IMG/VR virus record: IMGVR_UViG_3300023112_000001
Reading direction: 5' to 3' (one strand)
Length of the DNA: 64,000 nt
Source of the DNA: a virus
Taxonomy: Duplodnaviria > Heunggongvirae > Uroviricota > Caudoviricetes > Crassvirales
Position 1 is the first letter of the stretch, and each line of letters starts with the position of its first letter. This document shows, in pieces, positions 1 through 64,000 of the stretch. The notes below the pieces were generated by a model that saw only the letters and a program-made list of their open reading frames with translations, made no database searches and was not told where the DNA came from. Made by a program: the position numbers and the translations under genes.

Positions 1-1
1 G

Positions 2-1759
2 GTCGGATTAGATCCAGCGACTGTCACATGGTTTTTAAAACAACCAGTTATTCAGGATATAACTGATAAATTTTTTGCTTCTGGTGAAGATTACGTAGAA
101 GAGTCTAATATAATTGACAAGTATAAAGAAGAGTTCGGAATAACCTCTGATCCAGAAAATGCTCCTAACTTAAATACAAAAGAGTTATTAAAAAATCTTA
201 ATAAATCTACTACAGATAAATCTCAAAAAGAGGTATTAGAGGCTTTTTTAGTATATAAAGATATGGCTAAAGATTGGACAGCTCTAGTGTTAGCTTCTCG
301 TGCTGATACCAAAGGATTTGGACCAACGCTAGCTGATTCGGAAAGTATTGTACATGCTATCAGCAAGGTTAAGGAAGACGATTTTAGCATAAGTGGGGCT
401 AAAGACTTATTTGATATTAATTCAGATAAATATAGGTTAGTTGCAGCATTTACTGAATATGGAATTAATAAACCATTAGAAATTGTAAATAAAATGTTTC
501 CTTATGCTGATCAAACTGGATTATATATGCTTTCTAAAGATTTATTATCTAATTTTATTAAAAATAGAGAATTATCTGTTAAAGAGAGAAATGTTATAAA
601 TGATCAAATAACTGCATATCTATTAAGTAAGTTTAATTTATTTAACCCAAACGATAGATCATACTATTTAAATAAGTTTCCTAAAGAATTTTTGGAATTC
701 TCAGAAAAAAATAGTACATTCGCTGATAATTATTTAGTTCGTAGACTTTTATACCAAAGCTCTAAGTCAGATAAAAATACTCCTATTGAAAGAATAGTAT
801 TTAATAATACTGGATCTCTTAATAATGAGCAAAAAAATGATATTCAGAAAGCTTGGTTAGACTTATATGAAAGTCCTGAATCTAGAGATATGGCTGAAAA
901 ACTATTTAAATATACATACTTTACTACTGGAATGTCTTTTGGAGCTAACGGTTTTTCTCATTTAATGCCTGTTGATCTTTTAACTGATAACGGCATAAAA
1001 GATAACAATTCTGTTTCTTTAGCAGATTTTATGTGGGAACTACAAGATAATAATATTTCTAGTGGCGTAAATGCAACTGAATTCATAGATCAATTTTATA
1101 GGAATAACTATAAAAGTAAAGCATTTGTTCCTAGAGTTAATGAAGAATCTACAAATGTAGACGAAACCCATAAAAACTCTAAAGGTGAAGTTATTGGATT
1201 TACTGTAACCCCAAAAGTTAAAGACAGCTCATTTATTGTTAAATCAAATAACCAAGAAATTGTTTATTCTAAATTTATTTCTTATGAAAATAAAGATAAA
1301 TCCATTAGCTTATATGAGAATAGAAGCGTTGGACCTGTAGCTACGTATGTGTTAACTAATAAATTAGGGTTTCCTAATCATGTATTTGAATATCTTCAAG
1401 GATCTGCAACGTTGACAAGCTCTTTAGATATTAATAATGTTCAGAAATATACCGTATCTGATGTATTAGGGAGCAAAGGTCCAGTTAAGAAAGTATCTCC
1501 AGCGACTAATTTTACAGATGGTAAAAAAGAGGCTACCCTTGAGGGAGATGACGCTGGTAAGTTTGATAAAGTTTCAACAAAATTAAATCCTACTAAGGAA
1601 TATATTTTAGATATAACTTATAGAGGTAAGGAATACTCAATAACACAATTACCTAACAATAAGATAGTTGACAGCAATAATCAATCCTTATCTTATAATA
1701 GCCCAAAGGCAAAATTATTTAGAGATGCTTTAGAGTTAATCAATAAAAAAACATGTTAA
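2..1759 (+). CDS. large hypothetical protein, 5'-truncated by the window edge. Frame 2 is open from nt 2, so the ORF-track start at 263 is an internal Met. Possibly virion- or tail-associated.
   Basis: No in-frame stop between nt 2 and 263; coding-like composition throughout; no recognisable catalytic motif; lies 3 nt upstream of the 1097-aa gene. Confidence 0.5.
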   Translation, partial: VGLDPATVTWFLKQPVIQDITDKFFASGEDYVEESNIIDKYKEEFGITSDPENAPNLNTKELLKNLNKSTTDKSQKEVLEAFLVYKDMAKDWTALVLASRADTKGFGPTLADSESIVHAISKVKEDDFSISGAKDLFDINSDKYRLVAAFTEYGINKPLEIVNKMFPYADQTGLYMLSKDLLSNFIKNRELSVKERNVINDQITAYLLSKFNLFNPNDRSYYLNKFPKEFLEFSEKNSTFADNYLVRRLLYQSSKSDKNTPIERIVFNNTGSLNNEQKNDIQKAWLDLYESPESRDMAEKLFKYTYFTTGMSFGANGFSHLMPVDLLTDNGIKDNNSVSLADFMWELQDNNISSGVNATEFIDQFYRNNYKSKAFVPRVNEESTNVDETHKNSKGEVIGFTVTPKVKDSSFIVKSNNQEIVYSKFISYENKDKSISLYENRSVGPVATYVLTNKLGFPNHVFEYLQGSATLTSSLDINNVQKYTVSDVLGSKGPVKKVSPATNFTDGKKEATLEGDDAGKFDKVSTKLNPTKEYILDITYRGKEYSITQLPNNKIVDSNNQSLSYNSPKAKLFRDALELINKKTC

Positions 1760-1762
1760 AAT

Positions 1763-4700
1763 ATGGCAAGAAGTTGCACTATAAATGATGCTCGAACAAA
1801 AAGAGCTAAAGAATATTTTGGAGAAAAAGATTTTAGAGTTATTTCTGAAAAAGGCATGGGTGGTTTTAATTTTGAGATCACCTCTCCTTATGGCAATAAA
1901 ATTGTTAATAGCCAATTATTTCAAGATATATTAAATGATGATAGATTATCTCATTTAAATTTAGAAGAGCTTGCTGAAAAAGCTTTTGATATATATTTAG
2001 ATTCATTTTCAGATGAATTTGTATCAAAACATGGCGAATGGACTAAGACTGGCAGAGGCTTTAAAGGCTCTAGATATTCTAATACTGGAGAGCCTAATAT
2101 TAGAATTGTATTTCCTAAAAAAACTAAAAAATCAACAGAACAGGAGTCTGAAAAGGCTATAGATTTTCTAAAAAGAACTGTTTCTGAATTAGAAGAGAAG
2201 ATAACTGTTTTAGATAAAAAAGCTACAACGGCAGAAGCTGAAGAAGAGGTTGCTAGATTGACTGAGCTTAAGGCAAGGCTTGAAAAATCATTAAAAGATG
2301 ATGAAATGGTTCTTGGTGTTAGAGAATATTTAGATCAATATTTATTAAATAAAGAGATTCCTAAAATATTAACAGTTTTAGAAGATATAAAATCTGGAGA
2401 AAGAGATATTACCGATAGGACTATTGTATGGATGGAAGATTTTATTATGCTACATAAGCCTAATCTGCAAAGGTTACACGTAGCTTTAAATAGTTCACCT
2501 GAATTACAAGCTGAATATGAGAAAGATTTAAAAACCATTATAGAGGAAGTAGAGAAGCAATTAGGTATAATTGAAAGTTATGCTACTTCTTATGCTGAAG
2601 ATTCTGTAATAGATGTTACTTACAATGTTTATAATAAAGGCGGTAAGGAAAAGTTTAGTAGAGATACCATTAAGGGATGGTACGAAGATACTGTTAAAGG
2701 TATTAGCGGTTTATCGAGATGGTTTGGTATTAAAACCTCAGCAGGAGATCCTGTAATAAGGATGGTTGCTGAAATGATCTATAAGATCAAATATAATATA
2801 GATAGGGTAGTTAATCCAGCTACAGATAAGCTTATAGATCTTCAAATGGATTTACATAAGGCTGGATTTAAAGATATGTCTATATTTAATGAAAAATATA
2901 ATGGCAAGCGTACTGGATTTTTAATAAATAAATATAAATGGGGTGAGCTGTATACTGCTAAAGAAAATCTTCAAGCGGAATTAGTTAAAACATTTAAAGT
3001 GGATAACTATGAGCAGGTTCTTTCTATGAAAGAAACATTAAAATCTTCTGATCCTAAATTAATAAAATTTAAGAAATTAAATGAAGCCTATAGTAAAAAG
3101 TATAAGGTTCATGGTAAAGACAGAGCTCCTATAAATAAAGAGTTTGAAAAGCTTATGGAAAATAAGGCTTTTGCAAATTATTATAACGCTTTATACGATG
3201 TTCATACTAAATCTAAAGCTAGATTGACTAGCAAATTCCAAACTGGAATACATAAATATATGCTTCCTCAAATAAGAAATAACGAGTTAGAAGTGTTGCA
3301 AAATCAAGGCGTAAAAGAAGCTGCTAAAGTTACATATAGAAAGGGCAAGGAGGTATTTAAAACTACTGAAGATGATATAGAATTTGGCGATATTAATAGG
3401 GATAAGAATGGTAAGATTATGAAGGTGATCCCTATTCATTATACTAGCAAATTGCCCAATCAAGAAGAGTTGTCAAATGATGTAACCTCAATGTATCATA
3501 ATTTTTATAAGATGGCTGAAAATTTTCGTCAAATGAGTGAAAATGTTGACACCCTTGAACTAATATATAGAGCTATGGGTAAGCGTAAGATAGAGACTAA
3601 GCAATCTGCAGCTTCTGTTGAAGACTTACTTAAATCAGAAGTTTATGGTCAAGCTCTTAAAGAAATAACCGTAGATGTTTTAGGCACAAAAGTTAATGTC
3701 TCAAAGGTATTACAGACAGCATTAGTAAAATATCCTGCTTCTGTCAATATGTTTATGAATATGCCAGTTACTATTTCTGGTGCAGCTAAAGCTGAGGTTG
3801 ATAAATACATGGAAGTTATGGCTGGAAAGTTTATGACTCCGTCGTCGGTAATTACAGCTAAAAAAGAGTATTTAAAGAATATACATAGTTCTATTTCTGA
3901 ACTAGGTAGTCGCAAAAAGACGAATAAGTTCGATTTAATGCTTAAATACCTTCAAGTGGATGATGTACTCCATAAAGCTTATAGAAACCTTAATATCGAC
4001 TCTAAAGCCCTTAGACAGGCTCATTCTGATTTAGCATATGTATCTATGATGCCTCATGCATACGCTCTAGCTGTTAAAAATGCTTTAGGTATAATGTATA
4101 ATTATAGATTAGTTAATGGTGAATTTATTACAGAATACGACTTAAAGCAAAAATATAAAGAAAAATCTGGCAAGATTAGTAATAAGGAATTCAAAGAGAC
4201 TGCAGAATATAAAGAATTTAAAGATGAGTGGTCTAAAAGCAAAGATAAATCTTTATATGATGCTTATACTATTACTGATAACCAATTCACAATTAAACCT
4301 GAATACAAGAAGTATATAAGTAAGGATTTTGAATATAAAGTCTCTAAAATAACTAGAAACCTAACAGATCAAATGGAGGGAAAACGTAACTCTTTAGATA
4401 AAGCTGGTATTGATATGCATCCTCTAGGTAGAGCTATAATGCTCCATAGGGGTTGGATTCCAAAATTAGCTTCTCAAAGATTTAAGACTGGCGGATTTGA
4501 TCTTTCCCTAGAAGAAGAAAATGAAGGCTTCTATAGAACTGTTGGTAGGTTAACCGCCAATATGTTTAGCATGACTGATGGTAATATTAGATTTAAACTT
4601 GCTAAATGGAATGAGCTGGAGGAGTTTGAGAAGCGAAATACTGTTAGATTTATGTCTGACTTAGTAGCTTTAATGGTTATAAGCTTGATGGCTACTGTTT

Positions 4701-5056
4701 TAAATAAAATTGCAGATGATGACGAAGAAGATAAGTGGGCTATAGAATATGCTGCTTATCAAATTAATAGATTATTGCTTGAGCAAAAAGCTATGAGTCC
4801 AATACCATTTTTAGGAGGTGGTATGAATGAATTATTTAATACTCTTAAATCGCCAGCAGCAGGTATAAACCAATGGGAGAAAATTACTAATATAAGTAGC
4901 TTATTTATGGATATGGGTGATGAGATTAATTCTGGACCTTATAAAGGGATGTCTAAATGGCAAAGGTTTTTAATACAGCAGGGTCATCTTAAGAATTTAT
5001 ATGAAATACAGTTCCCTAAATCAAAGAACTCATTCATGAAGTCGCAAATCTTATAG
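1763..5056 (+). CDS. large hypothetical protein (1097 aa), charged and coiled-coil rich; possible virion structural or ejected protein.
   Basis: Uninterrupted 3.3-kb ORF tightly coupled to the upstream gene and followed by a hairpin plus T-run terminator; no motif-level identification. Confidence 0.5.
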   Translation: MARSCTINDARTKRAKEYFGEKDFRVISEKGMGGFNFEITSPYGNKIVNSQLFQDILNDDRLSHLNLEELAEKAFDIYLDSFSDEFVSKHGEWTKTGRGFKGSRYSNTGEPNIRIVFPKKTKKSTEQESEKAIDFLKRTVSELEEKITVLDKKATTAEAEEEVARLTELKARLEKSLKDDEMVLGVREYLDQYLLNKEIPKILTVLEDIKSGERDITDRTIVWMEDFIMLHKPNLQRLHVALNSSPELQAEYEKDLKTIIEEVEKQLGIIESYATSYAEDSVIDVTYNVYNKGGKEKFSRDTIKGWYEDTVKGISGLSRWFGIKTSAGDPVIRMVAEMIYKIKYNIDRVVNPATDKLIDLQMDLHKAGFKDMSIFNEKYNGKRTGFLINKYKWGELYTAKENLQAELVKTFKVDNYEQVLSMKETLKSSDPKLIKFKKLNEAYSKKYKVHGKDRAPINKEFEKLMENKAFANYYNALYDVHTKSKARLTSKFQTGIHKYMLPQIRNNELEVLQNQGVKEAAKVTYRKGKEVFKTTEDDIEFGDINRDKNGKIMKVIPIHYTSKLPNQEELSNDVTSMYHNFYKMAENFRQMSENVDTLELIYRAMGKRKIETKQSAASVEDLLKSEVYGQALKEITVDVLGTKVNVSKVLQTALVKYPASVNMFMNMPVTISGAAKAEVDKYMEVMAGKFMTPSSVITAKKEYLKNIHSSISELGSRKKTNKFDLMLKYLQVDDVLHKAYRNLNIDSKALRQAHSDLAYVSMMPHAYALAVKNALGIMYNYRLVNGEFITEYDLKQKYKEKSGKISNKEFKETAEYKEFKDEWSKSKDKSLYDAYTITDNQFTIKPEYKKYISKDFEYKVSKITRNLTDQMEGKRNSLDKAGIDMHPLGRAIMLHRGWIPKLASQRFKTGGFDLSLEEENEGFYRTVGRLTANMFSMTDGNIRFKLAKWNELEEFEKRNTVRFMSDLVALMVISLMATVLNKIADDDEEDKWAIEYAAYQINRLLLEQKAMSPIPFLGGGMNELFNTLKSPAAGINQWEKITNISSLFMDMGDEINSGPYKGMSKWQRFLIQQGHLKNLYEIQFPKSKNSFMKSQIL

Positions 5057-5101
5057 AAAGTATGTATAGGAGTCGGTTTAAAAAGAATTAATTTAATTAA
5101 T

Positions 5102-5132
5102 AGGAGTAGCACAAAACTACTCCTTATTTTTT
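5102..5132 (+). terminator. rho-independent terminator (likely bidirectional) between convergent genes.
   Basis: Hairpin AGGAGTAG-cacaaaa-CTACTCCT followed by TATTTTTT; sits between a + gene ending at 5056 and a - gene ending at 5117. Confidence 0.6.
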
Positions 5133-5347
5133 AATAATACCTTAATTGATTTTTGTAATTGTTTTATACAGGATTTATGATTTTCAATTTCTTCTTCTTT
5201 AAATAAAAGATCAGAATACATTTCTGATTCACTACTATTTAATTTAATTAATTCGCTTTGATGTTTTTCTATAATTTTAGATAACATTTTTACGCTATAA
5301 TCCATAATATATTTATTGTATAAATTTAAAAAAGGAGTAGTTGTCAA
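5117..5347 (-). CDS. small hypothetical protein (76 aa), coiled-coil-like.
   Basis: ORF at the distal end of the minus-strand block; no motifs. Confidence 0.35.
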   Translation of the reverse strand: MTTTPFLNLYNKYIMDYSVKMLSKIIEKHQSELIKLNSSESEMYSDLLFKEEEIENHKSCIKQLQKSIKVLLKNKE

Positions 5348-5361
5348 CCACCCCTTTTTTT

Positions 5362-5985
5362 TTAAATAAAGTTTTTATAATTATCTTTAATTTTATCCAA
5401 TCTATGTAGCTCATATTTTTCAATTATGAATTTAATTTTAAAAGCATACATGGGATCTGTTGCATAACCTCCATTTTTAACTAAATGAGCCGCTTCTTTG
5501 TAATTTGAAGCAGCCCCTATATTATATCTTTTGTTATTATGGAGTAAATTAGATACTGCTCTAATGTTATCAGCTTTAGAATTATATTTTTGAAAACTAT
5601 CTGTTATAGTAATAAATTTACTACCATCCCATTCTTTAGTCTTCCTAACATGTCCTTTGCCTTTAATACCGAAATAATTGTTTCCTATAGAGTGTTTACC
5701 CCAACCAGTTTCTATTATAGCCATAGCTATAATTACTGACGGGTAACTGTCGCAATTTTCAATAATTAAACTTAAATTTTCTTCGGTTAGAAAGTTCTTA
5801 GCACTAGAAGAGTATTTATATTTAACCCCTACGTCTGCCGTATACGAACTTAATTCTTTTTGAAAATTAATTATATTAACCGCTTTCATTACATCGTAAT
5901 TACTTATATTAATTACCGCTGACGGTACAGTTATAATTGATATAAAGCATAAACTGATAATAAAAAATAGTTTTTTCATATTCAT
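5362..5985 (-). CDS. secreted mannosyl-glycoprotein endo-beta-N-acetylglucosaminidase-family protein (glucosaminidase domain); a peptidoglycan hydrolase, possibly lysin or virion-associated.
   Basis: N-terminal signal/TM peptide MNMKKLFFIISLCFISIITVPSA; glucosaminidase signature IAMAIIETGWGKHSIGNNYFGIKG (compare the AQAxLESGWGKS...NNLFGIK motif of FlgJ/Lyz2 enzymes). Confidence 0.7.
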   Translation of the reverse strand: MNMKKLFFIISLCFISIITVPSAVINISNYDVMKAVNIINFQKELSSYTADVGVKYKYSSSAKNFLTEENLSLIIENCDSYPSVIIAMAIIETGWGKHSIGNNYFGIKGKGHVRKTKEWDGSKFITITDSFQKYNSKADNIRAVSNLLHNNKRYNIGAASNYKEAAHLVKNGGYATDPMYAFKIKFIIEKYELHRLDKIKDNYKNFI

Positions 5986-6062
5986 TTTTTTTAAAAAAGG
6001 TCACGAAGATAAGTAAAATAATTGAATTAACCAACTATTTTACCTATTTTCGTATATATAAT

Positions 6063-6674
6063 TTAATTTTGTGTAATTAAATTACTTAGAGGTAATAATT
6101 CAATTTGCTTGCAAAAATACTTCCATTCGTCTAATTTATGATTTTTACGTTGATTGTAAATTGTTTTTAATTGAAGATAGTTTGTAGATATTCCCATCCA
6201 TTTTAAGTATCCAGATGGAAGATTAGCTATTATATTTTTAAAAAATTCACTTTTTTGAATAGAATCTTTTGTGTTATTATATCCATAAATATATTTATTT
6301 AAGGTATCTATAAATGCTAAACTTACATTTGGTATAAAATCATTCTTAGTCAAATTTCTACTAGTAATCTTATGCATCTTGCTCTGACTACTGACAATAT
6401 CTATCCAATTGTATCTCTGCAATTGAGGGCTAAAATATTCTGGATATCGTAAATCAAATTGAACTATAACTCCTTTTAAGAAATTATCATGACCTGTACC
6501 AGACTTTACTTTTGCTAACTTTTCTGCTCTTTGAATATTATTATCTAAATTAATAGTCTCATGTAATCCATTTGCGATATCATTTATATCAATAGGATCA
6601 CCTGTTGTCATAGGATAACCGCTACGAAGTATTGATTCTTCTAAACCATATACTTTTACATTTTTAATTTCCAT
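6063..6674 (-). CDS. hypothetical protein (203 aa).
   Basis: ORF overlaps the downstream gene by 11 nt (operon-like); no recognisable motif. Tpt1-type RNA 2'-phosphotransferase was considered, but its motifs are not seen. Confidence 0.5.
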   Translation of the reverse strand: MEIKNVKVYGLEESILRSGYPMTTGDPIDINDIANGLHETINLDNNIQRAEKLAKVKSGTGHDNFLKGVIVQFDLRYPEYFSPQLQRYNWIDIVSSQSKMHKITSRNLTKNDFIPNVSLAFIDTLNKYIYGYNNTKDSIQKSEFFKNIIANLPSGYLKWMGISTNYLQLKTIYNQRKNHKLDEWKYFCKQIELLPLSNLITQN

Positions 6675-7068
6675 TAACTTTACTTTTTAACACTATTTTT
6701 TTGTATTGATCTTTGCAAATCTTTACTAATTCAGGATCGTTAAATGAATATTGATCTGGTATATCTAATATATAAGATCTTTTTTTAGCATTTAACCTCT
6801 CAATATCATGCTTTACTTCATTATAATTTTCCCTATTTACAAATACTATTTCATCAGCCCATGATATTAACGCCTCGCTAATTGGTATTAAAGCATACGC
6901 TTCAACAGTACCGCAATTCCTAACATTATATCCATATTCTTTTATAAGCATGTTCTGCAAAGTTGCTGATCGTAACAACCCTGCCGAACATACTGTTAAA
7001 ACTTTTTTAACCTTTCCTTGAAACGAATTATTTATATTAAATAGCTGATTCCTGCTTCCCTTTATCAT
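6664..7068 (-). CDS. low-molecular-weight protein-tyrosine-phosphatase / arsenate-reductase-like phosphatase.
   Basis: P-loop VLTVCSAGLLRSAT matches the C-X5-R(S/T) LMW-PTP signature near the N-terminus; DP dipeptide (NDPELV) where the general-acid Asp is expected; 134 aa. Confidence 0.6.
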   Translation of the reverse strand: MIKGSRNQLFNINNSFQGKVKKVLTVCSAGLLRSATLQNMLIKEYGYNVRNCGTVEAYALIPISEALISWADEIVFVNRENYNEVKHDIERLNAKKRSYILDIPDQYSFNDPELVKICKDQYKKIVLKSKVNGN

Positions 7069-7762
7069 ATTCTAAATATATTCCATTATTAACATTAACG
7101 TATTTTAAATTTTTAACGCAAGCATTTACAAATTCAGTTTTTAATCCTGATTGATTTGGTTTAAATATACCACAATTATATACTCCACCTTCATCATGTA
7201 AATGCCCAAATATATGATATTTTGGATTGATTTCAGTCACTTTATTTAATAAAGCTTTGTCTCCAACTTTTTCATAATAATTAGAATGAGCAATTGTGTA
7301 ATCTAATATTCCTTTTGGTGGCCCATGAGTGACTATTATATCTGTATTTAATGGTATATCTTCCCAATAATTACTTATTTTGTGTCTTGGAACATTATAT
7401 GCCCATCCATGTCCAAAAGTTGGCGTATATGGGCTCCCAAATATATTAACTCCTTCTAACGTAATGCTTTCATGAATTAATACAGTAATATTTGGGTAAT
7501 CTTGCTTAAAATTATGAAATTTAGCCTCTACGCTTGTATCGTGATTTCCAGGAACGTATACTTTATGTTTATATGGTAGTTTATTAAACCATTCTAAAAA
7601 ACTTCTCATTTGACCATCATTAATAGATAAGTCTCTATGCCCTCCAGCGTCACCAGAATGTATAACCATGTCTACTTCTTCTGGATTTGGCGGTATTAAC
7701 CTATGATGATCACAATGAGTATCGCTTATAGCCCATATCTTTATTTTATCTTTTTCTTCCAT
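7037..7762 (-). CDS. calcineurin-like metallophosphoesterase (candidate RNA 2',3'-cyclic phosphodiesterase / 3'-phosphatase).
   Basis: Metallophosphoesterase motifs ISDTHCDHH (D-x-H), HSGDAGGH (GD-x-x), VPGNHDT (GNH[DE]), GHLH. Confidence 0.75.
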   Translation of the reverse strand: MEEKDKIKIWAISDTHCDHHRLIPPNPEEVDMVIHSGDAGGHRDLSINDGQMRSFLEWFNKLPYKHKVYVPGNHDTSVEAKFHNFKQDYPNITVLIHESITLEGVNIFGSPYTPTFGHGWAYNVPRHKISNYWEDIPLNTDIIVTHGPPKGILDYTIAHSNYYEKVGDKALLNKVTEINPKYHIFGHLHDEGGVYNCGIFKPNQSGLKTEFVNACVKNLKYVNVNNGIYLEYDKGKQESAI

Positions 7763-8402
7763 CTACTATATCTATTTTGGTATTTTCCATAACCTTTCTA
7801 ACTTCATTAAAGCTAATTGGCTTATATTCACCAAATAATTTAAATATATTATCCACTCCAACATCTAATTGCTTTCCTTTAGGTTTATAATTACCATGAT
7901 TATGACCGTGTAGATTCCAACTGCCTCTATGTTGCTCACTCCAAACAGCTATAGGGAAATGCATTATAGTTATCATATGCCCATCTATAGATATTTCCAA
8001 GTATCTTTGATAAGAACTAAATAATTCCTGAGCATTAATCCCAAATTCTTTATTATTATCAATATGTTGATCATGATTACCGCCAATTAAATGTATGGTT
8101 TTGCAAATTATTTGCTTTCTAAATTTCCATATATTTCTCCAACCGCCAAATGACCAATCTCCTAAATGAAATAATATATCATCCTCTTTAACATATTTAT
8201 TAATATTATCAACAATATGTTGTGACATTTCTTTTGTAGTTTTAAAGTCTCTACAATTGTCAGGACTAGCGTCATTCCAAGAAGATTCTCCTAAAGTAAT
8301 ATTTTTATGCCCATAGTGGGAGTCTGATGTAAACCATATATTTCGCTCTTTTGATTTAAGTTTCAACATATTTACTCTCCATTTTATTAAGCCATTCAAC
8401 AA
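7746..8402 (-). CDS. calcineurin-like metallophosphoesterase (second paralogue).
   Basis: Motifs FTSDSHYGH, HLGDWSFGG, IGGNHDQH, HGHNH; overlaps the neighbouring genes. Confidence 0.75.
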   Translation of the reverse strand: MLNGLIKWRVNMLKLKSKERNIWFTSDSHYGHKNITLGESSWNDASPDNCRDFKTTKEMSQHIVDNINKYVKEDDILFHLGDWSFGGWRNIWKFRKQIICKTIHLIGGNHDQHIDNNKEFGINAQELFSSYQRYLEISIDGHMITIMHFPIAVWSEQHRGSWNLHGHNHGNYKPKGKQLDVGVDNIFKLFGEYKPISFNEVRKVMENTKIDIVDGRKR

Positions 8403-8586
8403 GATTTTGAACTATTTTTTGAGAATAATTTGTATCCCCAGTAATAATCCAATCTGGTATAGTATATATCATCATCCAAATTATAGATAATATAAATACA
8501 CAGGTAAATATTATAATACCTATAACTATAAGTAATCTTTTAATCATAATATTTATTATAAAAATATTTAATAACTTTAAATCCAA
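8356..8586 (-). CDS. small membrane protein (76 aa).
   Basis: Strongly hydrophobic segment LLIVIGIIIFTCVFILSIIWMMIY; the ORF overlaps both neighbours and could be spurious. Confidence 0.35.
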   Translation of the reverse strand: MDLKLLNIFIINIMIKRLLIVIGIIIFTCVFILSIIWMMIYTIPDWIITGDTNYSQKIVQNLVEWLNKMESKYVET

Positions 8587-8986
8587 CTTTTTTTTCTCCT
8601 AAGAACCCTCTCTTTATATCTCTATACACACATTTCCAAAAAGGAGTCTCAAATCTTTTAAACTCTAACTCTATATTTAGATTCTTATTAGGTGTTTTTA
8701 TATTTCCAAGTAGATCATACCAAGAATTAATAGTTGATTTATTTAAATTTGTAGCATCTACAACAACATTATATTCAGATTGCAATGCAAGTTCTACGGA
8801 ATGCATTTCAAGCTTTGTTATAAGTTTCTCTCTATTTGGAACCCAATACTTCCCACACATCTCCCTTATATCATCTCTGCATACCCTAATCCATGTTGTT
8901 GGATTTTCTTTTGCCAGTTTTAAAGCAAAGGTGCTCTTACCTGAAGCAGGAGCACCTTGTAATATCAATAATTTAATTGTTTTCAT
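8540..8986 (-). CDS. P-loop polynucleotide 5'-kinase-like protein (the kinase domain of a T4 Pnk / bacterial Pnkp-type RNA-repair enzyme).
   Basis: Walker A ILQGAPASGKSTFA at the N-terminus followed by RVCRDDIRE (compare T4 Pnk K15, D35, R38); 148 aa; immediately downstream of the RNA ligase gene. Confidence 0.6.
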   Translation of the reverse strand: MKTIKLLILQGAPASGKSTFALKLAKENPTTWIRVCRDDIREMCGKYWVPNREKLITKLEMHSVELALQSEYNVVVDATNLNKSTINSWYDLLGNIKTPNKNLNIELEFKRFETPFWKCVYRDIKRGFLGEKKVGFKVIKYFYNKYYD

Positions 8987-10309
8987 TTAATTTAAATCTT
9001 CTTGATCAATAACTCCTTTATCTTTATCTCCAGATTCTTTTAATCTAAAAGCATCGCTTTTATACTTAAGACATTCCCAATTTCCTTGCTCGTTAATAAA
9101 CCAAACAACTACACCTTCTTTAAGTGTGTCGTTAGCTAATTCAGACTGCCCTTGAGCATAATTAACAATTTTTTCTTCAAGAATCTCCATAGATCTTTTA
9201 GTTCCAGAAAAATACACTTTCTCAAATAAATGAGGTTTTTCTAATCCTAACTCTTCAGCTCTATTATAAACATATTCTCTAGAATAATCTACAACTTTAC
9301 CATCTTCATTATTCATTGTAATGCGATACAATAAATTACGATAAGGTTGGTTATCATATTCTAATTGTAACTCTAGTCCACCTTCTCCTTTATCTTTTCT
9401 TATATGAGGCTCACATCCATATGGAAATCCTTTTTGAATTTGCTTACCAGTTTTTTCATATCCAAATAACTCCATATAAAGCTGCTCTCCTTTAAATAAT
9501 TTCTGAGCTTTAAGGTTTTCTAAAACTTCTTCTCTCATAGTATTATCATGATATGGAGATTTTTGAGTATCTGGAGTATGAACTACTCTACGAGTACCAT
9601 TAAGATATTCCCAATTAGATACATGAGCACCTTTATTTAAACGATTTTTCTTTTTAGAAATAATATTCCAAATCAAAAGTTTAAATATATTAATGGGCTT
9701 CTCTTTAATCACATTAACATGCCCAGTTCTATGAGACGTTCCATGAACTTTTTCTTCAATATAACATATTGTTTGAGCTGGAATCCTATGTTTGTTACGC
9801 ATAAACTGAGATGTATCCCAATGTTCTACAAACATAGGGGCTTTAAAAGCTTTTCTTCCAGAATTTTTCTTACCATTATTATGATTATCACTATGATGTA
9901 TTAATGGTATATATTTTTCGCAAAATTTACCCCCATTAATAGAATCGAACTCTTCACCTATATCATAATCTGATTTTATTACACCTAAGTAAGATAAGTA
10001 TTCAAATTGGAATAAAAATCCATCAGATGTTTCTCCGCGCATTTTAATGCATTTTACCCTACCATCATCTCCAAAATATCCTGATTTGGTTTTATCAGCA
10101 TTTAATTCTGAATGACGATATAAGTTATTTGCATGTAAGAAATTATCAGACATTTTCATATTAGAATCTATATAGATCATAATATCTCCTACCTTAACAT
10201 CTTTTCCCGTAATTACTTGAGTTCCAAATAGTTTTACTAATTGGATTCTATCCATTCCAGGAATCTCTTCTGTTTTGTTTATTTGTACTACTACTGCTTG
10301 ATTATTCAT
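8987..10309 (-). CDS. ATP-dependent RNA ligase (Rnl2/Rnl5-like nucleotidyltransferase); start reassigned to the internal Met of MNNQAVVV.
   Basis: Ligase motif I EEKVHGTS (compare T4 Rnl2 KIHGTN), motif III LYMELFG, motif IV EGVVVWF, motif V LKYKSDAF; an N-terminal roughly 170-aa extra domain as in the Deinococcus/Naegleria-type (DraRnl/NgrRnl) RNA ligases. The ORF-track N-terminus (MIKILFY...) overlaps the next gene out of frame. Confidence 0.7.
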   Translation of the reverse strand: MNNQAVVVQINKTEEIPGMDRIQLVKLFGTQVITGKDVKVGDIMIYIDSNMKMSDNFLHANNLYRHSELNADKTKSGYFGDDGRVKCIKMRGETSDGFLFQFEYLSYLGVIKSDYDIGEEFDSINGGKFCEKYIPLIHHSDNHNNGKKNSGRKAFKAPMFVEHWDTSQFMRNKHRIPAQTICYIEEKVHGTSHRTGHVNVIKEKPINIFKLLIWNIISKKKNRLNKGAHVSNWEYLNGTRRVVHTPDTQKSPYHDNTMREEVLENLKAQKLFKGEQLYMELFGYEKTGKQIQKGFPYGCEPHIRKDKGEGGLELQLEYDNQPYRNLLYRITMNNEDGKVVDYSREYVYNRAEELGLEKPHLFEKVYFSGTKRSMEILEEKIVNYAQGQSELANDTLKEGVVVWFINEQGNWECLKYKSDAFRLKESGDKDKGVIDQEDLN

Positions 10310-10571
10310 TATTAATTTCTTTAAATAATTCTTCTTTAAGTGATAAAATAGAATCTTTATCAATTCTTTTAACTACTGTAAATCCCCCTGCCCTCATTCC
10401 GCCAAACTCTACTGCAACATCTTTAAGTTTAGCTTTTTCAGATGCTAATTTCAAAGTAGCTTTTATAGCGTCTTTTTGAGCTCGACTTATTATATTGTTT
10501 AAATCAAATTGACTAATTGAATAAGACGGTATACCTATTGTATATTCTTTAGCTTTCTTCATAACTACCAA
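10302..10571 (-). CDS. hypothetical protein (89 aa).
   Basis: ORF in the operon; no motifs. Confidence 0.4.
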   Translation of the reverse strand: MVVMKKAKEYTIGIPSYSISQFDLNNIISRAQKDAIKATLKLASEKAKLKDVAVEFGGMRAGGFTVVKRIDKDSILSLKEELFKEINNE

Positions 10572-10954
10572 TCTATGTTAATTGCATACTCTCCAGCTTC
10601 AATTAATCCTCTTTTATGTAAATCATTTGCTACTGTATTTATATCAGGATAAAAATTTCTTTCCCAAAATAAATTAATAACCCACCTCTCTGTTTCTTTA
10701 CCTACTTGTTTTTTAGGACTACGTTTTAGCCATTTATTAAATTTAACCCCCATAATCTCGCCATTAATTATTTCTGGTATATCTTCCTCCATTTCTTCAT
10801 CTTCTGTATAATCTGATGGAATGGTTAAATTAAACACACCTCTAGGCTTACAACCTTCTTGTTGTTGAAAAGAATATGGTTTATTATATGTTTTTCTTAT
10901 AAGATCATCCCAATCTTGTACTTCTATAAATTTTTTATTACTTATTTTAATCAT
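10565..10954 (-). CDS. hypothetical acidic protein (129 aa).
   Basis: ORF with tight overlaps; no motifs. Confidence 0.45.
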   Translation of the reverse strand: MIKISNKKFIEVQDWDDLIRKTYNKPYSFQQQEGCKPRGVFNLTIPSDYTEDEEMEEDIPEIINGEIMGVKFNKWLKRSPKKQVGKETERWVINLFWERNFYPDINTVANDLHKRGLIEAGEYAINIDW

Positions 10955-11747
10955 TATTATTTAATTTATATTTCCAAATAAATCCTTGAGAAGTTTTTGT
11001 TTTATTAATACAATTTGCATTTATAGCTTTGTAAGATAAATTTAATTTTTCTGAAGCTATTTTAGCATTTTCCCATTCTTTAATAACTTTATTATTTAAA
11101 TCAAACTGTAGTACTGGTTTAGAATTATGATGATCTTTTCCAGTTTTGCCAAACATAGGATTTTTAATTCCTTTTTTTGCATTTGATAAATTAACACTTG
11201 CTTCTTTTGAAGTTTTTCTACCTTTAGAAGATTTAGATATCCCTTCTCTTCTTTGCAATTCCATTTTTTCTGAAATATTTCTATTTTTAGCGGAAACACT
11301 TTGTTTTAATCTTGATTCTTTAGAATGAATCTTACCTTTCCATACATTATTTTCTTTAAGTCTGTTTTTAGTTGCAATAGACATTTTTAGCTTAGAGCCC
11401 TCGGAATGTTTTTTATTTTTCATTGGACTCTTTTTACCGCGCATATTTTTAGAAAATAATTTTTTAGCATGATCATAAGATTTAGAAGATGGGATAAATC
11501 TTCCAGTTTTACTTCCATTACACATCATCCAAAAAGCATAAATTAATTTTTCATTTTCGGGATATATTTTTATTAATATATAGTGAACTAAATAATGTTC
11601 TTTAGCGGTAAGTAAAACTATATTATTTTTTTTATTATCTCCACCTAAGCATTTAGGTATAATATGATGTTTTTCATAATAATTATTTGTTTTGATTCTA
11701 AATTTTCCTATCGTAATAATTTTATTATAAATTTTTATATAATCCAT
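10947..11747 (-). CDS. free-standing HNH homing endonuclease with C-terminal NUMOD-like DNA-binding repeats.
   Basis: HNH core EKHHIIPKCLGGDNKKNNIVLLTAKEHYLVH; C-terminal repeated GK(K/T)xS/HS..SK.K.S basic modules resembling NUMOD3. Confidence 0.75.
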   Translation of the reverse strand: MDYIKIYNKIITIGKFRIKTNNYYEKHHIIPKCLGGDNKKNNIVLLTAKEHYLVHYILIKIYPENEKLIYAFWMMCNGSKTGRFIPSSKSYDHAKKLFSKNMRGKKSPMKNKKHSEGSKLKMSIATKNRLKENNVWKGKIHSKESRLKQSVSAKNRNISEKMELQRREGISKSSKGRKTSKEASVNLSNAKKGIKNPMFGKTGKDHHNSKPVLQFDLNNKVIKEWENAKIASEKLNLSYKAINANCINKTKTSQGFIWKYKLNNND

Positions 11748-11799
11748 ATATTTTACTTTTCAATAAAGATAAGTAAAATTATTGATATACACAAATTTT

Positions 11800-12393
11800 T
11801 TATGGAACAAATAAGCAGGACGGGTTGTCAGGATGAATATCTACCTCAATGGGAATTTTCTTTTTAAACTCATCCCTATTAAATGGTTTTGTAATTAAAT
11901 GGTGCCCATTTTTAGTTTCAATTATATCTATACCTTTTTCTCCTTTTGGAGACAATGGTGTTAGTATCATTAAAATACCTTTTAGATTAACATCTTCTAA
12001 TTTTTCATCAATATCAATAATCCATTTTTTAGAATCTCCAGATTCAGCACTAAATCTATTACAACAAGAATTAAAAGCATCTTTTGCTGGAATGTAATTA
12101 TTATTTATAATGCAATCAGATAAACTTTTCATTGTTTGCAAAGCTATTGTTTTAAAGCTTCTTCTATTAAGATTAAAATATGCTCTAGCTTTATAATAAT
12201 TACACATGTCTATTATCTCTTTTTTGTGAGAAATAAGCTGCTCTTTAGACTTTATATAGAATACATGTACAACTTTAGAAGATTTTTCTAAACCAGGATT
12301 TTCTTTCTTACGTCTTATTATCTGTAAAAAATAAAAATCATCTTCACTTCTAAAATCCATTAAATCTAGAATTTTATTGAAATTATCTACCAT
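11800..12393 (-). CDS. hypothetical protein (197 aa).
   Basis: ORF only. Confidence 0.45.
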   Translation of the reverse strand: MVDNFNKILDLMDFRSEDDFYFLQIIRRKKENPGLEKSSKVVHVFYIKSKEQLISHKKEIIDMCNYYKARAYFNLNRRSFKTIALQTMKSLSDCIINNNYIPAKDAFNSCCNRFSAESGDSKKWIIDIDEKLEDVNLKGILMILTPLSPKGEKGIDIIETKNGHHLITKPFNRDEFKKKIPIEVDIHPDNPSCLFVP

Positions 12394-12626
12394 TATTTCA
12401 TTATTATTTTTTTTCTTTTTGGTTTTTTTGCTGACTTACTTGCAGTTCCTTCTTGCTGCTCCAATAACCATCTATATTCTTGTGGTGTAACAAAATCCAT
12501 ATCTCGATCTTTGTTTTCATCACAATTCATCCATGCATGAATTTGTAGCACATCAGTAAATTCTTTATGATGGTTTAGATCATTTACATCTACAGCTATC
12601 ATTTTATAATTTTTAATTACTACCAT
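12393..12626 (-). CDS. hypothetical protein (77 aa).
   Basis: ORF only; basic C-terminus. Confidence 0.4.
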   Translation of the reverse strand: MVVIKNYKMIAVDVNDLNHHKEFTDVLQIHAWMNCDENKDRDMDFVTPQEYRWLLEQQEGTASKSAKKPKRKKIIMK

Positions 12627-12627
12627 T

Positions 12628-12867
12628 TTAAGTTAGTTTTTTAGTTATTAATATATTATCTTCTATAGCCTCTATTTCTCCATCTACAGCTTCTTTGTAT
12701 AACTTTTGTTTTAAACAGCTTCTTCTTAATTTATTATAAGTATTTCTGGCTACTTTAGATTTACGTTTATTTCCTAATTTATTATCACAGCATTGGCACT
12801 TAATTCCACCTATTCCTGTATATTTAAAACCAGCTTTCTTATATAAATCTTTCATATTATTTTGCAA
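12628..12867 (-). CDS. hypothetical small Cys-containing, Lys/Arg-rich protein (79 aa), possibly nucleic-acid binding.
   Basis: C-x-C-C motif (GGIKCQCCDNK) followed by a very basic segment. Confidence 0.4.
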   Translation of the reverse strand: MQNNMKDLYKKAGFKYTGIGGIKCQCCDNKLGNKRKSKVARNTYNKLRRSCLKQKLYKEAVDGEIEAIEDNILITKKLT

Positions 12868-13621
12868 TTATATTAAACCCATTATTTATTAAATCCTCTA
12901 CTATAGAATTATTTATATTTATTTTATATGGAGCTTTTATCTCTTTCCCATTAAAAACAAAATATAAATTATGACTATTCCCAATCATATTTTTAAATAT
13001 ATAAGGTTTAAGTTGCACCATATTATAGAATACATCAGATTCAATATATATATCAGAAATAAATTTAGTTACATTAAAATTTTCCGCTTCAGTTATCATA
13101 GATACAGATGCCGAACCTCTGTCACTATTATAATTAACTTTAACTAAATATACTCTATTTAAAAATAACTTTGGGATTAATTCTTTATATTGTTTGCCAA
13201 ATAAATAAAATTCATAAGACCCAGTTTCATCCTCAAAAGATAATTTAGCGTATTTATTTCCACTAACTTTAGCGGTCATATGTTTTATTTGTGTTAAATC
13301 TCCAATAAATTTTAAGTTTTTATTATTTTCATTTAATAAAAAAATATCTTTTAAATTAGTATTACAAATTTTGCTTTTGATTAATTGATATTTAGATAAT
13401 TTATTATATGAAATACATAAACCTAAAACCTCTCTTTCTTTCGATAGTAATTCGTTTACATCTATTTTTGATTTTAATTTTAATTCTAAGTTAGAATCTT
13501 CTTCAGCTCCAAATAAAGATAATTGATTTCTATCATTTTTTTTATATTTGCTATAAAGACCATCGGCATTGTCTAATAATGTTTGCCTATAAATTAAAAT
13601 ATCTTCAGCTTCTTTATACAT
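12857..13621 (-). CDS. hypothetical protein (254 aa).
   Basis: ORF only. Confidence 0.45.
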   Translation of the reverse strand: MYKEAEDILIYRQTLLDNADGLYSKYKKNDRNQLSLFGAEEDSNLELKLKSKIDVNELLSKEREVLGLCISYNKLSKYQLIKSKICNTNLKDIFLLNENNKNLKFIGDLTQIKHMTAKVSGNKYAKLSFEDETGSYEFYLFGKQYKELIPKLFLNRVYLVKVNYNSDRGSASVSMITEAENFNVTKFISDIYIESDVFYNMVQLKPYIFKNMIGNSHNLYFVFNGKEIKAPYKININNSIVEDLINNGFNIIAK

Positions 13622-13717
13622 AACATATAATTTTAAAAAAATATAGAGAGGTTTTTACACCCCTCTATAAATCACTAACACTAACTATTTACTAACCACT
13701 TATTATGAAAAATATTA

Positions 13718-15460
13718 TTATATTCCGCAGGTTCCGCCTTTGCCACTTATCGAGCAAACGTCATGAAATTCTTCTTTAAACTCTTTCCCTTCATGTTCTA
13801 AGGCTTCTTTATACGAGACTCTTGTTAATGGTTGACCACCTCTACTTCCATCAGGATAACAGGTAAACCCTCTTAACCTATGAGCGTACTTTAATAATGT
13901 TTTAGCAAATTTATTTACCTTTGTTTCATTATTAAGTTCCGTTCCCCAAGGTGGTAAATTAATTGTACTCGATATACTCATATCAACATAATCTTGAATA
14001 TCAGCTTGAAATTTAATTCTTTTCTCAAAATTATTTGCTAAATCTAAAGCAGTCTCTATTTTATCAGGATCTATATTATACTTCTCTACAAGTATTTTCG
14101 TAGTTCCATCAATAACATATTGATAATGCCAAGAATCACCATTTTTAAGATATCTGCGCTTATAAGCTGCTGCAAATAAAGGCTCTCCAGAAGTTGAAGT
14201 TCCTGCTAAAATTCCAATTGTACCAGTTGGCGCCAATGCTCTAAACGCTGCTGGTATATTAATGCCTAGCTTATTAGCTAACTCTATAGCTCCTGTTTCG
14301 CTATTAGTCTTATACACTTCTAGCCAATTCTGTAACTCATTCGTTACGGTATAATCATAACCTCTAGTAAGAAGCCATTCATGAATACCCATTAAGCCTA
14401 ATCCAAGCCTTCTGTTTTGCTCTCTAACCTCTTCTATTTTCTTATATGGTAATTGAGCCTTTAATGTACCGCATAGTAAAAATCTACTAGCTAAATAGCA
14501 TATTCTTTGGAATTCTTCAATTGATTCAATTCTTGACATATTCACAGAACCTAAATTACATACATCAGAATCATCTTCAGAAGTAACCTCAGTACACGCG
14601 TTTCTTAATGTCTCATTAACCTTTTCAAAGAAATTAAAGCTAAATCCAGGTTCTCCTGATTTCATAGCTTGACGACAATTTTCAATAAATGTCATTGGAA
14701 TATATTTAAACTCCAATTCTTTACCAGATTGAAATCTTCTTTTTATATCATCTATCGGTAAATCATAAACTGTTTCCAGAAATTTATTATCATAATTCAC
14801 ACTGATATTAGTCATATCTAAAGGAGCTGGATAATTGAAATCCTTTTCTTTTAATTGACCTATAGTAAGATTTTTTCCATTATCATCATAGGCACCACTG
14901 ATAGGCATATTATACCAATCTTTAGAGTGCATATATTCTCCAATATCTCCATGTCTCCAATTTAATGATGCGTATATAGCACTTCTTCTAGAACCTCCCT
15001 GCATGACATTACGACCAATTTCATTGATCATATACATTTTAGGTATTGGTCCAGAAGCTAATCCGCCAGTTTTTTTAATTATAGATCCCTTAGATCTGTA
15101 TATAGAGTAATCATTTCCTATTCCTCCGCCAGTCATAAGACAAGATTCCGCCTTCCAACTTAAATTAGCCCAATCTTCTCTAGAATCTTCCTCAGATTTT
15201 AATAGAAAGCAATTATTATAAAATTTATTTTTCCTATTAGCGTAATAAAGATATCTACCACCTGCAATAAATTTCATCTCCGAATGATACCTTATTAACT
15301 CATCAACCTCCTCTTTAGGTAAAATATCTCCACATACATTTTGCATTAATTTTGTAGATAATTTCTCCCATGTTTCGCAACCCTTATGGGCATATTTATT
15401 TTCAAAAATATCTTTTGCAAAATCTGTTCTAAAAACATCAACCTTGTTGTTTTTATTCAT
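13718..15460 (-). CDS. ribonucleotide reductase catalytic subunit (probably class II, B12-dependent type).
   Basis: RNR active-site-like motifs RNACTEV (compare SNLCTEI) and CNLGSVNMS (compare class II CNLGS(I/L)NL); C-terminal Cys pair CSISGKGGTCGI; 580 aa. Confidence 0.6.
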   Translation of the reverse strand: MNKNNKVDVFRTDFAKDIFENKYAHKGCETWEKLSTKLMQNVCGDILPKEEVDELIRYHSEMKFIAGGRYLYYANRKNKFYNNCFLLKSEEDSREDWANLSWKAESCLMTGGGIGNDYSIYRSKGSIIKKTGGLASGPIPKMYMINEIGRNVMQGGSRRSAIYASLNWRHGDIGEYMHSKDWYNMPISGAYDDNGKNLTIGQLKEKDFNYPAPLDMTNISVNYDNKFLETVYDLPIDDIKRRFQSGKELEFKYIPMTFIENCRQAMKSGEPGFSFNFFEKVNETLRNACTEVTSEDDSDVCNLGSVNMSRIESIEEFQRICYLASRFLLCGTLKAQLPYKKIEEVREQNRRLGLGLMGIHEWLLTRGYDYTVTNELQNWLEVYKTNSETGAIELANKLGINIPAAFRALAPTGTIGILAGTSTSGEPLFAAAYKRRYLKNGDSWHYQYVIDGTTKILVEKYNIDPDKIETALDLANNFEKRIKFQADIQDYVDMSISSTINLPPWGTELNNETKVNKFAKTLLKYAHRLRGFTCYPDGSRGGQPLTRVSYKEALEHEGKEFKEEFHDVCSISGKGGTCGI

Positions 15461-15465
15461 ATAAC

Positions 15466-15996
15466 TTATAATTTAAATGTTTCGCTTAACGTGTCTGGAA
15501 TACTTGATAATTCAATATCCCTTGGTATTTTCATATTTAACTTTTTTTCTAACTCTTCTCTTCTTTGAGGGCTTTTAGAAAATATTTGATTTATCTCTGC
15601 ACTAAAACTAAGGCTTACATTATCCTTAGAGGATTTTAATACTATTATTTTATTATCATTCTCAAATTCTGAATATCTTCCATTAATAAAATTAATATAA
15701 TCATTTGATAATTCTTTTGGAATATTTAAGTATATAAAATAATATTCTTCAGCAATGGTTAACCCTTTAAAGATACTACTTTTTTTTAAATTTGATAAAT
15801 ATTTTTGAAATATATTATTTTTTTCTTTTGGTTTATTTAATTGTAATATGAATTGTTCTTTTAATTGATCATCTACTTTATTATAGCAATAACATTCTTT
15901 TAAAAACTCGATAAATAAATTTTCGGTTAATTCAGAATTTTCACTTTTTAAATACTTACAATATAACGGTAATAGGTAAGTAAATGATTTATTCAT
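15466..15996 (-). CDS. hypothetical protein (176 aa).
   Basis: ORF only. Confidence 0.45.
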   Translation of the reverse strand: MNKSFTYLLPLYCKYLKSENSELTENLFIEFLKECYCYNKVDDQLKEQFILQLNKPKEKNNIFQKYLSNLKKSSIFKGLTIAEEYYFIYLNIPKELSNDYINFINGRYSEFENDNKIIVLKSSKDNVSLSFSAEINQIFSKSPQRREELEKKLNMKIPRDIELSSIPDTLSETFKL

Positions 15997-16009
15997 ATCT
16001 CCTCCTTTG

Positions 16010-17026
16010 TTAATAAGGTCTTGTTAACTTAATAACACCTTTATTTTCATACTCCTCTCTAGTAACGTCATAAATTCCTGTTTCTTTATGAAACTTATAA
16101 TCTTCTAAATAATCAAGAATTCCTTTTCTTTGCTGACCTCTACTGTCTTTATAACCCTCAACATACATTGATACAGCTTCTTCATCTAACTCATACACTA
16201 AAGGAACTTCAGGTCTTTCTCTTGAAATATAAAGAAATTGAAATGGTAGTATTTTATAATCTCTTAATTCTTTATATCTATTCTTTAAATTCATTATAGC
16301 CAAATAATATAAAGACCCTTGAAGCCAATATTTATATTGAAAATAATTACCTTTCTGTCCAATAAAATTCGCTTTACTTCCAGTTTTTAAATCTATTGGT
16401 CGTAAAGTTTTCTCTTTATGATTAATTTGAAGAAAATCTAATAAGACTTTCATTTCAACACCATTTAATCTAAAGCTTAATGCTAATTGCCTGTACGACT
16501 CTATTTTCAATGGAGGACTTACTATATCCTTGCTATACTCATGCGTATGTAACACATTTAATATATTCTTAGCTAATTTTAAATCAGATTCAGATATAAC
16601 ATCCTTACCATTTTTTCTAGCTATCTCTCTATTGATAATAGTTTCTATTTCATTAGAAGTAACCTTTTTTAATCTTAAGTCATCTTTTTTAACTCCAGTC
16701 CATAATTTTAATTCATCAGAAATAACTAATCTACCTTCATTTGCTATCTCTAACTTATTTCTTTTGATTAATTCATCAACCAATAATTTGCTATGACCAC
16801 TTAATTCTGTATGCGGATAAACATATACGTCTGGCTCTTTATCTTCTGTAATAATTTTATCAATATATGATCCATAATCCATATATGTAGAATTAAATTC
16901 AGGTAATCCATCTCTTATAACCGTAACATCCCCTTCAGAAATTTTTTTTAATAAACTATTATTTACATTATTTGACTTCCTATAATCTTCTATTAATGAG
17001 CCTTTAATTACTTTTAGAAATTTCAT
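16010..17026 (-). CDS. PD-(D/E)XK nuclease (RecB/Cas4-like family); candidate recombination exonuclease.
   Basis: Motif III-like IDLKTGSK (D-x-K) and QxxxY-like YKYWLQGSLYYLAI typical of RecB-family nucleases. Confidence 0.45.
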   Translation of the reverse strand: MKFLKVIKGSLIEDYRKSNNVNNSLLKKISEGDVTVIRDGLPEFNSTYMDYGSYIDKIITEDKEPDVYVYPHTELSGHSKLLVDELIKRNKLEIANEGRLVISDELKLWTGVKKDDLRLKKVTSNEIETIINREIARKNGKDVISESDLKLAKNILNVLHTHEYSKDIVSPPLKIESYRQLALSFRLNGVEMKVLLDFLQINHKEKTLRPIDLKTGSKANFIGQKGNYFQYKYWLQGSLYYLAIMNLKNRYKELRDYKILPFQFLYISRERPEVPLVYELDEEAVSMYVEGYKDSRGQQRKGILDYLEDYKFHKETGIYDVTREEYENKGVIKLTRPY

Positions 17027-17136
17027 CTTTTTCTAATGTTTTAAAATGTTCCCTTATAATTTTTCCTAACTCTGCATCGTTTGGAGTCTCTTGAACTAAT
17101 TTACGCGCATATATATACACCTGAATCGCTCTTCCT

Positions 17137-17349
17137 TTATCCATTTTTTTTAGATTTAATATTTAATTCACTTATAATCCCATCTAATTTTACAATTCTA
17201 TTGTCGTTTGGAAATATTGCCATCATCGCCTCTGTTATTACTCTAGCACGACCATAATCTCCATCAGATATAGCTTCATTAAATTTCGCTCCTAAATGAA
17301 TTTCATCGTCAAAAATTTCTCTACCTAATTCATAAATTTTCTCTATCAT
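17137..17349 (-). CDS. hypothetical protein (70 aa).
   Basis: ORF only. Confidence 0.35.
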   Translation of the reverse strand: MIEKIYELGREIFDDEIHLGAKFNEAISDGDYGRARVITEAMMAIFPNDNRIVKLDGIISELNIKSKKNG

Positions 17350-17855
17350 AGTGTATTAATTTGAATTATTATCTCTCTATCTTCTAGATCATCAACTTGC
17401 TGATACTCATATTCAATTTTAGTTAAATATTGTATCGAATCATCAGGTATAATCTTGGCTTTAACTATGCAGTCATTGCCAGTTTTTATTAATATTCCTG
17501 CAAGGTTTTCTATATCCCAATTAGGAATATAACCTTCTTTAGGGTACTTCCAATTTACCTCACCTTTTCTTCGCTGTATTGCCCCATGATTTATAACTGT
17601 TTTTATTATATATTTAATACTAACTGGGGTCTCTATCTCCAATCCTCTTGGAATATAACTTAAAAAATAATGATGTAAACTTTTTACTGCCGTGTTCCTC
17701 CCAAATCTAGCAATAGCTCCATTATAGATATTTTGGCTATTAACCTTTATGTATCTATTAGGAGCTTTTTTATTGCTAGTATACGGTATATGAGTAGGAA
17801 ACTTAGGGAATCTAAGTTCTATCATTTTGTTTTTGTCTCCAATTTTTAAAATCAA
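17346..17855 (-). CDS. RusA-like Holliday-junction resolvase (putative).
   Basis: NWDIENLAGILIKTGNDCI...IPDDSIQ resembles the RusA DxDNxxK...D...DD catalytic pattern. Confidence 0.45.
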   Translation of the reverse strand: MILKIGDKNKMIELRFPKFPTHIPYTSNKKAPNRYIKVNSQNIYNGAIARFGRNTAVKSLHHYFLSYIPRGLEIETPVSIKYIIKTVINHGAIQRRKGEVNWKYPKEGYIPNWDIENLAGILIKTGNDCIVKAKIIPDDSIQYLTKIEYEYQQVDDLEDREIIIQINTL

Positions 17856-18810
17856 GCGCTATTCTAGAATTAACAGTCATGCCACCACCTTGTTGCATAT
17901 ATCTGAAATGCGCAAAATTTAACATATCCTTTTCAGAATACTTAGGTTTATTTTCTTTAGCATATATTTCTGCTGCTTTTTTAGTTGAAAAAGCTTTGCT
18001 AGTATAGGATAAAGTCCTACTTATAGCTGGGAAATTACCAATATCAAAATCTTTATCTGAAACATACCAATAATTATCCCCTTTAAACATATTAACCCCA
18101 TCTTCGGTAACAAATAAAATCTTTTTTGATTCTATGTATTTTAAAGCTAATTTTTTTGTAGAGAAATACATAAAACTTTTTTCACTTCCATTATATTTGT
18201 ACATATAATTATGACTATCATAACCATATAGCTTATTTTCACTTATTTGTACAGCACATGATTTATCCCCTTCATATATATCTACACCATCTTCAGTTAC
18301 AAATAGAGGTTTTTTATATGCTTTAATTATACTCAATTTAGCTCCATATACTCTACAGTTTGTATTTCTTCTTACTTTTACTCTTATACCGTAGTCACAT
18401 AATTCAAAAGAGTCTATAATATTATTTTTATTATGACCAATATCTATACTATCTCCAACTGTAAATACTTCTCCATCAGATAGTCTTTTTATTGAATATA
18501 TTGAATAAAGATCACTTTCTAATATATCTTCTGTTGTATAGCCTGAAGTTATTGCTTTTCCATTTATATTTCTACACCAACAACCTATATTTATATTGCT
18601 ACCAAAATTTGTAAATAAATCTTTTAAGTCAGAGTTTTGTTTAAAACTTAATATCTCATAATCCTTCTCTTCAACTTTCTCCCAAAATTCTGGAAAATTT
18701 GGAGCTTCATCATGCGTGGCTTTGGTTCCTTTCCCATCGCAAATATCGCCGACCTCCCATTGTTTCCCTGATCCTGCAGGATATCGTTTTACGCATTTAT
18801 ATTTGATCAT
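17812..18810 (-). CDS. hypothetical protein with an internal tandem repeat (332 aa).
   Basis: Repeated segments KPLFVTEDGVDIYEGDKS and KILFVTEDGVNMFKGDNY. Confidence 0.45.
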   Translation of the reverse strand: MIKYKCVKRYPAGSGKQWEVGDICDGKGTKATHDEAPNFPEFWEKVEEKDYEILSFKQNSDLKDLFTNFGSNINIGCWCRNINGKAITSGYTTEDILESDLYSIYSIKRLSDGEVFTVGDSIDIGHNKNNIIDSFELCDYGIRVKVRRNTNCRVYGAKLSIIKAYKKPLFVTEDGVDIYEGDKSCAVQISENKLYGYDSHNYMYKYNGSEKSFMYFSTKKLALKYIESKKILFVTEDGVNMFKGDNYWYVSDKDFDIGNFPAISRTLSYTSKAFSTKKAAEIYAKENKPKYSEKDMLNFAHFRYMQQGGGMTVNSRIALDFKNWRQKQNDRT

Positions 18811-19232
18811 TTTATTATTCCTCCGTTTTTATCAATTTTATCTTCTGTTAAATATTCTTCAATTTTAGTTACGTCAATAACAAACGACATTGTCATCCCG
18901 CCTTTAGGATTTTGAAATGGCTCATTTTTTTGTACTAAAAATGGAGTTATAACTTCTTCGTACAGTTCAAAATTATCCTCCCTATCTAATGCAATACAAT
19001 GAGGTTTGTCACACATCAATCTTTTAGAAACAACTAATTCTTCAAATACTACTCTAGGGTTATGACTCATATTAGATATACCTCTAACAGCAAATAGTCC
19101 ACAAGAGCCTAGTGGAGAATTTGAAGCTATTATGTAAGAATATTCACAAGGTTGTATAATATCAAAAATACTTGGCTCACTTTTATGTTTTTTATTTATG
19201 ACTACTGGCTTTTTACCATTTAATAATTTCAT
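18807..19232 (-). CDS. hypothetical protein (141 aa).
   Basis: ORF only; dUTPase and dCTP-deaminase motifs were looked for and not found. Confidence 0.4.
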   Translation of the reverse strand: MKLLNGKKPVVINKKHKSEPSIFDIIQPCEYSYIIASNSPLGSCGLFAVRGISNMSHNPRVVFEELVVSKRLMCDKPHCIALDREDNFELYEEVITPFLVQKNEPFQNPKGGMTMSFVIDVTKIEEYLTEDKIDKNGGIIK

Positions 19233-19887
19233 TATTTAAATTTTTAGTTATTTTATCAATTTTTTTAAAGCTAAAGTCCCACCTATTTCCTTTATAACTT
19301 AATTCTAATGGATGTTCAGCTTCAATAATATAATTATTGTCGCTAATATGCTTTTTATATTTTTTAATATAATTACCCCATAAGCAATAAACAATCCCGG
19401 GATTATTTTCAGATAAAGTTTCTAATAAATATTTAATAAATACATCCCATTGTTTTACATGAGATTTACTAGTTCCAGCTTCAATTGTTAGAGATGAGTT
19501 TAATAATAAAACTCCTTGTTTAGCCCAAGACTCTAGCGTTGTATCAAAATTAAGATCTAATCCATTATAATAATCTTCCTCAACATTCTTTTTTATGCTC
19601 ATCAAAGATGGGCTTAATAGAGGAGATTCTAATGAATTTCCAAAAGCTAACCCATTTGCTTTTATGCTTAAAGGTGGGCAATGACCAATAATTACAACTT
19701 TTAAATCTCTATACTTTGTTAATCTAAAAGCTTTAAATACATCTTTTTGTTTTGGATATATTGCAGCTTTTTTTTTATAAAGCTCTTGTAAATATTCAAT
19801 TAAATTTTTAAAATAATTTGAAGCCAGTACAGGGCGCAAAACCCCATACCAGTCTCCAAATATTTTTCTTGCTACTTTTTCATTCAT
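19213..19887 (-). CDS. uracil-DNA glycosylase family-1 homologue with a remodelled catalytic motif (GQDPY replaced by GHCPP).
   Basis: Family-1 UDG motifs VVIIGHCPPLS...NGLAFG (compare ILGQDPYHGP..GLCFSV), QGVLLLNSSLTIEAGTSKSH (compare GVLLLNxVLTVRAxxAxSH) and EAEHPLELSY (compare HPSPLS). The water-activating Asp is Cys and the thymine-excluding Tyr is Pro. Confidence 0.7.
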   Translation of the reverse strand: MNEKVARKIFGDWYGVLRPVLASNYFKNLIEYLQELYKKKAAIYPKQKDVFKAFRLTKYRDLKVVIIGHCPPLSIKANGLAFGNSLESPLLSPSLMSIKKNVEEDYYNGLDLNFDTTLESWAKQGVLLLNSSLTIEAGTSKSHVKQWDVFIKYLLETLSENNPGIVYCLWGNYIKKYKKHISDNNYIIEAEHPLELSYKGNRWDFSFKKIDKITKNLNNEIIKW

Positions 19888-21426
19888 TTAAATTAATGAT
19901 TTAATAGGATAATCCCATTTTTTTAAAGAATCTTCTTTAACTTCTAAAGCACCAATTCTATCATCTTTTTCTGCATGTTCTTTCATCATACTTTTCCTAA
20001 AGTCAGAGTATGAGGTTAAATAATCACTAAGCTCTTCAGAATAGATATCTTTTAAAATTCCTTTTAAATCAATATCTACCTCTGTCTTAATAAACTGTTT
20101 TTGATATTTTTCAGCATATCTACATATAGCGTTAACTATAAAAAGCCAATTAATTACTTTATCAGAATTAAATGTAGAAGTATGTACTCTAAATTCAGCC
20201 GTACCTCTTTTATTGAAAAACAAAGGTATTAAATTACACCAAAAATAACGGTAGTTAACATACCATTTGTGATCAAAACCATTATCACTAGGATGAGGCA
20301 TTCCCATATAATACTTACTGCTTTGCTTGCCTCTCATTCTTCTTAAAAAATTATTGGCATTTTCCTCCTCCTCCTCATCCATTACAACTGGAGTATCTAT
20401 ATCAGTTTTACCATAAATATAGAAATTAAAAAGCTTTGACAAGTCACCATCCATTTTTTTATTAAACTCAACTTTTGGTAACGGCTTACAATAGTCTTTT
20501 CCAGTATTTTTAAACTTTGATGTTTCTTTAAAATACTCAGGAAACATTTTATACATCTCATCTTGAATCTTATATAATACTTTAAAGATAGATATCCCAT
20601 ATTCTGGTGTTTTTGCTATATTCCCAATATGAATATGTAAAGATCCATCTACATTTCTCAAACAGTATTTATTAAGTAATTCACAAGATTGTTTTATTGT
20701 GTGAAGACCTCTTTCTCCCTGTAATGGGATAGTTGTATATTCAAATGGATTAACCATTCCGTGTCTTAAACTACCATCTTTAAGTGGTATTAATCCTGTT
20801 TTATAACAATGTCTAACAGGTATTTGACCATTATAAGTTTCAAATTCTACTCCAAATGTAGTTTCTCCTAATTCTGTATGAAACTTTTTAGTTACATCTT
20901 TATTAAAAGAAAAATGCTTTTCATAGTATTCCTTAAATGATTGAAATTGATGTTCAAATGAATAATTTAATCTAAATGGATATCTTGATCCAATAAATTT
21001 TTCTTTTACTTTAACGCCACTAGCCTTTACAATTGACTTATGAATAAATTTTCCAGAATTTATTACTTCAAGAAAGTTTTTAGTAAGAATATCTTCAGAT
21101 ATTGCTAAAGAAAATTCACCATACCTATCGGTTGTAACTTCTATGTTTTTAATACTATCTCTAGTAAATTTACCGTATACTGGATCTTCGTTTTCATCAA
21201 ACCCAATTATACCGTTATATAGATCTGTTCCAGACTTTAACACCCAATGTTTGGTTTCATTGTCAAAATCAATTAATCCATTATTTATTCTATGCCATTT
21301 ACCATCAGACATTTTAAAGCACTGAACACCCATCTTATAAAATTTACCAGAAATTTTTCTACATTCTGATCTTATAGCTTCTTCACCATTATATGTCTCT
21401 ATTACTTCGTTAATCTTTTTTGCCAT
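19888..21426 (-). CDS. amidoligase (GCS2/YbdK-like carboxylate-amine ligase) with a large N-terminal extension.
   Basis: G-x-E-x-E motif FGVEFETY and H-x-H motif GSLHIHIGN, characteristic of the gamma-glutamylcysteine-synthetase-2 / Amidoligase_2 family; 512 aa. Confidence 0.5.
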   Translation of the reverse strand: MAKKINEVIETYNGEEAIRSECRKISGKFYKMGVQCFKMSDGKWHRINNGLIDFDNETKHWVLKSGTDLYNGIIGFDENEDPVYGKFTRDSIKNIEVTTDRYGEFSLAISEDILTKNFLEVINSGKFIHKSIVKASGVKVKEKFIGSRYPFRLNYSFEHQFQSFKEYYEKHFSFNKDVTKKFHTELGETTFGVEFETYNGQIPVRHCYKTGLIPLKDGSLRHGMVNPFEYTTIPLQGERGLHTIKQSCELLNKYCLRNVDGSLHIHIGNIAKTPEYGISIFKVLYKIQDEMYKMFPEYFKETSKFKNTGKDYCKPLPKVEFNKKMDGDLSKLFNFYIYGKTDIDTPVVMDEEEEENANNFLRRMRGKQSSKYYMGMPHPSDNGFDHKWYVNYRYFWCNLIPLFFNKRGTAEFRVHTSTFNSDKVINWLFIVNAICRYAEKYQKQFIKTEVDIDLKGILKDIYSEELSDYLTSYSDFRKSMMKEHAEKDDRIGALEVKEDSLKKWDYPIKSLI

Positions 21427-21430
21427 TTTT

Positions 21431-23437
21431 TTAAGCTATATTAAGTTTTGAATTAAGAATTGTGTCTTTTAAATCATCTACTAACGCTTGAACTGTTTTT
21501 GATGATTCTAACCATGACTCACTTAAAGTGTCGTCTTCTATTTTATTTAACAATTTTATAACTTGGTCAAAGTCTTTAGAGACTCCATCGTTATAAATTT
21601 CCTCATACCAAGCTTTTTGCTCTTCAGTTAACTCAAGAGAACTGCTTGCGTTTTCATTTTTTTTCTTTTCTTTTGCCTTTTCACCAGATTCAATCCATTC
21701 TTTCATAGTAGACTTTACCCAAACTTCACTTTTATCTATGTAATGAAGAATGTCGTCATATGTTTTTCCATAATGATCTAAAGCATCAAAATATTTAATT
21801 ACAGTGGTTTCGCCATATTCTTCTTTTTTGTAAAAGTCTCCTTCTTCAAAAAATATTTCATTTTTAGTGAGAACTTTAGCTGCTGCCTCTAATGCTATTT
21901 TATTTTGCTTATTATCATCGCTTTCTTTATGATCTGGAGAATTAAAAGGCACTACCTCAATATGAGTTAATCTTCCATTATAAAAAGTATATTTTTTATT
22001 ACTAAATAATGGAGCGAATGATCCTGTATAAGAGTTCCCAGATTTATTATAAGCCCCCATACTAGTATATAAGTACTCATGCTTAATGTTAGTAACTGGA
22101 TATATAGCATATTCCATCAATACAGACAATCTTTTTGCATCTGTATCTGAATTAGATAAACATCCACCTGGAATTAATTTACCTTTCTTAACTCTTTTAA
22201 GAGCTTTTGATGCTTTTTGATAAGAGGCATGATCTGGCAACATTATCCCATCTGTAAAATAATAAAGCTTGGCGTCATCGTCAGTTTTTTTTGAATAATA
22301 TCCAATTTCATCAAGATAAATTGCACCATGAACTAATTTTTTAGCACTAGCTTTATTTTCTTTCATGTAATATCTTCCAGAAGCATATTGAACTATTTTT
22401 TCTGTTAAATTTAAAGATTCAGCTTCCTGAGCAAATACATGTAATGGTGTTCCAGGATTATTTTTAATACTTTGACTTATAATAGGTAATTGCAATTGAG
22501 TATCTTTAGGCTTATTCCTATTATTAAATCCTCCTACATTTACGGAATTAGGAAAGTAATCCTCTTCATTATAACCACCCCAACTACTATTATTTGTAAA
22601 AGATTTTACTTGAGCAGCATTGCTTCTATCTATGGGAATTTCATCTACGATCACTCCATTTTCTATTACTAAAACAGTATTTTCTACAACTGGATCTATG
22701 TTAGGACTCTCGTCTTCAGCAATCATCCACAATGGAGCTTCTAAAGAACTAAGCCATAATCCTTTTTTATTATTATATGAAAATAAAGGTCTTTCCTCCG
22801 TTACTTCAGAAGTTGCATAATTATACTTTCTTGAGGCGCCTTTAAATACATATCCTAATCCATCTTCTTTATTTTCCCAAATAATAGATGCAGCACCTCT
22901 ATATTCCTTTAAAACATCATAATTTTTTTGTTTTATTAAAATATAAGATAAAATTTGAGTGTCATTTGGGGAGTATTCTTTTCCATCATAAATAAATTTA
23001 TCTGGAACGTCATATTTTTTCTTTAATTCCTCAGAATTATACAATGTTCCATTATGTATAGCGCCGCCTATTATATTATCCTCTTCCGAATAACAATAAG
23101 GCTGAGTATATTGAATGAATTTGCCCCCACTACTAGCCTTCCTAGAATGACCTAGAACTATATTATGTTTTGGAGATGGTACAACATATTCTTCTATTAA
23201 GTCAGAATAACCTTTATTTACAATATGTTTTACGTTATTACCTGATAAAAATCCAGATGCATCTCCACCTCTAGTATCATTAATAATACCTAGCAAATTG
23301 AATTTATCTTTGCTGAAACCACGAGAATTTTTTCCCATAAAAGCCCATATTCCACAATTAAGGGTGGAGTAACTCCCACCCTTAATGTAATTAATCAAAC
23401 TACTTATAAACAATGTTATTAATACTATATTGTGCAT
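21431..23437 (-). CDS. class II (Ntn-type) glutamine amidotransferase-domain protein with a 27-aa hydrophobic propeptide before the catalytic Cys and a roughly 430-aa C-terminal domain of unknown function.
   Basis: NCGIWAFMGK...RGGDASGF matches the N-terminus of GAT-II enzymes (compare MCGIxG...RGPDxSG of AsnB/PurF). No SGGxDS PP-loop follows, so it is not an asparagine synthetase. No Met directly precedes the Cys, implying propeptide removal. Confidence 0.65.
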   Translation of the reverse strand: MHNIVLITLFISSLINYIKGGSYSTLNCGIWAFMGKNSRGFSKDKFNLLGIINDTRGGDASGFLSGNNVKHIVNKGYSDLIEEYVVPSPKHNIVLGHSRKASSGGKFIQYTQPYCYSEEDNIIGGAIHNGTLYNSEELKKKYDVPDKFIYDGKEYSPNDTQILSYILIKQKNYDVLKEYRGAASIIWENKEDGLGYVFKGASRKYNYATSEVTEERPLFSYNNKKGLWLSSLEAPLWMIAEDESPNIDPVVENTVLVIENGVIVDEIPIDRSNAAQVKSFTNNSSWGGYNEEDYFPNSVNVGGFNNRNKPKDTQLQLPIISQSIKNNPGTPLHVFAQEAESLNLTEKIVQYASGRYYMKENKASAKKLVHGAIYLDEIGYYSKKTDDDAKLYYFTDGIMLPDHASYQKASKALKRVKKGKLIPGGCLSNSDTDAKRLSVLMEYAIYPVTNIKHEYLYTSMGAYNKSGNSYTGSFAPLFSNKKYTFYNGRLTHIEVVPFNSPDHKESDDNKQNKIALEAAAKVLTKNEIFFEEGDFYKKEEYGETTVIKYFDALDHYGKTYDDILHYIDKSEVWVKSTMKEWIESGEKAKEKKKNENASSSLELTEEQKAWYEEIYNDGVSKDFDQVIKLLNKIEDDTLSESWLESSKTVQALVDDLKDTILNSKLNIA

Positions 23438-24237
23438 TTAACTTTCTCCTCTATTTTTAATTTGTTTTTTACTTCGTAAAGATTGCTTCTAATATCAGAA
23501 TCACCTACATTATCAAAAGATAATATTTTTTCTATATTACCTTCAATATTAAGCCAATCAAACATTTTAATTACCTGATCATAAACCCAATCTAAATACT
23601 CATCATTAGCGAAATAGCTTCCTAGAGCTCTAACCTCAACTCCATATGATTTAATTCTTATAGATCCATAAGACCCATAATTATTCCTTCTAAACTCATC
23701 ATATTTGATTTCATCGCTAGGCAACACTACAAATAAATCATACGCTCGACCTATTGCTTTGGCAATTTCACCCATTCCGAATTTTGATTCATCAAATTTA
23801 TATCCTAAATGAAGATGAAATCCAGCTACACGCTTGTTTGTCTCTAATTTTGGAGTTTCTATTTCACGTAATTGAGAATCCCAAGAATTAAAAAATCCAG
23901 AACATCCAAATTCTTTAGCATCTTCTAAATCTAAAAATCTATTTTTAAATTCAACTGAATCCTCACAAACAATTTCACATCCTTTAATTTCTGCTATTGT
24001 ATTAATTATATTTTTCAGAAACTTCATAGAATGAATAAACTCTTCTTTATTTTTTGATGGAGGGATATTCCCCTCAACCGTTAAGTTATCTTTATGGATC
24101 AAAAATCCTTTTGTTCCAGCTTCTTCTGGTGCAAATTTTGTTCCAGATGTAATTAACGAGGATGGCATATATGTACCATCTTTTTTCTTTCTAATAAAAA
24201 ATTCAGGATCTGAACCTATTGTTTGTAATTTTAGCAT
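23425..24237 (-). CDS. amidoligase (GCS2/YbdK-like carboxylate-amine ligase), short form.
   Basis: IGSDPEFF (G-x-[DE]-x-E-F) near the N-terminus and AGFHLHLGY (H-x-H); 270 aa. Confidence 0.5.
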   Translation of the reverse strand: MLKLQTIGSDPEFFIRKKKDGTYMPSSLITSGTKFAPEEAGTKGFLIHKDNLTVEGNIPPSKNKEEFIHSMKFLKNIINTIAEIKGCEIVCEDSVEFKNRFLDLEDAKEFGCSGFFNSWDSQLREIETPKLETNKRVAGFHLHLGYKFDESKFGMGEIAKAIGRAYDLFVVLPSDEIKYDEFRRNNYGSYGSIRIKSYGVEVRALGSYFANDEYLDWVYDQVIKMFDWLNIEGNIEKILSFDNVGDSDIRSNLYEVKNKLKIEEKVKCTI

Positions 24238-24238
24238 T

Positions 24239-25087
24239 TTATAATTTTTTAAATCTAATTATTTTATAATATTTGTTTTGAAAATCGTCATTTAAAACTT
24301 TAATCAAATTGTTTTTTATTGTTCCTTCGTATACCTTACCTATACTTAAATAATAAGCATTCTTATTGTCTACACACTTAAATCTTTCAATTTTAGAATT
24401 AAATAGACTCTTTAGCTCTTTTTTTAATTCAACCCAATTTTTATTAGAATATAATCTTTGAAGGCTGTCAATCTTATTTTCTTTAATTGAGTTTATAGAT
24501 GATGTTGAATTTAATATACTGAAAAGCTCTATTTTTAAGCTATTTTTAATGACATTAATATCATACTCTGCGACACAATAACATGAGTTAAATGGTTGAT
24601 GATAACTACGATAAGTTACCTGTGGTGTAATTATATGCGCTGCATGAAATAATTTCCAAAATGAGATAGAAGGATATTGTTTTTTTAATTCGCAATACGT
24701 TTTTACAGTTTCAAGACAATCTTCTGTTCCAAGATACCTTACTATCTGATTGATGAATAATTTATTTCCAGGAGATAATCCCTTTGTATTAACCTTTACC
24801 GCTTTTGCTGACGAAAGTTTTGGATAAAAACCTCCAGGAAGATCAAAGTTAATGTCTTTTACAATTGAAATATTTTTACATATTTCCTCTTGTATGCCAG
24901 ATATAAATGTATTTAATGTACTAATTTTCACCCTTCTATTTAAATGAAAATAATATTCATCTACTCTTTTAACAATAGTTTGACACGTTCCATAATATAG
25001 CGGTTTATACCCTTTAGGTATTTTTGCAAACAAATAATTAGATTCAGTCATTTTCCAATACCTCTTCATTAATTTTTGTAAATTCAT
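24239..25087 (-). CDS. hypothetical protein (282 aa) inside the amidoligase operon.
   Basis: ORF; translationally coupled to its neighbours. Confidence 0.45.
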   Translation of the reverse strand: MNLQKLMKRYWKMTESNYLFAKIPKGYKPLYYGTCQTIVKRVDEYYFHLNRRVKISTLNTFISGIQEEICKNISIVKDINFDLPGGFYPKLSSAKAVKVNTKGLSPGNKLFINQIVRYLGTEDCLETVKTYCELKKQYPSISFWKLFHAAHIITPQVTYRSYHQPFNSCYCVAEYDINVIKNSLKIELFSILNSTSSINSIKENKIDSLQRLYSNKNWVELKKELKSLFNSKIERFKCVDNKNAYYLSIGKVYEGTIKNNLIKVLNDDFQNKYYKIIRFKKL

Positions 25088-25448
25088 TCCAGTCTCCAGA
25101 TGCTATTTTAGCCAATCTGCTAAAATCTCTAGCATCATTTTCCATATAATACATCCACGCCTTACCGTATTCAGTATCTATTTCTTTTCTATTATAAAAA
25201 GTAGGATAACCTTCTAGGGAATCTAAGTTCTTTAACGTTTCATTGTCATTTACTTGAAATATTTCTAACACTATTTCATTTTCGCCATTAAGCGTAACCG
25301 CTGGAAAACCACCTAAACTGTACATAGTATATTCTGGTGTAGTTCTATGTAATCCAACATACGCTTGATTTCTTAATAAATAGTTGTTATAATGATTTTT
25401 TCTCAATGTTCCGTATACTGCTACCAAAACAGGTGGTTGTAATTCCAT
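25044..25448 (-). CDS. gamma-glutamyl cyclotransferase (GGCT / AIG2-like).
   Basis: VAVYGTLRKNHYNNYLL and GGFPAV match the YGTL...N and G-[YF]-P signatures of the GGCT/AIG2 fold; 134 aa. Confidence 0.7.
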   Translation of the reverse strand: MELQPPVLVAVYGTLRKNHYNNYLLRNQAYVGLHRTTPEYTMYSLGGFPAVTLNGENEIVLEIFQVNDNETLKNLDSLEGYPTFYNRKEIDTEYGKAWMYYMENDARDFSRLAKIASGDWNEFTKINEEVLEND

Positions 25449-25452
25449 AATT

Positions 25453-26259
25453 TTAAATTTTATTGTTAATTATTTCAGTAATTTTTTCTTTATAAGCCTG
25501 AACTCCTTGTTCTCCAAGACTTGGAGCTGAGTTTACTTCAACTACGATAAATTCAGGATTATCTTTTTTAGACGATTGTATTCTTAAATCTACGCAACCA
25601 ATATCTAAGCCTACAGCGTCGATAGCTTTACAGCATTCTTCTACCACTAAATCCCAATTAGATGGCTTATCGAATAATTCATGATTTTCATTTACCCAAT
25701 TACAATTAGAGCTATTAAAGAACCATCTATCTTCAGCATCTTCTTTACGAAGTTTTCTCCAAGTCATAAAACATTCGTCTTTAGTACAATGGAGGCGATA
25801 TTCTTTAGCGTAATTGTGAAATTTTTCAAAATAATAACCATCCAATTGAGCTTGAGTGGTGTTATTAATAAATTCTTCTAGTTGCTCTTCGCTATCTATC
25901 TTAATCATTCCTTTTCCCTTAAAGCCAAATACTCTTTTAGCTAATATGGGATAATGATCAACAAATTTTACACCATAGTCATCATGATTTGTCCACCAAG
26001 CAGATTGCTTTACTTCGCTTTTATCAAAACATGCTTTCATCATAAGTTTACTGCGACTGTTTTGGATAGATTCTACAGTATTAACTTCAATGATAGTGTA
26101 CTTTCCATATGATTTAGGGAAAGCCACTTCTGTTTCAGTTACTGATCCTAGTCTAACCAATGATCTAAGTCTAAAAGGACCTATACCATTATTTCTATGC
26201 CTTAAAGCAGAGCAAGAGTGATTTTTTGATCTCACTCTTGCATATCTTTCTCTTACCAT
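25453..26259 (-). CDS. ATP-grasp ligase (RimK / glutathione-synthetase-like).
   Basis: C-terminal FIVVEVNSAPSLG (compare the E-x-N motif of ATP-grasp enzymes); size and layout consistent with RimK-like peptide ligases. Confidence 0.6.
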   Translation of the reverse strand: MVRERYARVRSKNHSCSALRHRNNGIGPFRLRSLVRLGSVTETEVAFPKSYGKYTIIEVNTVESIQNSRSKLMMKACFDKSEVKQSAWWTNHDDYGVKFVDHYPILAKRVFGFKGKGMIKIDSEEQLEEFINNTTQAQLDGYYFEKFHNYAKEYRLHCTKDECFMTWRKLRKEDAEDRWFFNSSNCNWVNENHELFDKPSNWDLVVEECCKAIDAVGLDIGCVDLRIQSSKKDNPEFIVVEVNSAPSLGEQGVQAYKEKITEIINNKI

Positions 26260-26262
26260 AAT

Positions 26263-26964
26263 TTAAGATAAAATTGATTTTTTATTTTCTAACAAATAAC
26301 GTATTGCTGCTAAAGCAAACGGATTATACGTTTCTTCAGGATGAGCTTGTTCCGCTACGATTGGTAGCTCAGGATGAGCAATTAATTCTACATGTCTACC
26401 ATGCTTTTTATCTGATCTACCCACCACAACTAATGGAGTATTATTCATAATAGTATCTTCTCTTAAAACTTGATGATGAATACTATTTGTTCCATAAACT
26501 GGTCTTACGAAATTAAGATTCCTTGCTAAAGCTTTTCTTACACTTAAGTCTATATCTACCTCATGAACTAGCTTGCTTCTATCATAGCTCTCGTTATGAA
26601 CATGATTCACATGTTGTCTCATGGATGCTCCGAAATATACTCCTAAGCTCTGAAACCCTCTGCAAATACCATATATTGGCGTTTTAGCTTCAATATATTT
26701 TGGTAAATGATTAATATCAAAATATTCTCTAAATGGGCAAGGTTTTCCAGTAAAATAACCAGGAGCCTGATTATACCTCATTGTATCTACATCTGGACCA
26801 CCTGGTATTAATAATAAATCTAAATCAGTCCTTATTGGTGAATGTGGATTCAATATTATAACTTCTGCATCAAATGATTCAATAAATTGCATATAAGGAG
26901 CAGTTACACCAAAACTATTATCTCCTGTTTTCCATGCTGGAATTCCTATTTTATATTTTTTCAT
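26263..26964 (-). CDS. class I glutamine amidotransferase / peptidase C26 (gamma-glutamyl hydrolase, PuuD-like).
   Basis: Catalytic Cys motif PIYGICRGFQSLG (G-x-C-x-G-x-Q); His-Pro-Glu motifs ELIAHPEL and EQAHPEE. Confidence 0.7.
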   Translation of the reverse strand: MKKYKIGIPAWKTGDNSFGVTAPYMQFIESFDAEVIILNPHSPIRTDLDLLLIPGGPDVDTMRYNQAPGYFTGKPCPFREYFDINHLPKYIEAKTPIYGICRGFQSLGVYFGASMRQHVNHVHNESYDRSKLVHEVDIDLSVRKALARNLNFVRPVYGTNSIHHQVLREDTIMNNTPLVVVGRSDKKHGRHVELIAHPELPIVAEQAHPEETYNPFALAAIRYLLENKKSILS

Positions 26965-26975
26965 ATTTTTTTTTA

Positions 26976-27368
26976 TTAATCTTTTTTAAATATCCAAGTT
27001 CTTATTTTGTTTCCTGTATTTGCATTTACTGACTCTTCAGATGAATGCTGACATATTCTATCTAATATTTTATTAAACTCTTCTCCACCATGAATAGTAT
27101 TTGTAAATACTAGAAATGATTTTCTAGAATGCTTACCATTATTACATAGTTGATTGAATCCTTCTTTAAAGATTTCGCATAACTCTTCTTCCGTTAAGGT
27201 TTCTTTCCATCTCTGAACTTTTCTATTTTCAGGATTTCCCATCAATACAGAAGTTCCACAAGTTACATATTGAGCTCTAAATATATGTTTTTTTCTTCCA
27301 AATGTAATTGTAGATCTTTGTCCTCCATCATAAAGATCTTGACGATTCCACTGCATTTCTATGTTCAT
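26976..27368 (-). CDS. hypothetical protein (130 aa) between the two GATase1 genes.
   Basis: ORF only. Confidence 0.4.
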   Translation of the reverse strand: MNIEMQWNRQDLYDGGQRSTITFGRKKHIFRAQYVTCGTSVLMGNPENRKVQRWKETLTEEELCEIFKEGFNQLCNNGKHSRKSFLVFTNTIHGGEEFNKILDRICQHSSEESVNANTGNKIRTWIFKKD

Positions 27369-27967
27369 AATAAATATTTTTTTATTAATTTTTCACAATA
27401 TTCTTTTGTTTTTTTTGGGCAATTAGGAAATTCAGGATGACCTTGAATTGCTAAACAGTTAGTATCTGGGTAATATACTATTTCAGGTTCAAAAGGAATC
27501 TTTATATCACCTAATCCAGTCGTATATTCACTAGATCTATTTACAGAGCTCCACGCAATTAACTTGTGATTAGGAACATGAAAGGGATTCATCATTTGAT
27601 GATGAGTAGAAGTTATCTCAAGCTCTTGAACCCCATCAGTAATAGAATGATTGCCTGATATAGCATGATTAGTTACATTTTGTATAACTTTCCCATTTTG
27701 CTGCATAGCAGTAAGAAATTGCGATCCATAACATATTCCTAACATAGGGATGTTATTTTCCAAAGCATGGTTATATGCTTCAATTTCTTTTAGCGACCTA
27801 TTTTTGTCTATATAAGACCTTACGTTAGCCTCTCCATATATTTCTGGGTCTACATCTGGACCTCCAGTAAATATAACTAATCCTTTAGCCTCTTCTATTT
27901 TATCTAATAGATCTTGGTTAATCCAATTTTTATAAGAATCTCTTCCTAGTGTAAGTATTCTATGCAT
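27365..27967 (-). CDS. class I glutamine amidotransferase / peptidase C26 (second paralogue).
   Basis: PMLGICYGSQFL (G-x-C-x-G-x-Q), STHHQ and IQGHPEF. Confidence 0.7.
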   Translation of the reverse strand: MHRILTLGRDSYKNWINQDLLDKIEEAKGLVIFTGGPDVDPEIYGEANVRSYIDKNRSLKEIEAYNHALENNIPMLGICYGSQFLTAMQQNGKVIQNVTNHAISGNHSITDGVQELEITSTHHQMMNPFHVPNHKLIAWSSVNRSSEYTTGLGDIKIPFEPEIVYYPDTNCLAIQGHPEFPNCPKKTKEYCEKLIKKYLL

Positions 27968-28659
27968 TTTTTGTTATTTTTTCCTAATTCGTTAGAAATT
28001 AAATTTTTAATCAATTTATAGTCTTGTGATTTTTCATTTACTGGATCACATTTTCTAAAACTTTCTTCTAAATACTTTTGTGGGTCATAGTGCTGTATGT
28101 CAAACGTTCTTATTATTTCATTTCTATTAACTCCATAATCCATTACCCAATGATTGGTATTTCTTATTTTACCTCCATTGAAAAAATAAAATTGAGATAC
28201 AAAAAATATAACCTCTACATAAGAATATTTACACTCTTCATTAGAAAATACATTTAAAGATGGCAATATTATATTATTCCATTGATATTTATTATAGGGA
28301 GCCCTAACAAACATTAAAAGAATCTTATAAAATAATCTTTTATTAATTTGCGTTTTTAATTCTGCTGGATCTATAGAAATCAATATTCCATCAAGATCAA
28401 CATATTTTGGGTCAATATAATCAACACATTCTTTTTTTTTAAGAGTATGCTCTTTAATTTCAACAATACCTCCAAAACATTCTTTAAGATTATTTAAATG
28501 AATTAAATATTGATCAGTTTTAGCAGGTGATTCTTTCATTTGCCGAAAATTCATGAAAACATTTATTTTGAAATCATAATTATGTTTAGAAAAACATTGA
28601 TCTTGATTAAATAATCCATTAAATGAATTATTTGAAAATATTACATTATCTACTGCCAT
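27946..28659 (-). CDS. hypothetical protein (237 aa), first gene of the amidoligase operon.
   Basis: ORF only. Confidence 0.45.
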   Translation of the reverse strand: MAVDNVIFSNNSFNGLFNQDQCFSKHNYDFKINVFMNFRQMKESPAKTDQYLIHLNNLKECFGGIVEIKEHTLKKKECVDYIDPKYVDLDGILISIDPAELKTQINKRLFYKILLMFVRAPYNKYQWNNIILPSLNVFSNEECKYSYVEVIFFVSQFYFFNGGKIRNTNHWVMDYGVNRNEIIRTFDIQHYDPQKYLEESFRKCDPVNEKSQDYKLIKNLISNELGKNNKKCIEYLH

Positions 28660-28669
28660 TTTTTTAAAT

Positions 28670-29692
28670 TTATTTTAATATTTCTTTTAATAATTTTTTA
28701 GTTTCTATTTCTTTATATTTTTTATAATAATCAGTTATATCCTTACTGTTAAAATCAAATGTAGTTATAAATTCAAATCCAAAATCTTTTCGATTTCTTT
28801 CAGCAGATTTTATCCCAGCATTATCATGATCATAAAACGTTAGTATTCTATTAGCTTTTGATTTTAATATATCAATTACTTGAGGTTTAAATATATATCC
28901 TTCTCCTTGTGGAGATACTGCATTATAGCCATATTCATATAAAAACATCACATCTTTTGTTGATTTAGTGATTATGATTAAATCAACTACCTCATCAGGT
29001 AACAAGCCCCATCCAGAAAAAGTTCCGTCTAAAAATCCATTTAAAAATTTATTATCTCTTGACTCCCTAAATGGCTGATATATCTTATAATTAATAATAC
29101 CATCTTTATACTCTTTATAAGCATAAGCATAATTATCAGCTTTAAATATCTTATTATTCATCCAATAATATTTAATAGGAACTACATTAAATATATTAAG
29201 AGTATTTAAAGATATACCAAATTGATTCCAAAATCTTAAATCATTAATATTCCATTTTCTAACAGATATATCTAAATTTAACTTTGTAGATGAAAATTTT
29301 TTTCTAGAATCTTTATTTAATCTATATTCTACTGGTTTTAATTGCTTAAAGTCAATATTATTTATTATAAATTTATTTCCAAGATTAAAGTCGATTATAA
29401 TTCTCTCTAAAGCGTCAGTATATTTACTTAGATTAAATAAATGTTTTACAAAATTAACAACATCACCGCTTGCTCCTCTGTGATCTTTAAAAAACAAACT
29501 TCCATTTACTTTTTTGCTTGGAAATATTCCAAAAGATGGGTTTTTATCTTTACTTAATGGAGAATTAAAAGGCTTTCCCACTATAAATTCACCTATATAA
29601 TAGCGATATACTTCATAGTCAGAAACCTCGTCCATTAATTTTTCATAAGATGGATAGACTTTATCATATTTACTATCATTTGGATTAAACAT
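28670..29692 (-). CDS. DnaG-like DNA primase (degenerate zinc-ribbon plus Toprim domain).
   Basis: KNPSFGIF...FKDHRGASGDVVNFV resembles the DnaG zinc-binding domain but lacks the Cys ligands; Toprim motif ILTFYDHDNAG (D-x-D-x-x-G). Confidence 0.6.
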   Translation of the reverse strand: MFNPNDSKYDKVYPSYEKLMDEVSDYEVYRYYIGEFIVGKPFNSPLSKDKNPSFGIFPSKKVNGSLFFKDHRGASGDVVNFVKHLFNLSKYTDALERIIIDFNLGNKFIINNIDFKQLKPVEYRLNKDSRKKFSSTKLNLDISVRKWNINDLRFWNQFGISLNTLNIFNVVPIKYYWMNNKIFKADNYAYAYKEYKDGIINYKIYQPFRESRDNKFLNGFLDGTFSGWGLLPDEVVDLIIITKSTKDVMFLYEYGYNAVSPQGEGYIFKPQVIDILKSKANRILTFYDHDNAGIKSAERNRKDFGFEFITTFDFNSKDITDYYKKYKEIETKKLLKEILK

Positions 29693-29746
29693 TGTCTCAT
29701 GTTTTAAAAAAAAGAGGGGCTATTAACCCCTCTTATATATTTGTTA

Positions 29747-30370
29747 TTAATCTTCCCAAAAACCAGAACCTTCAGAACTATCATCAGAACTTGATGAGTC
29801 TTTTTCTGAATCCTTTACTGGTCTTTCCATGATAGCATCATTTTTATTATTTAATTTGCTACCTGGAACTCCAATATACCAAGGGTATCCGTTTAATCTA
29901 AGAAAATCACTTGGAAAATTACCGTTTCCATAATCTACAACTATATCAAACATTTGACCTTTATTTGCTGATAAAGATTCTTTAATGAAGATAAATGCAT
30001 AATCTAAAAAATCATTATAATCCTTTATATCTCTTTTATAATCTAATTGATCATTTTCATTTATTTCATGACCAAATGTTTTTAAAAGATGCTTTAATTC
30101 ATTAACCGCGTATTTTTCAGCAGCAGGTGATTTAAAACCACTAGAGTAATAAAACCCCTTATTTACTGGATAAACACTAATTGAATCATCACTATTAACA
30201 GTTTGCTCTGTGTCCCACGCAAACAATTTATAGTCAGGAGCATTTTCATTATCATTTTCTCCTTTCCTCTCTACTGTAACCTTACATCCAATAACTACTC
30301 CAGCTTTTCCATTATTAAATACTAATGCTTTTGGCTTGTCGTCAAATTTTTCTTGATCTAAATAACTCAT
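29747..30370 (-). CDS. putative single-stranded DNA-binding protein (T7 gp2.5-like, acidic C-terminal tail).
   Basis: Highly acidic C-terminus SSSSDDSSEGSGFWED with a penultimate aromatic residue; sits between the primase and the Sak4-like ATPase. Confidence 0.4.
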   Translation of the reverse strand: MSYLDQEKFDDKPKALVFNNGKAGVVIGCKVTVERKGENDNENAPDYKLFAWDTEQTVNSDDSISVYPVNKGFYYSSGFKSPAAEKYAVNELKHLLKTFGHEINENDQLDYKRDIKDYNDFLDYAFIFIKESLSANKGQMFDIVVDYGNGNFPSDFLRLNGYPWYIGVPGSKLNNKNDAIMERPVKDSEKDSSSSDDSSEGSGFWED

Positions 30371-30406
30371 TCTTTATATATATTTGTTGTTGATAATTAT
30401 AAAATT

Positions 30407-31120
30407 TTATCCGTAATACTCTTCTATTGTTCTAGCAACTAAACCTAAATCATTAGGTATATACATGTCTTTAAACATGCCTATTGGTGATTTTGCTGGA
30501 AACTGTCCATCAAAATTAGTTACAAATTGTTTTATAGCTTTACCTTCTTTAGAATCAAAAGTTTGTTTTCCGTATAAAACAGTATCAAACTTACCTTCTG
30601 GAGTAATATAATCTTGAACCATTTTTCCAGTTGTTTTGAATCTATAAGAAACACTATCAATAGAAGAATCTTTATACTCCTCAAAGTGGGCTAATACAAA
30701 GAAATCTAATCTTTCCGCACCTTCCATTGCATTAAAGATTAATCCCATATCATAGCCTATTTGTTTTGGAGCATCCCATCCTTTGCCTAATGCATTCTTC
30801 ATATAGTAATCTTGCATTACATAATTACTATCATCCCACACCACTCTTTTGATCTCTGGCATTTCAGATTCTACAAATGATATTACATCAGCCGTCATCT
30901 TGGCATTATTTGTAATAAATCTATGCCCAGAATTAGGCTTACCACCTCTATCAACTACGGGGTAAATCTTACTACTATTTTTAAATGGTAGTGGTTTACT
31001 TGTAGCTGAAATCACGTATGTTGTTTTAGGATCTAACCCCTCAATACCTAATTCTGGAATATGTCCAATACTAGAAGACTTTCCAAAACCAGATGCTGCT
31101 AAAATTAATGTCTTACTCAT
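30407..31120 (-). CDS. Sak4-like / AAA_24 family RecA-fold ATPase (recombination mediator).
   Basis: N-terminal Walker A ILAASGFGKSS; about 237 aa, typical for the phage AAA_24 family. Confidence 0.5.
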   Translation of the reverse strand: MSKTLILAASGFGKSSSIGHIPELGIEGLDPKTTYVISATSKPLPFKNSSKIYPVVDRGGKPNSGHRFITNNAKMTADVISFVESEMPEIKRVVWDDSNYVMQDYYMKNALGKGWDAPKQIGYDMGLIFNAMEGAERLDFFVLAHFEEYKDSSIDSVSYRFKTTGKMVQDYITPEGKFDTVLYGKQTFDSKEGKAIKQFVTNFDGQFPAKSPIGMFKDMYIPNDLGLVARTIEEYYG

Positions 31121-31140
31121 AACGTATTTATTAAATTAAT

Positions 31141-31890
31141 CTATTTTAATTTTAACGTAAAAATAATTATTCTATTTTCACTATTAAAATTCTGCTCAAA
31201 ATCACTAGCTGTTGAAGCTATCTTATAAAAATAATTAACTAATTCTTCATATCTATCTGTAATAGAAAATAATCCAAAAATAAATCTATCTCCTTGACTT
31301 TCTCTTAAAGTAGTATTAAAATTATTTTGTACTTCACTTAAAATACTTTTAACAGCACATATTCCAAAATGCCTATACACGCTTTCAATATCCCCAAACA
31401 TCCCTATACCACATGAGAAAAATGACTTTGAAAGAAATTTTAAAGTTCCAGTTTTTGTGACAAAACTACTATTTCCATGTGATTGATTATATCTTATATA
31501 AGGATATTCTCGTTTTTTTTGTGGTTCCGCTTTAAACCCCAGCGACTCTTCTGCTATCGGATTGTCTATTCCAATAGGACCTCCACGAGAATGTGCTGTA
31601 GATCGAAAGTTTTCCATTGCTCTTTTATATAGACCTGACGTTGAATTAGGGTCAATCTCATCGTCTGACGACTTTACCTCTTCCTCGTTTATTGATTCTT
31701 TTGCCCCGCTTTCACTTGTCGCTTCTCCCATATCTACATCTGAATAAAACCAATTTGGAAATTTCAAAGTTTCATTAATTTTAGATTCTCCATAATATTG
31801 AAGTGGGACAGGTTCGATAGGAGCTTCTTTTACCTCCTTTTTTGATGTTTTTTTATTAGATTTGTTTCTTAAATTTTTTCCTTTCTTCAT
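31141..31890 (-). CDS. hypothetical protein (249 aa), basic N-terminus.
   Basis: ORF only. Confidence 0.45.
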   Translation of the reverse strand: MKKGKNLRNKSNKKTSKKEVKEAPIEPVPLQYYGESKINETLKFPNWFYSDVDMGEATSESGAKESINEEEVKSSDDEIDPNSTSGLYKRAMENFRSTAHSRGGPIGIDNPIAEESLGFKAEPQKKREYPYIRYNQSHGNSSFVTKTGTLKFLSKSFFSCGIGMFGDIESVYRHFGICAVKSILSEVQNNFNTTLRESQGDRFIFGLFSITDRYEELVNYFYKIASTASDFEQNFNSENRIIIFTLKLK

Positions 31891-31909
31891 AAGCTTATTT
31901 ATTTGTATA

Positions 31910-32155
31910 TTAAATTTCGTTTCTTTTAAATTCTTCTATTCTTTTATATACAGATTCATTTACATCTCTTGGTAACTCTTTGAATTGATTCGCAGCCCCT
32001 AGAAACATTAAATCTATACTTAGATTAGATAATCCATCTCTATTTAATAATATTGATAATTCTCTATGATCATTTCCTATTCTATTTAAATTTAATCCAT
32101 GATAATTCTCAATATTATAGTAGTATGGATAGAATAGCCCAAACATAAGATTGCA
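31910..32155 (-). CDS. DnaB-like replicative helicase, exon 2 (C-terminal 81 aa).
   Basis: CNLMFGLFYPYYYNIENYH...SILLNRDGLSNLSIDLMFL aligns with the DnaB C-terminus ADLIMFIYRDE...IIIGKQRNGPIGTV.LTF. The ORF-track Met is created by the intron's terminal G. Confidence 0.6.
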   Translation of the reverse strand, partial: CNLMFGLFYPYYYNIENYHGLNLNRIGNDHRELSILLNRDGLSNLSIDLMFLGAANQFKELPRDVNESVYKRIEEFKRNEI

Positions 32156-32561
32156 CATTTTGTTATCTCTAAGGCTCTTTATCCTTAGATTCTATAGCTT
32201 TAATTAAGTTATACTATAGCTCAGACTATATCATCTTCCTAAAATCTAGAAAGTCGGATGTTCGTGGATATCTTATATTCTAAATAATGAGGCAAGTATC
32301 GAAGCTTGCAATTGGGACCCCGCAAGGCGCTATTAAGCGGAGCAGTGCTAGTTTCCACGCTTACTCTATTATCCTCTTAGGAGCTGTGTCTACCAATTCC
32401 ACCACTCATTATTTAGTTTCAATATCTAGTCGTTGAACCGACCAAAACCATTTAGATTCTGGGTTGGCTGCTGATTGTCCTCTTCAGGAGTTTCCAGCAA
32501 TTTATCCGATTTTATAGGGACTGCAATTTATACATCATTGATGTATGCATAAAAGGACTCA
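32156..32561 (-). ncRNA. group I self-splicing intron (about 406 nt, no homing-endonuclease ORF) interrupting the DnaB-like helicase gene.
   Basis: On the minus strand, the 5' exon ends with U (...AGGGAU) and can pair with intron GUCCUU to form P1. Conserved group I core elements are present: P AAAUUGCUGGAAAC, Q AAUCAGCAGCC, R GUUCAACGACUAGAUA, S AAGAUGAUAUAGUCUGAGC. The intron ends with G before UGC AAU CUU. No long ORF; GC content is higher than the surroundings. Confidence 0.7.
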
Positions 32562-33434
32562 ATCCCTAGCTGTTAATTTATTATCAGCTAATCCATATGG
32601 AGTAGGCTTAACCTTATCCACAACCAAACCTCCTTTAAAATCAAAAGCTGAATCTTGACTTTGAGCTGATTGTTGTTGAACATTTACTATACTATAATTA
32701 TATTTATCTCTTAATTGAAGGCAATAATTACTTGAAAACAAACTCATTGTTTCATGTAAAGACATTCCCTTTTCAGGATTCAATAAACCAATATGGTCGG
32801 TAATTACTATTACAAATTCATCAGGATTATTAGGATAATATGCATCCTTTTTTTTCTTTTGAATTATTTTTCCATTTTCCTCCCAGTCCATAGTAGTATA
32901 AGTTTGCTTTCCATTCTTTTCAGCATAAGAATTTACAAACTTTAAAATACCAGTAGGATTTCTTATATTGTCATTGATTACAACTATTTCTTCAAAAATC
33001 CTTAACCATTCCTGAAATTCTGGAGACTTAATTATATTTAGTATTTTTTCATCTAAAATATAGCTTGAAAAAACTGATCTTAATTTTTGGGGGCTAATAA
33101 TTATATTATGTGATTTAAACAATTTATAACTAATAGCAGATAATATTTTTAATTCTTTACTAATTTCAAGACTAAAATAAAAAATTTTAGGCTTAATGCT
33201 TGTGTTATCTTTATTAGCTATATACCAATCTACAACATTAAATACAAACATATAGTCTGTAAATTGTGTTTTAGCTCCTTTTTGAGCACTTGTTACTATA
33301 TAGTACTTGCCTTGCTCAATCCCTGGTAAATACTCTGATAATCTATTAAGAGAATAAGGTATTGCTACTAATTCTCCTTTTAATCTTCTATTCCTATTGC
33401 TTTCTAACTTACTTATAACATTTTCTGATAACAT
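32562..33434 (-). CDS. DnaB-like replicative helicase, exon 1 (291 aa, RecA-like core).
   Basis: Starts at MLSENV; the upstream 55 aa of ORF 32559..33599 are an out-of-frame overlap with the preceding gene. Walker A-like IVTSAQKGAKTQF, Walker B VIVITDHIG, and KPTPYGLADNKLTARD aligned to DnaB RPMLSDLRESGSIEQD. The in-frame stop immediately after is the first codon of the intron. Confidence 0.65.
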
Positions 33435-33435
33435 A

Positions 33436-33963
33436 TTAAATTCTTGTATAATTGCTAAAAGAATCCTTACTATCTTCTTTAATAATAGGCTCAATTTCAC
33501 CAATATATTTTTGAAATTTCTCTTGATTAAATAAAGTTTCAATACGAATATACATTGACATGGATCTATTGTCTTTCCATTCAGTATATTTATTATCAAT
33601 TACTTTTTTTAAATCATCTTTTCCATACCCTTGCCTTAATCTATCCTTAATATATCTTCTATTAGAGATAGACGTTACAGATATTTTAGTTTTATTGGTT
33701 ACTTTTTTAAAATATTCTATAATTTCAGTTATATCATCTTCTATAGAATTAATTTTAAAATGTCTTTTAGCTTTTGATGTTAATTTTATTGTTTCATCAA
33801 TAGATTCTAGATATCCCTTTTCTTCTAACGAATCCAAATATATTGATTCAGTATTAAAAGGGATATCAGAGTCTTTACCTATTTGATCTATTTTTAAAAT
33901 AGTTAAATATTCATTGATGTTTATTTTTAACTTTTCTAATAACGTTAAATCTATTTTAATCAT
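33436..33963 (-). CDS. hypothetical replication-associated protein (175 aa), possible helicase-loader/organiser.
   Basis: Directly upstream of and coupled to the helicase; no secure motif. Confidence 0.4.
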   Translation of the reverse strand: MIKIDLTLLEKLKININEYLTILKIDQIGKDSDIPFNTESIYLDSLEEKGYLESIDETIKLTSKAKRHFKINSIEDDITEIIEYFKKVTNKTKISVTSISNRRYIKDRLRQGYGKDDLKKVIDNKYTEWKDNRSMSMYIRIETLFNQEKFQKYIGEIEPIIKEDSKDSFSNYTRI

Positions 33964-34150
33964 TTTGCATATAGATATATTTTAATTTATTTTAATTTTG
34001 TCTTAGTTACTGAAACCCCAGGTCTACTACCCATCATTTCTTCATGATATATTTGCTCTTTTTTAAGAGTTTCAGCATCTTTAGGGGTTTTTCTAGCCCC
34101 TATAATACCACGCTCTCTACTAGTTACTATATAAATATCCATGTTTTAAT

Positions 34151-34480
34151 TTATTTTAATGAATCCAATAAATCTTTTTTTGTAGAAAATAATTTATTTT
34201 CATAATCAAAAAAATAATGAGGCGAACTTTGATATTCTTCACTATCAAAATGTAATAAATTAATATTATATCTTATCCATCCATCTATCTTTTTATCTTT
34301 TTTTGGTACAAAAAATAAATTATTAAATATTTCCTTTACTTTATATCCTCTTGAAGATAATCCTGGGGTTTTAAAAGCAAATTCTAAATAATCTACTACT
34401 CCTTTAGAAACTTTATTATCAGATAAAAACCATACAGAATCTCCAGGTGAAAATTTATAGTTTATTTCAAATTTATTCAT
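34151..34480 (-). CDS. hypothetical protein (109 aa).
   Basis: ORF only. Confidence 0.4.
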   Translation of the reverse strand: MNKFEINYKFSPGDSVWFLSDNKVSKGVVDYLEFAFKTPGLSSRGYKVKEIFNNLFFVPKKDKKIDGWIRYNINLLHFDSEEYQSSPHYFFDYENKLFSTKKDLLDSLK

Positions 34481-34623
34481 ATTATTTAATTTTTAAATAT
34501 CTAATTTGATTATCTTTAATAGATTTTATCTCTCCAAGTGGAATCAATCTATTTACTTTTTTTGATCCAGTTTTAGATAAAAAAGTCAATGTGTCTTCTA
34601 TGTAAATTACCATAATATATGTG

Positions 34624-35067
34624 TTAATAATTTTCTTTTAAAATTTGAAAAATTAGCTTAAGAGACATTCCATCTATACCTTTATCATAGGAAGAACCAG
34701 TCCTATCATATAAAATATTCATATTGTATTTACTAAAAAATTCCCATCCAGAAAACCCTTCCTCTCCTGCAAATACAACCACTTTTTCGACATCTGGGCA
34801 ATATCTCATAGAAATGTAACGAGGGTTTTTGTCATAATAACCTGTTAGAGTTATTTTCATTAAAGGAAGACATATTATAATATCTTCATATGATACTTTA
34901 GATTCAGGATTATAATTCATATACAAATCATGTAAATCTGAAATTGACCTTCTCCTACCTCTACTGCAGTTTGTTGTTGCTGGAGATCCAGAATTAATAT
35001 ACTTCTCTAAAAAGGTTAATAAATCCTTCTCTTCTTCAATTGATTTATTTGGTTCTGATAACTCCAT
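34624..35067 (-). CDS. hypothetical protein (147 aa).
   Basis: ORF only. Confidence 0.4.
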   Translation of the reverse strand: MELSEPNKSIEEEKDLLTFLEKYINSGSPATTNCSRGRRRSISDLHDLYMNYNPESKVSYEDIIICLPLMKITLTGYYDKNPRYISMRYCPDVEKVVVFAGEEGFSGWEFFSKYNMNILYDRTGSSYDKGIDGMSLKLIFQILKENY

Positions 35068-35479
35068 TATTATATTTTTTATATGAATTTATTAAAAAAT
35101 TTATCATAATATTAGCTTTTACTCTTCTTGCATGAGAGCTAGTGTATTCTATATATACATTATTGTTTAAAACATCTTTTAGAGATCTTGTGTAAACATG
35201 TGAATTATGAGCTCTTGCATATGTAAAAACTATTGAATCTACATTATGACAATATATAAGATATATTTTATTTGTTGCAAATAATTTTAATAATATACTA
35301 GCTAATTCTTTTTTAGAAATTTTTTTTTCAATTACATATTCCCATATATATAAAAAAGTCACTCCACTATAATAATTTCTTCTAGGATTATCTAAGCATT
35401 CTAATTTGTATTCTTTAAAGTATTTACGTATTTTTATTTTATGTCTTATTTTTGCTATTTTTTTTATAAAATTTTTCAT
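35045..35479 (-). CDS. hypothetical basic protein (144 aa).
   Basis: ORF only. Confidence 0.4.
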   Translation of the reverse strand: MKNFIKKIAKIRHKIKIRKYFKEYKLECLDNPRRNYYSGVTFLYIWEYVIEKKISKKELASILLKLFATNKIYLIYCHNVDSIVFTYARAHNSHVYTRSLKDVLNNNVYIEYTSSHARRVKANIMINFLINSYKKYNNGVIRTK

Positions 35480-35482
35480 AAT

Positions 35483-36661
35483 TTATTTTATATATTGTTT
35501 TAATCCTTGTAAAGCATTATTTAAAAATTCTTCATCTCTAGTATTTTTTACATATATAATATATTGAATAGGTTTTTGACCTCTAAATATTCTACCTGAT
35601 TTTTGTATATATCTACGAGTAGATCCATCTAATTGAACTATTAGCCCAGATTCAATGTCAGTTAAATTAACCCCTTCTTGTAACATACTAATTGCAAATA
35701 TATTTGATATTTTACCTTTATTAAAGTTATTGATAATTTCTTGATTATTTTTGTTTTTAGAATGCACTACATTATTATGTGATCCTAAAGTTTCTGCTTG
35801 ATCTATACTTCCAGCAAAACAAATAAATCTAGATTTTTTATTGGATAGTTTCTTTGAAATATCTAATGCATGTGGAGTTTTCACTTCAGAGAGAAATCTT
35901 TTTCTTTGTGATCCAAATTGTAACCATTTATCTTTATTCCATTTAGCTTTGGTTCTAAAGTATAGTTTTCTCCAATACTCCATTTGTTCTTCAAGCCAAA
36001 TATATTTTTGGTGCTGAGTACAATGTACTTTTAAATTTACTGCTGTATTTTCTTTAAGAATTTTCCATCTTTCAGAATACTTACATTCTAATTCTATACG
36101 GTTTGTGGACAATCCTTTAGTTAAAATAAAGTTTTGATTTATATTTTCATCATTTAATTCAACTTCAATAAGATTTATTTCAGGCTTTGGAATTAAATTC
36201 CATTTTATAGCATCGTTTAAGGTAATAGTGTAAGTGTGCAGCCTTTTAAATAAGTATTTTAAGGTGTATTTATGGTCTTCATCTAATGTAGCTGATAAGA
36301 ATATGTTGTTATTGCATTTAATAGATTTAATAGCTCCTATTCTCTTATCAGACCCTAATCCATTATGTGCTTCATCATAAATTACCCAATCAATTTCTGT
36401 ATTAGCTAATTTATGTATAGATGCATATAAAACCATTGTACTTCTACCTAGTATGTCTTCGTGACCATGTTTTAATATATCTGCCTTCCAGTTAGCCTTA
36501 TGCGTTGTTTCAGATAACACAATATAACCCCTTCCCTTTAACGTCGATACGATATCTAAAGCTGCTTTAGTTTTACCAGTGCCAGTAGCCCATTCTAAAA
36601 ATAAGTTACTATATTTAGCAAATAATTCTACAGCTTTAAATTGTATTTGATTTTTTGTCAT
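35483..36661 (-). CDS. superfamily-2 DEAD/DEAH-type helicase.
   Basis: Motif I EWATGTGKT, motif II YDEAHN, motif III FLSAT, motif VI QKSGRIFRG. Confidence 0.7.
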   Translation of the reverse strand: MTKNQIQFKAVELFAKYSNLFLEWATGTGKTKAALDIVSTLKGRGYIVLSETTHKANWKADILKHGHEDILGRSTMVLYASIHKLANTEIDWVIYDEAHNGLGSDKRIGAIKSIKCNNNIFLSATLDEDHKYTLKYLFKRLHTYTITLNDAIKWNLIPKPEINLIEVELNDENINQNFILTKGLSTNRIELECKYSERWKILKENTAVNLKVHCTQHQKYIWLEEQMEYWRKLYFRTKAKWNKDKWLQFGSQRKRFLSEVKTPHALDISKKLSNKKSRFICFAGSIDQAETLGSHNNVVHSKNKNNQEIINNFNKGKISNIFAISMLQEGVNLTDIESGLIVQLDGSTRRYIQKSGRIFRGQKPIQYIIYVKNTRDEEFLNNALQGLKQYIK

Positions 36662-36894
36662 TTCATATATTTTTCTAATTCAATTTGCTTATTCAAGCAA
36701 CCTTGAAAGCTTGAAAGCTTTTTATATTGATCATATTCTAATCCAAATCCTTCTATTTTAAATCCTTTTCTTGAATAAGAGTATTTTAATACACAAGTAA
36801 TAGTACCTATACTCCTCCTATAACTGTATTTAAATTTTGATGAAGACTCAAATACAGTTTTCCAATCGTTAGGTTTTATTAATCCAAAAAACAT
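36658..36894 (-). CDS. hypothetical protein (78 aa).
   Basis: ORF coupled to the helicase. Confidence 0.35.
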   Translation of the reverse strand: MFFGLIKPNDWKTVFESSSKFKYSYRRSIGTITCVLKYSYSRKGFKIEGFGLEYDQYKKLSSFQGCLNKQIELEKYMK

Positions 36895-36988
36895 ATTGTA
36901 AGTCTTTTAATTATACATAATATAATAAATGATATTATAATATATATTATGGCATTAAAATAACACCATAATATATATAAATAATAAA

Positions 36989-37219
36989 TTAATAATCTAA
37001 AATAAAACAAACTTTTCTTTCCTCTTTATTATTAAATTCTTTTTCTTTACTCAATAAAGATAGTCCACTTTTTCCTGAAGAAGTTTCTATGTCTTTTGTT
37101 AAAACAATATCGCGAATTATTGATGTAGTGATATCAGATTCACTATCAAAAAATTCTATTTCATCATCATCATTTAACGCTGAATTAGATAAAGCTTCTT
37201 TTAATTCTTTTAATTTCAT
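36989..37219 (-). CDS. hypothetical acidic protein (76 aa).
   Basis: ORF only. Confidence 0.35.
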   Translation of the reverse strand: MKLKELKEALSNSALNDDDEIEFFDSESDITTSIIRDIVLTKDIETSSGKSGLSLLSKEKEFNNKEERKVCFILDY

Positions 37220-37226
37220 ATTTTTA

Positions 37227-37901
37227 TTATTTTAAATTTTCAAAAGCTTCTTCAACAGCTTGAGAATGATTTTCATCCTCTTCATCTTCATTAGATATAT
37301 AATCTAATTTAAATTCTTTTGCTGTTATATCAGAATTAACTTGATTTATAGAATCATCTAGACTAGTGCCATCAACATCCAAAATACTATTATTAGCATT
37401 TTTAAGTGCGTTATTAGTCATTTGTCTAGCTTTAAGACCTTTAATCTCTATTTCATGTTTAGAAATTCTAGTCTTAAGTTTAGAAATGTTTGATTCTAAT
37501 TTAATTCTTGTTTGCATAATGGTTTCTAAATTTTTATTAAGCATATCTAATTCTTTTTGATACGTTAACATTAATTCCAATTTAGATTTAGCTAAATCAT
37601 TATTTTTATCATTTTTAGCTTCTAATGCTTCATGTTTTATAATATCAATTTTCTCTATGAGACTTTTAATTGATACTTCAATATTTTTTTCTTGAGCAAA
37701 TAAATCTCCAGCATTATCTACCATTTTATTGATAGATTTTTTAGCATCAGAAATTCTCAATTCTAATACTTTTACAGTATTAGTAATTTCCTTTAAAATT
37801 GAATTAGTTTCTGATCTAACCCAAAGTAATAGTTTCTTTCTATTAATAGCTCCGATTGCTAATATAATACAAATTGCTGCAATAATAATAATTGTTGTCA
37901 T
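37227..37901 (-). CDS. membrane-anchored coiled-coil protein (224 aa).
   Basis: N-terminal TM helix TTIIIIAAICIILAIGAI followed by a long heptad-like, charged region. Confidence 0.45.
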   Translation of the reverse strand: MTTIIIIAAICIILAIGAINRKKLLLWVRSETNSILKEITNTVKVLELRISDAKKSINKMVDNAGDLFAQEKNIEVSIKSLIEKIDIIKHEALEAKNDKNNDLAKSKLELMLTYQKELDMLNKNLETIMQTRIKLESNISKLKTRISKHEIEIKGLKARQMTNNALKNANNSILDVDGTSLDDSINQVNSDITAKEFKLDYISNEDEEDENHSQAVEEAFENLK

Positions 37902-37916
37902 AATTTTAATTTTAAT

Positions 37917-38348
37917 TTATTTTAATAATGTTTTTTTGTAATTTAATACTTTATTTTTAATATCAATATTTTCTTCAGAATCATTATCATGTATTTCAAA
38001 AAAATTTTCATCTAATTTTGAATAAGAAAACTGTAATCTATTTATAGAATAAAAATCTACATAATCACTATAAATTCTATGATTAGGTTTTTGAATCCAA
38101 TTTTTATCAACTAAACATTCATGATATTCATTTGAATTCATTTTTAAAAATCTATTTTTAAGATGAAATTCAACTAAAAATGGATATATAATTTCAGATT
38201 TATTGTCAACTGTATCTATATCGTTTTCAATATCAATATCAAATTTTTTAGCAATACTTATAACTTTTTTTAATTCTGAAAATCTATTTATTAATATTTG
38301 AGGACCATTTTTATCTACACAATAATTTAAAAACTCACGTTTTGTCAT
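37917..38348 (-). CDS. hypothetical protein (143 aa).
   Basis: ORF only. Confidence 0.4.
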   Translation of the reverse strand: MTKREFLNYCVDKNGPQILINRFSELKKVISIAKKFDIDIENDIDTVDNKSEIIYPFLVEFHLKNRFLKMNSNEYHECLVDKNWIQKPNHRIYSDYVDFYSINRLQFSYSKLDENFFEIHDNDSEENIDIKNKVLNYKKTLLK

Positions 38349-38504
38349 TTTTAAATATTTTAATGAATCTTCTAAATGAAAAATATATTAAACTTAATAT
38401 AATAAAAACTAAAAATATTATAAATATAAATTTAGCTAAAATTACCCCTATTATTATAGATAATGCTATTGTAAGCAATAATCTTTCTTTACTTATGTTA
38501 TTTT

Positions 38505-38918
38505 TCATTTTAATAATTTTTGTTTATAAAGCTCTGTTTTATTAATTTCATCATTTTGTATTAATTCATCAACATTTTTTATTGAAAATACATCCTGATG
38601 TACTTGACATAAAGATTCTAATGCGCCAATTTGTTCTTCAGCGTTATTAATATAATTTCTAAAATAAGATTTACCATATCGTTTAACATAATCACCTCCA
38701 TCTATGGTATGTGTGTATTTTAATACAAACAATAGTGCTGGAAAGTCTGGATTTTTTTGTATTAAATTATCATGCTCTAGATCTGGTAATTTTATTTTAA
38801 AAAACTCTTTCCAAAAATTTAATTCTTTTATATTATTGCATGTAATATAGAATTCATGATTAAATATATATAAAAGTAATTTTTCGGTATCTAATTGTAA
38901 GAAATCATAACTAATCAT
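38505..38918 (-). CDS. hypothetical protein (137 aa).
   Basis: ORF only. Confidence 0.4.
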   Translation of the reverse strand: MISYDFLQLDTEKLLLYIFNHEFYITCNNIKELNFWKEFFKIKLPDLEHDNLIQKNPDFPALLFVLKYTHTIDGGDYVKRYGKSYFRNYINNAEEQIGALESLCQVHQDVFSIKNVDELIQNDEINKTELYKQKLLK

Positions 38919-38924
38919 AACTAA

Positions 38925-39197
38925 TTATTCTAATAATTTTTGTTTATAGTTGTATACTTGAAAATCTACATCAAGCACTTCAATCAATTTAACATCTCTT
39001 ACATTACGTGTATTTAGATTACAATAATAATAAAAATCCATTTGTTTACCGTAAATTTCTCCTAAAACTTTACGGCATTTCTTTCCTTTTTTATTTTTTG
39101 AATCACAGTGTACATAATAATGCATTGAATTAAGATTACCAACTATATATTTTGGGTCTATTGCGCCACATTTTGGACATTTATAATGTTTTTCCAT
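38925..39197 (-). CDS. zinc-ribbon protein (90 aa).
   Basis: CPKCG...HCDSKNKKGKKC forms a C-x2-C / H-C-x-C metal-binding pattern. Confidence 0.4.
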   Translation of the reverse strand: MEKHYKCPKCGAIDPKYIVGNLNSMHYYVHCDSKNKKGKKCRKVLGEIYGKQMDFYYYCNLNTRNVRDVKLIEVLDVDFQVYNYKQKLLE

Positions 39198-39268
39198 AAT
39201 AAATTAATATAAAAAAAGAGATGGCATTTCTACCATCCCTCTAAACCTAAACTTACATTATGAAACAA

Positions 39269-39808
39269 TTATGATTGAGCGCTTAAGACTTTATTTTTTT
39301 TAATTACTCCTCCTTCATATTGCGATTCAAGAACTGTTTTAATTACAGTATGATCTATGTCTTCTGCTAAAACTAATTCGCATTGACGATAAACAGGAGA
39401 AGCTGTTTCTTTACAAACAAGCATTTCCAACTCTTTTGTCTCTCTATTTCTACCTTGACGAGGTTTATGATTGAAATCAGGATTAGGAGTTAAACTGTCA
39501 TTTATCTGTAATGCAAAATCTGTATCAAATATTTCATTAAGATTGTCCCCTATATTAACTGCCTCTGCATTCTCAGCAGATACATTTTGGAAACATCTTT
39601 GAATTTGCCCAGAAAATCCAAGCAACATAGCTGCTGCAGGATTAATTGATCCTCCACCTAAATTAACGGTTTGTCCAAGACAAAGTGTTATAAACTCAGG
39701 GTTAGCTGTTTCTTTTTTGTCAATTACGACAATATTTGCGCTATTTAAAACTTCTTTAATTTTAGCGTCTTGTAATAATTCTTCGTTTGTACTGTTTAAA
39801 TTAATCAT
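39269..39808 (-). CDS. hypothetical protein (179 aa).
   Basis: ORF only. Confidence 0.45.
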   Translation of the reverse strand: MINLNSTNEELLQDAKIKEVLNSANIVVIDKKETANPEFITLCLGQTVNLGGGSINPAAAMLLGFSGQIQRCFQNVSAENAEAVNIGDNLNEIFDTDFALQINDSLTPNPDFNHKPRQGRNRETKELEMLVCKETASPVYRQCELVLAEDIDHTVIKTVLESQYEGGVIKKNKVLSAQS

Positions 39809-39847
39809 AATAAGATTTTTTAATTTGTTAATAAATGTTAATAATTG

Positions 39848-40153
39848 TTAGTTGATGATTACTTCTTTTTTATGCTTTATATCTTCATTAAAGATAGACA
39901 TTAGCTTAGATAAAGCTACTAATGATTTATTTTCAGTATTAGTATTCTTTAATGGAATATTTAACTCTTCGATAACTTTAGTTTTATTATTTCTAATAAT
40001 TACTTTACGAGTTTTAAATACTACCTTATCTCCATCTAATACTTTTTCAGATATTTCAAATGGCGCAACTCTTCTAATGAATTTACCATTTTTGTCTTTT
40101 ATTATTCCACCATGATACTTTACATCTCTTGATGAATACACTAATTCTGCCAT
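39848..40153 (-). CDS. hypothetical protein (101 aa).
   Basis: ORF only. Confidence 0.4.
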   Translation of the reverse strand: MAELVYSSRDVKYHGGIIKDKNGKFIRRVAPFEISEKVLDGDKVVFKTRKVIIRNNKTKVIEELNIPLKNTNTENKSLVALSKLMSIFNEDIKHKKEVIIN

Positions 40154-40198
40154 AATTGTTTAATTTAAGTTTATTTAATTTATGAATATTAATTTGAG

Positions 40199-40275
40199 GC
40201 AATAACAAGATTCGAACTTGTGCTCAATCCGCTGTTATGCAGATTAGCTCTCAACCACTGAGCTTATATTACCAT
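40199..40275 (-). tRNA. tRNA-like element with canonical acceptor, D and T arms but a non-canonical anticodon arm; identity unresolved.
   Basis: Minus strand: acceptor GGTAATA / TATTGCC (one G.U); D arm AGCTCAGTGGTTGAGAGCT; T arm ACAAG-TTCGAAT-CTTGT. The anticodon region AATCTGC-ATAACA-GCGGATT pairs as a 7-bp stem with a 6-nt loop, or 5 bp with an 8-nt loop, instead of the usual 5 bp with a 7-nt loop. Confidence 0.4.
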
Positions 40276-40279
40276 AACA

Positions 40280-40309
40280 AAAAGACTCTTTATATTAAAA
40301 GAGTCTTTT
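40280..40309 (-). terminator. rho-independent terminator for the minus-strand SPFH gene.
   Basis: 11-bp perfect stem AAAAGACTCTT / AAGAGTCTTTT with loop tatattaa; on the minus strand it is followed by UUUUUGUU. Confidence 0.55.
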
Positions 40310-40434
40310 CTAGATTTATAATAAAATACTTTTTATTATGTTATATTATTTATTTTATATATTATATTTATTTATTTATAAGGCGATCCTCTAATATCCT
40401 CCATAATATTGGCAATTTTATATATTAATAAATA

Positions 40435-41295
40435 TTAATTAGCTATATTTTTGAATATAGTCGGCACTGTACCATAAGTAGGTAATTTGCCATCCCATCG
40501 TTCAATAAATTGCTGCTGTACAAGTAATGGAGTTAATGCACGTTGCTTTTGTTCGTAAGAATATCGCTCTGCATCTGCTTTAACTTTCATGGATTCAGCT
40601 TCACCTCTAGCTTTTTCTATTAATTTATTAGCGTCTGCTGTAGTTGATTGTAATTCAGATTCTTTAGTTAAAGCTGTTTGTTTTGCCTTCACTTTAGCCT
40701 CTATACTTTTTTCTATAGCAACAGGAAGACCTACATTACTAACTAAGATTACCTTTTCTACCTGAAATCCTTCATTATTTAATATATTAGCAACTAAGCT
40801 ATCAGCTATTTTTTCAAATGCTCGTCTATTAGTAAACATTTCTTCTGCTGTAAAATAGCTACAAGCTGTATTATACCCTTCTCTTGTATAATTTCTAAGC
40901 ACTGTACCACCTACTTCATCTAAAGGTTTTCGGTATTTCTTAAATATTGTTACAGCATTTTCAGATGGAACAAGATAATTTAAACTAACATCTAATGATA
41001 CAGTCATACCATCTTTAGTTGTTAACTTAAATGAGTCATCTTCACGACTACCTTCTCTTCTATCCTTAGTCCAAATTTCATTTTGAACATATGTTGGAAA
41101 TTCAAAGATTTGAGTTTTGATAGGATTATACCATTGTGCTCCAGTCACTTCAGTAATGTCATCTACTCCTTTATCTGTTCCATAAAGATTTACCTTAATA
41201 CCTATGTGACCTGCATCAATACGTTCGTACCCACAAGAGCTGAATAATGTTATTGATAATAAGATCAATAATCCATAAAAATTTAATTTTTTCAT
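40435..41295 (-). CDS. SPFH / band-7 (prohibitin, HflK/C-like) domain lipoprotein.
   Basis: Lipobox LLSITLFSSCG; mid-protein band-7-like region; C-terminal alanine/glutamate-rich coiled region EKSIEAKVKAKQTALTKESELQ...AERYSYEQKQRAL typical of SPFH proteins. Confidence 0.6.
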   Translation of the reverse strand: MKKLNFYGLLILLSITLFSSCGYERIDAGHIGIKVNLYGTDKGVDDITEVTGAQWYNPIKTQIFEFPTYVQNEIWTKDRREGSREDDSFKLTTKDGMTVSLDVSLNYLVPSENAVTIFKKYRKPLDEVGGTVLRNYTREGYNTACSYFTAEEMFTNRRAFEKIADSLVANILNNEGFQVEKVILVSNVGLPVAIEKSIEAKVKAKQTALTKESELQSTTADANKLIEKARGEAESMKVKADAERYSYEQKQRALTPLLVQQQFIERWDGKLPTYGTVPTIFKNIAN

Positions 41296-41592
41296 TTTTT
41301 AAAAATTTTAAGTGTTAGTATAAAAAGTGTTATTAATAAGATAAACCCTAATAGGTTTATAAAAGAATGTGCCGTATTTAAAAATACAGGAAAATACCAT
41401 AATAGTATAAAATCTGCTACTATTATGGCATAATGTTTAAATTTAAGCTTTTCAAACATGTCAGTAAATATTTAAATTTTCATGTATAATATCTGGATCA
41501 ATTTCTTCTCCAAAATACACGCAATAATCAAATGTCCCTTCAATAAGTTTTGTTTTTGACATAATATTTTTTGTTGATTTGCTAATAAATTG

Positions 41593-42042
41593 TTATTCTT
41601 CTAATATTCCTTTAATATCAGCTAAATCATTAGCAAGCTTTGCTTCTGCACTTAAATTTTCTTTAAGTTTTGCCTGGATTTTAGTTAATTTATCAAGCTG
41701 CTCTTTGTTGGCAACCTCAATAGCTCTTGATTTTAAATGATCAAGTATTGCAGAAGCTTCCATTTTATTAAGCTTAAAGGTAGGAACCTTAATATTTTCA
41801 GGTACTATAACTTTAGCAGCTTCATTATAAGCACATTCTTTACCCATCACCATTGATGTTGCTTTAATAATAGTACTTAAATTATTTATATTATCAATTT
41901 TACCAAATTCTGGTAAAGCTTCAGTAGTTTTAGGAGTTGTAGGTAAACTACCTTTAATTAATTTAATTTGCTCTGTTACCTGTTCTAGCATTTTTGGCAC
42001 ATCATTTGCTCCTAATACTGCTACTGTTGTTCCTTTTTTCAT
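41593..42042 (-). CDS. hypothetical protein (149 aa).
   Basis: ORF only. Confidence 0.4.
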   Translation of the reverse strand: MKKGTTVAVLGANDVPKMLEQVTEQIKLIKGSLPTTPKTTEALPEFGKIDNINNLSTIIKATSMVMGKECAYNEAAKVIVPENIKVPTFKLNKMEASAILDHLKSRAIEVANKEQLDKLTKIQAKLKENLSAEAKLANDLADIKGILEE

Positions 42043-42061
42043 TTTTGTTTAAGTTTTATTG

Positions 42062-42316
42062 TTAATAAATTTCGTAATTATCTAATATTGATGTAAAATC
42101 TTTAAGAAATATTTTTTTATGATTTCGTTTTGGTCTATCATAAGAATGAGCTGAACCTACTTGAGGGTAATGAAAATAATAATTAACTTTACATTCCCAA
42201 GCATCATAATATCCTTTATATTCTTTAGAATATTCTTTTAAAAAATTATTTAGAAAGCTAATATTTTCTTTATTTATCTCTATGCACCATTTTGCAGGTA
42301 AATTAGTATATTTCAT
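42062..42316 (-). CDS. hypothetical protein (84 aa).
   Basis: ORF only. Confidence 0.35.
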   Translation of the reverse strand: MKYTNLPAKWCIEINKENISFLNNFLKEYSKEYKGYYDAWECKVNYYFHYPQVGSAHSYDRPKRNHKKIFLKDFTSILDNYEIY

Positions 42317-42518
42317 AATTATCTATTTCTTTATTCTTTCTTCTTTCTAATTCTTGTTCAAAAACAGAGTGCATACTTTTAGCAGGGTGATAAGGACTAT
42401 ATCCTGAAATTAATCTCATACAATTTTTTATATGATATTCATCCATTGTCCTTATTTTCATTCTTTTACCACTTGCCGTTAACCATACTTCTGTTGTATA
42501 ATTATTTTTTTCTTTCAT
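42303..42518 (-). CDS. hypothetical protein (71 aa).
   Basis: ORF only. Confidence 0.35.
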   Translation of the reverse strand: MKEKNNYTTEVWLTASGKRMKIRTMDEYHIKNCMRLISGYSPYHPAKSMHSVFEQELERRKNKEIDNYEIY

Positions 42519-42536
42519 TTTTTTATTTATTAATAA

Positions 42537-42938
42537 TTATAAGCTTAATATTAAAGATTGTAAAGTTCTTGTGGCAATATTTAATTCTTTTGGATTATCA
42601 AATACTCCTACAAATGATTTCTTTATTATATCTATTTTACTTGATACTATAGATTTTGAATAGTATCCAGTTCCAAGTATTCTTGAATTATAAGGCATCA
42701 AATTAAGAGAATCTTGAGTTGTTGACAATGGCATAGAATATGCTATATCTTTAACAACTTTAATAACAACATGTGGTCTAGCTTTTGCCCCTGTAACAGA
42801 TAAATAAACATCTCCTTTCTTTATTTTTGAAGGAATTGTTTTTGGTTCAAGGGTAATACTTTTTATTAAATGTATTAATTCTTTAGATTGTATTTCTGGT
42901 TTGTTTTCTATATAATTTATTGTTTCTTGTTTGTTCAT
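42537..42938 (-). CDS. hypothetical protein (133 aa).
   Basis: ORF only. Confidence 0.4.
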   Translation of the reverse strand: MNKQETINYIENKPEIQSKELIHLIKSITLEPKTIPSKIKKGDVYLSVTGAKARPHVVIKVVKDIAYSMPLSTTQDSLNLMPYNSRILGTGYYSKSIVSSKIDIIKKSFVGVFDNPKELNIATRTLQSLILSL

Positions 42939-42961
42939 TGTTTTTTAAGTTTTATATTGTT

Positions 42962-43414
42962 TTAAAATTTTAATCCAAAGCCTACTTTAGCATCTTGATT
43001 TAATATATCATAATAAAAAATAGATGTTAAATTATTTATCACATCAAGATTAAATCCTAATTCTATTGATAACTTATGTATCTTGTCAGGCCTAAGAGAA
43101 TATATTGTTTTTGATTGATAATATATATCTGTATATACTCCCACAATATTAAAAGAATAGTTATTTACTAAGTTTTTATATACTTTGTAACCTATTCCAT
43201 ATTTAGCTAGATTCATTTGATCTTTATCATATTTAATATTGGCTGCTTCTGCGGATAATATTATATTATGATATGTAAATACAATTCCAACTCCATTTTT
43301 AGGAGGACTAAAGGTAAATGACACACTTTTAGTTGATTCTTGGTTAATATTATTATCTTGAGCTTGTATTGATAAGCTTAATATTAACATTAGAAAATAC
43401 ATTAGTTTTTTCAT
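42962..43414 (-). CDS. outer-membrane beta-barrel protein (OmpA/Opa-like small barrel) with signal peptide.
   Basis: Signal peptide MKKLMYFLMLILSLSIQA; alternating hydrophobic beta-strand pattern; C-terminal GFGLKF ending in Phe, typical of outer-membrane barrels. Confidence 0.55.
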   Translation of the reverse strand: MKKLMYFLMLILSLSIQAQDNNINQESTKSVSFTFSPPKNGVGIVFTYHNIILSAEAANIKYDKDQMNLAKYGIGYKVYKNLVNNYSFNIVGVYTDIYYQSKTIYSLRPDKIHKLSIELGFNLDVINNLTSIFYYDILNQDAKVGFGLKF

Positions 43415-44316
43415 GGTTAATTAATTTAGTTAGTTAATATTTACTACTCGTATCAATAGAGTAGTCTGCACAATTAATTTAATAATAAGTATCCACTTGA
43501 CTCTGATTATAAATCAGCTAAGAATGTACTTCCCATTCTAAATTAGGTAGAGGCTTATACTAAAATTAAACTATACGACAATATATTTCTATATTGAAGG
43601 CTAAATACTGTTCGTATACTCCAAGTTATTTAGCTGCCTACAATTAATAGATAGAGGTACAGGCTCTCATATCCTGTTTTCAAAGCTATTAACCTTATTA
43701 ATTGTAATATTATCACCTCTTTATTTTTCTCTTTCTTTTTAAAACGAAAGTATTAGGTGTAATTATTATAAGCCTTTCACTTATCCATGAGCACGCACTC
43801 ATTTCCTCACAATTTGTTGTTCAGGTATGTGACACCTATATCTCCATCAATGATTTACGTTTATAAGAGATTTGGGCTACTTTCAACGTAGTAGTGACGT
43901 ATTTAGTAAAAGTTATTAATTCAAAGTCAACGTTTCATAATATATCCTCTAATTAATATAGATTAGATTGTTCCGGAATAGCGAGTATTCTCTATTTATC
44001 TAATCATTAAATACTCCTTTTAAAAACTATTATTTATTATTACTATGCTTTTCAGGAGCTAATAATAATGTTATTATAAAAATAGCTGTAGCTATATGAC
44101 ATAATATACCTATAGCTATTAAATACCATTTTGCTACATATAAAATAGTTTCCATAGTTTATTTTTTTAAGTTTATTATATTAATTAATTTATATTTTAA
44201 CAAGATGAACTTAATAATAATGCAATGAGTATTACAAGTAAAAGAAATACTTGGGCTATAGCTATTCTTTTCATAAATATTAATTTTGATGGGTTTTCAT
44301 TACTCATTATAAATGT

Positions 44317-44535
44317 TTATTTAATTAACAGTTGCTGAATAAGCATACCTAATTCAAATATTGTTTCATTAGTTCTCCTTTCAGGAGCTTGAAATGATAA
44401 GAATACTCTATACATATTAGGTGAAACTTGAGTCATACTCATACCTAATTCTGGTAATTGTTCTTGTAGCTTTTTCTTAGGAAACTCTCCAAATAATGAT
44501 ATATTATGTGTAATTTCAAGATTAATAGTTTTCAT
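44317..44535 (-). CDS. small hypothetical protein (72 aa).
   Basis: ORF; member of the small-gene cluster. Confidence 0.4.
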   Translation of the reverse strand: MKTINLEITHNISLFGEFPKKKLQEQLPELGMSMTQVSPNMYRVFLSFQAPERRTNETIFELGMLIQQLLIK

Positions 44536-44830
44536 TTGTTAATAATTTATGATTTTTACATTTTCCAAATTTAAGTTTACATTCACCATTTTTAAGCTCA
44601 TAAGAACAAGAACCTTTTCCTTTTAAATTACAAAATGGTTTATTAATTATAGAGTTATAAATAGATTCAATTTCTTTATCAGTAAGAGTGGATTGTCTAC
44701 GTCCTGTAAAATACATGCCAGTAAAATTACTTTTTTCTAATAGCTTAAGTTTATTCCACCATTTAAGAGCTTTTGTTCTTGAGGTTTCTATATTTCTTGG
44801 ATCATTTTTAGCCATGTTTATAGTTTTCAT
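44522..44830 (-). CDS. small hypothetical Cys-containing protein (102 aa).
   Basis: ORF; CNLKGKGSCSYELKNGECKLKFGKCKNHK Cys/Lys-rich segment. Confidence 0.4.
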   Translation of the reverse strand: MKTINMAKNDPRNIETSRTKALKWWNKLKLLEKSNFTGMYFTGRRQSTLTDKEIESIYNSIINKPFCNLKGKGSCSYELKNGECKLKFGKCKNHKLLTNENY

Positions 44831-44834
44831 AAGA

Positions 44835-45071
44835 TTATTTTTTATGTTTACAGCTTCTTTTAGCCTTACAGATAACTCTTGTCCTCTGCGATGAACATTT
44901 ATCTTTACAAGCGCAAAATACAGTTTTAATTATAGATGATGTGTTGTTATCCTTATTGGCATTATAAATTAATGTATCTATTTTATTGATCTGCATTTCA
45001 ATATAAAGGCTGTCTCTTTTTTCAAGTCCTTTTAATAATTCATTTCTTATTTTACTTAGTTCATTGACCAT
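44835..45071 (-). CDS. small hypothetical Cys-rich basic protein (78 aa).
   Basis: ORF preceded by the conserved start-proximal motif; C-terminal CACKDKCSSQRTRVICKAKRSCKHKK. Confidence 0.45.
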   Translation of the reverse strand: MVNELSKIRNELLKGLEKRDSLYIEMQINKIDTLIYNANKDNNTSSIIKTVFCACKDKCSSQRTRVICKAKRSCKHKK

Positions 45072-45286
45072 TATAAATGTTTATTTAAAAGTTAAAATGA
45101 TTTTTGTTCTTTGGACTACACAATCTCAATAAAGAGTTATTAATAGGTCGCCAATCCTATTTATTATAGTGTAAATTCAGGAACTAAATCTAACAAGACT
45201 GAAATGCTTTTAAATACATTGGTCTGACTCAAGGCTCCTACCAGACAGTACGCTTAGATTCACGTGTTTGTAGCAATGTATTATTA

Positions 45287-45493
45287 TTAATTTGACAAAG
45301 TTATTTCTCCATCAAAGTCTTTAAATCCTAGCCAATCACAACTATGATATCCTGGATCATGAATTGCTCCTCCAGAAATAACTGTACCTATTGTAGGAGC
45401 AGTTGCTAGAATAATTGTTCCTTTAGAATGTATCATCAATTTAGGGAAAGGTAATTCTTTAGGTGACTTTTCTTTATTTATTTTTATATTCAT
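45287..45493 (-). CDS. small hypothetical protein (68 aa).
   Basis: ORF preceded by the conserved start-proximal motif. Confidence 0.45.
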   Translation of the reverse strand: MNIKINKEKSPKELPFPKLMIHSKGTIILATAPTIGTVISGGAIHDPGYHSCDWLGFKDFDGEITLSN

Positions 45494-45735
45494 AACAAAT
45501 GTTTATTAATAGATTCTTGTATATATTCTTTATTTTTGTGCGAATGCTTAATTTCATAATTAATCTTATTTCTAAGTCTTTTAGCATGAAATGCACATAG
45601 TATCTTAACTTTAACCTTAACCTGTTTCTTATCTTTATTATAAGTAGTTATGGTTAATCTATATTCAGGTTCTCGTAAACAATGATATTTGCTTGTACCT
45701 GAATGAGAGGTTACTTTAGCTTGACATTTATTCAT
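45490..45735 (-). CDS. small hypothetical basic protein (81 aa).
   Basis: ORF preceded by the conserved start-proximal motif. Confidence 0.45.
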   Translation of the reverse strand: MNKCQAKVTSHSGTSKYHCLREPEYRLTITTYNKDKKQVKVKVKILCAFHAKRLRNKINYEIKHSHKNKEYIQESINKHLL

Positions 45736-45899
45736 AACAAATGTTTATTTAAGTGTTAAAACAACTCTTATAACCCCTGCTTAGAGGTTAAATATACGCA
45801 CCAAAAAATACAATATAGATAGCTCCGAACCATTTAGGTATTATATGGAGAAAGTGCGTTATTATCTATATTTGCCAGCAATTGGATAAGAGTTGTTAA

Positions 45900-46148
45900 T
45901 TAATGATAAAGCGTTTTAGTAATATATCTAATTCTTTTATTACGATATGTTATTTTATGAACCTCTTTAGTTTCCTTACCATCAGGTATCATTCTACCAT
46001 CATATCCAGATCTAATTGATACATTATATGTATTTGATTTAACAACTTCTCTTGATTCTATAGTCCAATGACCTTCAAGATATAAGATAACAAGCATTCC
46101 AATTAAAAGAATTACTATAATAGATACAATTATATAAATAAGTGTCAT
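45900..46148 (-). CDS. small membrane protein (82 aa).
   Basis: N-terminal TM helix LIYIIVSIIVILLIGMLVILYL; preceded by the conserved start-proximal motif. Confidence 0.45.
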   Translation of the reverse strand: MTLIYIIVSIIVILLIGMLVILYLEGHWTIESREVVKSNTYNVSIRSGYDGRMIPDGKETKEVHKITYRNKRIRYITKTLYH

Positions 46149-46603
46149 AACAAATGAGTATTTAGTGAATGTTAGTGATTACTATGTAGTTGTTAATATA
46201 ACTATAAAGTTTATATTAATAGAGTTAATGTAGAGAATGATGTAGGTGATAAAGATGAGGTAATGAGTGGGAGAAGGTTTAACCCCTCCCAAACTCACCC
46301 CTGTAACCCCTATAAACACTAGGTTTTCACCTATTTAAGCTTCTTAGGCTTTCTATTGTTGAAATTAAATACAGCAATCGTATATATTACCACTATTATA
46401 GCGATGACACTTACCATGCCTCCTATAACAATGAGTATTTTATTAAATATCTCCATATTAATTGAATTTATGTTTGGATGTAGGGCATAAAGCGAGAGAA
46501 ATTATGTTTAGAGCTAGGGACATATACTATACACCGTTAATGTAATATAGCAAGGTTTAGAAAAGAAAGGTTACTATAGCTGGTTTAGAAATAAAATAGT
46601 AAA

Positions 46604-46621
46604 GAGCCCAATTAAGGGCTC
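46604..46621 (-). terminator. rho-independent terminator after minus-strand gene 46628..46894.
   Basis: Stem GAGCCC / GGGCTC, loop aattaa; on the minus strand it is followed by UUUACUAUUUUAUUU. Confidence 0.5.
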
Positions 46622-46627
46622 AATACT

Positions 46628-46894
46628 TTAATTATATACTAGTTCTTGTAGAATAGCACCATCCTTAGTACTTAAGGGCTCGCCATCTTCATTGGACATG
46701 TCTTGAAATGTATATCCATCAGGAATACTAAATTCAAAGCCTTTATCGTCATCGGTAAGTTTTTTCTTAGCGAAGTGATTTGCGCCCTCACGATTAACAT
46801 AAGCTGGGTGACCACCACGCTCTAAAGGGTTACGCTTTACCATAAGAAGTGCGGATTTTTCACCGCGTAATGAATTAAAAGTAGCTACTGCCAT
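46628..46894 (-). CDS. hypothetical protein (88 aa).
   Basis: ORF with a repeat/promoter-like element upstream and a terminator downstream. Confidence 0.45.
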   Translation of the reverse strand: MAVATFNSLRGEKSALLMVKRNPLERGGHPAYVNREGANHFAKKKLTDDDKGFEFSIPDGYTFQDMSNEDGEPLSTKDGAILQELVYN

Positions 46895-46990
46895 GATTAT
46901 TAAGTTATATTAGTTTATTACAGTACCATTACTGCAATATTAAGATAAGTAAGGTTACTATAGTTGGTTATAAATAAGCATAGAACTATC

Positions 46991-47224
46991 CTATATGGAT
47001 AGCTCATGCCTAGTTATAGTGATGTTGTTACTAGATGCTAATTCAATATCTATAGCAGACATATCTGATGTTGCCATCTGCATACCATAAGTGTCTTTCA
47101 TACGCTTAGCGTGTTGGAAATCAGCTTGAGCTTGATCTCTCATGTCTTCTAATTCTGTACGTGTTAATGTAGTTAATGACATATCAATATAGTTTAAGTT
47201 ATGTTTATGGGGGTACAATCCCAA
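46991..47224 (-). CDS. hypothetical protein (77 aa); first gene of the minus-strand block, divergent from the + block.
   Basis: ORF only. Confidence 0.4.
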   Translation of the reverse strand: MGLYPHKHNLNYIDMSLTTLTRTELEDMRDQAQADFQHAKRMKDTYGMQMATSDMSAIDIELASSNNITITRHELSI

Positions 47225-47407
47225 TATTTAGAAAAGGAGGGGACTTTAGATGGTATACCCTCCAGTATATACGCCTTTCTAGTATTTCTATATATAATAT
47301 ATACCCATCCTAGCATATACACCTATTCTAAGGGGGGGTATATATTTTATTTTAAAATAATTGTAATATTATTTGGACTTTACATATATATTTTATATAT
47401 TAGCAGA

Positions 47408-47554
47408 ATGGATATAGATAAAGATAAAGTTTGTACATGTGATTGCCATAAGAAAGGTTTTGATGTAATGCACATGATGGCTTGTTGTGAGCATACATAT
47501 AAAAAGTATATAAATGATGATGGAAGTATAGATTGGGAGGCTTACAATGGATAA
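47408..47554 (+). CDS. small Cys/His-rich protein (48 aa; the ORF-track 117-aa ORF trimmed to its internal Met).
   Basis: MDIDKDKVCTCDCHKKGFDVMHMMACCEHTYKK; the upstream part of ORF 47201..47554 overlaps the divergent promoter region and reads as low-complexity sequence. Confidence 0.35.
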   Translation: MDIDKDKVCTCDCHKKGFDVMHMMACCEHTYKKYINDDGSIDWEAYNG

Positions 47555-47998
47555 TTTAACTATACTAGGATTTGTAAGTGTAATATTTAGTTTTATTTGT
47601 TTAATTATTTGGGTAATAATAGATTTTAAAAATAATCAATAAATGGAAGCAAGACAGTCATCACTTTGGAAACATATAAAAAGGAATCATCCTAAATTAG
47701 CAAGGAGGTTGATTAAAGATATTATAACTAAAAAGAGATATGATGATGAATAAAAGGTAAAGTTTATAGTAAGAAAAAATAATTGCTAAAATACTTGCAT
47801 ATGTCAAAAAAAAAGCTTAACTTCGTAACTCGATATTAAAGAGTTTCTTCTTTAAAGAGAAAGTTTTTAATAAGAGAATTACTAAAGTAGTTAGTAAAGA
47901 ACGCTCGCCGCTAGGCATCGAGTGAAGAAGTTAATCATCCCGCACTACATACCATAAGAACTGTTTGCGGGTATTTTTTTAATTTAAATATATATAAT

Positions 47999-48295
47999 AT
48001 GGGGAAGTCATTAGGTAACACCGATACGAACGGTGCAAAGGAGAATGTAAAAGATATTGTATTCTGGGGTAACGGGGATACATTTAAACTAATTAGTAAA
48101 GCATCTTCTCAAAAAGAAGGTTGGATGAAATCAACCAAGGCAATGGAAATCATTGATGTTGGATGTGTGATTCAAGTCACTACACAGCAAAACGATCATG
48201 TTGCTGAGGCAGTCACATTTGTTCCAGATGTTAAAATTAAGGAAACTAGTAATGCTGACGGGAAAATAATCAGTAGAAGTATTATAAAAATCTAA
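47999..48295 (+). CDS. hypothetical protein (98 aa).
   Basis: ORF only. Confidence 0.45.
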   Translation: MGKSLGNTDTNGAKENVKDIVFWGNGDTFKLISKASSQKEGWMKSTKAMEIIDVGCVIQVTTQQNDHVAEAVTFVPDVKIKETSNADGKIISRSIIKI

Positions 48296-48462
48296 TATAT
48301 TATAAAAAATTTGGAATTCTCATTTATTTTACATATATTTGTACCCATGATAAGACTTGAACAACATACGACAGAATTGACACCGCAGGATGATAGATAT
48401 CCAGGGCGTTCGGTATGGTTATTAGTCTAGTAAGATTGTTTTAAAAATAACTCATAAAGAAA

Positions 48463-48489
48463 CCCTGGTCAAATCGACTGGGGTTTTTT
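48463..48489 (+). terminator. rho-independent terminator upstream of the tRNA cluster.
   Basis: Stem CCCTGGTC / GACTGGGG with loop aaatc, followed by TTTTTT. Confidence 0.45.
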
Positions 48490-48498
48490 GTTATATAT

Positions 48499-48571
48499 AG
48501 CTCATAGGTCAAATGGTTAAGATGCATGACTGTCTATCATTGCGGAGCGGGTTCGACTCCCGTATGAGCTG
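48499..48571 (+). tRNA. tRNA-Asp (anticodon GUC), probable.
   Basis: Acceptor AGCTCAT / ATGAGCT (7 bp); D loop contains GG; anticodon loop CTGTCTA; T arm GCGGG-TTCGACT-CCCGT. A U at position 37 and one anticodon-stem mismatch are atypical. Confidence 0.55.
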
Positions 48572-48576
48572 CATAT

Positions 48577-48650
48577 CTAGGCGCGATCCATTGGCGCGGT
48601 TACCTACCTTGGACGTAGGGTTATTGTAGGTTCGACTCCTACCGCTTAGA
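48577..48650 (+). tRNA. tRNA-Pro (anticodon UGG).
   Basis: Acceptor CTAGGCG / CGCTTAG with the bacterial tRNA-Pro hallmark C1-G72 pair and A73; perfect anticodon arm CCTAC-CTTGGAC-GTAGG; T arm GTAGG-TTCGACT-CCTAC. Confidence 0.7.
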
Positions 48651-48652
48651 CT

Positions 48653-48723
48653 CCTCCTGTAGCTCAATGGTAGAGTGCTTGACTGTGAATCAAGAGATCT
48701 GAGTTCAATTCTCAGCAGGTTGT
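48653..48723 (+). tRNA. tRNA-His-like (anticodon GUG) with a defective acceptor stem and no encoded G-1; possible pseudo-tRNA.
   Basis: D arm GCTC-AATGGTA-GAGT; perfect anticodon arm CTTGA-CTGTGAA-TCAAG; T arm CTGAG-TTCAATT-CTCAG. The acceptor CCTCCTG / CAGGTTG has two adjacent mismatches, and position -1 is T rather than G. Confidence 0.4.
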
Positions 48724-48729
48724 CATTAT

Positions 48730-48801
48730 TGTTCCTTAGTGTAATGGTTAGCACACAGCACTTTGAATGCTGTAGTCTAGGTTCGAGTCCTGGAGGAACA
48801 A
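48730..48801 (+). tRNA. tRNA-Gln (anticodon UUG).
   Basis: Acceptor TGTTCCT / AGGAACA with a U1-A72 pair as in bacterial tRNA-Gln; U8; D arm GTGT-AATGGTTA-GCAC; anticodon arm CAGCA-CTTTGAA-TGCTG; T arm CTAGG-TTCGAGT-CCTGG. Confidence 0.7.
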
Positions 48802-48959
48802 CAAAATACTTCATACTTTTCTTGGATTATTAAATTTAAATTTGTATATTTGCTGTATGAGATTAAAATATCATGTATCAGACATAATTAAAATGGCAGA
48901 TCAAGATGAAGAAGAATTAGAGTTGTGGTTAATAGATCATCCAGAGTTCTCTTCAGAAG

Positions 48960-49580
48960 ATGGATTTGTGTATTACGAAACATTTAATAATTAATATGAA
49001 AGAAGAATTAATAAGTAAGTTGCAACCAGGAGACATTATACTATGCAGAGGTAATAGTGTATTGTCAAAGTCAATTCAAGTATTCATGAGACTATATATG
49101 AAGAAGCTTGGATATAATAAAGAGTTTATAGAAGCTCGCCTAACTAACCATACTGCTACAGTAATAGATATATGGGGCAGTACATATGTAGTTGAAGCAA
49201 TGGGTAAAGGAATTGAGATAAACCCATTCTCTGAAGCGTATGGTCATAAGTTAGATACTATTAAAGTTATAACCCCTAGAAAGAAGTATACAGCTAAAGA
49301 GAAGAAAGAAATATCTAGAGAAGCTACAGAGCTTTGCTTTAATCCTACTAGATATGATATAGCCAATTTCTTTTATCAGATATATAAAGTTGTTACTACT
49401 AAGAAGAATAAGCCTGGAAAGTGGAAAGGACCTAAAGGAGAGACATCAAAGAAAAGATTATATTGCTCTGAGACATCAGCATATTTAGCTAATAAGATTC
49501 GTAATGGTGTATTTGAAGAGTTCTGGGCTATGAACCCTGTAGACGTAATGTTAAATAATAAGTATAAAGAACTAAAGTAA
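48960..49580 (+). CDS. permuted papain-fold peptidase (YiiX / DUF830-like, NlpC/P60 superfamily); candidate cell-wall amidase/endopeptidase.
   Basis: PGDIILCRGN..., HTATVIDIWGSTYVVEAMGKG, LYCSETSAYL (C-S-E catalytic Cys context) match the YiiX-like permuted catalytic arrangement. Confidence 0.5.
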   Translation: MDLCITKHLIINMKEELISKLQPGDIILCRGNSVLSKSIQVFMRLYMKKLGYNKEFIEARLTNHTATVIDIWGSTYVVEAMGKGIEINPFSEAYGHKLDTIKVITPRKKYTAKEKKEISREATELCFNPTRYDIANFFYQIYKVVTTKKNKPGKWKGPKGETSKKRLYCSETSAYLANKIRNGVFEEFWAMNPVDVMLNNKYKELK

Positions 49581-50077
49581 TGGGTAAGTATAAGTTTGGG
49601 AAGAGTAGTATAAATAATATACATACAGTAACATCTTTATTACAGGAGTTGGCTGCTAGAGCTATAGAGGTATCCGAGGTAGATTTTGGAGTATTAAGCA
49701 CTGGAGGGTTAAGAACTCCAGAAGAACAGAATGAAATATTTAAAATAGGTAATAGTAAATGTGATGGATATAAAAAGAAATCGTATCATCAAACTGGATT
49801 TGCTATTGATTTTGTACCTTATGTTGATGGAAAATATACATGGAATAATGTTGAAGCTTTGTTAAGGACTAAGCAAGCTGTAGATAAGGCATGGAAAGAT
49901 ATACTACATGGAAACCACTTCTTGCACTGGGGAGGTTACTGGGGAGCTAAGGATTTAGACGGAGACGGTAGATTAGAGATAACAGATAGAATTGGTTGGG
50001 ACGCAGCTCATTATGAACTTAGATCTTATCCTCAAGTAAAGAATGTATACAATATATATACATATACACATGTATAA
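49580..50077 (+). CDS. peptidase M15 (VanY / L-alanyl-D-glutamate peptidase-type endolysin).
   Basis: Zn-binding motifs SYHQTGFAIDFVP (H-x6-D) and WDAAHYEL (D-x-x-H), characteristic of phage M15 endolysins. Confidence 0.75.
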   Translation: MGKYKFGKSSINNIHTVTSLLQELAARAIEVSEVDFGVLSTGGLRTPEEQNEIFKIGNSKCDGYKKKSYHQTGFAIDFVPYVDGKYTWNNVEALLRTKQAVDKAWKDILHGNHFLHWGGYWGAKDLDGDGRLEITDRIGWDAAHYELRSYPQVKNVYNIYTYTHV

Positions 50078-50228
50078 TTAAACATACTTCATGTTAAAAT
50101 AGAGTTAGAGCCTTAGTAGAAATACTAGGGCTTTTTTATTTATATTACACTTTATAATAAAAAATATTAGATTTTCCTTGGAAATATAAAATATTTTTCA
50201 TACATTTGTGTAAATCAATAAATAAAAC

Positions 50229-50633
50229 ATGAAGACGAGGAGTTTAGTTTATTTAGCATTACCATATACTTTTAATGGTGAAAAAAGTTTTGATATTGCA
50301 AATATAGTTGCAGCAAAGCTAATGAATGAAGGTAATATAGTTTTTAGCCCTATTAGCCATGCACACCACATATCAGATTATTTAGATCCAGAATTAAAGT
50401 ATGATCAAGAATTTTGGATGGGTCAAGATTTGCCAATGTTAAGTAAATGTGATAAATTAGCTATTGTGCATATAGGTATTGATGGGCCAAAACTAATAGA
50501 GAATAGTAAAGGTTGTCAATCAGAATTAAAACATGCTAAAACCTTTGGTATTCCAGTAGAGCAATATTATTATGAGGAAGTTCTTCAGAATGGAGAAACA
50601 GTTTACAGTATAAATAAAGTAAAAAGATATTAA
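50229..50633 (+). CDS. DUF4406 / nucleoside 2-deoxyribosyltransferase-like protein.
   Basis: N-terminal VYLALPYTFNGEK...IANIVAAKLMNEGNIVFSPISHA resembles the MKIYIAGPMTG...N..F..A...L...G..V.NP pattern of DUF4406 / DNPH1-like proteins. Confidence 0.45.
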   Translation: MKTRSLVYLALPYTFNGEKSFDIANIVAAKLMNEGNIVFSPISHAHHISDYLDPELKYDQEFWMGQDLPMLSKCDKLAIVHIGIDGPKLIENSKGCQSELKHAKTFGIPVEQYYYEEVLQNGETVYSINKVKRY

Positions 50634-50959
50634 TGTCTAACGAACTAGCAGAAAGAAAGAATAACGACAAGTTAAGATGGAGAAACTTTCCTAGATTCTT
50701 AACTAGACCATTAGCTCAAGTAGCTCAATATGGAGAAGGTAAATATGAAACCTTTAATTTCCTAAAAGGAGGAGATCAATTACAATACTTAGATTGTATA
50801 GACAGACATTTGGACTCTTATACTGATCCTAAGCAGGATGATTTAGATCCTGAGAGTAGAGTTAATCATTTAGCTCATGTAGCATGGAATGCTCTTGTTG
50901 CTATTTATATGTTAGAGAATCATCCTAAACTAGATAATAGATTTAAAGATGAAGAGTAA
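50633..50959 (+). CDS. MazG-related all-alpha dNTP pyrophosphohydrolase-like protein (dATP/dGTP diphosphohydrolase N-domain type).
   Basis: RWRNFPRFL.RPLAQVAQYGEGKY...LDPESRVNHLAHVAWNALVA matches the conserved GAxKY...D.ESG..HL.H...N pattern of this phage NTP-PPase family. Confidence 0.45.
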   Translation: MSNELAERKNNDKLRWRNFPRFLTRPLAQVAQYGEGKYETFNFLKGGDQLQYLDCIDRHLDSYTDPKQDDLDPESRVNHLAHVAWNALVAIYMLENHPKLDNRFKDEE

Positions 50960-51137
50960 AGAAGATTTAATAGGAACAGAATGGAAGTGTCCTAAATGCA
51001 ATGAGATTGAGATTATAAATATTAATGGTGTTGATCATAAATGTAATAAATATTGGGACGGTTCTTCATTAAAAGAATTGTTTGAGATGAAGGAATATTA
51101 TACTAAACTTAATAGAAAAATATTTTATGGAGAATGA
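50949..51137 (+). CDS. small zinc-ribbon protein (62 aa).
   Basis: C-x2-C ... H-x-C (CPKCNE...DHKCNKY). Confidence 0.4.
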   Translation: MKSKEDLIGTEWKCPKCNEIEIININGVDHKCNKYWDGSSLKELFEMKEYYTKLNRKIFYGE

Positions 51138-51459
51138 ACCTTGGGCTAATTATAAGGATTGGAAGGTGCTGCATGATTTTTATAATGGTAAAGAAACAAA
51201 TATGGAAAATAAAAAAGAAGAGTTAAAAGAACAATTACAAGATATAGCTATTCCAGCTAAAGAGACAACAATAGAGGCTTCTGAGATAGAACGTCAAGCA
51301 GCTTTATGGTTAGAGGATCATAAGGACTTTGATTTAATTACTATGACCAAAAGACCAGAAGATATGCCTTATGAATTATACACTGTTATTAGAAGAGTGG
51401 CTAAGAAGGCTTTAAAGAGATATACTAGTAGACCAGGGAGAATAACTGAATATAGATAA
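51127..51459 (+). CDS. hypothetical protein (110 aa).
   Basis: ORF coupled to its neighbours. Confidence 0.45.
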   Translation: MENEPWANYKDWKVLHDFYNGKETNMENKKEELKEQLQDIAIPAKETTIEASEIERQAALWLEDHKDFDLITMTKRPEDMPYELYTVIRRVAKKALKRYTSRPGRITEYR

Positions 51460-51469
51460 AATAAGTTTA

Positions 51470-51913
51470 ATGTACAAAATAGAAGAAATACCAGAAAATA
51501 CATTACCATCCTTTAAAAGCAAAATATATCCAGAATTTGACTTGGTAGATGGTTTTATTAAAACACATTATTTTAAAGAAGGTCATGGAGAAACTGATCA
51601 TGATTTTTGTGCAATATATAATACATTTATTAAAATAAATAGAGATGGGGATAATTACTTAATACCATATTTAAATAGAGTTAGGCATGGGCAAATTGGA
51701 ACTAAACATCCAGATGATGTAGTTAAGTTATTTAAAAAACGCATAGATAGAGAGGTTCAGGATTTAAAAGATAATTTTATTATTCCAAATGAAGATAGTT
51801 TAATGAAGCCTTTAAATGGCTGTTACTCTATAATCTATAAATATAAGAAAAAAGATAATGAATATATTAACGGAGAGAGATTGGAAAATAATGAGACGAC
51901 CAGTATATCCTAA
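51470..51913 (+). CDS. hypothetical protein (147 aa).
   Basis: ORF only. Confidence 0.45.
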   Translation: MYKIEEIPENTLPSFKSKIYPEFDLVDGFIKTHYFKEGHGETDHDFCAIYNTFIKINRDGDNYLIPYLNRVRHGQIGTKHPDDVVKLFKKRIDREVQDLKDNFIIPNEDSLMKPLNGCYSIIYKYKKKDNEYINGERLENNETTSIS

Positions 51914-52151
51914 TATACAGTTTGTTTCAGATGGTAATAGAATACAGGTTCAGTCAATGTTAGGTATTGCTATTAAAGGAGAAGAGTATTATTTACCACT
52001 TATTAAGATTTTGGAGATTAACGAGATAAGTGATTTTTGGAGATTGACTGAAGAGTATGTAGAAATAGTAAAAGAATTAGTAGACAAATATGTTTCTGGA
52101 AAGGAAGATATTGAAGAGAATGAAAACATTTATAAAATAGAAGGAGCATAA
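51858..52151 (+). CDS. hypothetical protein (97 aa).
   Basis: ORF only. Confidence 0.4.
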   Translation: MNILTERDWKIMRRPVYPNIQFVSDGNRIQVQSMLGIAIKGEEYYLPLIKILEINEISDFWRLTEEYVEIVKELVDKYVSGKEDIEENENIYKIEGA

Positions 52152-52390
52152 TGGAGAACAAAGTATTTTATATTAAAAACAGTGTACCTCTAGAGGAGGC
52201 AGAAGAATTTGTTATAGGAGACGAGTACTTTAATTTAAAAGGAGAGGGGTTTAGATATGCGGGGAATGAGGTGTTTGATAAGACTAAAGAAACACCTCTT
52301 CTCTATGGAGCCCCTGGTGCAACATTGCCAGAACTAACGAGAAAAGAAGCTCTTAAATTGTTTTGGATATTAAGTAAAAATTTAGAGTAA
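52151..52390 (+). CDS. hypothetical protein (79 aa).
   Basis: ORF with ATGA-type overlap. Confidence 0.4.
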   Translation: MENKVFYIKNSVPLEEAEEFVIGDEYFNLKGEGFRYAGNEVFDKTKETPLLYGAPGATLPELTRKEALKLFWILSKNLE

Positions 52391-52752
52391 TGAAGAAAAT
52401 ACCAATTAAGACAACTGAGAATAAGTTCTTTAGACAATTTTTAGAATTGTTTAGAAGCCTACCTCCTTTTAATGAATTAAGATCTAGAGAGCTAGATGTG
52501 CTTAGCCAGATACTATATCAAAATAATAAGTATAGCTCTATAGTTACCGTAACTAGACCTTTAGTGGTATTTAGTAAAGAGGTTAGAAAAGAGATGAGAG
52601 AGTCTTTAAGTATTTCGGAAGATATATTTAATAACAATTTATCTGGATTACGTAAAAAGAATCTAATAAATGAGGACAATAGGTTGATCCCATTTTTAGA
52701 AACTCTAAAATATGATAAAGAATTTAAATTAGAATTTAATTTTAAAGGTTAA
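52390..52752 (+). CDS. hypothetical protein (120 aa).
   Basis: ORF only. Confidence 0.45.
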   Translation: MKKIPIKTTENKFFRQFLELFRSLPPFNELRSRELDVLSQILYQNNKYSSIVTVTRPLVVFSKEVRKEMRESLSISEDIFNNNLSGLRKKNLINEDNRLIPFLETLKYDKEFKLEFNFKG

Positions 52753-52973
52753 TGAATTACTCAACAGTAGAAGTTATTAAATTAGAAAGCTTAGAAGACT
52801 TAGATAAATACTACCATAAGTTTGAAAATTATTGCAGTGAGTTCCAGGAGATTAAAGGTAATGGATTTTCATACGATATTGATGTAGACTATGATGAAAT
52901 GGAATTAACCATTAACATAAATTTCGATTGGGAAGAAGATGATAATACAGAAGGAGATCCGGGACTTAATTAA
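52752..52973 (+). CDS. hypothetical acidic protein (73 aa).
   Basis: ORF only. Confidence 0.4.
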   Translation: MNYSTVEVIKLESLEDLDKYYHKFENYCSEFQEIKGNGFSYDIDVDYDEMELTININFDWEEDDNTEGDPGLN

Positions 52974-53184
52974 AATAATTGCAAAAAAACATGATTTACC
53001 ATTTGAAACTGCTAGAGAAATAATTTATTCTCAGTTTAAGTTTTTAAGAAAAGAGATAGAGAAAGGATCTAAAGAAGATACTAGTACTTATAAAAATGTA
53101 CTACTCAAGTACTTAGGGACTTTTCATGTAACAGAAAGAAAAATAAACTTTCTAAACAAAAAAAAGAATGAGGAACATAACTGA
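52939..53184 (+). CDS. hypothetical protein (81 aa).
   Basis: ORF only. Confidence 0.4.
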   Translation: MIIQKEIRDLIKIIAKKHDLPFETAREIIYSQFKFLRKEIEKGSKEDTSTYKNVLLKYLGTFHVTERKINFLNKKKNEEHN

Positions 53185-53722
53185 AAACTTTAATACTAAT
53201 AATAATTTTTGGGATTATGCCGCTCAGTTTAAAGTAGTCAGTCCATTTAAAGAATTATATAGCTCAGATAAATCTAGAGGTAAGAAATCATCTTCTAATA
53301 TAATGTGGGCTATATCTTTATGCTATCATCCTGCATCAGATTTATACAATCTTCCAGATAAAGAAGATAGGGTGTTTGATATGGTTAAGGATAAGTCTTT
53401 TAAGTTAAAAGATTACGAAGAGCAAATAGAGTTATTTAAAGATATGTGTTTAACTCAGGCTCAGAAATCATTAGAATCTTGGGATACACGCATGAGACAA
53501 AGAGATGTGTTTCTTAAAGATCAAGAATATAATTTTGATCAGTATGATGATTTAGGTAAGACTATTAAGGGGACTGCAGATCAATTAGACAAGATGGCTG
53601 CTAATACTGGAAAGTTGTATCAAGAATTTTTCAAAATTAAAAAGGAATTAAATGAAGAAGAGCAAACCGCAAAAGGGAAGGGTGGGAAGAATTTATCGCT
53701 ATCCGATTCTGGAGAGATTTAA
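53168..53722 (+). CDS. hypothetical protein (184 aa); small terminase subunit candidate by position.
   Basis: Charged, helical-looking protein two genes upstream of the large terminase; no motif. Confidence 0.3.
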   Translation: MRNITENFNTNNNFWDYAAQFKVVSPFKELYSSDKSRGKKSSSNIMWAISLCYHPASDLYNLPDKEDRVFDMVKDKSFKLKDYEEQIELFKDMCLTQAQKSLESWDTRMRQRDVFLKDQEYNFDQYDDLGKTIKGTADQLDKMAANTGKLYQEFFKIKKELNEEEQTAKGKGGKNLSLSDSGEI

Positions 53723-54008
53723 ACTTAAGGAAAGCTTTAAAACTATTCTTTGCTATGAGAGAATATCTATCGCTATTAATGTGAATGACATTTGGCAATC
53801 GAGAAAATTATATGATTTTATATTATATGTAAAAGAATATTTTATTCACAAAAGGGAAAGGAGTAGTTTGTTTAAAGGTATAGAAGTATTTAATAATAAA
53901 ACTTGTCCCAATATGATGATTAGTGAATATTACTATATAAGAAAGCAAAGCAGTTTTGACAATAGAGACAATGTATATATAAATAAAAAACTTTCAAATA
54001 ATGGATAA
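53652..54008 (+). CDS. hypothetical protein (118 aa); start uncertain.
   Basis: Covers the otherwise uncovered segment 53723..54000; overlaps the upstream ORF in another frame. Confidence 0.3.
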   Translation: MKKSKPQKGRVGRIYRYPILERFKLKESFKTILCYERISIAINVNDIWQSRKLYDFILYVKEYFIHKRERSSLFKGIEVFNNKTCPNMMISEYYYIRKQSSFDNRDNVYINKKLSNNG

Positions 54009-54189
54009 ACAAGAATTTAACATAGGAGATAAGGTCTATCATATATTACCAGATAGCCCACAAGGAATTGTATTTGATGTATCTTATTCATTTAGATACA
54101 ATATGTATAAGTATGAAGTGGTTTGGGACATAGATCGTAGTGTTTGGTATGTAGGAGATGAGTTAAGCAAGAACAAATCTGTTGTATGA
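54001..54189 (+). CDS. small hypothetical protein (62 aa).
   Basis: ORF only. Confidence 0.4.
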   Translation: MDKQEFNIGDKVYHILPDSPQGIVFDVSYSFRYNMYKYEVVWDIDRSVWYVGDELSKNKSVV

Positions 54190-56378
54190 TAGTAAACAAT
54201 GAAAACTTTCTATTAAAAGAGATCCCAAATTATCATCCTATAGCACAAAAGTTTGATAGACTTGGATTTTGGAAAGAGGAGAAGCGTAAATGTATAGAAG
54301 GGTTTTGGTCGGGAGGCAAATGGATGCCTCCTGAGCTTTATTATTATTGTAATTTTCATACCATAATATTTGAAGAAGGAGCGAATCGCACCATTGGTAG
54401 ACCTTGGCTTAGAGATATAGATTGGGAACAAGCTTATCTATATACCGAGGCTTGCGGGTTCTCTGGATTTGAATTAGATACAGAGTATACTTGCCATAGG
54501 CATTATGGTCCTGAACAAGATAGAGCTATTAAATTTGGCTGGCTTACGGAAGATGAAGCTAATTCAAAGAAGTATATTCCAACTAGAGATTATTTAAGAA
54601 AGAATCATGGTAAGTCTTTAGGTAAAGCTATATATCTAAATAGTGCTAAAAATATAATTGAGTTAGCATCAAGGGGTTACGGAAAATCATATGGAGCTTC
54701 TGGTAGGATAGCGCACAACTTTTTATTTGATGGAGCTAGAGATTATGATCTATACTTAGAAAAGCGTAATGGAGATAAACCATATACATCAGAAACAGTA
54801 GTTGGAGCTATTGACGCTAAGTACAGTAATGACTTATTAGAGAAGGTTAAAGTAGGGATGAAGTACCTTCCTGGGGAAGCATCTATTAAAATAGGGAATG
54901 ACACAGAATTCTTTCCATCACCATTAGCTATTAACTTTACTGGTAGTATAGCTCCAGGTAGAAACTATGTATCAGTAAATAGTGAATCTAAATTATATCA
55001 CAGAACATTTGCTGATAATCCATTTGCAGCTAACGGTACTCGCCCAAATAGAGTATTTATAGATGAGGTAGGTTTTATGAATAACTTACTTGAAACATGG
55101 GGAGCTGTAGAAGCTACTCAGGCTGCCGCAGAATTTAGAAGGCTTTGCATGTATGGCATGGGTACTGGTGGATTAACTACTGGTGGAGCTGCTCTATATG
55201 CGCAAGAAATATTTTATAATCCAGAACAATACGACTGCATAGCATTTGAAGATACGTGGGAAGATAAAGGTAAGATATGTTATTTCGTGCCAGCTACTAA
55301 AGCACTTAACATGTTTAAGGAAGGTCCTAATAAAATCTCTAATGAGGGAAAAGCTTTAGAATACATACTTGAAGAAAGAGCTGCAGCTAAAAGCGCTACA
55401 AGTAGTACTAAATATCAAGCCACTATAATTAACAAACCCATTGCGCCATCTGAAATCTTCTTACGGATGGAGGGAACATTTTTTCCTACTGCTGACTTAA
55501 ACTCTGTTTTAGCTGACTTAGAGGGAAGTGGAACTACATTAAACGCAACATATAAGATTAGGTTTAATTTGATAGATGGGAAACCTGCTATCGCTGTTTC
55601 GGATGAACATCCTATTAGAGAATTTCCTTTAAGAAGAGGGAGGAATATGGATGCTTGCACTGAGTTATTTGAATTGCCAAAAACTGATAGTAACGGGAGG
55701 GTTCAGTTTGGTCGATATATAGCTGGATGGGACCCCATTAACACTGACGACAATTCAGATGTTCAGCAATCATTACAATCAGTATTTGTATTAGATTCAT
55801 GGACTAACAGGATAGTGGCTGAGTATACAGCAAGAACATATTTGGTAAATGATTTTTACGAACAGACTAGGAGATTATTAATATTTTACAATGCTGTTTG
55901 TTTATACGAAAGTAACGTTAAAGGTCCTTATGGATATTTTAAAAATAAAAATTCATTACATCATTTAGCTGAAACACCAGAAATACTTAAAGATCAAAAT
56001 CTTGTAAAAGGTAGTACTGTCGGAAATAAATCGCTAGGGGTCGCTACTAATGATAAGGTAAATGCTTATGGATTAGGATTGATTTTAGGATGGATGGAGG
56101 ATCAAGCTTATGATAGAGATGAGGGGATTAGAAATTTAGATTTAATTGAATCTCCTGCGCTTATAAAAGAATTGGTTTCGTATAGTGCTGACATAAACAC
56201 AGATAGGGTTAGCGCATTAGCTATGGTCATGATCTTAAAAGAAGATAGAGCAAGAGCTACAGATATATTACTCAATAAAAGAGTAAAGACTAAATCTTCT
56301 GATCCATTCTTTGATAGAGCTTTTAAAACAGATTATATGTCTAGTTATCTTCGTAAAGTATATAAAAATTCACATTAA
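54186..56378 (+). CDS. terminase large subunit (ATPase plus nuclease).
   Basis: Walker A-like LASRGYGKSYGAS, Walker B NRVFIDEVGFM, acidic nuclease-domain motif IAGWDPINTDDNSD; 730 aa; followed by portal-like and capsid-like genes. Confidence 0.65.
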   Translation: MIVNNENFLLKEIPNYHPIAQKFDRLGFWKEEKRKCIEGFWSGGKWMPPELYYYCNFHTIIFEEGANRTIGRPWLRDIDWEQAYLYTEACGFSGFELDTEYTCHRHYGPEQDRAIKFGWLTEDEANSKKYIPTRDYLRKNHGKSLGKAIYLNSAKNIIELASRGYGKSYGASGRIAHNFLFDGARDYDLYLEKRNGDKPYTSETVVGAIDAKYSNDLLEKVKVGMKYLPGEASIKIGNDTEFFPSPLAINFTGSIAPGRNYVSVNSESKLYHRTFADNPFAANGTRPNRVFIDEVGFMNNLLETWGAVEATQAAAEFRRLCMYGMGTGGLTTGGAALYAQEIFYNPEQYDCIAFEDTWEDKGKICYFVPATKALNMFKEGPNKISNEGKALEYILEERAAAKSATSSTKYQATIINKPIAPSEIFLRMEGTFFPTADLNSVLADLEGSGTTLNATYKIRFNLIDGKPAIAVSDEHPIREFPLRRGRNMDACTELFELPKTDSNGRVQFGRYIAGWDPINTDDNSDVQQSLQSVFVLDSWTNRIVAEYTARTYLVNDFYEQTRRLLIFYNAVCLYESNVKGPYGYFKNKNSLHHLAETPEILKDQNLVKGSTVGNKSLGVATNDKVNAYGLGLILGWMEDQAYDRDEGIRNLDLIESPALIKELVSYSADINTDRVSALAMVMILKEDRARATDILLNKRVKTKSSDPFFDRAFKTDYMSSYLRKVYKNSH

Positions 56379-56442
56379 TTTAATCTTTATTTGGAAGTTA
56401 TATTTTTTTTTAGTATATTTACAGCAAATCTAGCAAAACAAA

Positions 56443-58815
56443 ATGATAGGTAACTCTAACGGAAGAATGGGGCATTTCCCAGTACAAAAGAAACCAGATA
56501 GCCAAAAAACTACTGAGTGGTACAAAGAATGTATAGATGCTGGTCTTGATCTAGCTTTTTTAGATCAAGGTAAAAGTAAACATAAGATGTCAGTTTATGC
56601 TGACTTAGATAATGATATTATAGATGAAAATGAGATTGAAAAAGTATTCAATCCATTAAATATAGAATACGCAGCTTTCCCTGCATCATTAAAAAATTAT
56701 CCCTTAGCTGTTCCAAAAATTGATTTACTTCAAGGCGAGGAACTTAAAAGGAGATTTGATTTTTTAGTTAGAGGTAGGAATGATAATACATATTCAGATG
56801 GTCAAAGTCAATTACAGAAAATGTTAATGGACATACTGACTGATGAATTAACTAGTGAATCTTTTGATGAACAAGACGCTCAAGCTAGAATAGAGAAGTT
56901 TTCTAAATATTCTAAATATGAGTGGAAAGACACTAATGAGTTAACTGCTACCAGGATATTAGAATATTTATTCAGAGAGCAAAATTTACAAGATAAATTT
57001 AATAGAGGTTTTAGAGAAGGCTTAGTAATGGGTCAAGAAGTTTATAGAGTAGACTCTATAGGCGGAGAACCCGTTGTAGTTAAATGTGATGCTCGTAGAG
57101 TGTTTACCTTAAGAAGAGGTGATTCTGAAAAGTTAGAAGATTCTGATATAATCATGGAGATTAACTATGAGCCAATTGGAGCTGTTGTTGATGAATTCTA
57201 TGATGACCTAAAGCCATCTGAGATTGATCAAGTAGAGTACGGCAGAAATCATACAGCTAATTCTAGTGGAAGTGTTTTAGAATATGGAAATACATATCCG
57301 CAAATATATTCCAATGTAGATCCTGGAGCTAATGGTGAAGGATTTATGTCATTGGACAATATGACTGAAGCTTATAATTTATTCTCATTACCATATGATG
57401 TATATGGAAATGTTAGGGTGGTAAGAATGAGATGGAGGAGCAGAAGAAAAATTGGTGAATTAACATACTTCGACGAAGAAGGTAACGAACAAAAAGATTA
57501 TGTTCCTGAAGGATATAAGATAGATAAAACTTTAGGAGAAACCGTAAAGTGGTTATGGATAAATGAAGCTTTAGAAGGAACATTGATAGGTAAGGATATA
57601 TATGTTAAGATGCAGCCTAGAGAAGTTCAAATGAGACACTTTGACAATATCTCTAAATGCTTCCTAGGATACGTTGGTACTGATTATGGTAAATCATTAA
57701 TGTCGAGAATGGAACCTTATCAGTATATATATAATGTATATATGCGGAGACTAGATTTAGTCTTAGCTAAATATAAAGGTCCTATCTATGAATTAGATGT
57801 ATCTAAAATACCAGATGAATGGGAGATGGACAAGTGGATGTATTATGCTGATGTGTTAGGATGGGCTCCAGTAGATCCATTTAACGAAGGCAAGAAAGGT
57901 GCTGCAACTGGAAAGTTGGCTGGCAATTTTAATACTACAGGTAAAGTACTTGATCCTAATATTGGTAATTACGTTCAACAAATTATAGGTATGTTGAATT
58001 ATATAGAAAACCAAATGGGTGAAATTGCTGGTGTAACTAAGCAACGTCAAGGACAGGTAGATAATAGAGAGACTGTTGGTGGTGTAGAAAGAGCTGTTAC
58101 TCAATCATCTCATATTACTGAAAAATGGTTTTTTGTACATGACGAAACAAAGAAAAGAGTTTTACAAGCTTTATTAGATACCGCTAAATATACTTGGAAA
58201 AGTAAAGACAGTAAAAAATTAAATTATGTACTTGATGATATGTCAAGAATATTCCTTGAGTTTAATCCAACCGAAATCGCTTCTACTGAGTTTGATTTAT
58301 TTGTTAGCAATTCTAGAAAGGATATGGAATTAAAACAAATGGTAGAGGGAATGGCTCAAGCTGGAATTCAAAATGGATTAGGAATGAGCGCTATGATTAA
58401 GGCATTGCGAGAAGATAGTGTTATAGCAATGGCTAGAACTATTGATGATGCTGAAGAATTAGCATTCCAAAGACAGTCTGAAGCGAGTAAGCAGCAAGCT
58501 GAAGTTGAGAAAATGAAAGCGCAGCAAGTAGCTCAAGAAAATGAGGCTAACAGAGAATTAGAATACTATAAAGCTGATTTAGAGGCTCAAGTAAAAAGAG
58601 AGGAGATAGCTGCTAAACAATCTGAAAATCAAGAAGTAGATGATTCAAGTGAAGATTCTAAATTAGATATTCAGAGACAAAAACAAAATTTAGATGAAAG
58701 GAAACATAATGATGACGTAAACATTAAGAATAGAAGTATTAACGAGACTATACGTTCTAATAAATCTAAAGAATCTATAGCAAAATCTAAACCAAAAACA
58801 ACACCTAGTAAATAG
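56443..58815 (+). CDS. portal protein (putative) with a charged C-terminal tail.
   Basis: 790-aa protein immediately downstream of the large terminase; the assignment is positional. Confidence 0.45.
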   Translation: MIGNSNGRMGHFPVQKKPDSQKTTEWYKECIDAGLDLAFLDQGKSKHKMSVYADLDNDIIDENEIEKVFNPLNIEYAAFPASLKNYPLAVPKIDLLQGEELKRRFDFLVRGRNDNTYSDGQSQLQKMLMDILTDELTSESFDEQDAQARIEKFSKYSKYEWKDTNELTATRILEYLFREQNLQDKFNRGFREGLVMGQEVYRVDSIGGEPVVVKCDARRVFTLRRGDSEKLEDSDIIMEINYEPIGAVVDEFYDDLKPSEIDQVEYGRNHTANSSGSVLEYGNTYPQIYSNVDPGANGEGFMSLDNMTEAYNLFSLPYDVYGNVRVVRMRWRSRRKIGELTYFDEEGNEQKDYVPEGYKIDKTLGETVKWLWINEALEGTLIGKDIYVKMQPREVQMRHFDNISKCFLGYVGTDYGKSLMSRMEPYQYIYNVYMRRLDLVLAKYKGPIYELDVSKIPDEWEMDKWMYYADVLGWAPVDPFNEGKKGAATGKLAGNFNTTGKVLDPNIGNYVQQIIGMLNYIENQMGEIAGVTKQRQGQVDNRETVGGVERAVTQSSHITEKWFFVHDETKKRVLQALLDTAKYTWKSKDSKKLNYVLDDMSRIFLEFNPTEIASTEFDLFVSNSRKDMELKQMVEGMAQAGIQNGLGMSAMIKALREDSVIAMARTIDDAEELAFQRQSEASKQQAEVEKMKAQQVAQENEANRELEYYKADLEAQVKREEIAAKQSENQEVDDSSEDSKLDIQRQKQNLDERKHNDDVNIKNRSINETIRSNKSKESIAKSKPKTTPSK

Positions 58816-58836
58816 TAATAACTTAGCATAAATTAT

Positions 58837-59772
58837 ATGACTTACGAAGAGGTAGTTAAGAAGTTTCAAACGAATCCAAAGTACATGCAATCTGGAGCAG
58901 GGAAGCTTGCAAAAAGATTTAAAACAACTAGAGAGGTTATTTATCAAGCTAGAAGCTTGGTTAAAAGTTACAGTAAGGATAAAAAGTATAAAGATAGGTT
59001 GCCAAAGATATTAGTTTTTGATATTGAGTCGAGTCCATCTATCTCATATACTTTCGGTAGATTTAAAACTAATATAGCATGGAATCAAATAGAACAAGAA
59101 CCTATTATGTTAACATGGGTAGCTAAATGGTTAAATAGCTCAGACGTTCTATCTGATAAGATTACAAAAGAAGAGGTTTTAAAGGCTGATGATTATCGAA
59201 TTGTTAAAAGTTTATGGGACTTAATGGATTCAGCTGATATAGTTATAGCTCATTACGGAGATCGTTTTGATTTACCGTTATTAAATACAAGAGCTATTTT
59301 GAATGGATTGCCCCCATATAATACAATTAGATCTATAGATACAAAGAAGGTTGCTTCTGGAATATTTAAATTTCCATCAAATAAACTCGACGCTCTCGCT
59401 AAATACTTTGGGCTAGAGGGTAAGATAGAAACTGAGTTTCAATTGTGGGTAGACTGCTTAAAAGGCGATGAGCAAGCTATACAAGATATGGAGACATATA
59501 ATATTCAAGACGTATTTGTTTTAGAGGAGGTTTATCTTAAACTAAGACCTTACATTAAGTCCCATCCAAATATTGCTGTTTATATGGACGTTAAAACTCA
59601 AGTGTGTAGTTCTTGCGGAAGCACTAAGCTAAACAAGACTGGAAAATTCCAATATACTAATACTGGAAAGTTTAAATTATACAGGTGCGAGTGCGGTGCT
59701 TTATCAAGAGGTAGAAGAACTGATTTTGACAAAGGGCGCAAAAAAAACCTATTAACAAGTATTGCTAGGTAA
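58837..59772 (+). CDS. DEDDy 3'-5' exonuclease (DnaQ-like) with a C-terminal Cys4 zinc ribbon.
   Basis: Exo I ILVFDIESS, Exo II IAHYGDRFDLPLL, Exo III ETYNIQD (Y-x3-D); C-terminal CSSCGS...CECG. Confidence 0.65.
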   Translation: MTYEEVVKKFQTNPKYMQSGAGKLAKRFKTTREVIYQARSLVKSYSKDKKYKDRLPKILVFDIESSPSISYTFGRFKTNIAWNQIEQEPIMLTWVAKWLNSSDVLSDKITKEEVLKADDYRIVKSLWDLMDSADIVIAHYGDRFDLPLLNTRAILNGLPPYNTIRSIDTKKVASGIFKFPSNKLDALAKYFGLEGKIETEFQLWVDCLKGDEQAIQDMETYNIQDVFVLEEVYLKLRPYIKSHPNIAVYMDVKTQVCSSCGSTKLNKTGKFQYTNTGKFKLYRCECGALSRGRRTDFDKGRKKNLLTSIAR

Positions 59773-59840
59773 CTATAAAGTTTATAATAGAAATTAGTTT
59801 TTAATCAAAAATTTGCAAAAGATAATAAAAAATATTATGT

Positions 59841-61022
59841 TTGTTTATAATTAATAATATAATTATGTCAGGAGAAAAGGAAGAAAATTTATTTGAGGAA
59901 TTAGATTTTGGTTCGTTTGTTAGCGAACTAGAAGATTCCATAGAGGTTGATCAGGTTGAGGGGCCAGAATCAACAGAAGAAGTTAATATAATTGAAGAAC
60001 AAAATTTAGAAGCATCACTACAAGGGACTGAAGAGTCTGCGGAGGATGCTGATGCTTCTGAAGAAACACAAGAGACTATCGAAGAAACAGAGGATTCTGA
60101 AGGTAGTGAAGATAATGACGATAACTCCTCTCCTTTAACTCCATATGCTAAGTTGCTTGTAGATGACGGCATCCTCCCCAACTTTAATTTAGAAGCATAC
60201 GACGGAACTGCTGATGGATTAAAAGATGCAATGACTACGGAGATTAATACTGGAATTGAAGATTACAAGAATCAATTACCAGAAGAGGTAAAAAGTTTAT
60301 TGGAAAATTATGAAGAAGGCGTTCCTTTATCTAGATTGTTAGAGATAGATGAAAAGCGTACTGAATATAAATCTATTAAACAAGAACAGTTGTCAGGAAG
60401 TAAAGACTTGCAAAAGGCTATAATGAATGACTACTATAAAAATACCACTAAATTTACTGAGGATAAGATTAACAAGTTGATCCAGATATCAGAAGATTTA
60501 GACAATCTTGAAGGTGAGTCTCAAGAAGCTTTAACTGATCTAATCTCTTTCCAAGATGAATATGAAGCAGAAGAAGTTAAGGCTGCTCAAGATAATAAGA
60601 TAGTTCGAGAAGAAGCTCAAAAAAAGAATCTAGAAGATTTTAAAAAGACTTTGGATAGCTCTGATGAGATTATACCAAACGTTAAAGTAAGTAAAAACAT
60701 CAAAGATTCTTTATATAAGATCATGACAACACCAGTTGGTCAAGATGACAATGGGGTTCCAGTAAATAAAATAGGTAAATATAGATTAGAAAATCCACAT
60801 GAATTTGATATTACATTATCATACTTATTTGAAGTAACAAAAGGATTTTCAGATTGGTCAGTGTTGTCAAGCGCTGGTAAAGCTAAGGCGGTAAGATCAT
60901 TTGAAGAGTCTATAGCAAGACAAGACTATAAGGGAAGCACTGGAAAACTTGGTACTAAATCATCAAAGCCTAGTTCATCTAAAGGACTTCTTGACGAAAT
61001 ATCAAAAATAAATTTTAAATAA
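59841..61022 (+). CDS. acidic scaffold / prohead-core-like protein (putative).
   Basis: Extremely acidic, low-complexity N-terminal half (EE/DD-rich); lies between the portal-like and capsid-like genes. Confidence 0.4.
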   Translation: MFIINNIIMSGEKEENLFEELDFGSFVSELEDSIEVDQVEGPESTEEVNIIEEQNLEASLQGTEESAEDADASEETQETIEETEDSEGSEDNDDNSSPLTPYAKLLVDDGILPNFNLEAYDGTADGLKDAMTTEINTGIEDYKNQLPEEVKSLLENYEEGVPLSRLLEIDEKRTEYKSIKQEQLSGSKDLQKAIMNDYYKNTTKFTEDKINKLIQISEDLDNLEGESQEALTDLISFQDEYEAEEVKAAQDNKIVREEAQKKNLEDFKKTLDSSDEIIPNVKVSKNIKDSLYKIMTTPVGQDDNGVPVNKIGKYRLENPHEFDITLSYLFEVTKGFSDWSVLSSAGKAKAVRSFEESIARQDYKGSTGKLGTKSSKPSSSKGLLDEISKINFK

Positions 61023-61042
61023 CCTTTTAATTAATATAAATA

Positions 61043-62539
61043 ATGGCAACATCATCTAGTTCGATTCCTACTTTAAGGGTAGAATCCAAAGATTGGGCTG
61101 GTCTAACGACTACCAATCATTTAGGGGCATTATTTGGAGAAAAACCAATCATGATAAGTGATTTTATTTCTCGATTACAATACATGGACCTTGGTGAAGA
61201 TTTAATTAGCTTCATGAATAAGTTTCCTGTTAAGTACATCGAGGATGATCGTGAATTCGAGTGGTTACTTCAAGGCGCTGAAGATAAAAACATTCCTCTT
61301 GTGGGAGCAACAGATATCGCTGGTAACGCATTTACCGCTGCAAGTCAGCCAGGTAAAGGTGGATCTCGCTTTATCATGACTTTCCCTGAGAAACTATTCT
61401 TCCAACAACACGTTATCGTTGGTGAGAAACCTGATCTTTATCATATTTTGATAAGAACAGAAGGTAAACAAATTGGAGCTAACTTCTCTTATGAAGTTGA
61501 ATTAGTTACTAATAGTTCTGACATGTTTATCCCAGTAGAAGAATTGGCTGCTGACACTCGTTGGTCTGCAGACTACTCTCTATCAGAGCAAACTCTTTCT
61601 AAGAAAGGTTCTGATATAAGTTTCACGTCTCCATTCAGAATGACTAACCGTATGTCTTTCATGCGTAAAGAGCACACAGTTCCTGGAGATATGATTAATA
61701 AACGTGAAAATGATCCAGTTGTTTTTGGTCTACACGGTTCTGAAGGTAAAGAAATTAAGACTTGGTTAAATAAGCTTGATTGGACATTTCTTCGTGAATT
61801 CCGTAGAGAAAAATCTAGATTAATGTTTTATGGAAAGTCTAACCGAAGAGATGATGGTACTTATGGAAACATAGGTGACTCTGGTTATGAAATCAAGGCA
61901 GGTCTTGGTCTTCGTGAGCAAATCTCTCCATCGAACCTTTTCCATTATAGTGTATTTGATATTGAAACTTTAGTTGATTATGCTTTAAGTTTATCTGTAG
62001 GGAAACTTCCAGAAGATGCTAGGCGTTTTGTAATCGCTACTGGCGAGCATGGATTGAAAGTTATTTCTCGTGCAATTGAACAATATGCTGGCGCAAGCGC
62101 ACTTCAGTATAATCGTATTGAAGGTATTACTGGTGGAAGTAAAGCTTCTTACCATAGACCACAATTTGTTAAGTTGGCTGAAATCAACGGGATTCAATTT
62201 GAATTTATTCATATGCCATCCTATGATGATGAAGTACGTAACAAAATGTATCATCCAGATGGAGGTTTAGCCGAATCACATCGTATGACTATTATGGACT
62301 TTGGTTCTGCTGAAGGTAATCCTAATATTCAAATGGTTAGAGCTAAAGGTTTTGACGAAGCGTTTGGTTATTTACCAGGACTAAGAGATCCTTATTCTCC
62401 AGGTGGAACAAAGGGTTCTCCAAAAATTATGGCTTCTCCAGTAGATGGCTATACTATTCACAAAGCAGATTGGTGCGGAACAATGGTAAGAAATCCTATG
62501 AGAATGGGAGAATGGATACCTAGCGTATTGTCAGCATAA
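61043..62539 (+). CDS. major capsid protein (putative).
   Basis: 498-aa protein following the scaffold-like gene; size and position typical of HK97-fold capsid proteins; no motif confirmation. Confidence 0.45.
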   Translation: MATSSSSIPTLRVESKDWAGLTTTNHLGALFGEKPIMISDFISRLQYMDLGEDLISFMNKFPVKYIEDDREFEWLLQGAEDKNIPLVGATDIAGNAFTAASQPGKGGSRFIMTFPEKLFFQQHVIVGEKPDLYHILIRTEGKQIGANFSYEVELVTNSSDMFIPVEELAADTRWSADYSLSEQTLSKKGSDISFTSPFRMTNRMSFMRKEHTVPGDMINKRENDPVVFGLHGSEGKEIKTWLNKLDWTFLREFRREKSRLMFYGKSNRRDDGTYGNIGDSGYEIKAGLGLREQISPSNLFHYSVFDIETLVDYALSLSVGKLPEDARRFVIATGEHGLKVISRAIEQYAGASALQYNRIEGITGGSKASYHRPQFVKLAEINGIQFEFIHMPSYDDEVRNKMYHPDGGLAESHRMTIMDFGSAEGNPNIQMVRAKGFDEAFGYLPGLRDPYSPGGTKGSPKIMASPVDGYTIHKADWCGTMVRNPMRMGEWIPSVLSA

Positions 62540-62594
62540 TTAATATAGGGGACTCTTTATTGAGTTCCCTTATTTTAAATTTTTAAATTATAAT

Positions 62595-63482
62595 ATGGAA
62601 ACTAAGGAAGTTATAGGGGTAAAAATATTACAAAATAAAAAAGTAACCATAAAGCCTATCATAAGGGGAAGGGCTTTTGCATCAAAAGAAAGCAAGCATG
62701 ATGGTAAATTCATGTTCACTGGATGCAAGGAAAGGTTTACTTTAAAGCAAGATAAAAATACAGGAGCATTTGTTAATGTATTTGCTGAAGGCGAAAGAGA
62801 AGCATTTGAGAAAGAGCTTCAACTAGAAAGCGGAGAATTATCTTTATATAAAAGAAAGAGTCCGTTTTGGGCTAAATTTTGGGTAGAGTTAGATAAGAAT
62901 CCTAAAGTATTAGATTTAAATCTACCAGTCCATGCTTTACAATTAAAAGTTCTTCAGTCATATACTGATATCATAGCGCCTGATTGGGATTCACGAGAAT
63001 TCAAACCTAGTTATAAATGGGCTATAGTTGATGAAGACGCTGTAATTGAAAAAGAAAGCAAACTTGCAAATAGAATGTTAGAAGCTATGACATTGTTTCA
63101 AGGTATTCAAAAATCTCAGAAACAAATGTTAGATGTTTTAAGATTATTGGACAAGAAGCCTGATAGGAGCGCGAATAAAGACTTTTTACAGAAAGAGATA
63201 ACTAAGGTTATAGCTCAGATAGAAAAGATCCCAGGATCGTCTAATATAGATGATTTTATTAAAGCTGCTTCTGACAAACAAGCCTCAGACAAAATATTTG
63301 TGTTAGATGCTCTAGACGCAAAAGTGATTGTGGTTGATAGAACTTCTAATGAATTTAGAGAATTAGAATCAAATAAATTGTTAGGCAAGAGTCTTCAGGG
63401 TGTTGTAGATCATTATGGTGATCCTATGTATCAAGAAGACAGATTACTTATAGAAGAGAAAATTAAGAGAGCAAATAGATAA
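62595..63482 (+). CDS. hypothetical head-module protein (295 aa).
   Basis: ORF downstream of the capsid-like gene. Confidence 0.4.
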   Translation: METKEVIGVKILQNKKVTIKPIIRGRAFASKESKHDGKFMFTGCKERFTLKQDKNTGAFVNVFAEGEREAFEKELQLESGELSLYKRKSPFWAKFWVELDKNPKVLDLNLPVHALQLKVLQSYTDIIAPDWDSREFKPSYKWAIVDEDAVIEKESKLANRMLEAMTLFQGIQKSQKQMLDVLRLLDKKPDRSANKDFLQKEITKVIAQIEKIPGSSNIDDFIKAASDKQASDKIFVLDALDAKVIVVDRTSNEFRELESNKLLGKSLQGVVDHYGDPMYQEDRLLIEEKIKRANR

Positions 63483-64000
63483 TGAATGCTGCTGAAATGA
63501 AAGAACTATTACTGTTGAAGTTTGATGGCTTATTTGAGTCATCAGCTCCAGCGTATAGTGATAATCAGTTAAGTGCCGTATTGAATAATGCCCAAAGGCG
63601 TATTCTTAGGGATGTAGATTCTGCTGACCCTAAGAAGCGATATGGAGGATTTGATTATAATGAAAGGGTTAGCAAATATATTGCACCTCTTATTAGTGGA
63701 GACACTCCTGACGTGGTTGCCGCATATGTGCCATTATATCCATTAGGCGTGGGATATGAACTACCTGTAGACTGCTGGTATTTAAGGTCTGAAAGAGCTC
63801 TTATAGGAACGACTGGTGTAAAAGTTAAAAGAGTTACACATGATTCTTATAATGCCAATATAGACAATCCTTACAAGCGGCCTAGTTCTGAGGAAATATG
63901 GCGATTAGACGCTGGCGAAACAGGAGGTCAAACTATAGTGGAATTAATACCTCCAGAAGGATCGTCTATAGCAGAGTACAGTATAGTATATACTAAAGAA
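63481..64000 (+). CDS. hypothetical protein, 3'-truncated by the window edge; not in the ORF track because no stop is reached.
   Basis: ATG at 63481 overlapping the preceding stop (TAATG); frame open to the end of the window (MNAAEMKELLLLKFDG...). Confidence 0.45.

Follow-up and report, generated by a model that had tools for sequence, protein, structure and literature searches.

Three genes of a tightly packed minus-strand run in a crAss-like phage probably encode a putative heal-and-seal RNA-repair module, in which an ATP-dependent RNA ligase, a stand-alone polynucleotide kinase and a calcineurin-type metallophosphoesterase (MPE-A) are separate polypeptides. The analysis shows to which folds and families the proteins belong, that their catalytic residues are intact, that the genes are packed as in an operon, and that their linkage is strong and recurrent; we infer the substrates, how MPE-A and a second metallophosphoesterase (MPE-B) share the work, and the biological trigger. 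Many uncultured phages carry the same three-gene set.

Gene layout of the locus

The window analyzed is a 64-kb stretch of the 101-kb genome of an aquatic crAss-like phage. All genes proposed in an earlier sequence-only reading were present on inspection, and every motif string it quoted was found in one run of minus-strand ORFs:

8987–10309, minus strand: predicted ATP-dependent RNA ligase, Rnl5-like, with OB and nucleotidyltransferase domains and nucleophile K187
8540–8986, minus strand: predicted stand-alone polynucleotide 5′-kinase, 148 aa, with AAA_33, phrog_505 and PDB matches
8356–8547, minus strand: small hydrophobic, membrane-like ORF, 63 aa, between kinase and MPE-A, lineage-specific
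7746–8369, minus strand: MPE-A, calcineurin-type binuclear metallophosphoesterase, 207 aa, with Metallophos and phrog_547 matches
7037–7762, minus strand: MPE-B, second metallophosphoesterase, 241 aa, with Metallophos, phrog_1649 and MPPED2 matches
6664–7068, minus strand: cysteine phosphatase with LMW-PTP fold (PTP-like), 134 aa, with PDB profile and structure matches
6063–6674, minus strand: 203-aa protein matching phrog_6721 (E = 1e-51)

The ligase and kinase genes abut (0 nt), and the remaining junctions overlap by 8, 14, 17, 32, and 11 nt in turn. The overlapping run described earlier is thus real, but its five supposedly consecutive genes are six ORFs once the 63-aa ORF at 8356–8547 is counted, and the overlaps continue past the PTP-like gene, the last of the five, into a sixth gene at 6063–6674. 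No terminator-like sites were found on the minus strand from 13642 down to 5000. Four independent public assemblies carry the same arrangement at 95–100% identity, and it is therefore not an assembly artifact. Surrounding the module is a replication and nucleotide-metabolism array that includes RNR (13718–15460), an exonuclease, a primase and a helicase.

The run had been given as 6664–10363, of which the upstream limit did not hold: position 10363 is merely the first TTG following a stop and was rejected as the ligase start. Because the ligase homologs all begin at the equivalent of M19, spanning 96% of the ORF, and public gene calls give a 440-aa protein, we place the ligase at 8987–10309, the ATG at 10309 being its most likely start. 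A 218-aa TTG ORF for MPE-A was likewise rejected in favor of the 207-aa version starting at 8369. Gene calls for the identical contigs L001 and L002 include the 63-aa ORF, which was not present in L003, L004 or any other relative compared; it had no family match in Pfam and PHROG profile searches, and its function and place in the module are uncertain.

Enzyme assignments

In the ligase, numbered from the ATG at 10309, the quoted motifs are KVHGTS (187–192; motif I, containing the lysine nucleophile K187), YMELFG (278–283), EGVVVW (398–403), and LKYKS (414–418), and K187, H189, G190, E280, E398, K415, and K417 of motifs I, III, IV, and V are invariant in the family. The OB domain corresponds to PF21189 (E = 6e-7), and PF09414 (RNA_ligase) is matched by 10 of 24 family members. 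TIGR02306 (DraRnl) aligned from the N terminus to motif I with E = 1e-5 and 24.6 bits, against a cut-off of 151 bits. When the AlphaFold model (pLDDT 84; low-confidence segments at 140–153, 221–226, and 311–317) was searched with Foldseek, NgrRnl matched over the full length (E = 1e-14, TM 0.70), with further matches to REL1 (8e-7) and T4 Rnl2 (2e-5); the best DNA ligase match was ∼12 orders weaker than NgrRnl (9e-3), and the CthPnkp ligase matched at E = 0.02 only. Together, profiles and model predict a true RNA ligase rather than a DNA ligase, which agrees with the sequence-only reading, and give it Rnl5 (DraRnl/NgrRnl) architecture.

The kinase carries GAPASGKST at residues 11–19 and RDDIR at 37–41, and matches AAA_33 (E = 6e-13) and the kinase half only of the phrog_505 “polynucleotide kinase” profile (E = 2e-29). 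Its best PDB matches are Pnkp1 (4xrp, E = 1e-11) and T4 Pnk (1ltq, E = 3e-5), the alignment to the latter covering the entire kinase domain and placing K17/S18, D38, R41, and R126 at T4 K15/S16, D35, R38, and R126. All T4 Pnk catalytic residues are retained and the HAD phosphatase domain is missing. From these alignments, the protein is predicted to be of the polynucleotide-kinase type, in agreement with the sequence-only reading, and to be a stand-alone kinase without a phosphatase domain. The 4xrp structure comes from the Capnocytophaga Pnkp1-Rnl-Hen1 repair complex. A dNMP-kinase identity was considered and rejected, as profile searches returned no dNMP-kinase match of comparable significance. 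A dNMP kinase and a DNA ligase were the two outcomes named beforehand as fatal to the RNA-repair reading, and it withstood the examination of both.

MPE-A and MPE-B each contain the full metallophosphoesterase motif set (DxH, GD, GNHD, GHxH). MPE-A matches Metallophos (E = 1.5e-5), phrog_547 (E = 2e-46), and aq_1665 in the PDB (1xm7, E = 2e-5), and the metal-ligand motifs are invariant throughout its family. MPE-B matches Metallophos (E = 4e-11), phrog_1649 and, most closely among characterized proteins, cyclic-nucleotide phosphodiesterases; its match to MPPED2 (3rl4, E = 6e-28) indicates homology to MPPED2 and the class III phosphodiesterases. PDB profile comparison detected no orthology of either protein to the Pnkp/Pnkp1 phosphatase domain or lambda phosphatase. 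RNA end healing by metallophosphoesterases has been proven for CthPnkp and lambda phosphatase (PMC2190708), and MPE-A is our best candidate for the 3′-end-healing enzyme (2′,3′-cyclic phosphodiesterase and/or 3′-phosphatase).

The PTP-like protein has CSAGLLRS (C-X5-R-S) at residues 27–34 and no Pfam match. Its profile matches Wzb (7dhd, E = 3e-5), YwlE (1.4e-4), and Ssu72 (2e-3) in the PDB, and its model (pLDDT 96) matches Wzb/YwlE in Foldseek (E = 3e-5, TM ∼0.6). Like these enzymes it combines an LMW-PTP fold with an N-terminal C-X5-R-S phosphate-binding loop, and its conserved Asp aligns with the DPY-loop general acid of LMW-PTPs, but it is shorter than the enzymes compared. Invariant in the family are the catalytic Cys, Arg and Asp (C27, R33, and D105) and S34, together with N14, Q17, N48, R50, and W70. 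The family is highly conserved and nearly exclusively viral, with 14 matches, mostly MAG contigs, in 185,579 cellular genomes.

Gene linkage and module membership

An MPE-A ortholog directly follows the kinase in all seven loci whose ligase is 53–62% identical to that of the window, and three of the seven also have RlaP, an RNA-ligase-associated nucleotidyltransferase (PMC12776372), upstream. Among 80 viral loci centered on MPE-A relatives (4-kb radius), a kinase was found in 46, an RNA ligase (Rnl5-like or Rnl1-like) in 44, and either in 59; collapsed at 90% identity into 65 clusters, the counts were 36, 38, and 48. The 80 control phage loci, with twice the DNA, included four with an RNA ligase and none with a kinase. 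Where a kinase was present, it lay within 150 nt of MPE-A on the same strand in 27/46 loci, and the kinase-like ORFs were nearly all 119–172 aa long, that is, stand-alone. The ligase was Rnl1-type in 19/80. Neither kinase nor ligase occurred within 4 kb in about a quarter of the MPE-A-centered loci, no ligase lay nearby in two (Enterococcus EFLK1 and Vibrio D441) of the three annotated contexts inspected from cultured phages, and no kinase or MPE-A was found near ligase homologs of 39–46% identity (L115, L116, and most IMG/VR matches). The close loci and the census uphold the claim that a metallophosphoesterase is a conserved partner of the ligase and kinase.

The conserved core of the supposed five-gene cassette is, however, ligase, kinase and MPE-A. 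MPE-B is an occasional accessory, with a homolog within 4 kb in 9/80 MPE-A-centered loci vs. 1/80 PTP-centered loci, and the MPE-A/MPE-B pairing recurs in L011. Of the five genes originally proposed, three or four belong to the module.

It is unlikely that all five form one system in which the LMW-PTP-fold enzyme would serve as a third phosphatase for end healing, acting, e.g., on the 2′-/3′-phosphate left by phosphodiesterases. The PTP-like gene shares a transcription unit with MPE-B, which it overlaps by 32 nt, and its catalytic residues are conserved; an Rnl5-like ligase follows it immediately in L008, L009, L012, and L025, and in L011, a distinct contig of 166 kb, it is one gene away from such a ligase, in an island shared with MPE-A, MPE-B, Thg1 and a T4-type Pnkp. 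Yet it was absent from all 80 MPE-A-centered loci and from the six further loci in which the ligase is most similar, and PTP-centered loci contained any RNA ligase in 4/80 and a kinase in 0/80. Its commonest neighbors were instead nucleotide-metabolism genes (in 78 loci: RNR large subunit 27, FEN 26, ThyX 14, dGTP diphosphohydrolase 12, and dCMP deaminase 9), a pattern repeated in annotated Alcaligenes and Zobellviridae phages. Relatives among the crAss-like phages keep the gene at the end of the array with or without a ligase, as in L010, which points to synteny rather than function. The PTP-like gene is co-transcribed with the module, but its membership, as claimed at the outset, is not supported by neighborhood conservation; the family more likely serves the nucleotide-metabolism and replication genes that it usually accompanies. 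The 203-aa protein, encoded at the end of the run by a gene that shares 11 nt with the PTP-like gene, had no Pfam, NCBIfam or PDB match. L114 and L122 have homologs ∼5 kb upstream of the ligase; it is a co-transcribed neighbor, and its involvement in RNA repair is not supported.

Action on DNA or RNA-DNA junctions in phage replication or repair, rather than on damaged RNA, is quite unlikely, although such a module could seal ribonucleotide-ended nicks or heal 3′-phosphate/5′-OH DNA ends. T4 Pnkp is active on DNA ends too, and the window's module sits inside a replication and nucleotide-metabolism array. Rnl5 and Rnl2 ligases seal RNA 3′-OH/DNA 5′-phosphate nicks, and characterized Rnl5 members, which act on nicked duplexes and only feebly on single-strand RNA, accept both RNA-OH/pDNA and RNA/RNA nicks (PMC4408790). 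The ORFs scanned in the window included no identified DNA ligase, but that scan covered some ORFs in 64 kb of a 101-kb genome. Against a DNA substrate, the recurrent partners are RNA-specific (RlaP, and a Thg1-like enzyme in L011), Rnl1-type ligases stand in for the Rnl5-like ligase beside MPE-A and kinase, and the nearest solved kinase relative is from an RNA-repair complex.

We regard it as very unlikely that one or both metallophosphoesterases, especially MPE-B, degrade second messengers of host immunity (cyclic mono- or oligonucleotides of CBASS, Pycsar or type III CRISPR) rather than heal RNA ends, and adjoin the ligase and kinase as part of a shared counter-defense island. In favor of this reading, MPE-B resembles MPPED2, MPPED-family enzymes hydrolyze cAMP and cGMP (PMC10547211), jumbo-phage calcineurin-like phosphodiesterases are predicted to counter nucleotide signals (PMC7824862), and Flavobacterium elemo phages have MPE-B homologs alone, with ligase and kinase missing nearby, but the tight directional adjacency of MPE-A and kinase argues for a shared substrate pathway and MPE-B is enriched near the module. 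The two roles are not exclusive, since class III-type metallophosphodiesterases also hydrolyze 2′,3′-cyclic phosphates (PMC2190708, PMC4222275).

In the favored RNA-repair reading, MPE-A, helped or complemented by MPE-B if present, would open and remove the cyclic phosphate to leave a 3′-OH, and the Pnk-type kinase would transfer phosphate from an NTP to the 5′-OH. The ligase, self-adenylylated on K187, would then pass AMP to the 5′-phosphate and seal the break, probably best, given its Rnl5 architecture, where the break lies within a duplex or stem. Because Rnl5 enzymes are nick sealers, feeble on single-strand RNA, rather than Rnl1-type loop sealers, the analogy with T4 Rnl1 at the anticodon loop and the proposed PrrC/RloC-like host nuclease are conjecture.

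Comparison with known repair systems

Rnl5 ligases (Deinococcus DraRnl, Naegleria NgrRnl) have the same domain order as the phage ligase, an N-terminal OB-like domain followed by a nucleotidyltransferase domain, and nothing appended at the C terminus. The phage protein is ∼100 residues longer, with insertions, is ∼14% identical to NgrRnl, and has His in motif I where NgrRnl has Asp172.

T4 Pnkp with Rnl1/Rnl2 is likewise a phage-encoded heal-and-seal pathway, and the KxHGT motif I of the phage ligase is of the type found in T4 Rnl2 and REL1. Unlike T4 Rnl1/Rnl2, the ligase carries an OB domain at its N terminus and lacks a C-terminal domain. The module had been called more elaborate than T4's solution; it is better described as differently built, the fused HAD phosphatase of T4 Pnkp being replaced by a separate metallophosphoesterase with bacterial Pnkp chemistry. 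More distant ligase homologs adjoin T4-type fused Pnkp in Stenotrophomonas, Gordonia and Bacillus phages, which makes the module described here a domain-replacement variant.

The module belongs to a group of split MPE-A, AAA_33 kinase and RNA ligase triads, of which, to our knowledge, none has been experimentally characterized; we found no description of them in the searchable literature. Escherichia coli phage J-01 (vB_Eco_J-01), with adjacent MPE-A homolog, Rnl1 and AAA_33 kinase genes, and many IMG/VR triads share the MPE-A family, small stand-alone kinase and adjoining RNA ligase, although the J-01 ligase is Rnl1-type and gene order differs among triads.

With bacterial Pnkp (Clostridium thermocellum Pnkp/Hen1; Capnocytophaga gingivalis Pnkp1-Rnl-Hen1) the phage module has three chemistries and their superfamilies in common: P-loop polynucleotide kinase, binuclear metallophosphoesterase (2′,3′>p/3′-p) and ATP-dependent ligase. 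No Hen1-like methyltransferase was found among the ORFs neighboring the module, and the Pnkp1 phosphatase domain has no detectable sequence match in MPE-A or MPE-B. Kinase and phosphoesterase are fused in Pnkp/Pnkp1 and separate here, whereas C. gingivalis, too, has its ligase as a polypeptide of its own. In effect, the enzyme set is bacterial-Pnkp-like but split over separate genes, with an Rnl5-type ligase in place of the Rnl4 ligase of Pnkp.

Phage and gene array

The source of the window is an uncultured crAss-like phage, and its host is probably an aquatic Bacteroidota, given the relatives of its major head protein (the best named being Cellulophaga phage phi14:2, at 36% identity, and gut crAss-like phages) and the identical occurrence of the stretch studied in a 101,130-bp public metagenome contig (ERZ27250310 k141_1062378). 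A megablast search of positions 6000-10600 returned zero matches, and the phage thus has no close cultured relative among the 50,697 phage records searched at the nucleotide level. G+C content is ~29% across the window. A long minus-strand gene array extends from ~5.1 to 46 kb with plus-strand structural genes on both flanks; the genes for terminase, portal and major head protein are found at 54-62.5 kb. The genes of main interest are near one end of the array:

8987-10309, minus strand: RNA ligase
8540-8986, minus strand: stand-alone kinase, 148 aa
8356-8547, minus strand: hydrophobic ORF, 63 aa
7746-8369, minus strand: MPE-A, a calcineurin-type metallophosphoesterase
7037-7762, minus strand: MPE-B, a second calcineurin-type metallophosphoesterase
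6664-7068, minus strand: PTP-like gene (LMW-PTP-fold cysteine phosphatase), 134 aa
6063-6674, minus strand: 203-aa protein (phrog_6721), overlapping the PTP-like gene by 11 nt

All of the genes and motif strings quoted in the sequence-only reading were found in the window. Its gene set stood, with the ligase start moved to the ATG at 10309 (440 aa), the most likely position according to homologues and public gene calls; MPE-A was retained with corrected length and boundaries (207 aa, 7746-8369); and the run of genes is indeed consecutive, except that the 63-aa ORF, which is restricted to the window's lineage, separates the kinase from MPE-A. The genes abut or overlap (8-32 nt), and the sixth gene at 6063-6674 continues the overlapping run. 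A hairpin scan found terminator-like hairpins absent from the minus strand between 13642 and 5000; the sole one on that strand in 5000-13800, at 13642-13669 (11-bp stem, then a T run), sits just after the RNR gene. One transcription unit may therefore span the genes from 13621 to ~5117, among them those of the repair module and the endolysin. Because promoter-like sites were not enriched (59 observed vs. 63.7 expected) and crAss-like phages rely on an RNA polymerase of their own, the promoter and terminator scan is uninformative apart from this absence of hairpins.

Elsewhere in the window are the following:

1-5056, plus strand: two very large genes, one of 3,711 aa in the full contig and truncated at the left window end, the other of 1,097 aa
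19888-26259, minus strand: amidoligase (phrog_2443), COOH-NH2 ligase (phrog_3815) and ribosomal-protein-S6 glutaminyl-transferase-like protein (phrog_2599)
40196-40273, minus strand: fifth tRNA-like gene (Rfam tRNA, 41.5 bits), to which ARAGORN assigned no anticodon
48499-48802, plus strand: tight cluster of tRNA-Asp(GTC), -Pro(TGG), -His(GTG) and -Gln(TTG) in the strand-switch region

The 3,711-aa and 1,097-aa genes (region 12013-20405 in the compared contig L001) converge on the minus-strand array; neither protein has a PHROG match, and counterparts of 3,000-3,700 aa are present in related crAss-like contigs. The 19888-26259 cluster, in which 668-aa and 282-aa proteins without annotation are interspersed, looks like a peptide- or metabolite-modification system. 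The four phage tRNA genes are compatible with pressure on tRNA but are not evidence for it.

The ligase, kinase and MPE-A module

Judged by gene neighbourhoods, MPE-A, a stand-alone kinase and an RNA ligase form a module that recurs among phages and in which one ligase family can take another's place. This conclusion rests on the census counts below, on the division of the associated ligases into Rnl5-like and Rnl1-like types, and on E. coli phage vB_Eco_J-01, where an MPE-A homologue, an Rnl1 (PF09511) and a 134-aa AAA_33 protein are encoded by three adjacent genes. For the census, the 80 IMG/VR loci whose MPE-A relatives are closest (37-48% identity) were taken with 4 kb on either side.

Kinase and RNA ligase genes near MPE-A and in control loci
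80 MPE-A-centred loci, ±4 kb, 0.61 Mb: kinase 46; RNA ligase 44; either 59
The same loci collapsed at 90% identity, 65 clusters: kinase 36; RNA ligase 38; either 48
80 PTP-like-centred control loci, up to ±10 kb, 1.14 Mb: kinase 0; RNA ligase 4; either 4

Both genes were present in 31 of the 80 MPE-A-centred loci; of the 80, 30 held an Rnl5-like ligase and 19 an Rnl1-like one. The kinase-like ORFs were nearly all 119-172 aa long, and in 27 loci the kinase lay ≤150 nt from MPE-A on the same strand. Such interchange of ligases is to be expected if the end healing is done by MPE-A and the kinase, regardless of which ligase accompanies them. In the window, ligase, kinase, 63-aa ORF and MPE-A follow one another within a few kb on one strand, and the ligase-kinase-MPE-A core is repeated in L092, L114 and L121-L124, the viral loci with ligases 53-62% identical to the window's, every one of which has a stand-alone 141-147-aa kinase with an MPE-A orthologue as the very next gene. 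Three of these also carry, upstream, RlaP, an RNA-ligase-associated Pol-beta nucleotidyltransferase (PMC12776372; PMC7824862). Remoter ligase homologues adjoin a T4-type fused Pnkp (Stenotrophomonas phage Jojan60, Gordonia phage Rabbitrun, Bacillus phage PBC2); compared with these, the window's lineage has in effect exchanged the HAD phosphatase domain for a separate metallophosphoesterase gene.

The kinase, proposed earlier to be of polynucleotide-kinase type, matched AAA_33 and the kinase half of phrog_505 "polynucleotide kinase," covering only positions 3-140 of that 295-position profile, while dNMP-kinase-type models scored marginally. Among solved structures it is closest to Pnkp1 from the Capnocytophaga Pnkp1-Rnl-Hen1 RNA-repair complex (E 1e-11), followed by T4 Pnk (E 3e-5, aligned through the entire kinase domain). 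The P-loop (GAPASGKST, 11-19), the Asp/Arg motif (RDDIR, 37-41) and the distal NTP-contact Arg (RDIKRG, 122-127) are all in place, with K17/S18, D38, R41 and R126 equivalent to T4 Pnk K15/S16, D35, R38 and R126. Pfam and NCBIfam searches found no HAD-type 3′-phosphatase domain in the protein.

Both phosphoesterases passed the Pfam Metallophos cut-off and have a complete calcineurin-like binuclear motif set: DSH 16-18, GD 70-71, GNHD 97-100, H137 and GHNH 155-158 in MPE-A, invariant in its family, and DTH 14-16, GD 37-38, GNHD 72-75, THGPP 145-149 and GHLH 186-189 in MPE-B. MPE-A belongs to phrog_547 (E 2e-46), found in 1,299 phage records, and has a distant relative in Aquifex aq_1665. MPE-B is homologous to MPPED2 (3rl4, E 6e-28, residues 11-198), whose family is one of class III metallophosphodiesterases (PMC10547211); candidate substrates of MPE-B are 3′,5′-cNMP, 2′,3′-cNMP and RNA ends. 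Neither protein gave a sequence match to Pnkp1 (4xrp) or the CthPnkp phosphatase in the PDB search; RNA end healing is proven for the metallophosphoesterases of CthPnkp and even lambda phosphatase (PMC2190708). MPE-B is an accessory of the module, because 9 of the 80 MPE-A loci contain a homologue of it vs. 1 of the 80 control loci and because the MPE-A/MPE-B pair recurs in L011, an unrelated 166-kb contig. Solitary MPE-B homologues occur in Flavobacterium phages.

From its sequence and predicted structure, the ligase is best called a distinct subfamily, Rnl5-like in architecture. The Rnl5 hallmarks are an OB N-domain and a nucleotidyltransferase domain with no C-terminal appendage (PMC4408790). 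Profile searches bore out the assignment to RNA ligases, with PF21189 (PHA02142 OB domain) matched at the N terminus (residues 6-100, E 6e-7) and PF09414 RNA_ligase in 10 of 24 family members. The OB-like domain precedes a nucleotidyltransferase domain with complete motifs I, III, IV and V (nucleophile K187), and K187, H189 and G190 (KVHGTS), E280 (YMELFG), E398 (EGVVVW), K415 and K417 do not vary among the 24 homologues. Motif V (LKYKS, 414-418 of 440 residues) ends 22 residues before the C terminus and one short helix closes the model; the ligase therefore has no C-terminal domain. In Foldseek, an AlphaFold model built from the 24 homologues (pLDDT 84) matched the Naegleria gruberi RNA ligase (NgrRnl) over its full length (E ~1e-14, target TM 0.70), with weaker matches to REL1 (8e-7) and T4 Rnl2 (2e-5); the top DNA ligase scored 9e-3. 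We file the protein as an Rnl5-like subfamily and not as Rnl5 proper because TIGR02306 (DraRnl) gave 24.6 bits against a cut-off of 151.15, in an alignment from residue 5 to motif I that spans the N-terminal half only, because motif I is KxHG, the Rnl2/REL1 type, whereas that of NgrRnl is KxDG, and because identity to NgrRnl is only ~14%.

A free-standing HNH/NUMOD3 homing endonuclease is encoded 0.6 kb upstream of the ligase (10947-11747, minus strand), and an 89%-scoring homologue of it adjoins the module in L123. A 773-aa ligase homologue (P0120) has intein and LAGLIDADG Pfam matches, and L112 encodes a 787-aa ligase ORF (7962-10322). Given these nearby homing endonucleases and the homologue with intein matches, the ligase gene is evidently a target of selfish elements.

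The cysteine phosphatase and other neighbors

The LMW-PTP fold ascribed to the PTP-like protein was upheld by profile, structure model and invariant catalytic residues alike. A 37-sequence profile matched Wzb (3e-5), YwlE and Ssu72 in the PDB, with D105 aligned to the DPY loop; the model (pLDDT 96) resembles LMW-PTPs at TM ~0.6, and its top 34 Foldseek matches were all LMW-PTPs/YwlE. C27, R33, S34 and D105 are invariant, giving the C-X5-R-(S/T) loop and general-acid Asp. Pfam LMWPc (PF01451) missed the query and matched 1 of 37 family members (E 0.012), and a BFVD search gave no significant viral structure; the protein is a putative phosphatase of a distinct family without a Pfam model. The family comprises 781 clusters at 50% identity and is nearly confined to viral contigs, with 14 matches in cellular genomes, mostly MAG contigs; in one chromosomal Verrucomicrobiae context the neighbors are unrelated (PBP1 and a PQQ-repeat protein). 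Identity is 70-80% over >100 clusters from very different phages (loci L012-L091), compared with ≤64% for the ligase outside its immediate lineage. Conservation of this degree is out of the ordinary for an accessory protein of 134 aa and suggests that the substrate is important and constrained.

A single five-gene system, in which the PTP-like enzyme would serve as a third end phosphatase, is improbable. A Rnl5-like ligase does adjoin the PTP-like gene in a few loci (L008, L009, L012 and L025) and lies one gene away in L011; divergent ligases in this position were missed by single-sequence tblastn and detected with HMMs. Across 78 distinct viral loci, the most frequent same-strand neighbors within 4 kb were RNR large subunit (27), 5′-3′ exonuclease (26), HNH (16), ThyX (14), dGTP diphosphohydrolase (12), dCMP deaminase (9) and RNR small subunit (9), a neighborhood also seen in annotated Alcaligenes and Zobellviridae phages. 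In crAss-like relatives the gene stays at the array end, whether the ligase is present or absent (L010). Because the repair module is found in other surroundings and the array-end position is independent of the ligase, we treat the PTP-like gene as an apparent co-transcribed neighbor for which a role in RNA repair is unsupported. Of the earlier reading, the repair set of ligase, kinase and MPE-A, which travel together in the census, is supported, and the five-gene unit is not.

Two further readings are speculative and rather unlikely. The real substrate of the PTP-like family could be a nucleic-acid or nucleotide phosphate and not a phosphoprotein, and members beside Rnl5-like ligases might be a new kind of RNA end phosphatase. 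MPE-B, in turn, may link the breakdown of cyclic-nucleotide immune signals to the mending of RNA damage that those trigger, which if true would make this a two-pronged counter-defense island.

The product of 6063-6674 has no Pfam, NCBIfam or PDB match, and its homologues in L114 and L122 lie ~5 kb upstream of the ligase. By eye it was considered a divergent ThyX, which was rejected with an HMM from 14 neighboring phage ThyX genes (E 0.24). Upstream of the homing endonuclease is one more gene:

11800-12393, minus strand: orf197, 197-aa protein (phrog_14949), no Pfam or PDB match

Its invariant D127-x-D129 and K161-x-G163-x-H165 are, by eye alone, reminiscent of nucleotidyltransferase or primase-type motifs. 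In L011 a homologue sits immediately upstream of the Rnl5-like ligase, and in L123 one comes straight after kinase-MPE-A; none was seen in the three RlaP-carrying relatives. We keep orf197 as a lead and do not count it as a further module member, given its contexts without RNA-repair genes in L128 and L129 and the lack of a Pfam or PDB match. L128 (138-560), a phage-like contig, has in addition to its orf197 homologue genes for an SmpB-like protein (PF01668) and an IS605-type TnpB. L011 (166,629-bp contig ERR15087771_1341, from an unrelated big phage) has a larger RNA-repair island at 1-12399, made up of MPE-A, MPE-B, the orf197 homologue, a Rnl5-like ligase, a 124-aa protein, the PTP-like gene, a Thg1-like 3′-5′ polymerase, a DNMK-like kinase and a T4-type Pnkp (AAA_33 + HAD_PNKP); an ATP-dependent DNA ligase is nearby.

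Proposed repair pathway and comparison with known systems

The reading with the best support, which we consider likely, is heal-and-seal RNA repair by a split module. In it, MPE-A, alone or together with MPE-B, would convert 2′,3′-cyclic-phosphate or 3′-phosphate ends to 3′-OH, the kinase would phosphorylate 5′-OH ends, and the Rnl5-like ligase would seal the break. T4 uses Rnl1 for anticodon-loop repair, whereas the ligase here is Rnl5-like, and characterized Rnl5 enzymes seal duplex 3′-OH/5′-PO4 nicks, require an RNA 3′-OH strand and show feeble sealing of single-strand RNA (PMC4408790); the more specific earlier claim of a host anticodon nuclease is therefore not supported by the ligase type. 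By analogy with the T4 and Pnkp paradigms and with comparative surveys (PMC7824862), the trigger would be a host RNA-cleaving defense.

A dNMP kinase paired with a DNA ligase, the alternative named in the sequence-only reading, is not what the searches point to: the ligase model matches RNA ligases, and the kinase matches polynucleotide kinases. It is also improbable that the substrates are DNA or RNA-DNA junctions. Least probable of all is that the metallophosphoesterases, one of them MPPED2-like, degrade nucleotide immune signals, given how regularly MPE-A accompanies kinase and ligase.

The heal-and-seal reading gives a testable function to a very common phage "phosphoesterase" family, phrog_547, implies that RNA-cleaving defenses are a significant pressure on phages of aquatic Bacteroidota, and sets apart a highly conserved viral cysteine-phosphatase family for study in its own right.

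RNA heal-and-seal repair is a well-known kind of system and a classic phage reply to host tRNA-cleaving defenses; to our knowledge, the only versions studied are those of T4 (HAD-Pnkp + Rnl1) and bacterial Pnkp/Hen1. In the searchable literature, outside which the survey of Burroughs and Aravind (2016) lies, we found no description of a split module in crAss-like phages. Bacterial Pnkp and Pnkp1 unite kinase and metallophosphoesterase in one polypeptide, to which the ligase is fused or complexed and Hen1 is a partner, whereas the window's genes are separate, and the ORFs between 6063 and 13621 yielded no methyltransferase; relative to T4-type Pnkp, a metallophosphoesterase stands in place of the HAD domain. 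The composition, comprising three polypeptides, a metallophosphoesterase, a Rnl5-like ligase with Rnl2-type motif I and an optional MPPED2-like paralogue, is outside the characterized versions. It would define a third version of the system, modular in build: the kinase stands alone, the metallophosphoesterase comes from one particular family, and the ligase can be either Rnl5-like or Rnl1-like. This version is widespread among uncultured phages, and the window shows it in a crAss-like one.

Follow-up and report, generated by a model that had tools for sequence, protein, structure and literature searches.

A probable crAss-lineage copy of the phage amidoligase cassette in the replication module of a metagenomic phage

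The window analysed here is a stretch of 64,000 nucleotides from a 101-kb crAss-like metagenomic phage (IMG/VR record IMGVR_UViG_3300023112_000001). It contains a cassette of ten tightly packed genes on the (-) strand, at positions 19888-28659, which is adjoined by a UDG homologue at 19213-19887. All eleven ORFs of the first-pass annotation are present on the (-) strand with unchanged coordinates, and the gaps between them range from -44 to +11 nt, which bears out the overlapping and abutting boundaries described for the ten genes. The upstream neighbour of the cassette is a DNA primase gene (28670-29692, (-) strand; phrog_12622 at 2.1e-46), as in other crAss-like phages, and the product of this flanking core gene shares 30-32% identity with the primases of phi14:2, crAss001, and cr108_1. 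Within the replication module, the cassette fills a slot of variable content between the genes for primase and UDG.

The ten genes had been described as an operon of their own. When the (-) strand was scanned from 17000 to 32000, no terminator-like site was found within the cassette, and a separate operon is thus not borne out. The sole strong terminator-like site in this range is a hairpin upstream of the primase gene (29734-29712, (-) strand), whose stem has 10 pairs (5 G-C) and is followed by the T-run TTTTTT. This hairpin (29712-29734) is the probable boundary of a transcription unit containing the primase, the cassette, and the UDG. Since there is no terminator-like site inside the cassette, it is probably transcribed as a single unit together with the primase and the genes that follow the UDG.

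The cassette encodes three predicted ATP-dependent carboxylate-amine ligases, these being an Amidoligase_2 enzyme, a COOH-NH2 ligase, and a RimK/MptN-like ATP-grasp enzyme; these and all the genes described below are on the (-) strand. The first, g2 (19888-21426; 512 aa), is of the Amidoligase_2 type (PF12224, at 22.1 bits, just over the cutoff of 22; phrog_2443 at 6.8e-33). It has 293 homologues, many of them on contigs of about 100 kb and many with a precomputed PF12224 assignment. Its motifs are G192-x-E-x-E, H264-x-H, and E411-x-R-x-H; across the family G192xE194xE196, H264xH266, R393, and E411xR413 are invariant and H415 is nearly so. Only members of the crAss clade have its N-terminal extension, which is about 190 aa long. 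The g2 family profile had no match among PDB sequences. The second ligase, g4 (23425-24237), is a phiEco32-type COOH-NH2 ligase (type 2), matching PF14395 (COOH-NH2_lig) at 5.9e-6 and 26.1 bits against a cutoff of 25, and phrog_3815 at 1.4e-40. It is 27.5% identical to phi32_86 of phiEco32, carries the motifs D10-P-E12, H141-x-H, and E201-x-R, and keeps the invariant residues D10, P11, E12, E55, H141, H143, R183, R194, E201, and R203. Both had been taken for GCS2-like ligases. They are indeed carboxylate-amine ligases with the expected motifs, but neither matches the GCS2 family itself, and comparison of the g2 and g4 profiles by hhalign gave a probability of 2.8%. By these profiles they are members of two different sibling families, not close paralogues. 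The third ligase, the ATP-grasp enzyme g7 (25453-26259; phrog_2599 at 1.4e-27), is 39% identical to g038 of phi14:2. It has weak Pfam matches to CPSase_L_D2 (2.7e-5) and RimK (2.2e-4) and NCBIfam matches to MptN (8.3e-12) and rimK_fam (2.5e-9), both far under their cutoffs. Its nearest relatives appear to be the RimK/MptN glutamate ligases.

Four further enzymes are predicted to split glutamine or gamma-glutamyl amides, namely an Ntn GAT-II, two C26 GATase1 paralogues, and a GGCT/AIG2 cyclotransferase. The cyclotransferase, g6 (25044-25448), is of the AIG2/GGACT type (Pfam GGACT at 2.5e-22; phrog_2520 at 1e-30), with the YGTL motif at residue 12 and E. coli YtfP (1xhs, 2.3e-13) as its top PDB match. 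The paralogues g8 (26263-26964) and g10 (27365-27967) match Pfam Peptidase_C26 at 2e-20 and 2.1e-14, respectively, and g10 also matches phrog_7218 at 3.3e-33. They are 25% identical, with an hhalign probability of 98%, and have the GIC(R/Y)G and HPE motifs in common, the former present as GIC101RG in g8, for which the top PDB match is 3fij (2.9e-9). Orthologues of g8 are found in the metagenomic locus L007 (44% identity) and Leptolyngbya phage Lbo-JY46 (38%), and those of g10 in cr108_1 (43%) and Alcaligenes phage QDWS535 (38%). Wherever they were checked, the catalytic motifs of the cassette enzymes are present, as expected if the enzymes are active. These assignments, together with those of the ATP-grasp and GAT-II proteins, agree with the earlier annotation on Pfam, PHROGs, and motif evidence.

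The Ntn-type GAT-II, g3, is encoded between g2 and g4, and its Cys28 aligns with Cys1 of PurF. In 20 of the 26 members of this GAT-II clade a hydrophobic leader of 17-35 aa ends directly before the catalytic Cys. It is a helix in the predicted model, and the start codon is backed by a ribosome-binding site. The other cassette proteins have neither a signal peptide nor a membrane segment, which counts against an envelope target. The leader suggests membrane-associated, self-processing activation, in which the hydrophobic leader of the crAss clade would have to come off at Cys28. Against this stands that Ntn catalysis would be blocked if the leader were lipid-modified or left uncleaved, so that its role is an inference.

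Three cassette proteins are without a family match in Pfam or PHROGs, as had been noted. The lineage-specific g5 (24239-25087) has a fixed position between the GGCT and COOH-NH2 ligase genes and, at its C-terminus, an SH3-like barrel some 50 aa long, which is a weak hint of the envelope. The ORFan g9 (26976-27368; 130 aa) has no Pfam or NCBIfam match and a weak, insignificant PHROG match, and tblastn against the phage collection found none. A second ORFan, g11 (27946-28659; 237 aa), lies between the primase and the rest of the cassette and has no match in Pfam, PHROG, or NCBIfam, nor by tblastn against the phage collection.

The adjoining g1 (19213-19887) is a family-1 UDG homologue (PF03167, E 4.5e-11; NCBIfam NF003592 at 162.3 bits against a cutoff of 162) with 3tr7_A as its top PDB match (1.4e-32). 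It had been described as a remodelled UDG directly beside the cassette, and it is: g1 ends at 19887 and g2 starts at 19888, and the water-activating loop GQDPYH is altered to G68-H-C-P-P-L. The alignment with 3tr7_A places Cys at the Asp and Pro at the Tyr, with Asn130 (LLLN), Phe82 (GLAF), and His192 (HPLELS) retained. In relatives the loop is QDPY (crAss001, cr108_1, L006) or xEPY (phi14:2, L009). The location of this gene had been read as a functional clue to the cassette, which comparison with other phages does not support. In crAss001 and cr111_1 a UDG is in the same slot, but with a ThiF/metalloprotease cassette instead, and in FpV4 the UDG directly follows the primase. Conversely, L007, L018, and the P0022 contig have the cassette without an adjacent UDG, and there is no UDG beside it in phiEco32, phage TL, RIO-1, BUCT695, or the Alcaligenes phage. 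Judged from this gene order, the adjacency is inherited crAss synteny, and g1 is a flanking core replication gene outside the cassette.

The families had been recognised correctly according to Pfam and PHROGs, and the broad proposal of a system by which gamma-glutamyl or peptide-like amide conjugates are made, trimmed, and recycled also holds. Of the two options that had been put forward for it, that of a small-metabolite or peptide system which does not act on DNA agrees with the evidence. It is possible that the ligases would build up to three amide bonds, either as peptide or isopeptide links or as carboxylates amidated with ammonia from the amidotransferases, and that the hydrolases and cyclotransferase would afterwards strip or recycle gamma-glutamyl groups. 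The target would not be DNA and would most likely be a peptide-type envelope precursor, the peptidoglycan stem peptide. The modification would take place in the replication phase of the infection, on the cytoplasmic side of the membrane, and might alter the wall for superinfection exclusion or in preparation for lysis. The joint claim, of a known cassette whose ligase/hydrolase pathway acts on peptidoglycan or an envelope peptide, is put forward tentatively as the best explanation, at somewhat below an even chance. The identity of the target as peptidoglycan or an envelope peptide, taken by itself, is more doubtful, and no racemase, Mur-ligase-like, or peptidoglycan-binding enzyme domains were found in the cassette. 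The peptidoglycan-target proposal follows Iyer 2009 and Hardies 2013.

The same enzymes might instead serve a small-molecule pathway, through transient gamma-glutamylation of a polyamine, amino acid, or other metabolite. One ligase would gamma-glutamylate the amine, the further ligases would extend or amidate the product of that step, and the C26 hydrolases, EgtC-like GAT-II, and GGCT would strip the glutamyl group. The resulting metabolite might serve in signalling, protection, or counter-defence. This is unlikely, since the NCBIfam matches to characterised enzymes are all far under the family cutoffs, no substrate-defining domain was identified, and the cassette holds no transporter or tailoring enzyme. 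In addition, three ligases and large accessory proteins without an assigned function exceed the needs of the known gamma-glutamyl shuttles.

Tagging or editing of host or phage proteins with peptides, in which the ligases would attach glutamate or other amino acids in the manner of RimK or PafA and the hydrolases and cyclotransferase would reverse or trim the tags, is less likely again. The ATP-grasp enzyme most resembles the glutamate ligases RimK, MptN, and LysX, carboxylate-amine ligases of this fold include the Pup ligase PafA, and peptide modification of proteins is named explicitly in the title of Iyer et al. 2009. Classical cassettes also have conserved small ORFs (about 73-77 aa) beside the ATP-grasp gene, which are possible substrates. 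However, the window cassette has no such small ORF, its gaps being at most 11 nt and its smallest gene 130 aa, no conserved acidic C-terminus is common to the small proteins of the other phages, and the gene context indicates no target.

Hypermodification of DNA bases with an amino-acid, polyamine, or peptide adduct, with participation of the altered UDG, was the other option of the first-pass annotation and is now very improbable. The cassette is within the replication module beside the primase in several unrelated phage groups, g5 of the window phage is strongly basic (net charge +23), and the window UDG has lost its catalytic Asp and also the Tyr with which family-1 UDGs exclude 5-substituted uracil. 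Yet the net charge across the g5 family runs from -9 to +21, so that basicity is not conserved, in cr108_1 the UDG that accompanies the cassette is a canonical QDPY enzyme, and the leader of the GAT-II suggests the membrane. Profiling of 40 window ORFs with Pfam or PHROGs found no thymidylate-synthase-like hydroxymethylase, 5-hmdU kinase, pyrophosphorylase, or transglycosylase, the first two being genes for which a co-occurrence check had been proposed, and the ThyA-like g032 of phi14:2 had no tblastn match in the window. The DNA of two cassette-bearing phages is reported to be restriction-sensitive, that of U17 being cut by 11 of 16 enzymes and that of tf by five, and tf DNA was also cloned. 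With the UDG synteny inherited, no modification genes among the ORFs profiled, and cut DNA in two cassette phages, hypermodification is unsupported. Generic auxiliary metabolic genes boosting host nitrogen, glutamine, or glutathione metabolism, as proposed for phage ZRK32 (PMC10945688) and loosely for OM43 and Poseidoniales viruses, are just as improbable, as there are no close copies of host enzymes (all NCBIfam equivalog matches are far under cutoff, and g2 and g4 have none), the set has no glutamine synthetase or glutathione synthetase orthologue, and the constant arrangement of several genes, some for phage-specific proteins of unknown function, favours a dedicated pathway.

To return to the envelope-peptide explanation, its cassette has a history of its own. 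Iyer et al. in 2009 reportedly discussed the phiEco32-type cassette and predicted a role in peptidoglycan from genome context, and the peptidoglycan idea is this 2009 prediction, repeated in later papers. The module has been named the 'peptidoglycan modification cassette' (PMC5498523), and is likewise a putative peptidoglycan modification cassette in PMC6256558, PMC11945000, and PMC10580990. The constellation had been thought uncharacterised, which stands to the extent that the literature search found no functional study of the pathway and no experiment on any cassette member; it is not new, having been discussed since 2009 and annotated in phi14:2. Some of these enzymes are also reported from viruses whose assigned hosts are archaea without peptidoglycan, which counts against a peptidoglycan target: a Poseidoniales virus has an amidoligase and a GATase, and the nanohaloarchaeal virus DNTV-1 has GGCT, ATP-grasp enzymes, and a GAT-II glutaminase domain.

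Among the crAss-like phages, the cassette is annotated between the primase and UDG in Cellulophaga phage phi14:2 and in cr108_1, and the gene set recurs in these two and in the metagenomic loci L006, L007, L009, L017, and L018, which is more than chance would give. The COOH-NH2 ligase found 308 phage records by tblastn, including phiEco32, LUZ24-like phages, Vibrio and Aeromonas phages, and RIO-1. In phi14:2, cr108_1, phiEco32, Alcaligenes phage QDWS535, phage TL, and RIO-1 the gene set has a primase or primase/helicase as its neighbour; BUCT695 has the same set, with no primase within the stretch examined. The region is thus very probably the crAss-lineage copy of a known and widespread phage amidoligase cassette, of the type found in phiEco32, LUZ24, and RIO-1.

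The region from 19213 to 28659 holds eleven back-to-back ORFs on the minus strand, g1 to g11, with intergenic gaps of -44 to +11 nt. Profile searches against Pfam and PHROGs bore out the families named in the first-pass annotation. These minus-strand genes are a UDG (g1, 19213-19887), an Amidoligase_2 protein of PF12224 (g2, 19888-21426; 22.1 bits in Pfam against a cutoff of 22, phrog_2443 at 6.8e-33), an Ntn-type GAT-II (g3, 21431-23437; GATase_6 at 6e-8), a phiEco32-like COOH-NH2 ligase type 2 of PF14395 (g4, 23425-24237; 26.1 bits against a cutoff of 25, phrog_3815 at 1.4e-40), a GGACT/AIG2 protein (g6, 25044-25448; Pfam E 2.5e-22), an ATP-grasp protein (g7, 25453-26259; phrog_2599 at 1.4e-27) and two Peptidase_C26/GATase1 proteins (g8, 26263-26964, at 2e-20; g10, 27365-27967, at 2e-14). 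The remaining three, g5, g9 and g11, have no family match in Pfam or PHROGs.

The catalytic motifs of these families are in place. In g2 they are G192-x-E-x-E, H264-x-H and E411-x-R-x-H, invariant or nearly so across 20 homologues, and its homologues carry a precomputed PF12224 assignment. Alignment of g4 with gp86 of phiEco32 (phi32_86) shows D10-P-E12, E55, H141-x-H143, R183, R194 and E201-x-R203 in common. Cys28 of g3 is aligned to Cys1 of PurF, the YGTL motif is present in g6, and both g8 and g10 have GIC(R/Y)G and HPE motifs. The region thus encodes three carboxylate-amine ligases that depend on ATP and, for the cleavage of glutamine or gamma-glutamyl amides, four further enzymes; where checked, their catalytic residues are present.

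Some of the finer labels need revision. The ligases g2 and g4 had been taken for two GCS2 paralogues; they belong to separate sibling families (hhalign probability 2.8%), and at E values up to 0.1 they matched only PF12224 and PF14395, leaving the GCS2/YbdK model in Pfam (PF04107) unmatched. On their motifs, and on the Iyer 2009 classification that reportedly places them with such ligases at the superfamily level, 'GCS2-like' would be valid at that level at most. The ATP-grasp protein g7 is borderline for RimK in Pfam (21.3 bits, cutoff 21) and under the RimK family cutoff of TIGR00768 (36.9 bits against 143.4). For the C26 pair, which had been described as PuuD-type, membership of the broader Peptidase_C26 family stands, while the PuuD equivalog NF008471 (cutoff 266) does not apply, g8 scoring 17.6 bits and g10 26.7 bits. 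The two are distant paralogues (25% identity, hhalign probability 98%). Orthologues of g10 are found in cr108_1, an uncultured crAss-like phage, and in an Alcaligenes phage; those of g8 are in the related metagenomic locus L007 and in a Leptolyngbya phage. Two C26 genes per cassette are also seen in two other crAss-like metagenomic loci, the P0022 contig and L018.

The region is very probably a cassette of the phiEco32 type, already known in phages. Like the cassettes of phiEco32, the LUZ24-like phages, PaP3, tf and RIO-1, it has a PF14395 ligase (g4), a PF12224 Amidoligase_2 (g2), an Ntn GAT-II whose C-terminal region is long and non-catalytic (g3) and a RimK-like ATP-grasp protein (g7) clustered with an AIG2/GGCT protein (g6). 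Both kinds lie in the early/replication block with a primase or primase-helicase adjoining. The classical gene order and the accessory families (phi32_85, phi32_87, phi32_88 and small ORFs) are absent from the window, and by HMM and hhalign these families show no detectable relation to g5, g9 and g11. The window copy is therefore a variant-architecture member of the known cassette. GenBank already contains its nearest relatives, Cellulophaga phage phi14:2 and cr108_1, under equal annotation. In phi14:2 the annotated order is primase, GGCT, 'ribosomal protein S6 glutaminyl transferase' (ATP-grasp), COOH.NH2 ligase, aminotransferase (Gn_AT), amidoligase and UDG; cr108_1 has the same block plus one GATase1.

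The cassette is widespread. A tblastn search with g4 matched 308 phage records, including Pseudomonas LUZ24-like phages, phiEco32-like Kuravirus and phages of Vibrio, Aeromonas, Proteus and Pseudoalteromonas. The five core families are common to phiEco32 (phi32_77-88), Alcaligenes phage QDWS535, Pseudomonas phage TL, RIO-1 and Aeromonas phage BUCT695. The cassette is beside the primase/helicase in the first four, and in BUCT695 no primase is seen within the stretch covered; UFV-P2 has an arrangement equal to that of the phiEco32-type cassettes. In TL the cassette GAT-II (9514-10615 of the locus) is annotated merely as two miscellaneous features, i.e. it is disrupted, and may be dispensable there or reflect a sequence frameshift. 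Near the cassette in L018 (15158-17441) are the NAD-salvage genes NAMPT and NUDIX, and in Leptolyngbya phage Lbo-JY46 (1961-6170 of the locus) PncB and PrsA, also of NAD salvage.

The set was named a 'peptidoglycan modification cassette' by Duhaime et al. 2017 (PMC5498523), who found it kept in RIO-1, phiEco32, 7-11, PA11, tf, MR299-2, LUZ24, PaP3 and CW02. The peptidoglycan proposal is restated, after Iyer et al. 2009 and Hardies et al. 2013, in PMC6256558 and PMC11945000, and PMC10580990 credits Iyer 2009 with proposing a cell-wall change that prevents superinfection. The first-pass annotation had held that this exact constellation is not a characterised pathway. No experimental test of the cassette was found in the literature searched, so that the statement is true of the pathway, yet the constellation is not new, the gene set being known from phi14:2, cr108_1 and the phiEco32-type phages.

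The accessory proteins of phiEco32, TL, BUCT695, cr108_1, the Alcaligenes phage and RIO-1 have no Pfam match, and iterative HMM and hhalign comparisons of them with g5, g9, g11 and the GATase1 proteins were negative, barring one pair, g5 and a 362-aa protein of L007 (hhalign probability 74%). Homologues of g5 numbered 3 by word-indexed search and 11 by exhaustive profile search. A role for g5 as a nucleic-acid binder, suggested by its net charge of +23, was dropped, as the charge varies within the family. Against the phage collection, tblastn with g9 and g11 gave zero matches, as did megablast with the whole region, and a search for related loci among viral contigs with g2 alone gave no confirmed relative. 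One metagenomic contig of 101,130 bp encodes a protein 100% identical to g3, with equal gene order over the surrounding 22 kb.

The cassette is embedded in the crAss-like phage replication module, to which the flanking genes belong. The primase (28670-29692) adjoins it, followed by a Sak4-like ATPase (30407-31120) and a DnaB-like helicase (32559-33599, by tblastn), and 3' of the UDG are a RusA-like resolvase, a PD-(D/E)XK exonuclease and ribonucleotide reductase. This module is collinear with those of phi14:2 and cr108_1, both Crassvirales of the Steigviridae. An operon of its own, as had been supposed, is not borne out: a minus-strand scan found no terminator-like site inside the cassette, and the sole strong one on that strand lies upstream of the primase at 29734-29712. 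The cassette is probably in one transcription unit with the replication genes. A sigma-70 promoter scan was uninformative, with fewer matches than in shuffled sequence. The GC content is 24-36% over the window and approximately 28-32% in the cassette region.

Several other features of the window were recorded. A glucosaminidase-domain protein (5362-5985; PF01832, E 1.1e-26), probably an endolysin, is at the end of the minus-strand block. An RNA ligase (8987-10363; phrog_968 at 3.1e-52) has two calcineurin-like metallophosphoesterases nearby (7037-7762 and 7746-8402), a grouping suggestive of RNA repair, and similar neighbours are seen in L007 and in L017, another crAss-like metagenomic locus. 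A homing endonuclease (10947-11747; phrog_655 at 1.5e-49) is approximately 2 kb downstream of the gene for the ribonucleotide reductase large subunit (13718-15460); the large subunit is 580 aa here against approximately 790-860 aa in relatives and may be split or interrupted. On the early/replication strand is a PspA/IM30-family protein (37227-37901; Pfam E 2.4e-13), from a family of membrane stress or membrane remodelling. A tRNA cluster on the plus strand comprises Asp-GTC, Pro-TGG, His-GTG and Gln-TTG (48499-48802), and ARAGORN reported a minus-strand tRNA-like gene with no anticodon assigned (40196-40273).

The UDG next to the cassette is unusual in its active site. Overall g1 fits family-1 UDG (NF003592, 162.3 bits against a cutoff of 162; PDB UDGs up to 1.4e-32). 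Aligned to solved Ung structures, its water-activating loop GQDPYH reads G68-H-C-P-P-L, with Asp replaced by Cys and Tyr by Pro. In family-1 UDGs the loop Tyr excludes thymine. The uracil-recognising Asn (LLLN130), the stacking Phe (GLAF82) and the His/Leu loop HPSPLS (H192-PLELS) are retained. Elsewhere the loop reads QDPY in cr108_1 and the metagenomic locus L006, both with the cassette, and in crAss001, which is without it, and xEPY in phi14:2 and the metagenomic locus L009. The change in the UDG loop is not coupled to the cassette. The His of the HPSPLS loop is also lost from the phi14:2 UDG, which reads AEDP.

Adjacency to the UDG, which had been offered as a functional clue, loses its force when the slot between primase and UDG is compared across phages. 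In crAss001 (Gp75-79) and cr111_1 it contains two to three proteins of no assigned function, a metalloprotease-domain protein and a ThiF/E1-like enzyme, and in Flavobacterium phage FpV4 the UDG comes straight after the primase, with the ThiF block beyond it. The cassette is present and the UDG not adjacent in the metagenomic loci L007/L008, L018 and the P0022 contig; in L017 a weak UDG match is upstream of the cassette, not downstream, and in L006 the ATP-grasp gene is located after the UDG. A tblastn search with g1 matched 101 records, most of them outside the 6 that hold a cassette GAT-II. The UDG is a conserved gene of the crAss-like group, and its link with the cassette is inherited synteny, not functional evidence. 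Two distinct conjugation-type enzyme sets, the amidoligase set and a ThiF/E1-like enzyme with a metalloprotease, appear to alternate at this one hot spot, and the cassette is a swappable insert of the crAss-like primase-UDG slot.

The GAT-II has a feature that bears on where the pathway acts. Its first 27 residues form a hydrophobic leader that abuts the catalytic Cys28, MHNIVLITLFISSLINYIKGGSYSTLN-C (window 23357-23437, minus strand). An AGGAG ribosome-binding site precedes the ATG at 23437, and there is no start codon beside Cys28. Among the crAss-clade GAT-II in the homologue alignment, 20 of 26 have a hydrophobic leader of 17-35 residues right before the catalytic Cys, typically ending in [TS]-L-N or I-L-A; the other six have an MCG start or a short non-hydrophobic leader. 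Ntn amidotransferases require a free N-terminal Cys, and therefore the leader must be removed. By analogy with the propeptide of B. subtilis PurF, g3 is probably made as a membrane-associated precursor with a self-processed propeptide, and no comparable hydrophobic segment is present in the other cassette proteins. The AF2 model (mean pLDDT 80) shows the leader as a helix and the protein in four parts, including a disordered linker (279-315) and a C-terminal coiled coil. The part that would define the acceptor is uninformative. This conserved propeptide of the crAss-clade GAT-II is a testable handle, through processing and localisation, on the site of the pathway.

A lipoprotein signal peptide was considered for the leader and is unlikely on three grounds: a Cys1 that is lipidated or N-acylated would be unavailable for Ntn catalysis, a lipobox-like ILA before the Cys is found in some members only, and a basic N-region is absent. 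Within the stretch that codes for the leader, shortly before the Cys28 codon, is an inverted repeat (23362-23381, minus strand), GGGTGGGAG-TTA-CTCCACCC. It may form an mRNA hairpin or be mere chance, and at the protein level it is unconserved among homologues.

In the proposed mechanism, as many as three amide bonds would be made by the ligases, whether as isopeptide links or as amidations with ammonia from the amidotransferases. Gamma-glutamyl groups would be taken off or recycled by the C26 enzymes and GGCT, possibly with an EgtC-like GAT-II. In the published proposal the peptidoglycan stem peptide or its precursors would be the substrate. This envelope or peptidoglycan-peptide target is the likeliest of the readings, at well short of an even chance. 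Weak agreement with it comes from the putative membrane-directed precursor of the GAT-II and from the SH3-like tail of g5. Against it, papers report parts of the enzyme set in viruses assigned to peptidoglycan-free archaea, and Mur-like, racemase and wall-binding enzyme domains are absent; the proposal is also one of published predictions, experiments on the cassette being absent from the literature searched. A parallel exists in MurT/GatD and the AsnB-type mDAP amidotransferases. As is well established (see also PMC5871853), these couple an ATP-dependent carboxylate activator to a glutamine amidotransferase, and their substrates are peptidoglycan precursors on the cytoplasmic side of the membrane. 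Domains like those of Mur ligases or asparagine synthetase are absent from the window, and the resemblance is in logic only.

A soluble gamma-glutamyl metabolite pathway, of the type of PuuA/PuuD, EgtA/EgtC or butirosin BtrJ/BtrG, is a doubtful alternative. It would draw on the same families, with no orthology to the window genes seen and all scores far below the equivalog cutoffs. Such gamma-glutamyl carrier pathways have one ligase and one hydrolase, where the window has three and four. Protein tagging, raised in the first-pass annotation as peptide tagging alongside a small-metabolite system, is unlikely. The small ORFs of classical cassettes were tried as LysW-/Pup-like carriers and rejected, since a conserved acidic C-terminus is absent from them and the window has no such ORF.

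Also unlikely is that the crAss-clade cassette is a distinct variant, in which a membrane-targeted, self-cleaving Ntn precursor, two gamma-glutamyl hydrolases and lineage-specific proteins would build and edit a gamma-glutamyl-linked adduct on another macromolecule. The precursor is read in this way because the hydrophobic leader abuts the catalytic Cys; the lineage-specific parts are g5, which has an SH3-like domain, and a beta-rich domain of the GAT-II that has no match. A candidate target would be a lipid-linked precursor of the Bacteroidota envelope or, with much lower probability, phage DNA, which the UDG homologue that has lost Asp and Tyr would read.

Hypermodification of DNA bases, the first option of the first-pass annotation, is very improbable. 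The pathways to alpha-putrescinyl-thymine, alpha-glutamyl-thymine and 5-NeOmdU are also phage-encoded and use amino-acid or polyamine chemistry. Thymidine hypermodification is reported (Lee et al. 2018) to require a dUMP hydroxymethylase, a 5-hmdU DNA kinase and an aGPT-pyrophosphorylase; these pathways are not known to use GS-like or ATP-grasp ligases. The option gained no positive support from the genes or from published digests. No ThyA-like enzyme, P-loop kinase, pyrophosphorylase or transglycosylase was seen by Pfam or PHROGs among the 40 larger ORFs profiled in the window, which covers 64 of approximately 101 kb, and the ThyA-like g032 of phi14:2 has no tblastn match in the window. The DNA of two cassette-bearing phages shows ordinary restriction sensitivity, which is not proof that modification is absent: that of the LUZ24-like U17, the most sensitive among four phages tested, was digested by 11 of 16 enzymes, and that of tf was cut by RsaI, HpaI, EcoRV, SmaI and HaeIII, its fragments being cloned. 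A generic auxiliary role in nitrogen metabolism, the claim made for phage ZRK32, is just as improbable for this cassette.

The cassette is present in hundreds of sequenced phages. The window adds no new kind of system, and its gene set would not surprise a specialist. It is of modest interest for the amidotransferase propeptide, the alternation with ThiF/E1-like enzymes in the slot and the Asp-less, Tyr-less UDG. As phi14:2 is a cultured crAss-like phage with the cassette, it is therefore a practical system for solving the function.

Compared with the classical cassettes, the window copy differs in order and content. From the primase, the window order is C26b (g10), C26a (g8), ATP-grasp, GGCT, g5, COOH-NH2 ligase, GAT-II and Amidoligase_2, whereas the classical order is two proteins of no assigned family, COOH-NH2 ligase, a further such protein of approximately 200 aa, Amidoligase_2, GAT-II, small ORFs, ATP-grasp, GGCT and primase. 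The window has two C26 GATase1 genes extra and is without the phi32_85 family and the small ORFs, and its g5, g9 and g11 show no detectable relation to the unassigned proteins of the classical cassettes. Its Amidoligase_2 has an N-terminal extension of approximately 190 aa and its GAT-II the hydrophobic leader, both unlike the classical proteins.

The crAss-like relatives are closer. The cassettes of phi14:2 (g037-g041) and cr108_1 are in the same position as in the window, the primase-UDG interval, with orthologues 26-43% identical. Differences from the window in cr108_1 are a single C26 of the g10 type, two paralogous proteins of no assigned family, the lack of an annotated GGCT and a GAT-II that starts MCGI. 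The UDGs of phi14:2 (EPY) and cr108_1 (QDPY) retain the acidic catalytic-loop residue, which that of the window does not. Unlike the window, phi14:2 is without a C26 gene and without g5; like the window, it has the GAT-II leader.

Follow-up and report, generated by a model that had tools for sequence, protein, structure and literature searches.

The gene at positions 19213-19887 of the 64-kb stretch of phage DNA analysed here (the window) encodes a homologue of family-1 uracil-DNA glycosylases (UDG) that lacks family-1 motif A. The motif GQDPY, with its catalytic Asp and C5-gating Tyr, reads GHCPP in every alignment. We estimate at roughly 50% the probability that this protein is a folded, selected UDG pseudoenzyme, which flips and binds a base, hydrolyses very slowly or not at all and has a role independent of catalysis.

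Gene and family membership

The ORF lies on the minus strand, starts with ATG and encodes 224 aa, with boundaries exactly as first noted. The ATG directly follows the TAA that ends the amidoligase gene upstream (19888-21426). At its 3' end the ORF overlaps the next one (18807-19232) by 20 nt. Pfam, phmmer, AlphaFold2 and Foldseek agree with the original prediction of a family-1 UDG homologue. PF03167 was the sole Pfam match (E 4.5e-11; 43.4 bits vs a cut-off of 24.3), and phmmer against the PDB matched Coxiella UNG 3tr7 (E 1.4e-32), E. coli UNG (6e-30) and human UNG (3e-23). The score for the NCBIfam equivalog NF003592 passed by a bare margin (162.3 vs a cut-off of 162), and that for TIGR00628 (141.4) was below the cut-off of 185.75. 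The AlphaFold2 model had a mean pLDDT of 91.1 and a pTM of 0.90, and its top PDB matches in Foldseek were all family-1 UNGs (TM 0.85-0.87). By fold and sequence similarity the window protein is a family-1 UDG homologue, a single domain equal in length to the family-1 UNGs and 31-36% identical to them. It keeps Phe77, Asn123, His187, Leu191, the Ser-Pro loop and the GVLLLN core (E. coli numbering), but the GQDPY loop has become GHCPP, with no Asp, no Tyr and His for Gln, and Ala168 has become Ile. No canonical UDG that would make this ORF a spare copy was found in the window: tblastn with E. coli Ung matched this ORF only. The same protein sequence was also found in public assemblies, on a contig of 5.9 kb (P0001). 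The features of the gene are as follows.

19213..19887, minus strand: UDG-family ORF, family-1 fold with altered water-activating loop (ORF call, Pfam, PDB phmmer, AlphaFold2, Foldseek, NCBIfam)
19297..19314, minus strand: HPLELS leucine-intercalation loop (motif B), in which His192 corresponds to His187 and Leu196 to Leu191, both kept (alignment)
19459..19515, minus strand: GVLLLNSSLTIEAGTSKSH block with Asn130, corresponding to E. coli Asn123, which reads uracil N3/O4, kept (alignment)
19642..19644, minus strand: Phe82, within GLAFG, corresponding to E. coli Phe77, which stacks on the flipped base, kept (alignment)
19672..19686, minus strand: codons G68-H69-C70-P71-P72, aligned on E. coli G62-Q63-D64-P65-Y66 (DNA read and alignments)

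Catalytic loop and pyrimidine pocket

The segment V-V-I-I-G-H-C-P-P aligned on V-V-I-L-G-Q-D-P-Y in HMMER pairwise alignments to three solved UNGs, in MAFFT with E. coli Ung and in hmmalign. In E. coli numbering the substitutions are Q63H, D64C and Y66P, which correspond to Q144, D145 and Y147 of human UNG; the residue numbering of the E. coli Ung reference sequence is self-consistent, and the PDB alignments agree with it. The predicted replacement of Asp by Cys and Tyr by Pro at the equivalents of D145 and Y147 was thus confirmed, and a misalignment concealing an intact Asp and Tyr was rejected because four independent alignments agree on GHCPP. The other frames of 19672-19686 read VIAHL* and SLPTF. 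D-P-Y is found in neither, and therefore the change is not a compensated frameshift; a sequencing artefact was also rejected, as the identical protein was assembled elsewhere.

The three family-1 blocks named in the original prediction, GLAFG (Phe77), GVLLLNSSLTIEAGTSKSH (Asn123) and HPLELS (His187, Leu191), are all present. The uracil-recognition residues lie in LLLN130S and GLAF82G. Motif B, HPSPLS, reads HPLELS and retains the His, the Leu and the final Ser, with Leu-Glu in place of the middle Ser-Pro. Among the DNA-backbone loops, SPS is kept (Pro87, Ser88), the Gly-Ser loop has changed to Gly-Asn, and Ala168 to Ile. Of the 38 columns with 85% conservation or more, the window protein deviates in only two (Y to P, and A174I), and outside Q63, D64 and Y66 it departs from the consensus of the canonical group only at E. 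coli positions 125, 128, 145, 168, 183 and 207, all mildly. Its mean distance to outgroups (0.578) is the lowest in its clade, and accelerated evolution of the window protein was rejected on this ground.

A UDG pseudoenzyme is the most probable reading. Cys has taken the place of the water-activating Asp, and Pro that of the Tyr that shuts C5 substituents out of the pocket, while the Ser-Pro loop, HPLELS, Phe77, Asn123 and His187, which would suffice for DNA binding, backbone pinching, Leu insertion and the holding of a flipped pyrimidine, are kept. Uracil, and probably also thymine-sized pyrimidines, would be flipped and bound, and the glycosidic bond would be hydrolysed very slowly or not at all. 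The protein would be retained for a role in the replication/recombination module that does not need catalysis, for example as a binder of DNA, uracil or abasic sites or as a partner of replication proteins. We infer loss of hydrolysis, retained base flipping and such a catalysis-independent role.

Engineered human UNG mutants (Y147A; N204D; D145N/H268N) are altered at the same positions as the window protein, although these are laboratory changes to Ala or Asn and the window combination is Cys, Pro and His. Human UNG Y147A excises thymine, in line with the prediction that loss of the Tyr opens the pocket to this base, and D145N/H268N was used as a 'dead' control in the same work (PMC11162499). 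D145N/H268N is inactive and binds uracil-DNA like the wild type (PMC4756853). The original suggestion that the protein flips and binds a base without excising it fits these mutants, as well as a pyrimidine pocket that is otherwise intact and DNA-binding loops that are largely so. The idea that it was designed to do so is less well founded, because the Cys/Pro pair is a singleton and the replacements in relatives are diverse.

The earlier claim that loss of the Asp removes glycosylase activity was overstated. UDG families 2, 3 and 5 are glycosylases without the family-1 Asp, and therefore the window protein may have residual or altered activity. In family-1 enzymes, however, Asp to Asn lowers the rate by about three or more orders of magnitude. 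A still-active glycosylase of changed specificity is an unlikely explanation. Its open pocket would admit thymine or 5-substituted uracils, His187 and backbone stabilisation of the leaving group would support cleavage, much as in the UDG families that have no Asp, or Cys70 would covalently capture C1', and the targets would be host DNA or particular lesions. The thymine excision by Y147A speaks for it, as does the retention of His187, Asn123, Phe77 and most of the DNA-binding loops, which other degenerate lineages have lost, and substitutions of E. coli Tyr66 are reported to reduce activity without abolishing it (PMC2853124). A thymine glycosylase would nevertheless attack the AT-rich genome of the phage itself unless this were protected, and no protective pathway was found. 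The variant is, moreover, a singleton whose relatives mostly drift to clearly inactive sites. Two features of the window protein count against the pseudoenzyme reading. Phe77, Asn123 and His187 are kept while many degenerate relatives have lost His187, so that the pocket could still serve chemistry beyond binding, and the catalytic loop has gained a His-Cys pair that might itself provide a novel form of catalysis.

Genomic neighbourhood and the amidoligase cassette

The window comes from a crAss-like phage: its MCP is 36% identical to that of phi14:2, and its terminase and portal match PHROGs. The gene order is primase, amidoligase cassette, UDG, PD-(D/E)XK and RNR. By this order and the crAss-type head genes, the window UDG is the replication-module orthologue of crAss-like phages. 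The neighbouring genes are listed below.

13718..15460, minus strand: ribonucleotide reductase, followed in relatives by dUTPase and PolA, both not found in the window (profile match and synteny)
16010..17026, minus strand: PD-(D/E)XK exonuclease, the replication-module gene after UDG in crAss-like phages (profile match and synteny)
19888..21426, minus strand: Amidoligase_2 (glutamine-synthetase-like), last cassette gene, its stop abutting the UDG start codon (profile match)
21431..23437, minus strand: class-II (Ntn) glutamine amidotransferase, 668 aa (GATase_6, E 6e-8)
23425..24237, minus strand: phiEco32-type COOH-NH2 ligase (profile match)
24239..25087, minus strand: cassette ORF of 282 aa with no family assigned, homologue in L006 (comparison)
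25044..25448, minus strand: gamma-glutamyl cyclotransferase, GGACT (E 2.5e-22)
25453..26259, minus strand: ATP-grasp ligase, RimK/CPSase-like (profile match)
26263..26964, minus strand: Peptidase C26 / class-I glutamine amidotransferase, copy a (profile match)
27365..27967, minus strand: Peptidase C26 / class-I glutamine amidotransferase, copy b, cassette start (profile match)
28670..29692, minus strand: DnaG-type primase (Toprim), replication-module gene upstream of the cassette (profile match and synteny)

No matches to dUTPase, ThyA or PolA were found in the 64-kb window. A 346-aa ORF at the slot of phi14:2 ThyA was considered as a ThyA and rejected, being unrelated to the phi14:2 protein. 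The PolA that relatives possess is thus not seen in the window, which counts against a role as a replication partner. For the phage amidoligase/amidotransferase cassette, first described in 2009, the proposed targets are the cell wall or metabolites rather than DNA (Iyer 2009, cited in PMC10580990). Our literature search found no paper linking phi14:2, amidoligase and glycosylase.

UDG and cassette occur together and apart. UDG lies between primase and PD-(D/E)XK/PolA in about 70 cassette-free crAss-like loci, and the same gene order is seen in phi14:2 and cr108_1, which both bear the cassette. Leptolyngbya phage Lbo-JY46 and about 30 crAss-like loci have the whole cassette and no UDG. An HMM search of 33 UDG-less amidoligase loci found no UDG, even at E 1, and the Lbo-JY46 protein downstream of amidoligase was rejected as a hidden UDG since it had no HMM match. 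UDG is sporadic in crAss-like phages (PMC7886860). Because the cassette occurs without UDG, UDG occurs without the cassette, and most close cassette-adjacent relatives keep the Asp and Tyr, adjacency alone shows no role in base modification.

The state of the UDG gene nevertheless varies with the cassette. Non-canonical UDGs made up 18 of 28 cassette-adjacent clusters vs 3 of 24 cassette-free clusters (Fisher p 2e-4), and 3 of 5 vs 2 of 22 in a second, uniformly sampled set (p 0.03). The cassette adjoined six of the seven degenerate proteins that were looked up individually. About one third of cassette-adjacent UDGs are fully canonical. The slot beside the cassette may therefore hold a canonical UDG, one degenerate in any of many ways, or nothing, and the window is one case of this trend. 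Cassette-adjacent UDGs are far more often degenerate, and therefore a functional connection between the cassette and UDG chemistry stays plausible. A purely structural role of the UDG leaves the link between degeneracy and cassette unexplained, which counts against the pseudoenzyme reading. The original prediction took the operon position as support for base modification. As an argument from position this is weakened by the distribution given above, by the sub-clade of the window, which mostly has D and Y, and by the lack of modification genes among those found in the window; what stands is the more frequent degeneracy beside the cassette.

It is also conceivable, if improbable, that the protein works with the cassette as a reader, shield or transferase of a modified base. 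A pyrimidine in the phage DNA would receive an amino-acid-like group made or added by the cassette enzymes. Having neither C5 gate nor hydrolytic base, the UDG-fold protein would flip this base and shield it by binding, or Cys70 would act in group transfer. The enrichment of degenerate active sites beside the cassette is consistent with this, and so are the translational coupling of the UDG to the last cassette gene and the persistence of the amidoligase-UDG pairing across distant crAss-like phages, very divergent UDG-like proteins included. Pocket positions shift as in base-preference mutants of human UNG (Tyr to Pro, His, Ser or Val; Asn to Asp; PMC11162499). Some thymidine-hypermodification clusters contain amidoligase and glutamine amidotransferase genes, and the known amino-acid:DNA transferases have a glycosylase fold with an active-site Cys (PMC8989533). 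P0150, on a 4-kb contig, is an independent Asp to Cys variant with F, N and H kept. Against such a role, no dUMP hydroxymethylase, 5-hmU DNA kinase, aGPT-Pplase or TET/JBP was found among the scanned ORFs of the 64-kb window, and the cassette-bearing phi14:2 encodes an apparently ordinary ThyA-type thymidylate synthase. The loci with a cassette and no UDG, the canonical third of cassette-adjacent UDGs (among them three of the five lineages in the window's sub-clade whose context was checked), the lack of a common new motif and the cell wall or metabolite role proposed for the cassette also argue against it.

The aGPT-Pplase and amino-acid:DNA transferases carry out group transfer on a flipped 5-substituted uracil via their active-site Cys, and in some cases share a gene cluster with amidoligases and amidotransferases (PMC8989533). 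Their fold is helix-hairpin-helix, whereas the window protein has the UDG alpha/beta fold and no aGPT-Pplase Pfam match. aGPT-Pplase has a conserved Cys-Glu pair, and the Cys of the window protein is a singleton; aGPT-Pplase also needs 5-hmdU and 5-hmU DNA kinase, and neither a kinase nor a 5-hmdU source was found among the scanned ORFs of the 64-kb window. By the definition in PMC8989533, the window protein with its UNG-like fold falls outside this family. A more specific proposal, which we regard as distinctly improbable, is that a UDG fold was recruited as the DNA-facing part of a pyrimidine modification pathway made up of amidoligase, amidotransferase, ATP-grasp and GGACT. It would be the equivalent, in a UDG fold, of the amino-acid:DNA transferases with a helix-hairpin-helix fold. 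The widened pocket would take up a flipped pyrimidine that is 5-substituted or altered in another way, with Cys70, assisted by His69, serving as nucleophile or holding the base. If true, this would explain selection against ordinary uracil excision beside the cassette.

Degenerate relatives and selection

Among the 207 phage and metagenome homologues compared, 169 carry the canonical D/Y/N/H set and the C/P combination was seen only in the window protein; judged by these sequences, the Cys/Pro pair appears unique to the window's lineage. Of its 11 closest relatives, six have an intact G, D and Y (G[MQL]DPY), two (P0005 and P0007) keep D and Y with the G absent, and three are without the Asp. 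The sub-clade members whose context was checked and showed the cassette (P0008-P0012) comprise three canonical lineages and the degenerate P0008 and P0009. On an approximate NJ tree, at least eight independent losses of catalytic residues were counted, and C, E and N variants occur alongside D in the sub-clade of the window. Related proteins have E, N, T, H, Q, R, K, F or M as replacements, with no common new motif. So many differing replacements resemble loss of constraint, not convergence on a new active site.

Degenerate lineages are under relaxed purifying selection. Their dN/dS is 0.25-0.46 vs 0.06-0.16 in canonical lineages, values that were measured on relatives of the window protein, the nearest of which is 57% identical to it. 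This relaxation could mean that the gene is on its way out, UDG activity being dispensable and a first inactivating hit having been followed by neutral drift in the catalytic loop of a still undisrupted ORF. The sporadic occurrence of UDG in crAss-like phages (PMC7886860), the roughly 30 cassette-bearing loci without it and the singleton Cys/Pro state agree with decay. We consider it quite unlikely for the window gene, as the reading frame is unbroken and closely coupled to the adjacent genes, shows no excess divergence, and has changed in two of 38 conserved columns. At least five nucleotide changes (counted by hand with the codon table) fall in three of five adjacent codons, with Phe77, Asn123 and His187 untouched, and dN/dS in degenerate relatives is well under 1, which indicates purifying selection.

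Comparison with known UDGs

The UDGs of cr108_1, DAC15 and PhiCrAss001-type phages occupy the orthologous position in the replication module (primase, UDG, then PD-(D/E)XK and RNR) and are 35-39% identical to the window protein, but unlike it they are canonical (GQDPY and HP). In phi14:2, a cultured crAss-like Cellulophaga phage, the cassette is followed by the UDG g042 as in the window. g042 is also non-canonical and is annotated 'uracil-DNA glycosylase'. It has GKEPY, GVAYG and EDP, so that Asp is changed to Glu, His187 to Asp and Tyr is kept, whereas in the window protein Asp is changed to Cys, Tyr to Pro and His187 is kept.

The pseudoenzyme reading has precedents in function. The poxvirus D4/E4 and herpesvirus UNGs are, like the window protein, viral family-1-type UDGs among replication genes, and the replication role of these proteins is reported to be independent of catalysis (PMC10253040; bioRxiv 10.1101/2023.05.19.541466; bioRxiv 10.1101/2025.03.26.645540). 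Vaccinia D4 is reported to double as a polymerase processivity factor (PMC10253040), and the catalytic residues of MHV68 UNG are reported to be dispensable for its binding to viral replication factors (bioRxiv 10.1101/2023.05.19.541466). In these proteins the catalytic residues are preserved and the partners (A20, polymerase) are defined, whereas for the window protein it is the position in the replication module that is shown.

Implications

Annotation pipelines will call both the window protein and the phi14:2 protein 'uracil-DNA glycosylase' despite the missing residues that define this chemistry. Of the best 150 cluster representatives in our search, about 44% differ from the canonical state at a position for catalysis or recognition, and therefore non-canonical UDG look-alikes seem to form a large, uncharted group. 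These natural variants alter the positions engineered in UNG-based base editors (Tyr147, Asn204 and Asp145), and are a ready-made library for pocket design. As phi14:2 can be cultured, it offers a test system for the chemistry of virion DNA and for an assay of g042. The enrichment of degenerate or deleted UDG genes beside the cassette is a new and testable hint on cassette function, and suggests an involvement of the cassette in the metabolism of uracil, pyrimidines or DNA.

Homology and gene order

The protein encoded at 19213-19887 is a family-1 uracil-DNA glycosylase (UDG) homologue by both fold and sequence, as the original prediction had held. It matches Pfam PF03167 above the gathering cut-off (E 4.5e-11), and phmmer against PDB sequences returned the UNGs of Coxiella (E 1.4e-32), E. 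coli (about 6e-30) and human (about 3e-23), all three spanning essentially the full length. The AlphaFold2 model, made with 17 relatives as input, has a mean pLDDT of 91 and a pTM of 0.90, and its 50 best Foldseek matches in the PDB are all family-1 UNGs (TM 0.80-0.88 over the 50, 0.85-0.87 among the best). An identical copy is encoded on a second public contig. The start codon abuts the stop (TAA) of a 512-codon ORF lying upstream, and 20 nt at the 3' end are shared with the next ORF, so the gene lies in a tightly packed operon.

Genes for terminase, portal and major head protein lie at 54-63 kb on the plus strand of the window, and the head protein shares 34-36% identity with its counterparts in Cellulophaga phage phi14:2 and in crAss-like phages from the human gut. 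The UDG-family ORF has the following neighbours.

Gene order around the UDG-family ORF, all on the minus strand
Upstream, DnaG-type primase
26263-26964 and 27365-27967, two C26/class-I amidotransferases
Upstream, ATP-grasp ligase
Upstream, gamma-glutamyl cyclotransferase
Upstream, ORF without family
Upstream, phiEco32-type COOH-NH2 ligase
Upstream, class-II amidotransferase
19888-21426, Amidoligase_2 protein
19213-19887, UDG-family ORF, ATG start, 224 codons
Downstream, two ORFs without family
Downstream, weak RusA-like ORF
Downstream, PD-(D/E)XK nuclease
13718-15460, ribonucleotide reductase

This order recurs in six metagenomic relatives and in the cultured phi14:2 (g036-g054) and cr108_1, both Crassvirales, Steigviridae, Asinivirinae. 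The two C26/class-I paralogues are divergent and enclose a 130-aa ORF without family; in relatives, the cassette (the amidoligase/amidotransferase genes between primase and UDG slot) contains either one such gene or two. Identity to locus L003 is 78% for the ribonucleotide reductase but just 35-50% for the neighbouring genes, which suggests that the reductase gene was exchanged recently. The window lacks the RNR-dUTPase-PolA block seen in relatives, so no replicative polymerase was identified there. The stretch 10947-13621 (-) holds an HNH/NUMOD homing endonuclease and, near it, a 254-aa ORF whose only resemblance is to the C-terminal OB-fold region of DnaE-type Pol III alpha. An RNA-repair-like module (7037-10363, -) comprises two calcineurin-type metallophosphatases, a polynucleotide kinase and an RNA ligase; the relative L001 has RtcB at a comparable place. 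PspA/IM30 and SPFH/Band-7 homologues (37227-37901 and 40435-41295, both -), which are membrane-stress and scaffold proteins, are unusual for a phage early/replication region. The ORF at 50229-50633 (+) matches DUF1937/DUF4406 and, weakly, nucleoside 2-deoxyribosyltransferase; it may bear on nucleotide-pool editing, because dNMP N-glycosidases use that fold.

Motif A and the remainder of the protein

Three HMMER pairwise alignments with solved UNGs set 'kvviighcppls' opposite 'KVVILGQDPYHG', and GHCPP was placed identically by MAFFT with E. coli Ung and by HMM alignment. For E. coli Ung we used what we take to be the reference sequence; its residue numbering is self-consistent and agrees with the PDB alignments. 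In the window protein Q63 is replaced by His, D64 by Cys and Y66 by Pro (human Q144, D145 and Y147), which puts the predicted Asp and Tyr losses at the expected sites. The other predicted blocks are present, with Phe77 (GLAFG), Asn123 (LLLNS) and both His187 and Leu191 (HPLELS) kept; the Pro-Ser loop (SPS) is kept as well. By our own codon count the change takes five or more nucleotide substitutions, which fall in three of five neighbouring codons. A compensated frameshift was rejected as the source of GHCPP, as the other two frames give nothing like D-P-Y. The Cys/Pro combination is unique among all sequences searched. The window protein falls short of motif A, which defines family-1 UDG, and should not be named uracil-DNA glycosylase. 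It exceeds the cut-off of the NCBIfam UDG equivalog NF003592 by just 0.3 bit, whereas its top PHROG is phrog_12143 ('unknown function', E 8.5e-45) and no UDG family; the two resources would therefore annotate it differently.

The closest non-identical relatives are 50-57% identical. Conservation reaches 85% or more of about 200 homologues in 38 alignment columns, and the window protein differs in two of them: the Tyr is replaced, and Ala168 is Ile. It keeps the consensus of the canonical group, which retains D64, Y66, N123 and H187, at most strongly conserved positions; besides Q63, D64 and Y66 it departs solely at E. coli 125, 128, 145, 168, 183 and 207, always mildly. Backbone-contacting Ser88, lost in many degenerate relatives, is kept, and the mean distance to 14 outgroup UDGs (0.578) is the lowest in its 12-member clade. 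Because the remainder stays near consensus, the change is focused on residues 63-66, and outside the catalytic loop the sequence does not appear to be decaying. Pairwise Nei-Gojobori dN/dS was 0.25-0.46 in three degenerate lineages of relatives, the window protein itself having no close relative, and 0.06-0.16 in the canonical cr108 group. On these values the degenerate copies are still under selection, as functional proteins with relaxed constraint and not pseudogenes. That the window gene is drifting to loss is quite unlikely.

UDG-family genes beside and away from the cassette

The original prediction had taken the position at the end of the amidoligase operon to support a link to base modification. 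Adjacency by itself does not show such a role, since cassette and UDG each occur alone; degeneracy, however, is enriched beside the cassette. A search by UDG similarity gave about 70 IMG/VR loci without a cassette; there a UDG, nearly always canonical, still lies between primase and PolA or PD-(D/E)XK nuclease. In the crAss-like replication/nucleotide module, UDG is known as an accessory gene (PMC7886860). The unrelated Leptolyngbya phage Lbo-JY46 has a complete seven-gene cassette and no UDG. An amidoligase-seeded scan (80 loci, L174-L253), with 10 further loci, gave 90 loci. In 33 of them (e.g. L179, L181, L231 and L239) a threshold as loose as E 1 still yielded no UDG-like ORF. The majority (about 30) belong to crAss-like phages, and there a small ORF and then PD-(D/E)XK come after the cassette; the UDG slot thus has canonical, degenerate and deleted states.

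The other 57 loci have a UDG-family ORF (HMM E <=1e-36 in all but one), which starts about 0-550 nt past the amidoligase stop in 52; the exceptions are L184, L185, L187, L191 and L193, where it is found about 4 kb upstream. Many have non-canonical residues, with states at D64, Y66, F77, N123 and H187 that include EYFNH, NYFNN, EYFNS, HYFNK, EFYNA, EYFYN, EYYND (phi14:2), EYFDH, QYYNE, FSLNE, RVRNF and KEFNV. After clustering at 70% identity, 18 of 28 cassette-adjacent and 3 of 24 cassette-free clusters were non-canonical (Fisher p 2e-4; p 0.012 at 50% identity; both without phylogenetic correction). Since these groups were sampled differently, the test was repeated on a uniformly sampled set, with 3/5 against 2/22 (p 0.03, likewise uncorrected for phylogeny). 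Six of seven degenerate proteins looked up individually from a similarity-ranked list directly follow the cassette. On a neighbour-joining tree the cassette-adjacent genes fall in a few large groups; C, E and N variants stand beside D in the window sub-clade, and at least eight independent changes were counted overall. Canonical cassette-adjacent UDGs occur in that sub-clade (the L001/L007 group, L003 and L006) and in cr108_1.

In the top 150 cluster representatives (50% identity), UDG domains with a change at D64, Y66, N123 or H187 make up about 44%. Tyr to Pro occurs in two besides the window protein. The sole other Asp-to-Cys homologue found, P0150 (L257:1386-2084), is 38% identical and has GQCPY with F/N/H kept; its contig is 4 kb, with no amidoligase within 1.4 kb upstream. 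Among cassette-adjacent UDG-like proteins, Glu at the Asp position accompanies Asn123 to Asp in P0175 and in the ORFs (about 7660-8470) of IMG/VR loci L198, L190 and L192; the latter replacement corresponds to N204D of human UNG, which turns the pocket to cytosine. Four cluster representatives (P0213, P0122, P0226 and P0185) have two or three tandem UDG domains, in one case a canonical GQDPY domain and then a degenerate GQEPP domain; cellular genomes may encode these as fusions of an active UDG with a pseudo-UDG. In phi14:2, g042 (L087:13661-14371; NC_021806.1 27660-28370) directly follows the amidoligase and is annotated 'uracil-DNA glycosylase'. Its motifs GKEPY, GVAYG and EDPIQ have Glu for the catalytic Asp and Asp for His187, and the annotation is probably wrong.

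Discussion

In family-1 UDGs the Asp-to-Asn change by itself slows the enzyme by roughly three orders of magnitude or more. Judged by its residues, the window protein lacks the general base for hydrolysis. The predicted end of glycosylase activity is put too strongly, as UDG families 2, 3 and 5 function without the motif-A Asp. Residual or new chemistry is conceivable, for example via the adjacent His-Cys pair, and a glycosylase of altered specificity, or a covalent trap, seems improbable. Human UNG Y147A excises thymine and N204D cytosine (PMC11162499), and D145N/H268N is inactive with wild-type-like affinity for uracil-DNA (PMC4756853). E. coli Tyr66 substitutions lower activity 7- to 170-fold (PMC2853124). 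From this mutant behaviour and the residues present, the window protein should flip and hold pyrimidines, including thymine-sized ones.

We therefore propose, at a probability of about one half, that the window protein is a UDG pseudoenzyme. It would flip bases and bind DNA, and the replication module would retain it for a role in which catalysis is not required. Poxvirus and herpesvirus UDGs, with their catalysis-independent roles, offer an analogy. The pseudoenzyme reading leaves one observation unaccounted for, the association between cassette and degeneracy, and this sustains the alternative of a cassette-coupled transferase or modified-base reader, which we regard as unlikely. The window has no thymidylate-synthase-like gene, dUTPase, PolA or second UDG, its scanned ORFs include nothing like 5-hmU DNA kinase, aGPT-Pplase or TET/JBP, and phi14:2 carries an apparently ordinary ThyA. 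The window protein itself was rejected as an aGPT-Pplase, because the fold is unlike and no kinase or hydroxymethylase partner was found in the window.

The observation behind the original prediction is confirmed and its interpretation supported in part. Our literature search found no paper on degenerate crAss-like UDG homologues or their link with the amidoligase cassette. The window protein appears to be one case of a loss of UDG chemistry that recurs among crAss-like phages with the cassette. This wider pattern and its occurrence in the cultured phi14:2 raise the interest of the finding, and phi14:2 gives experimental access to it.
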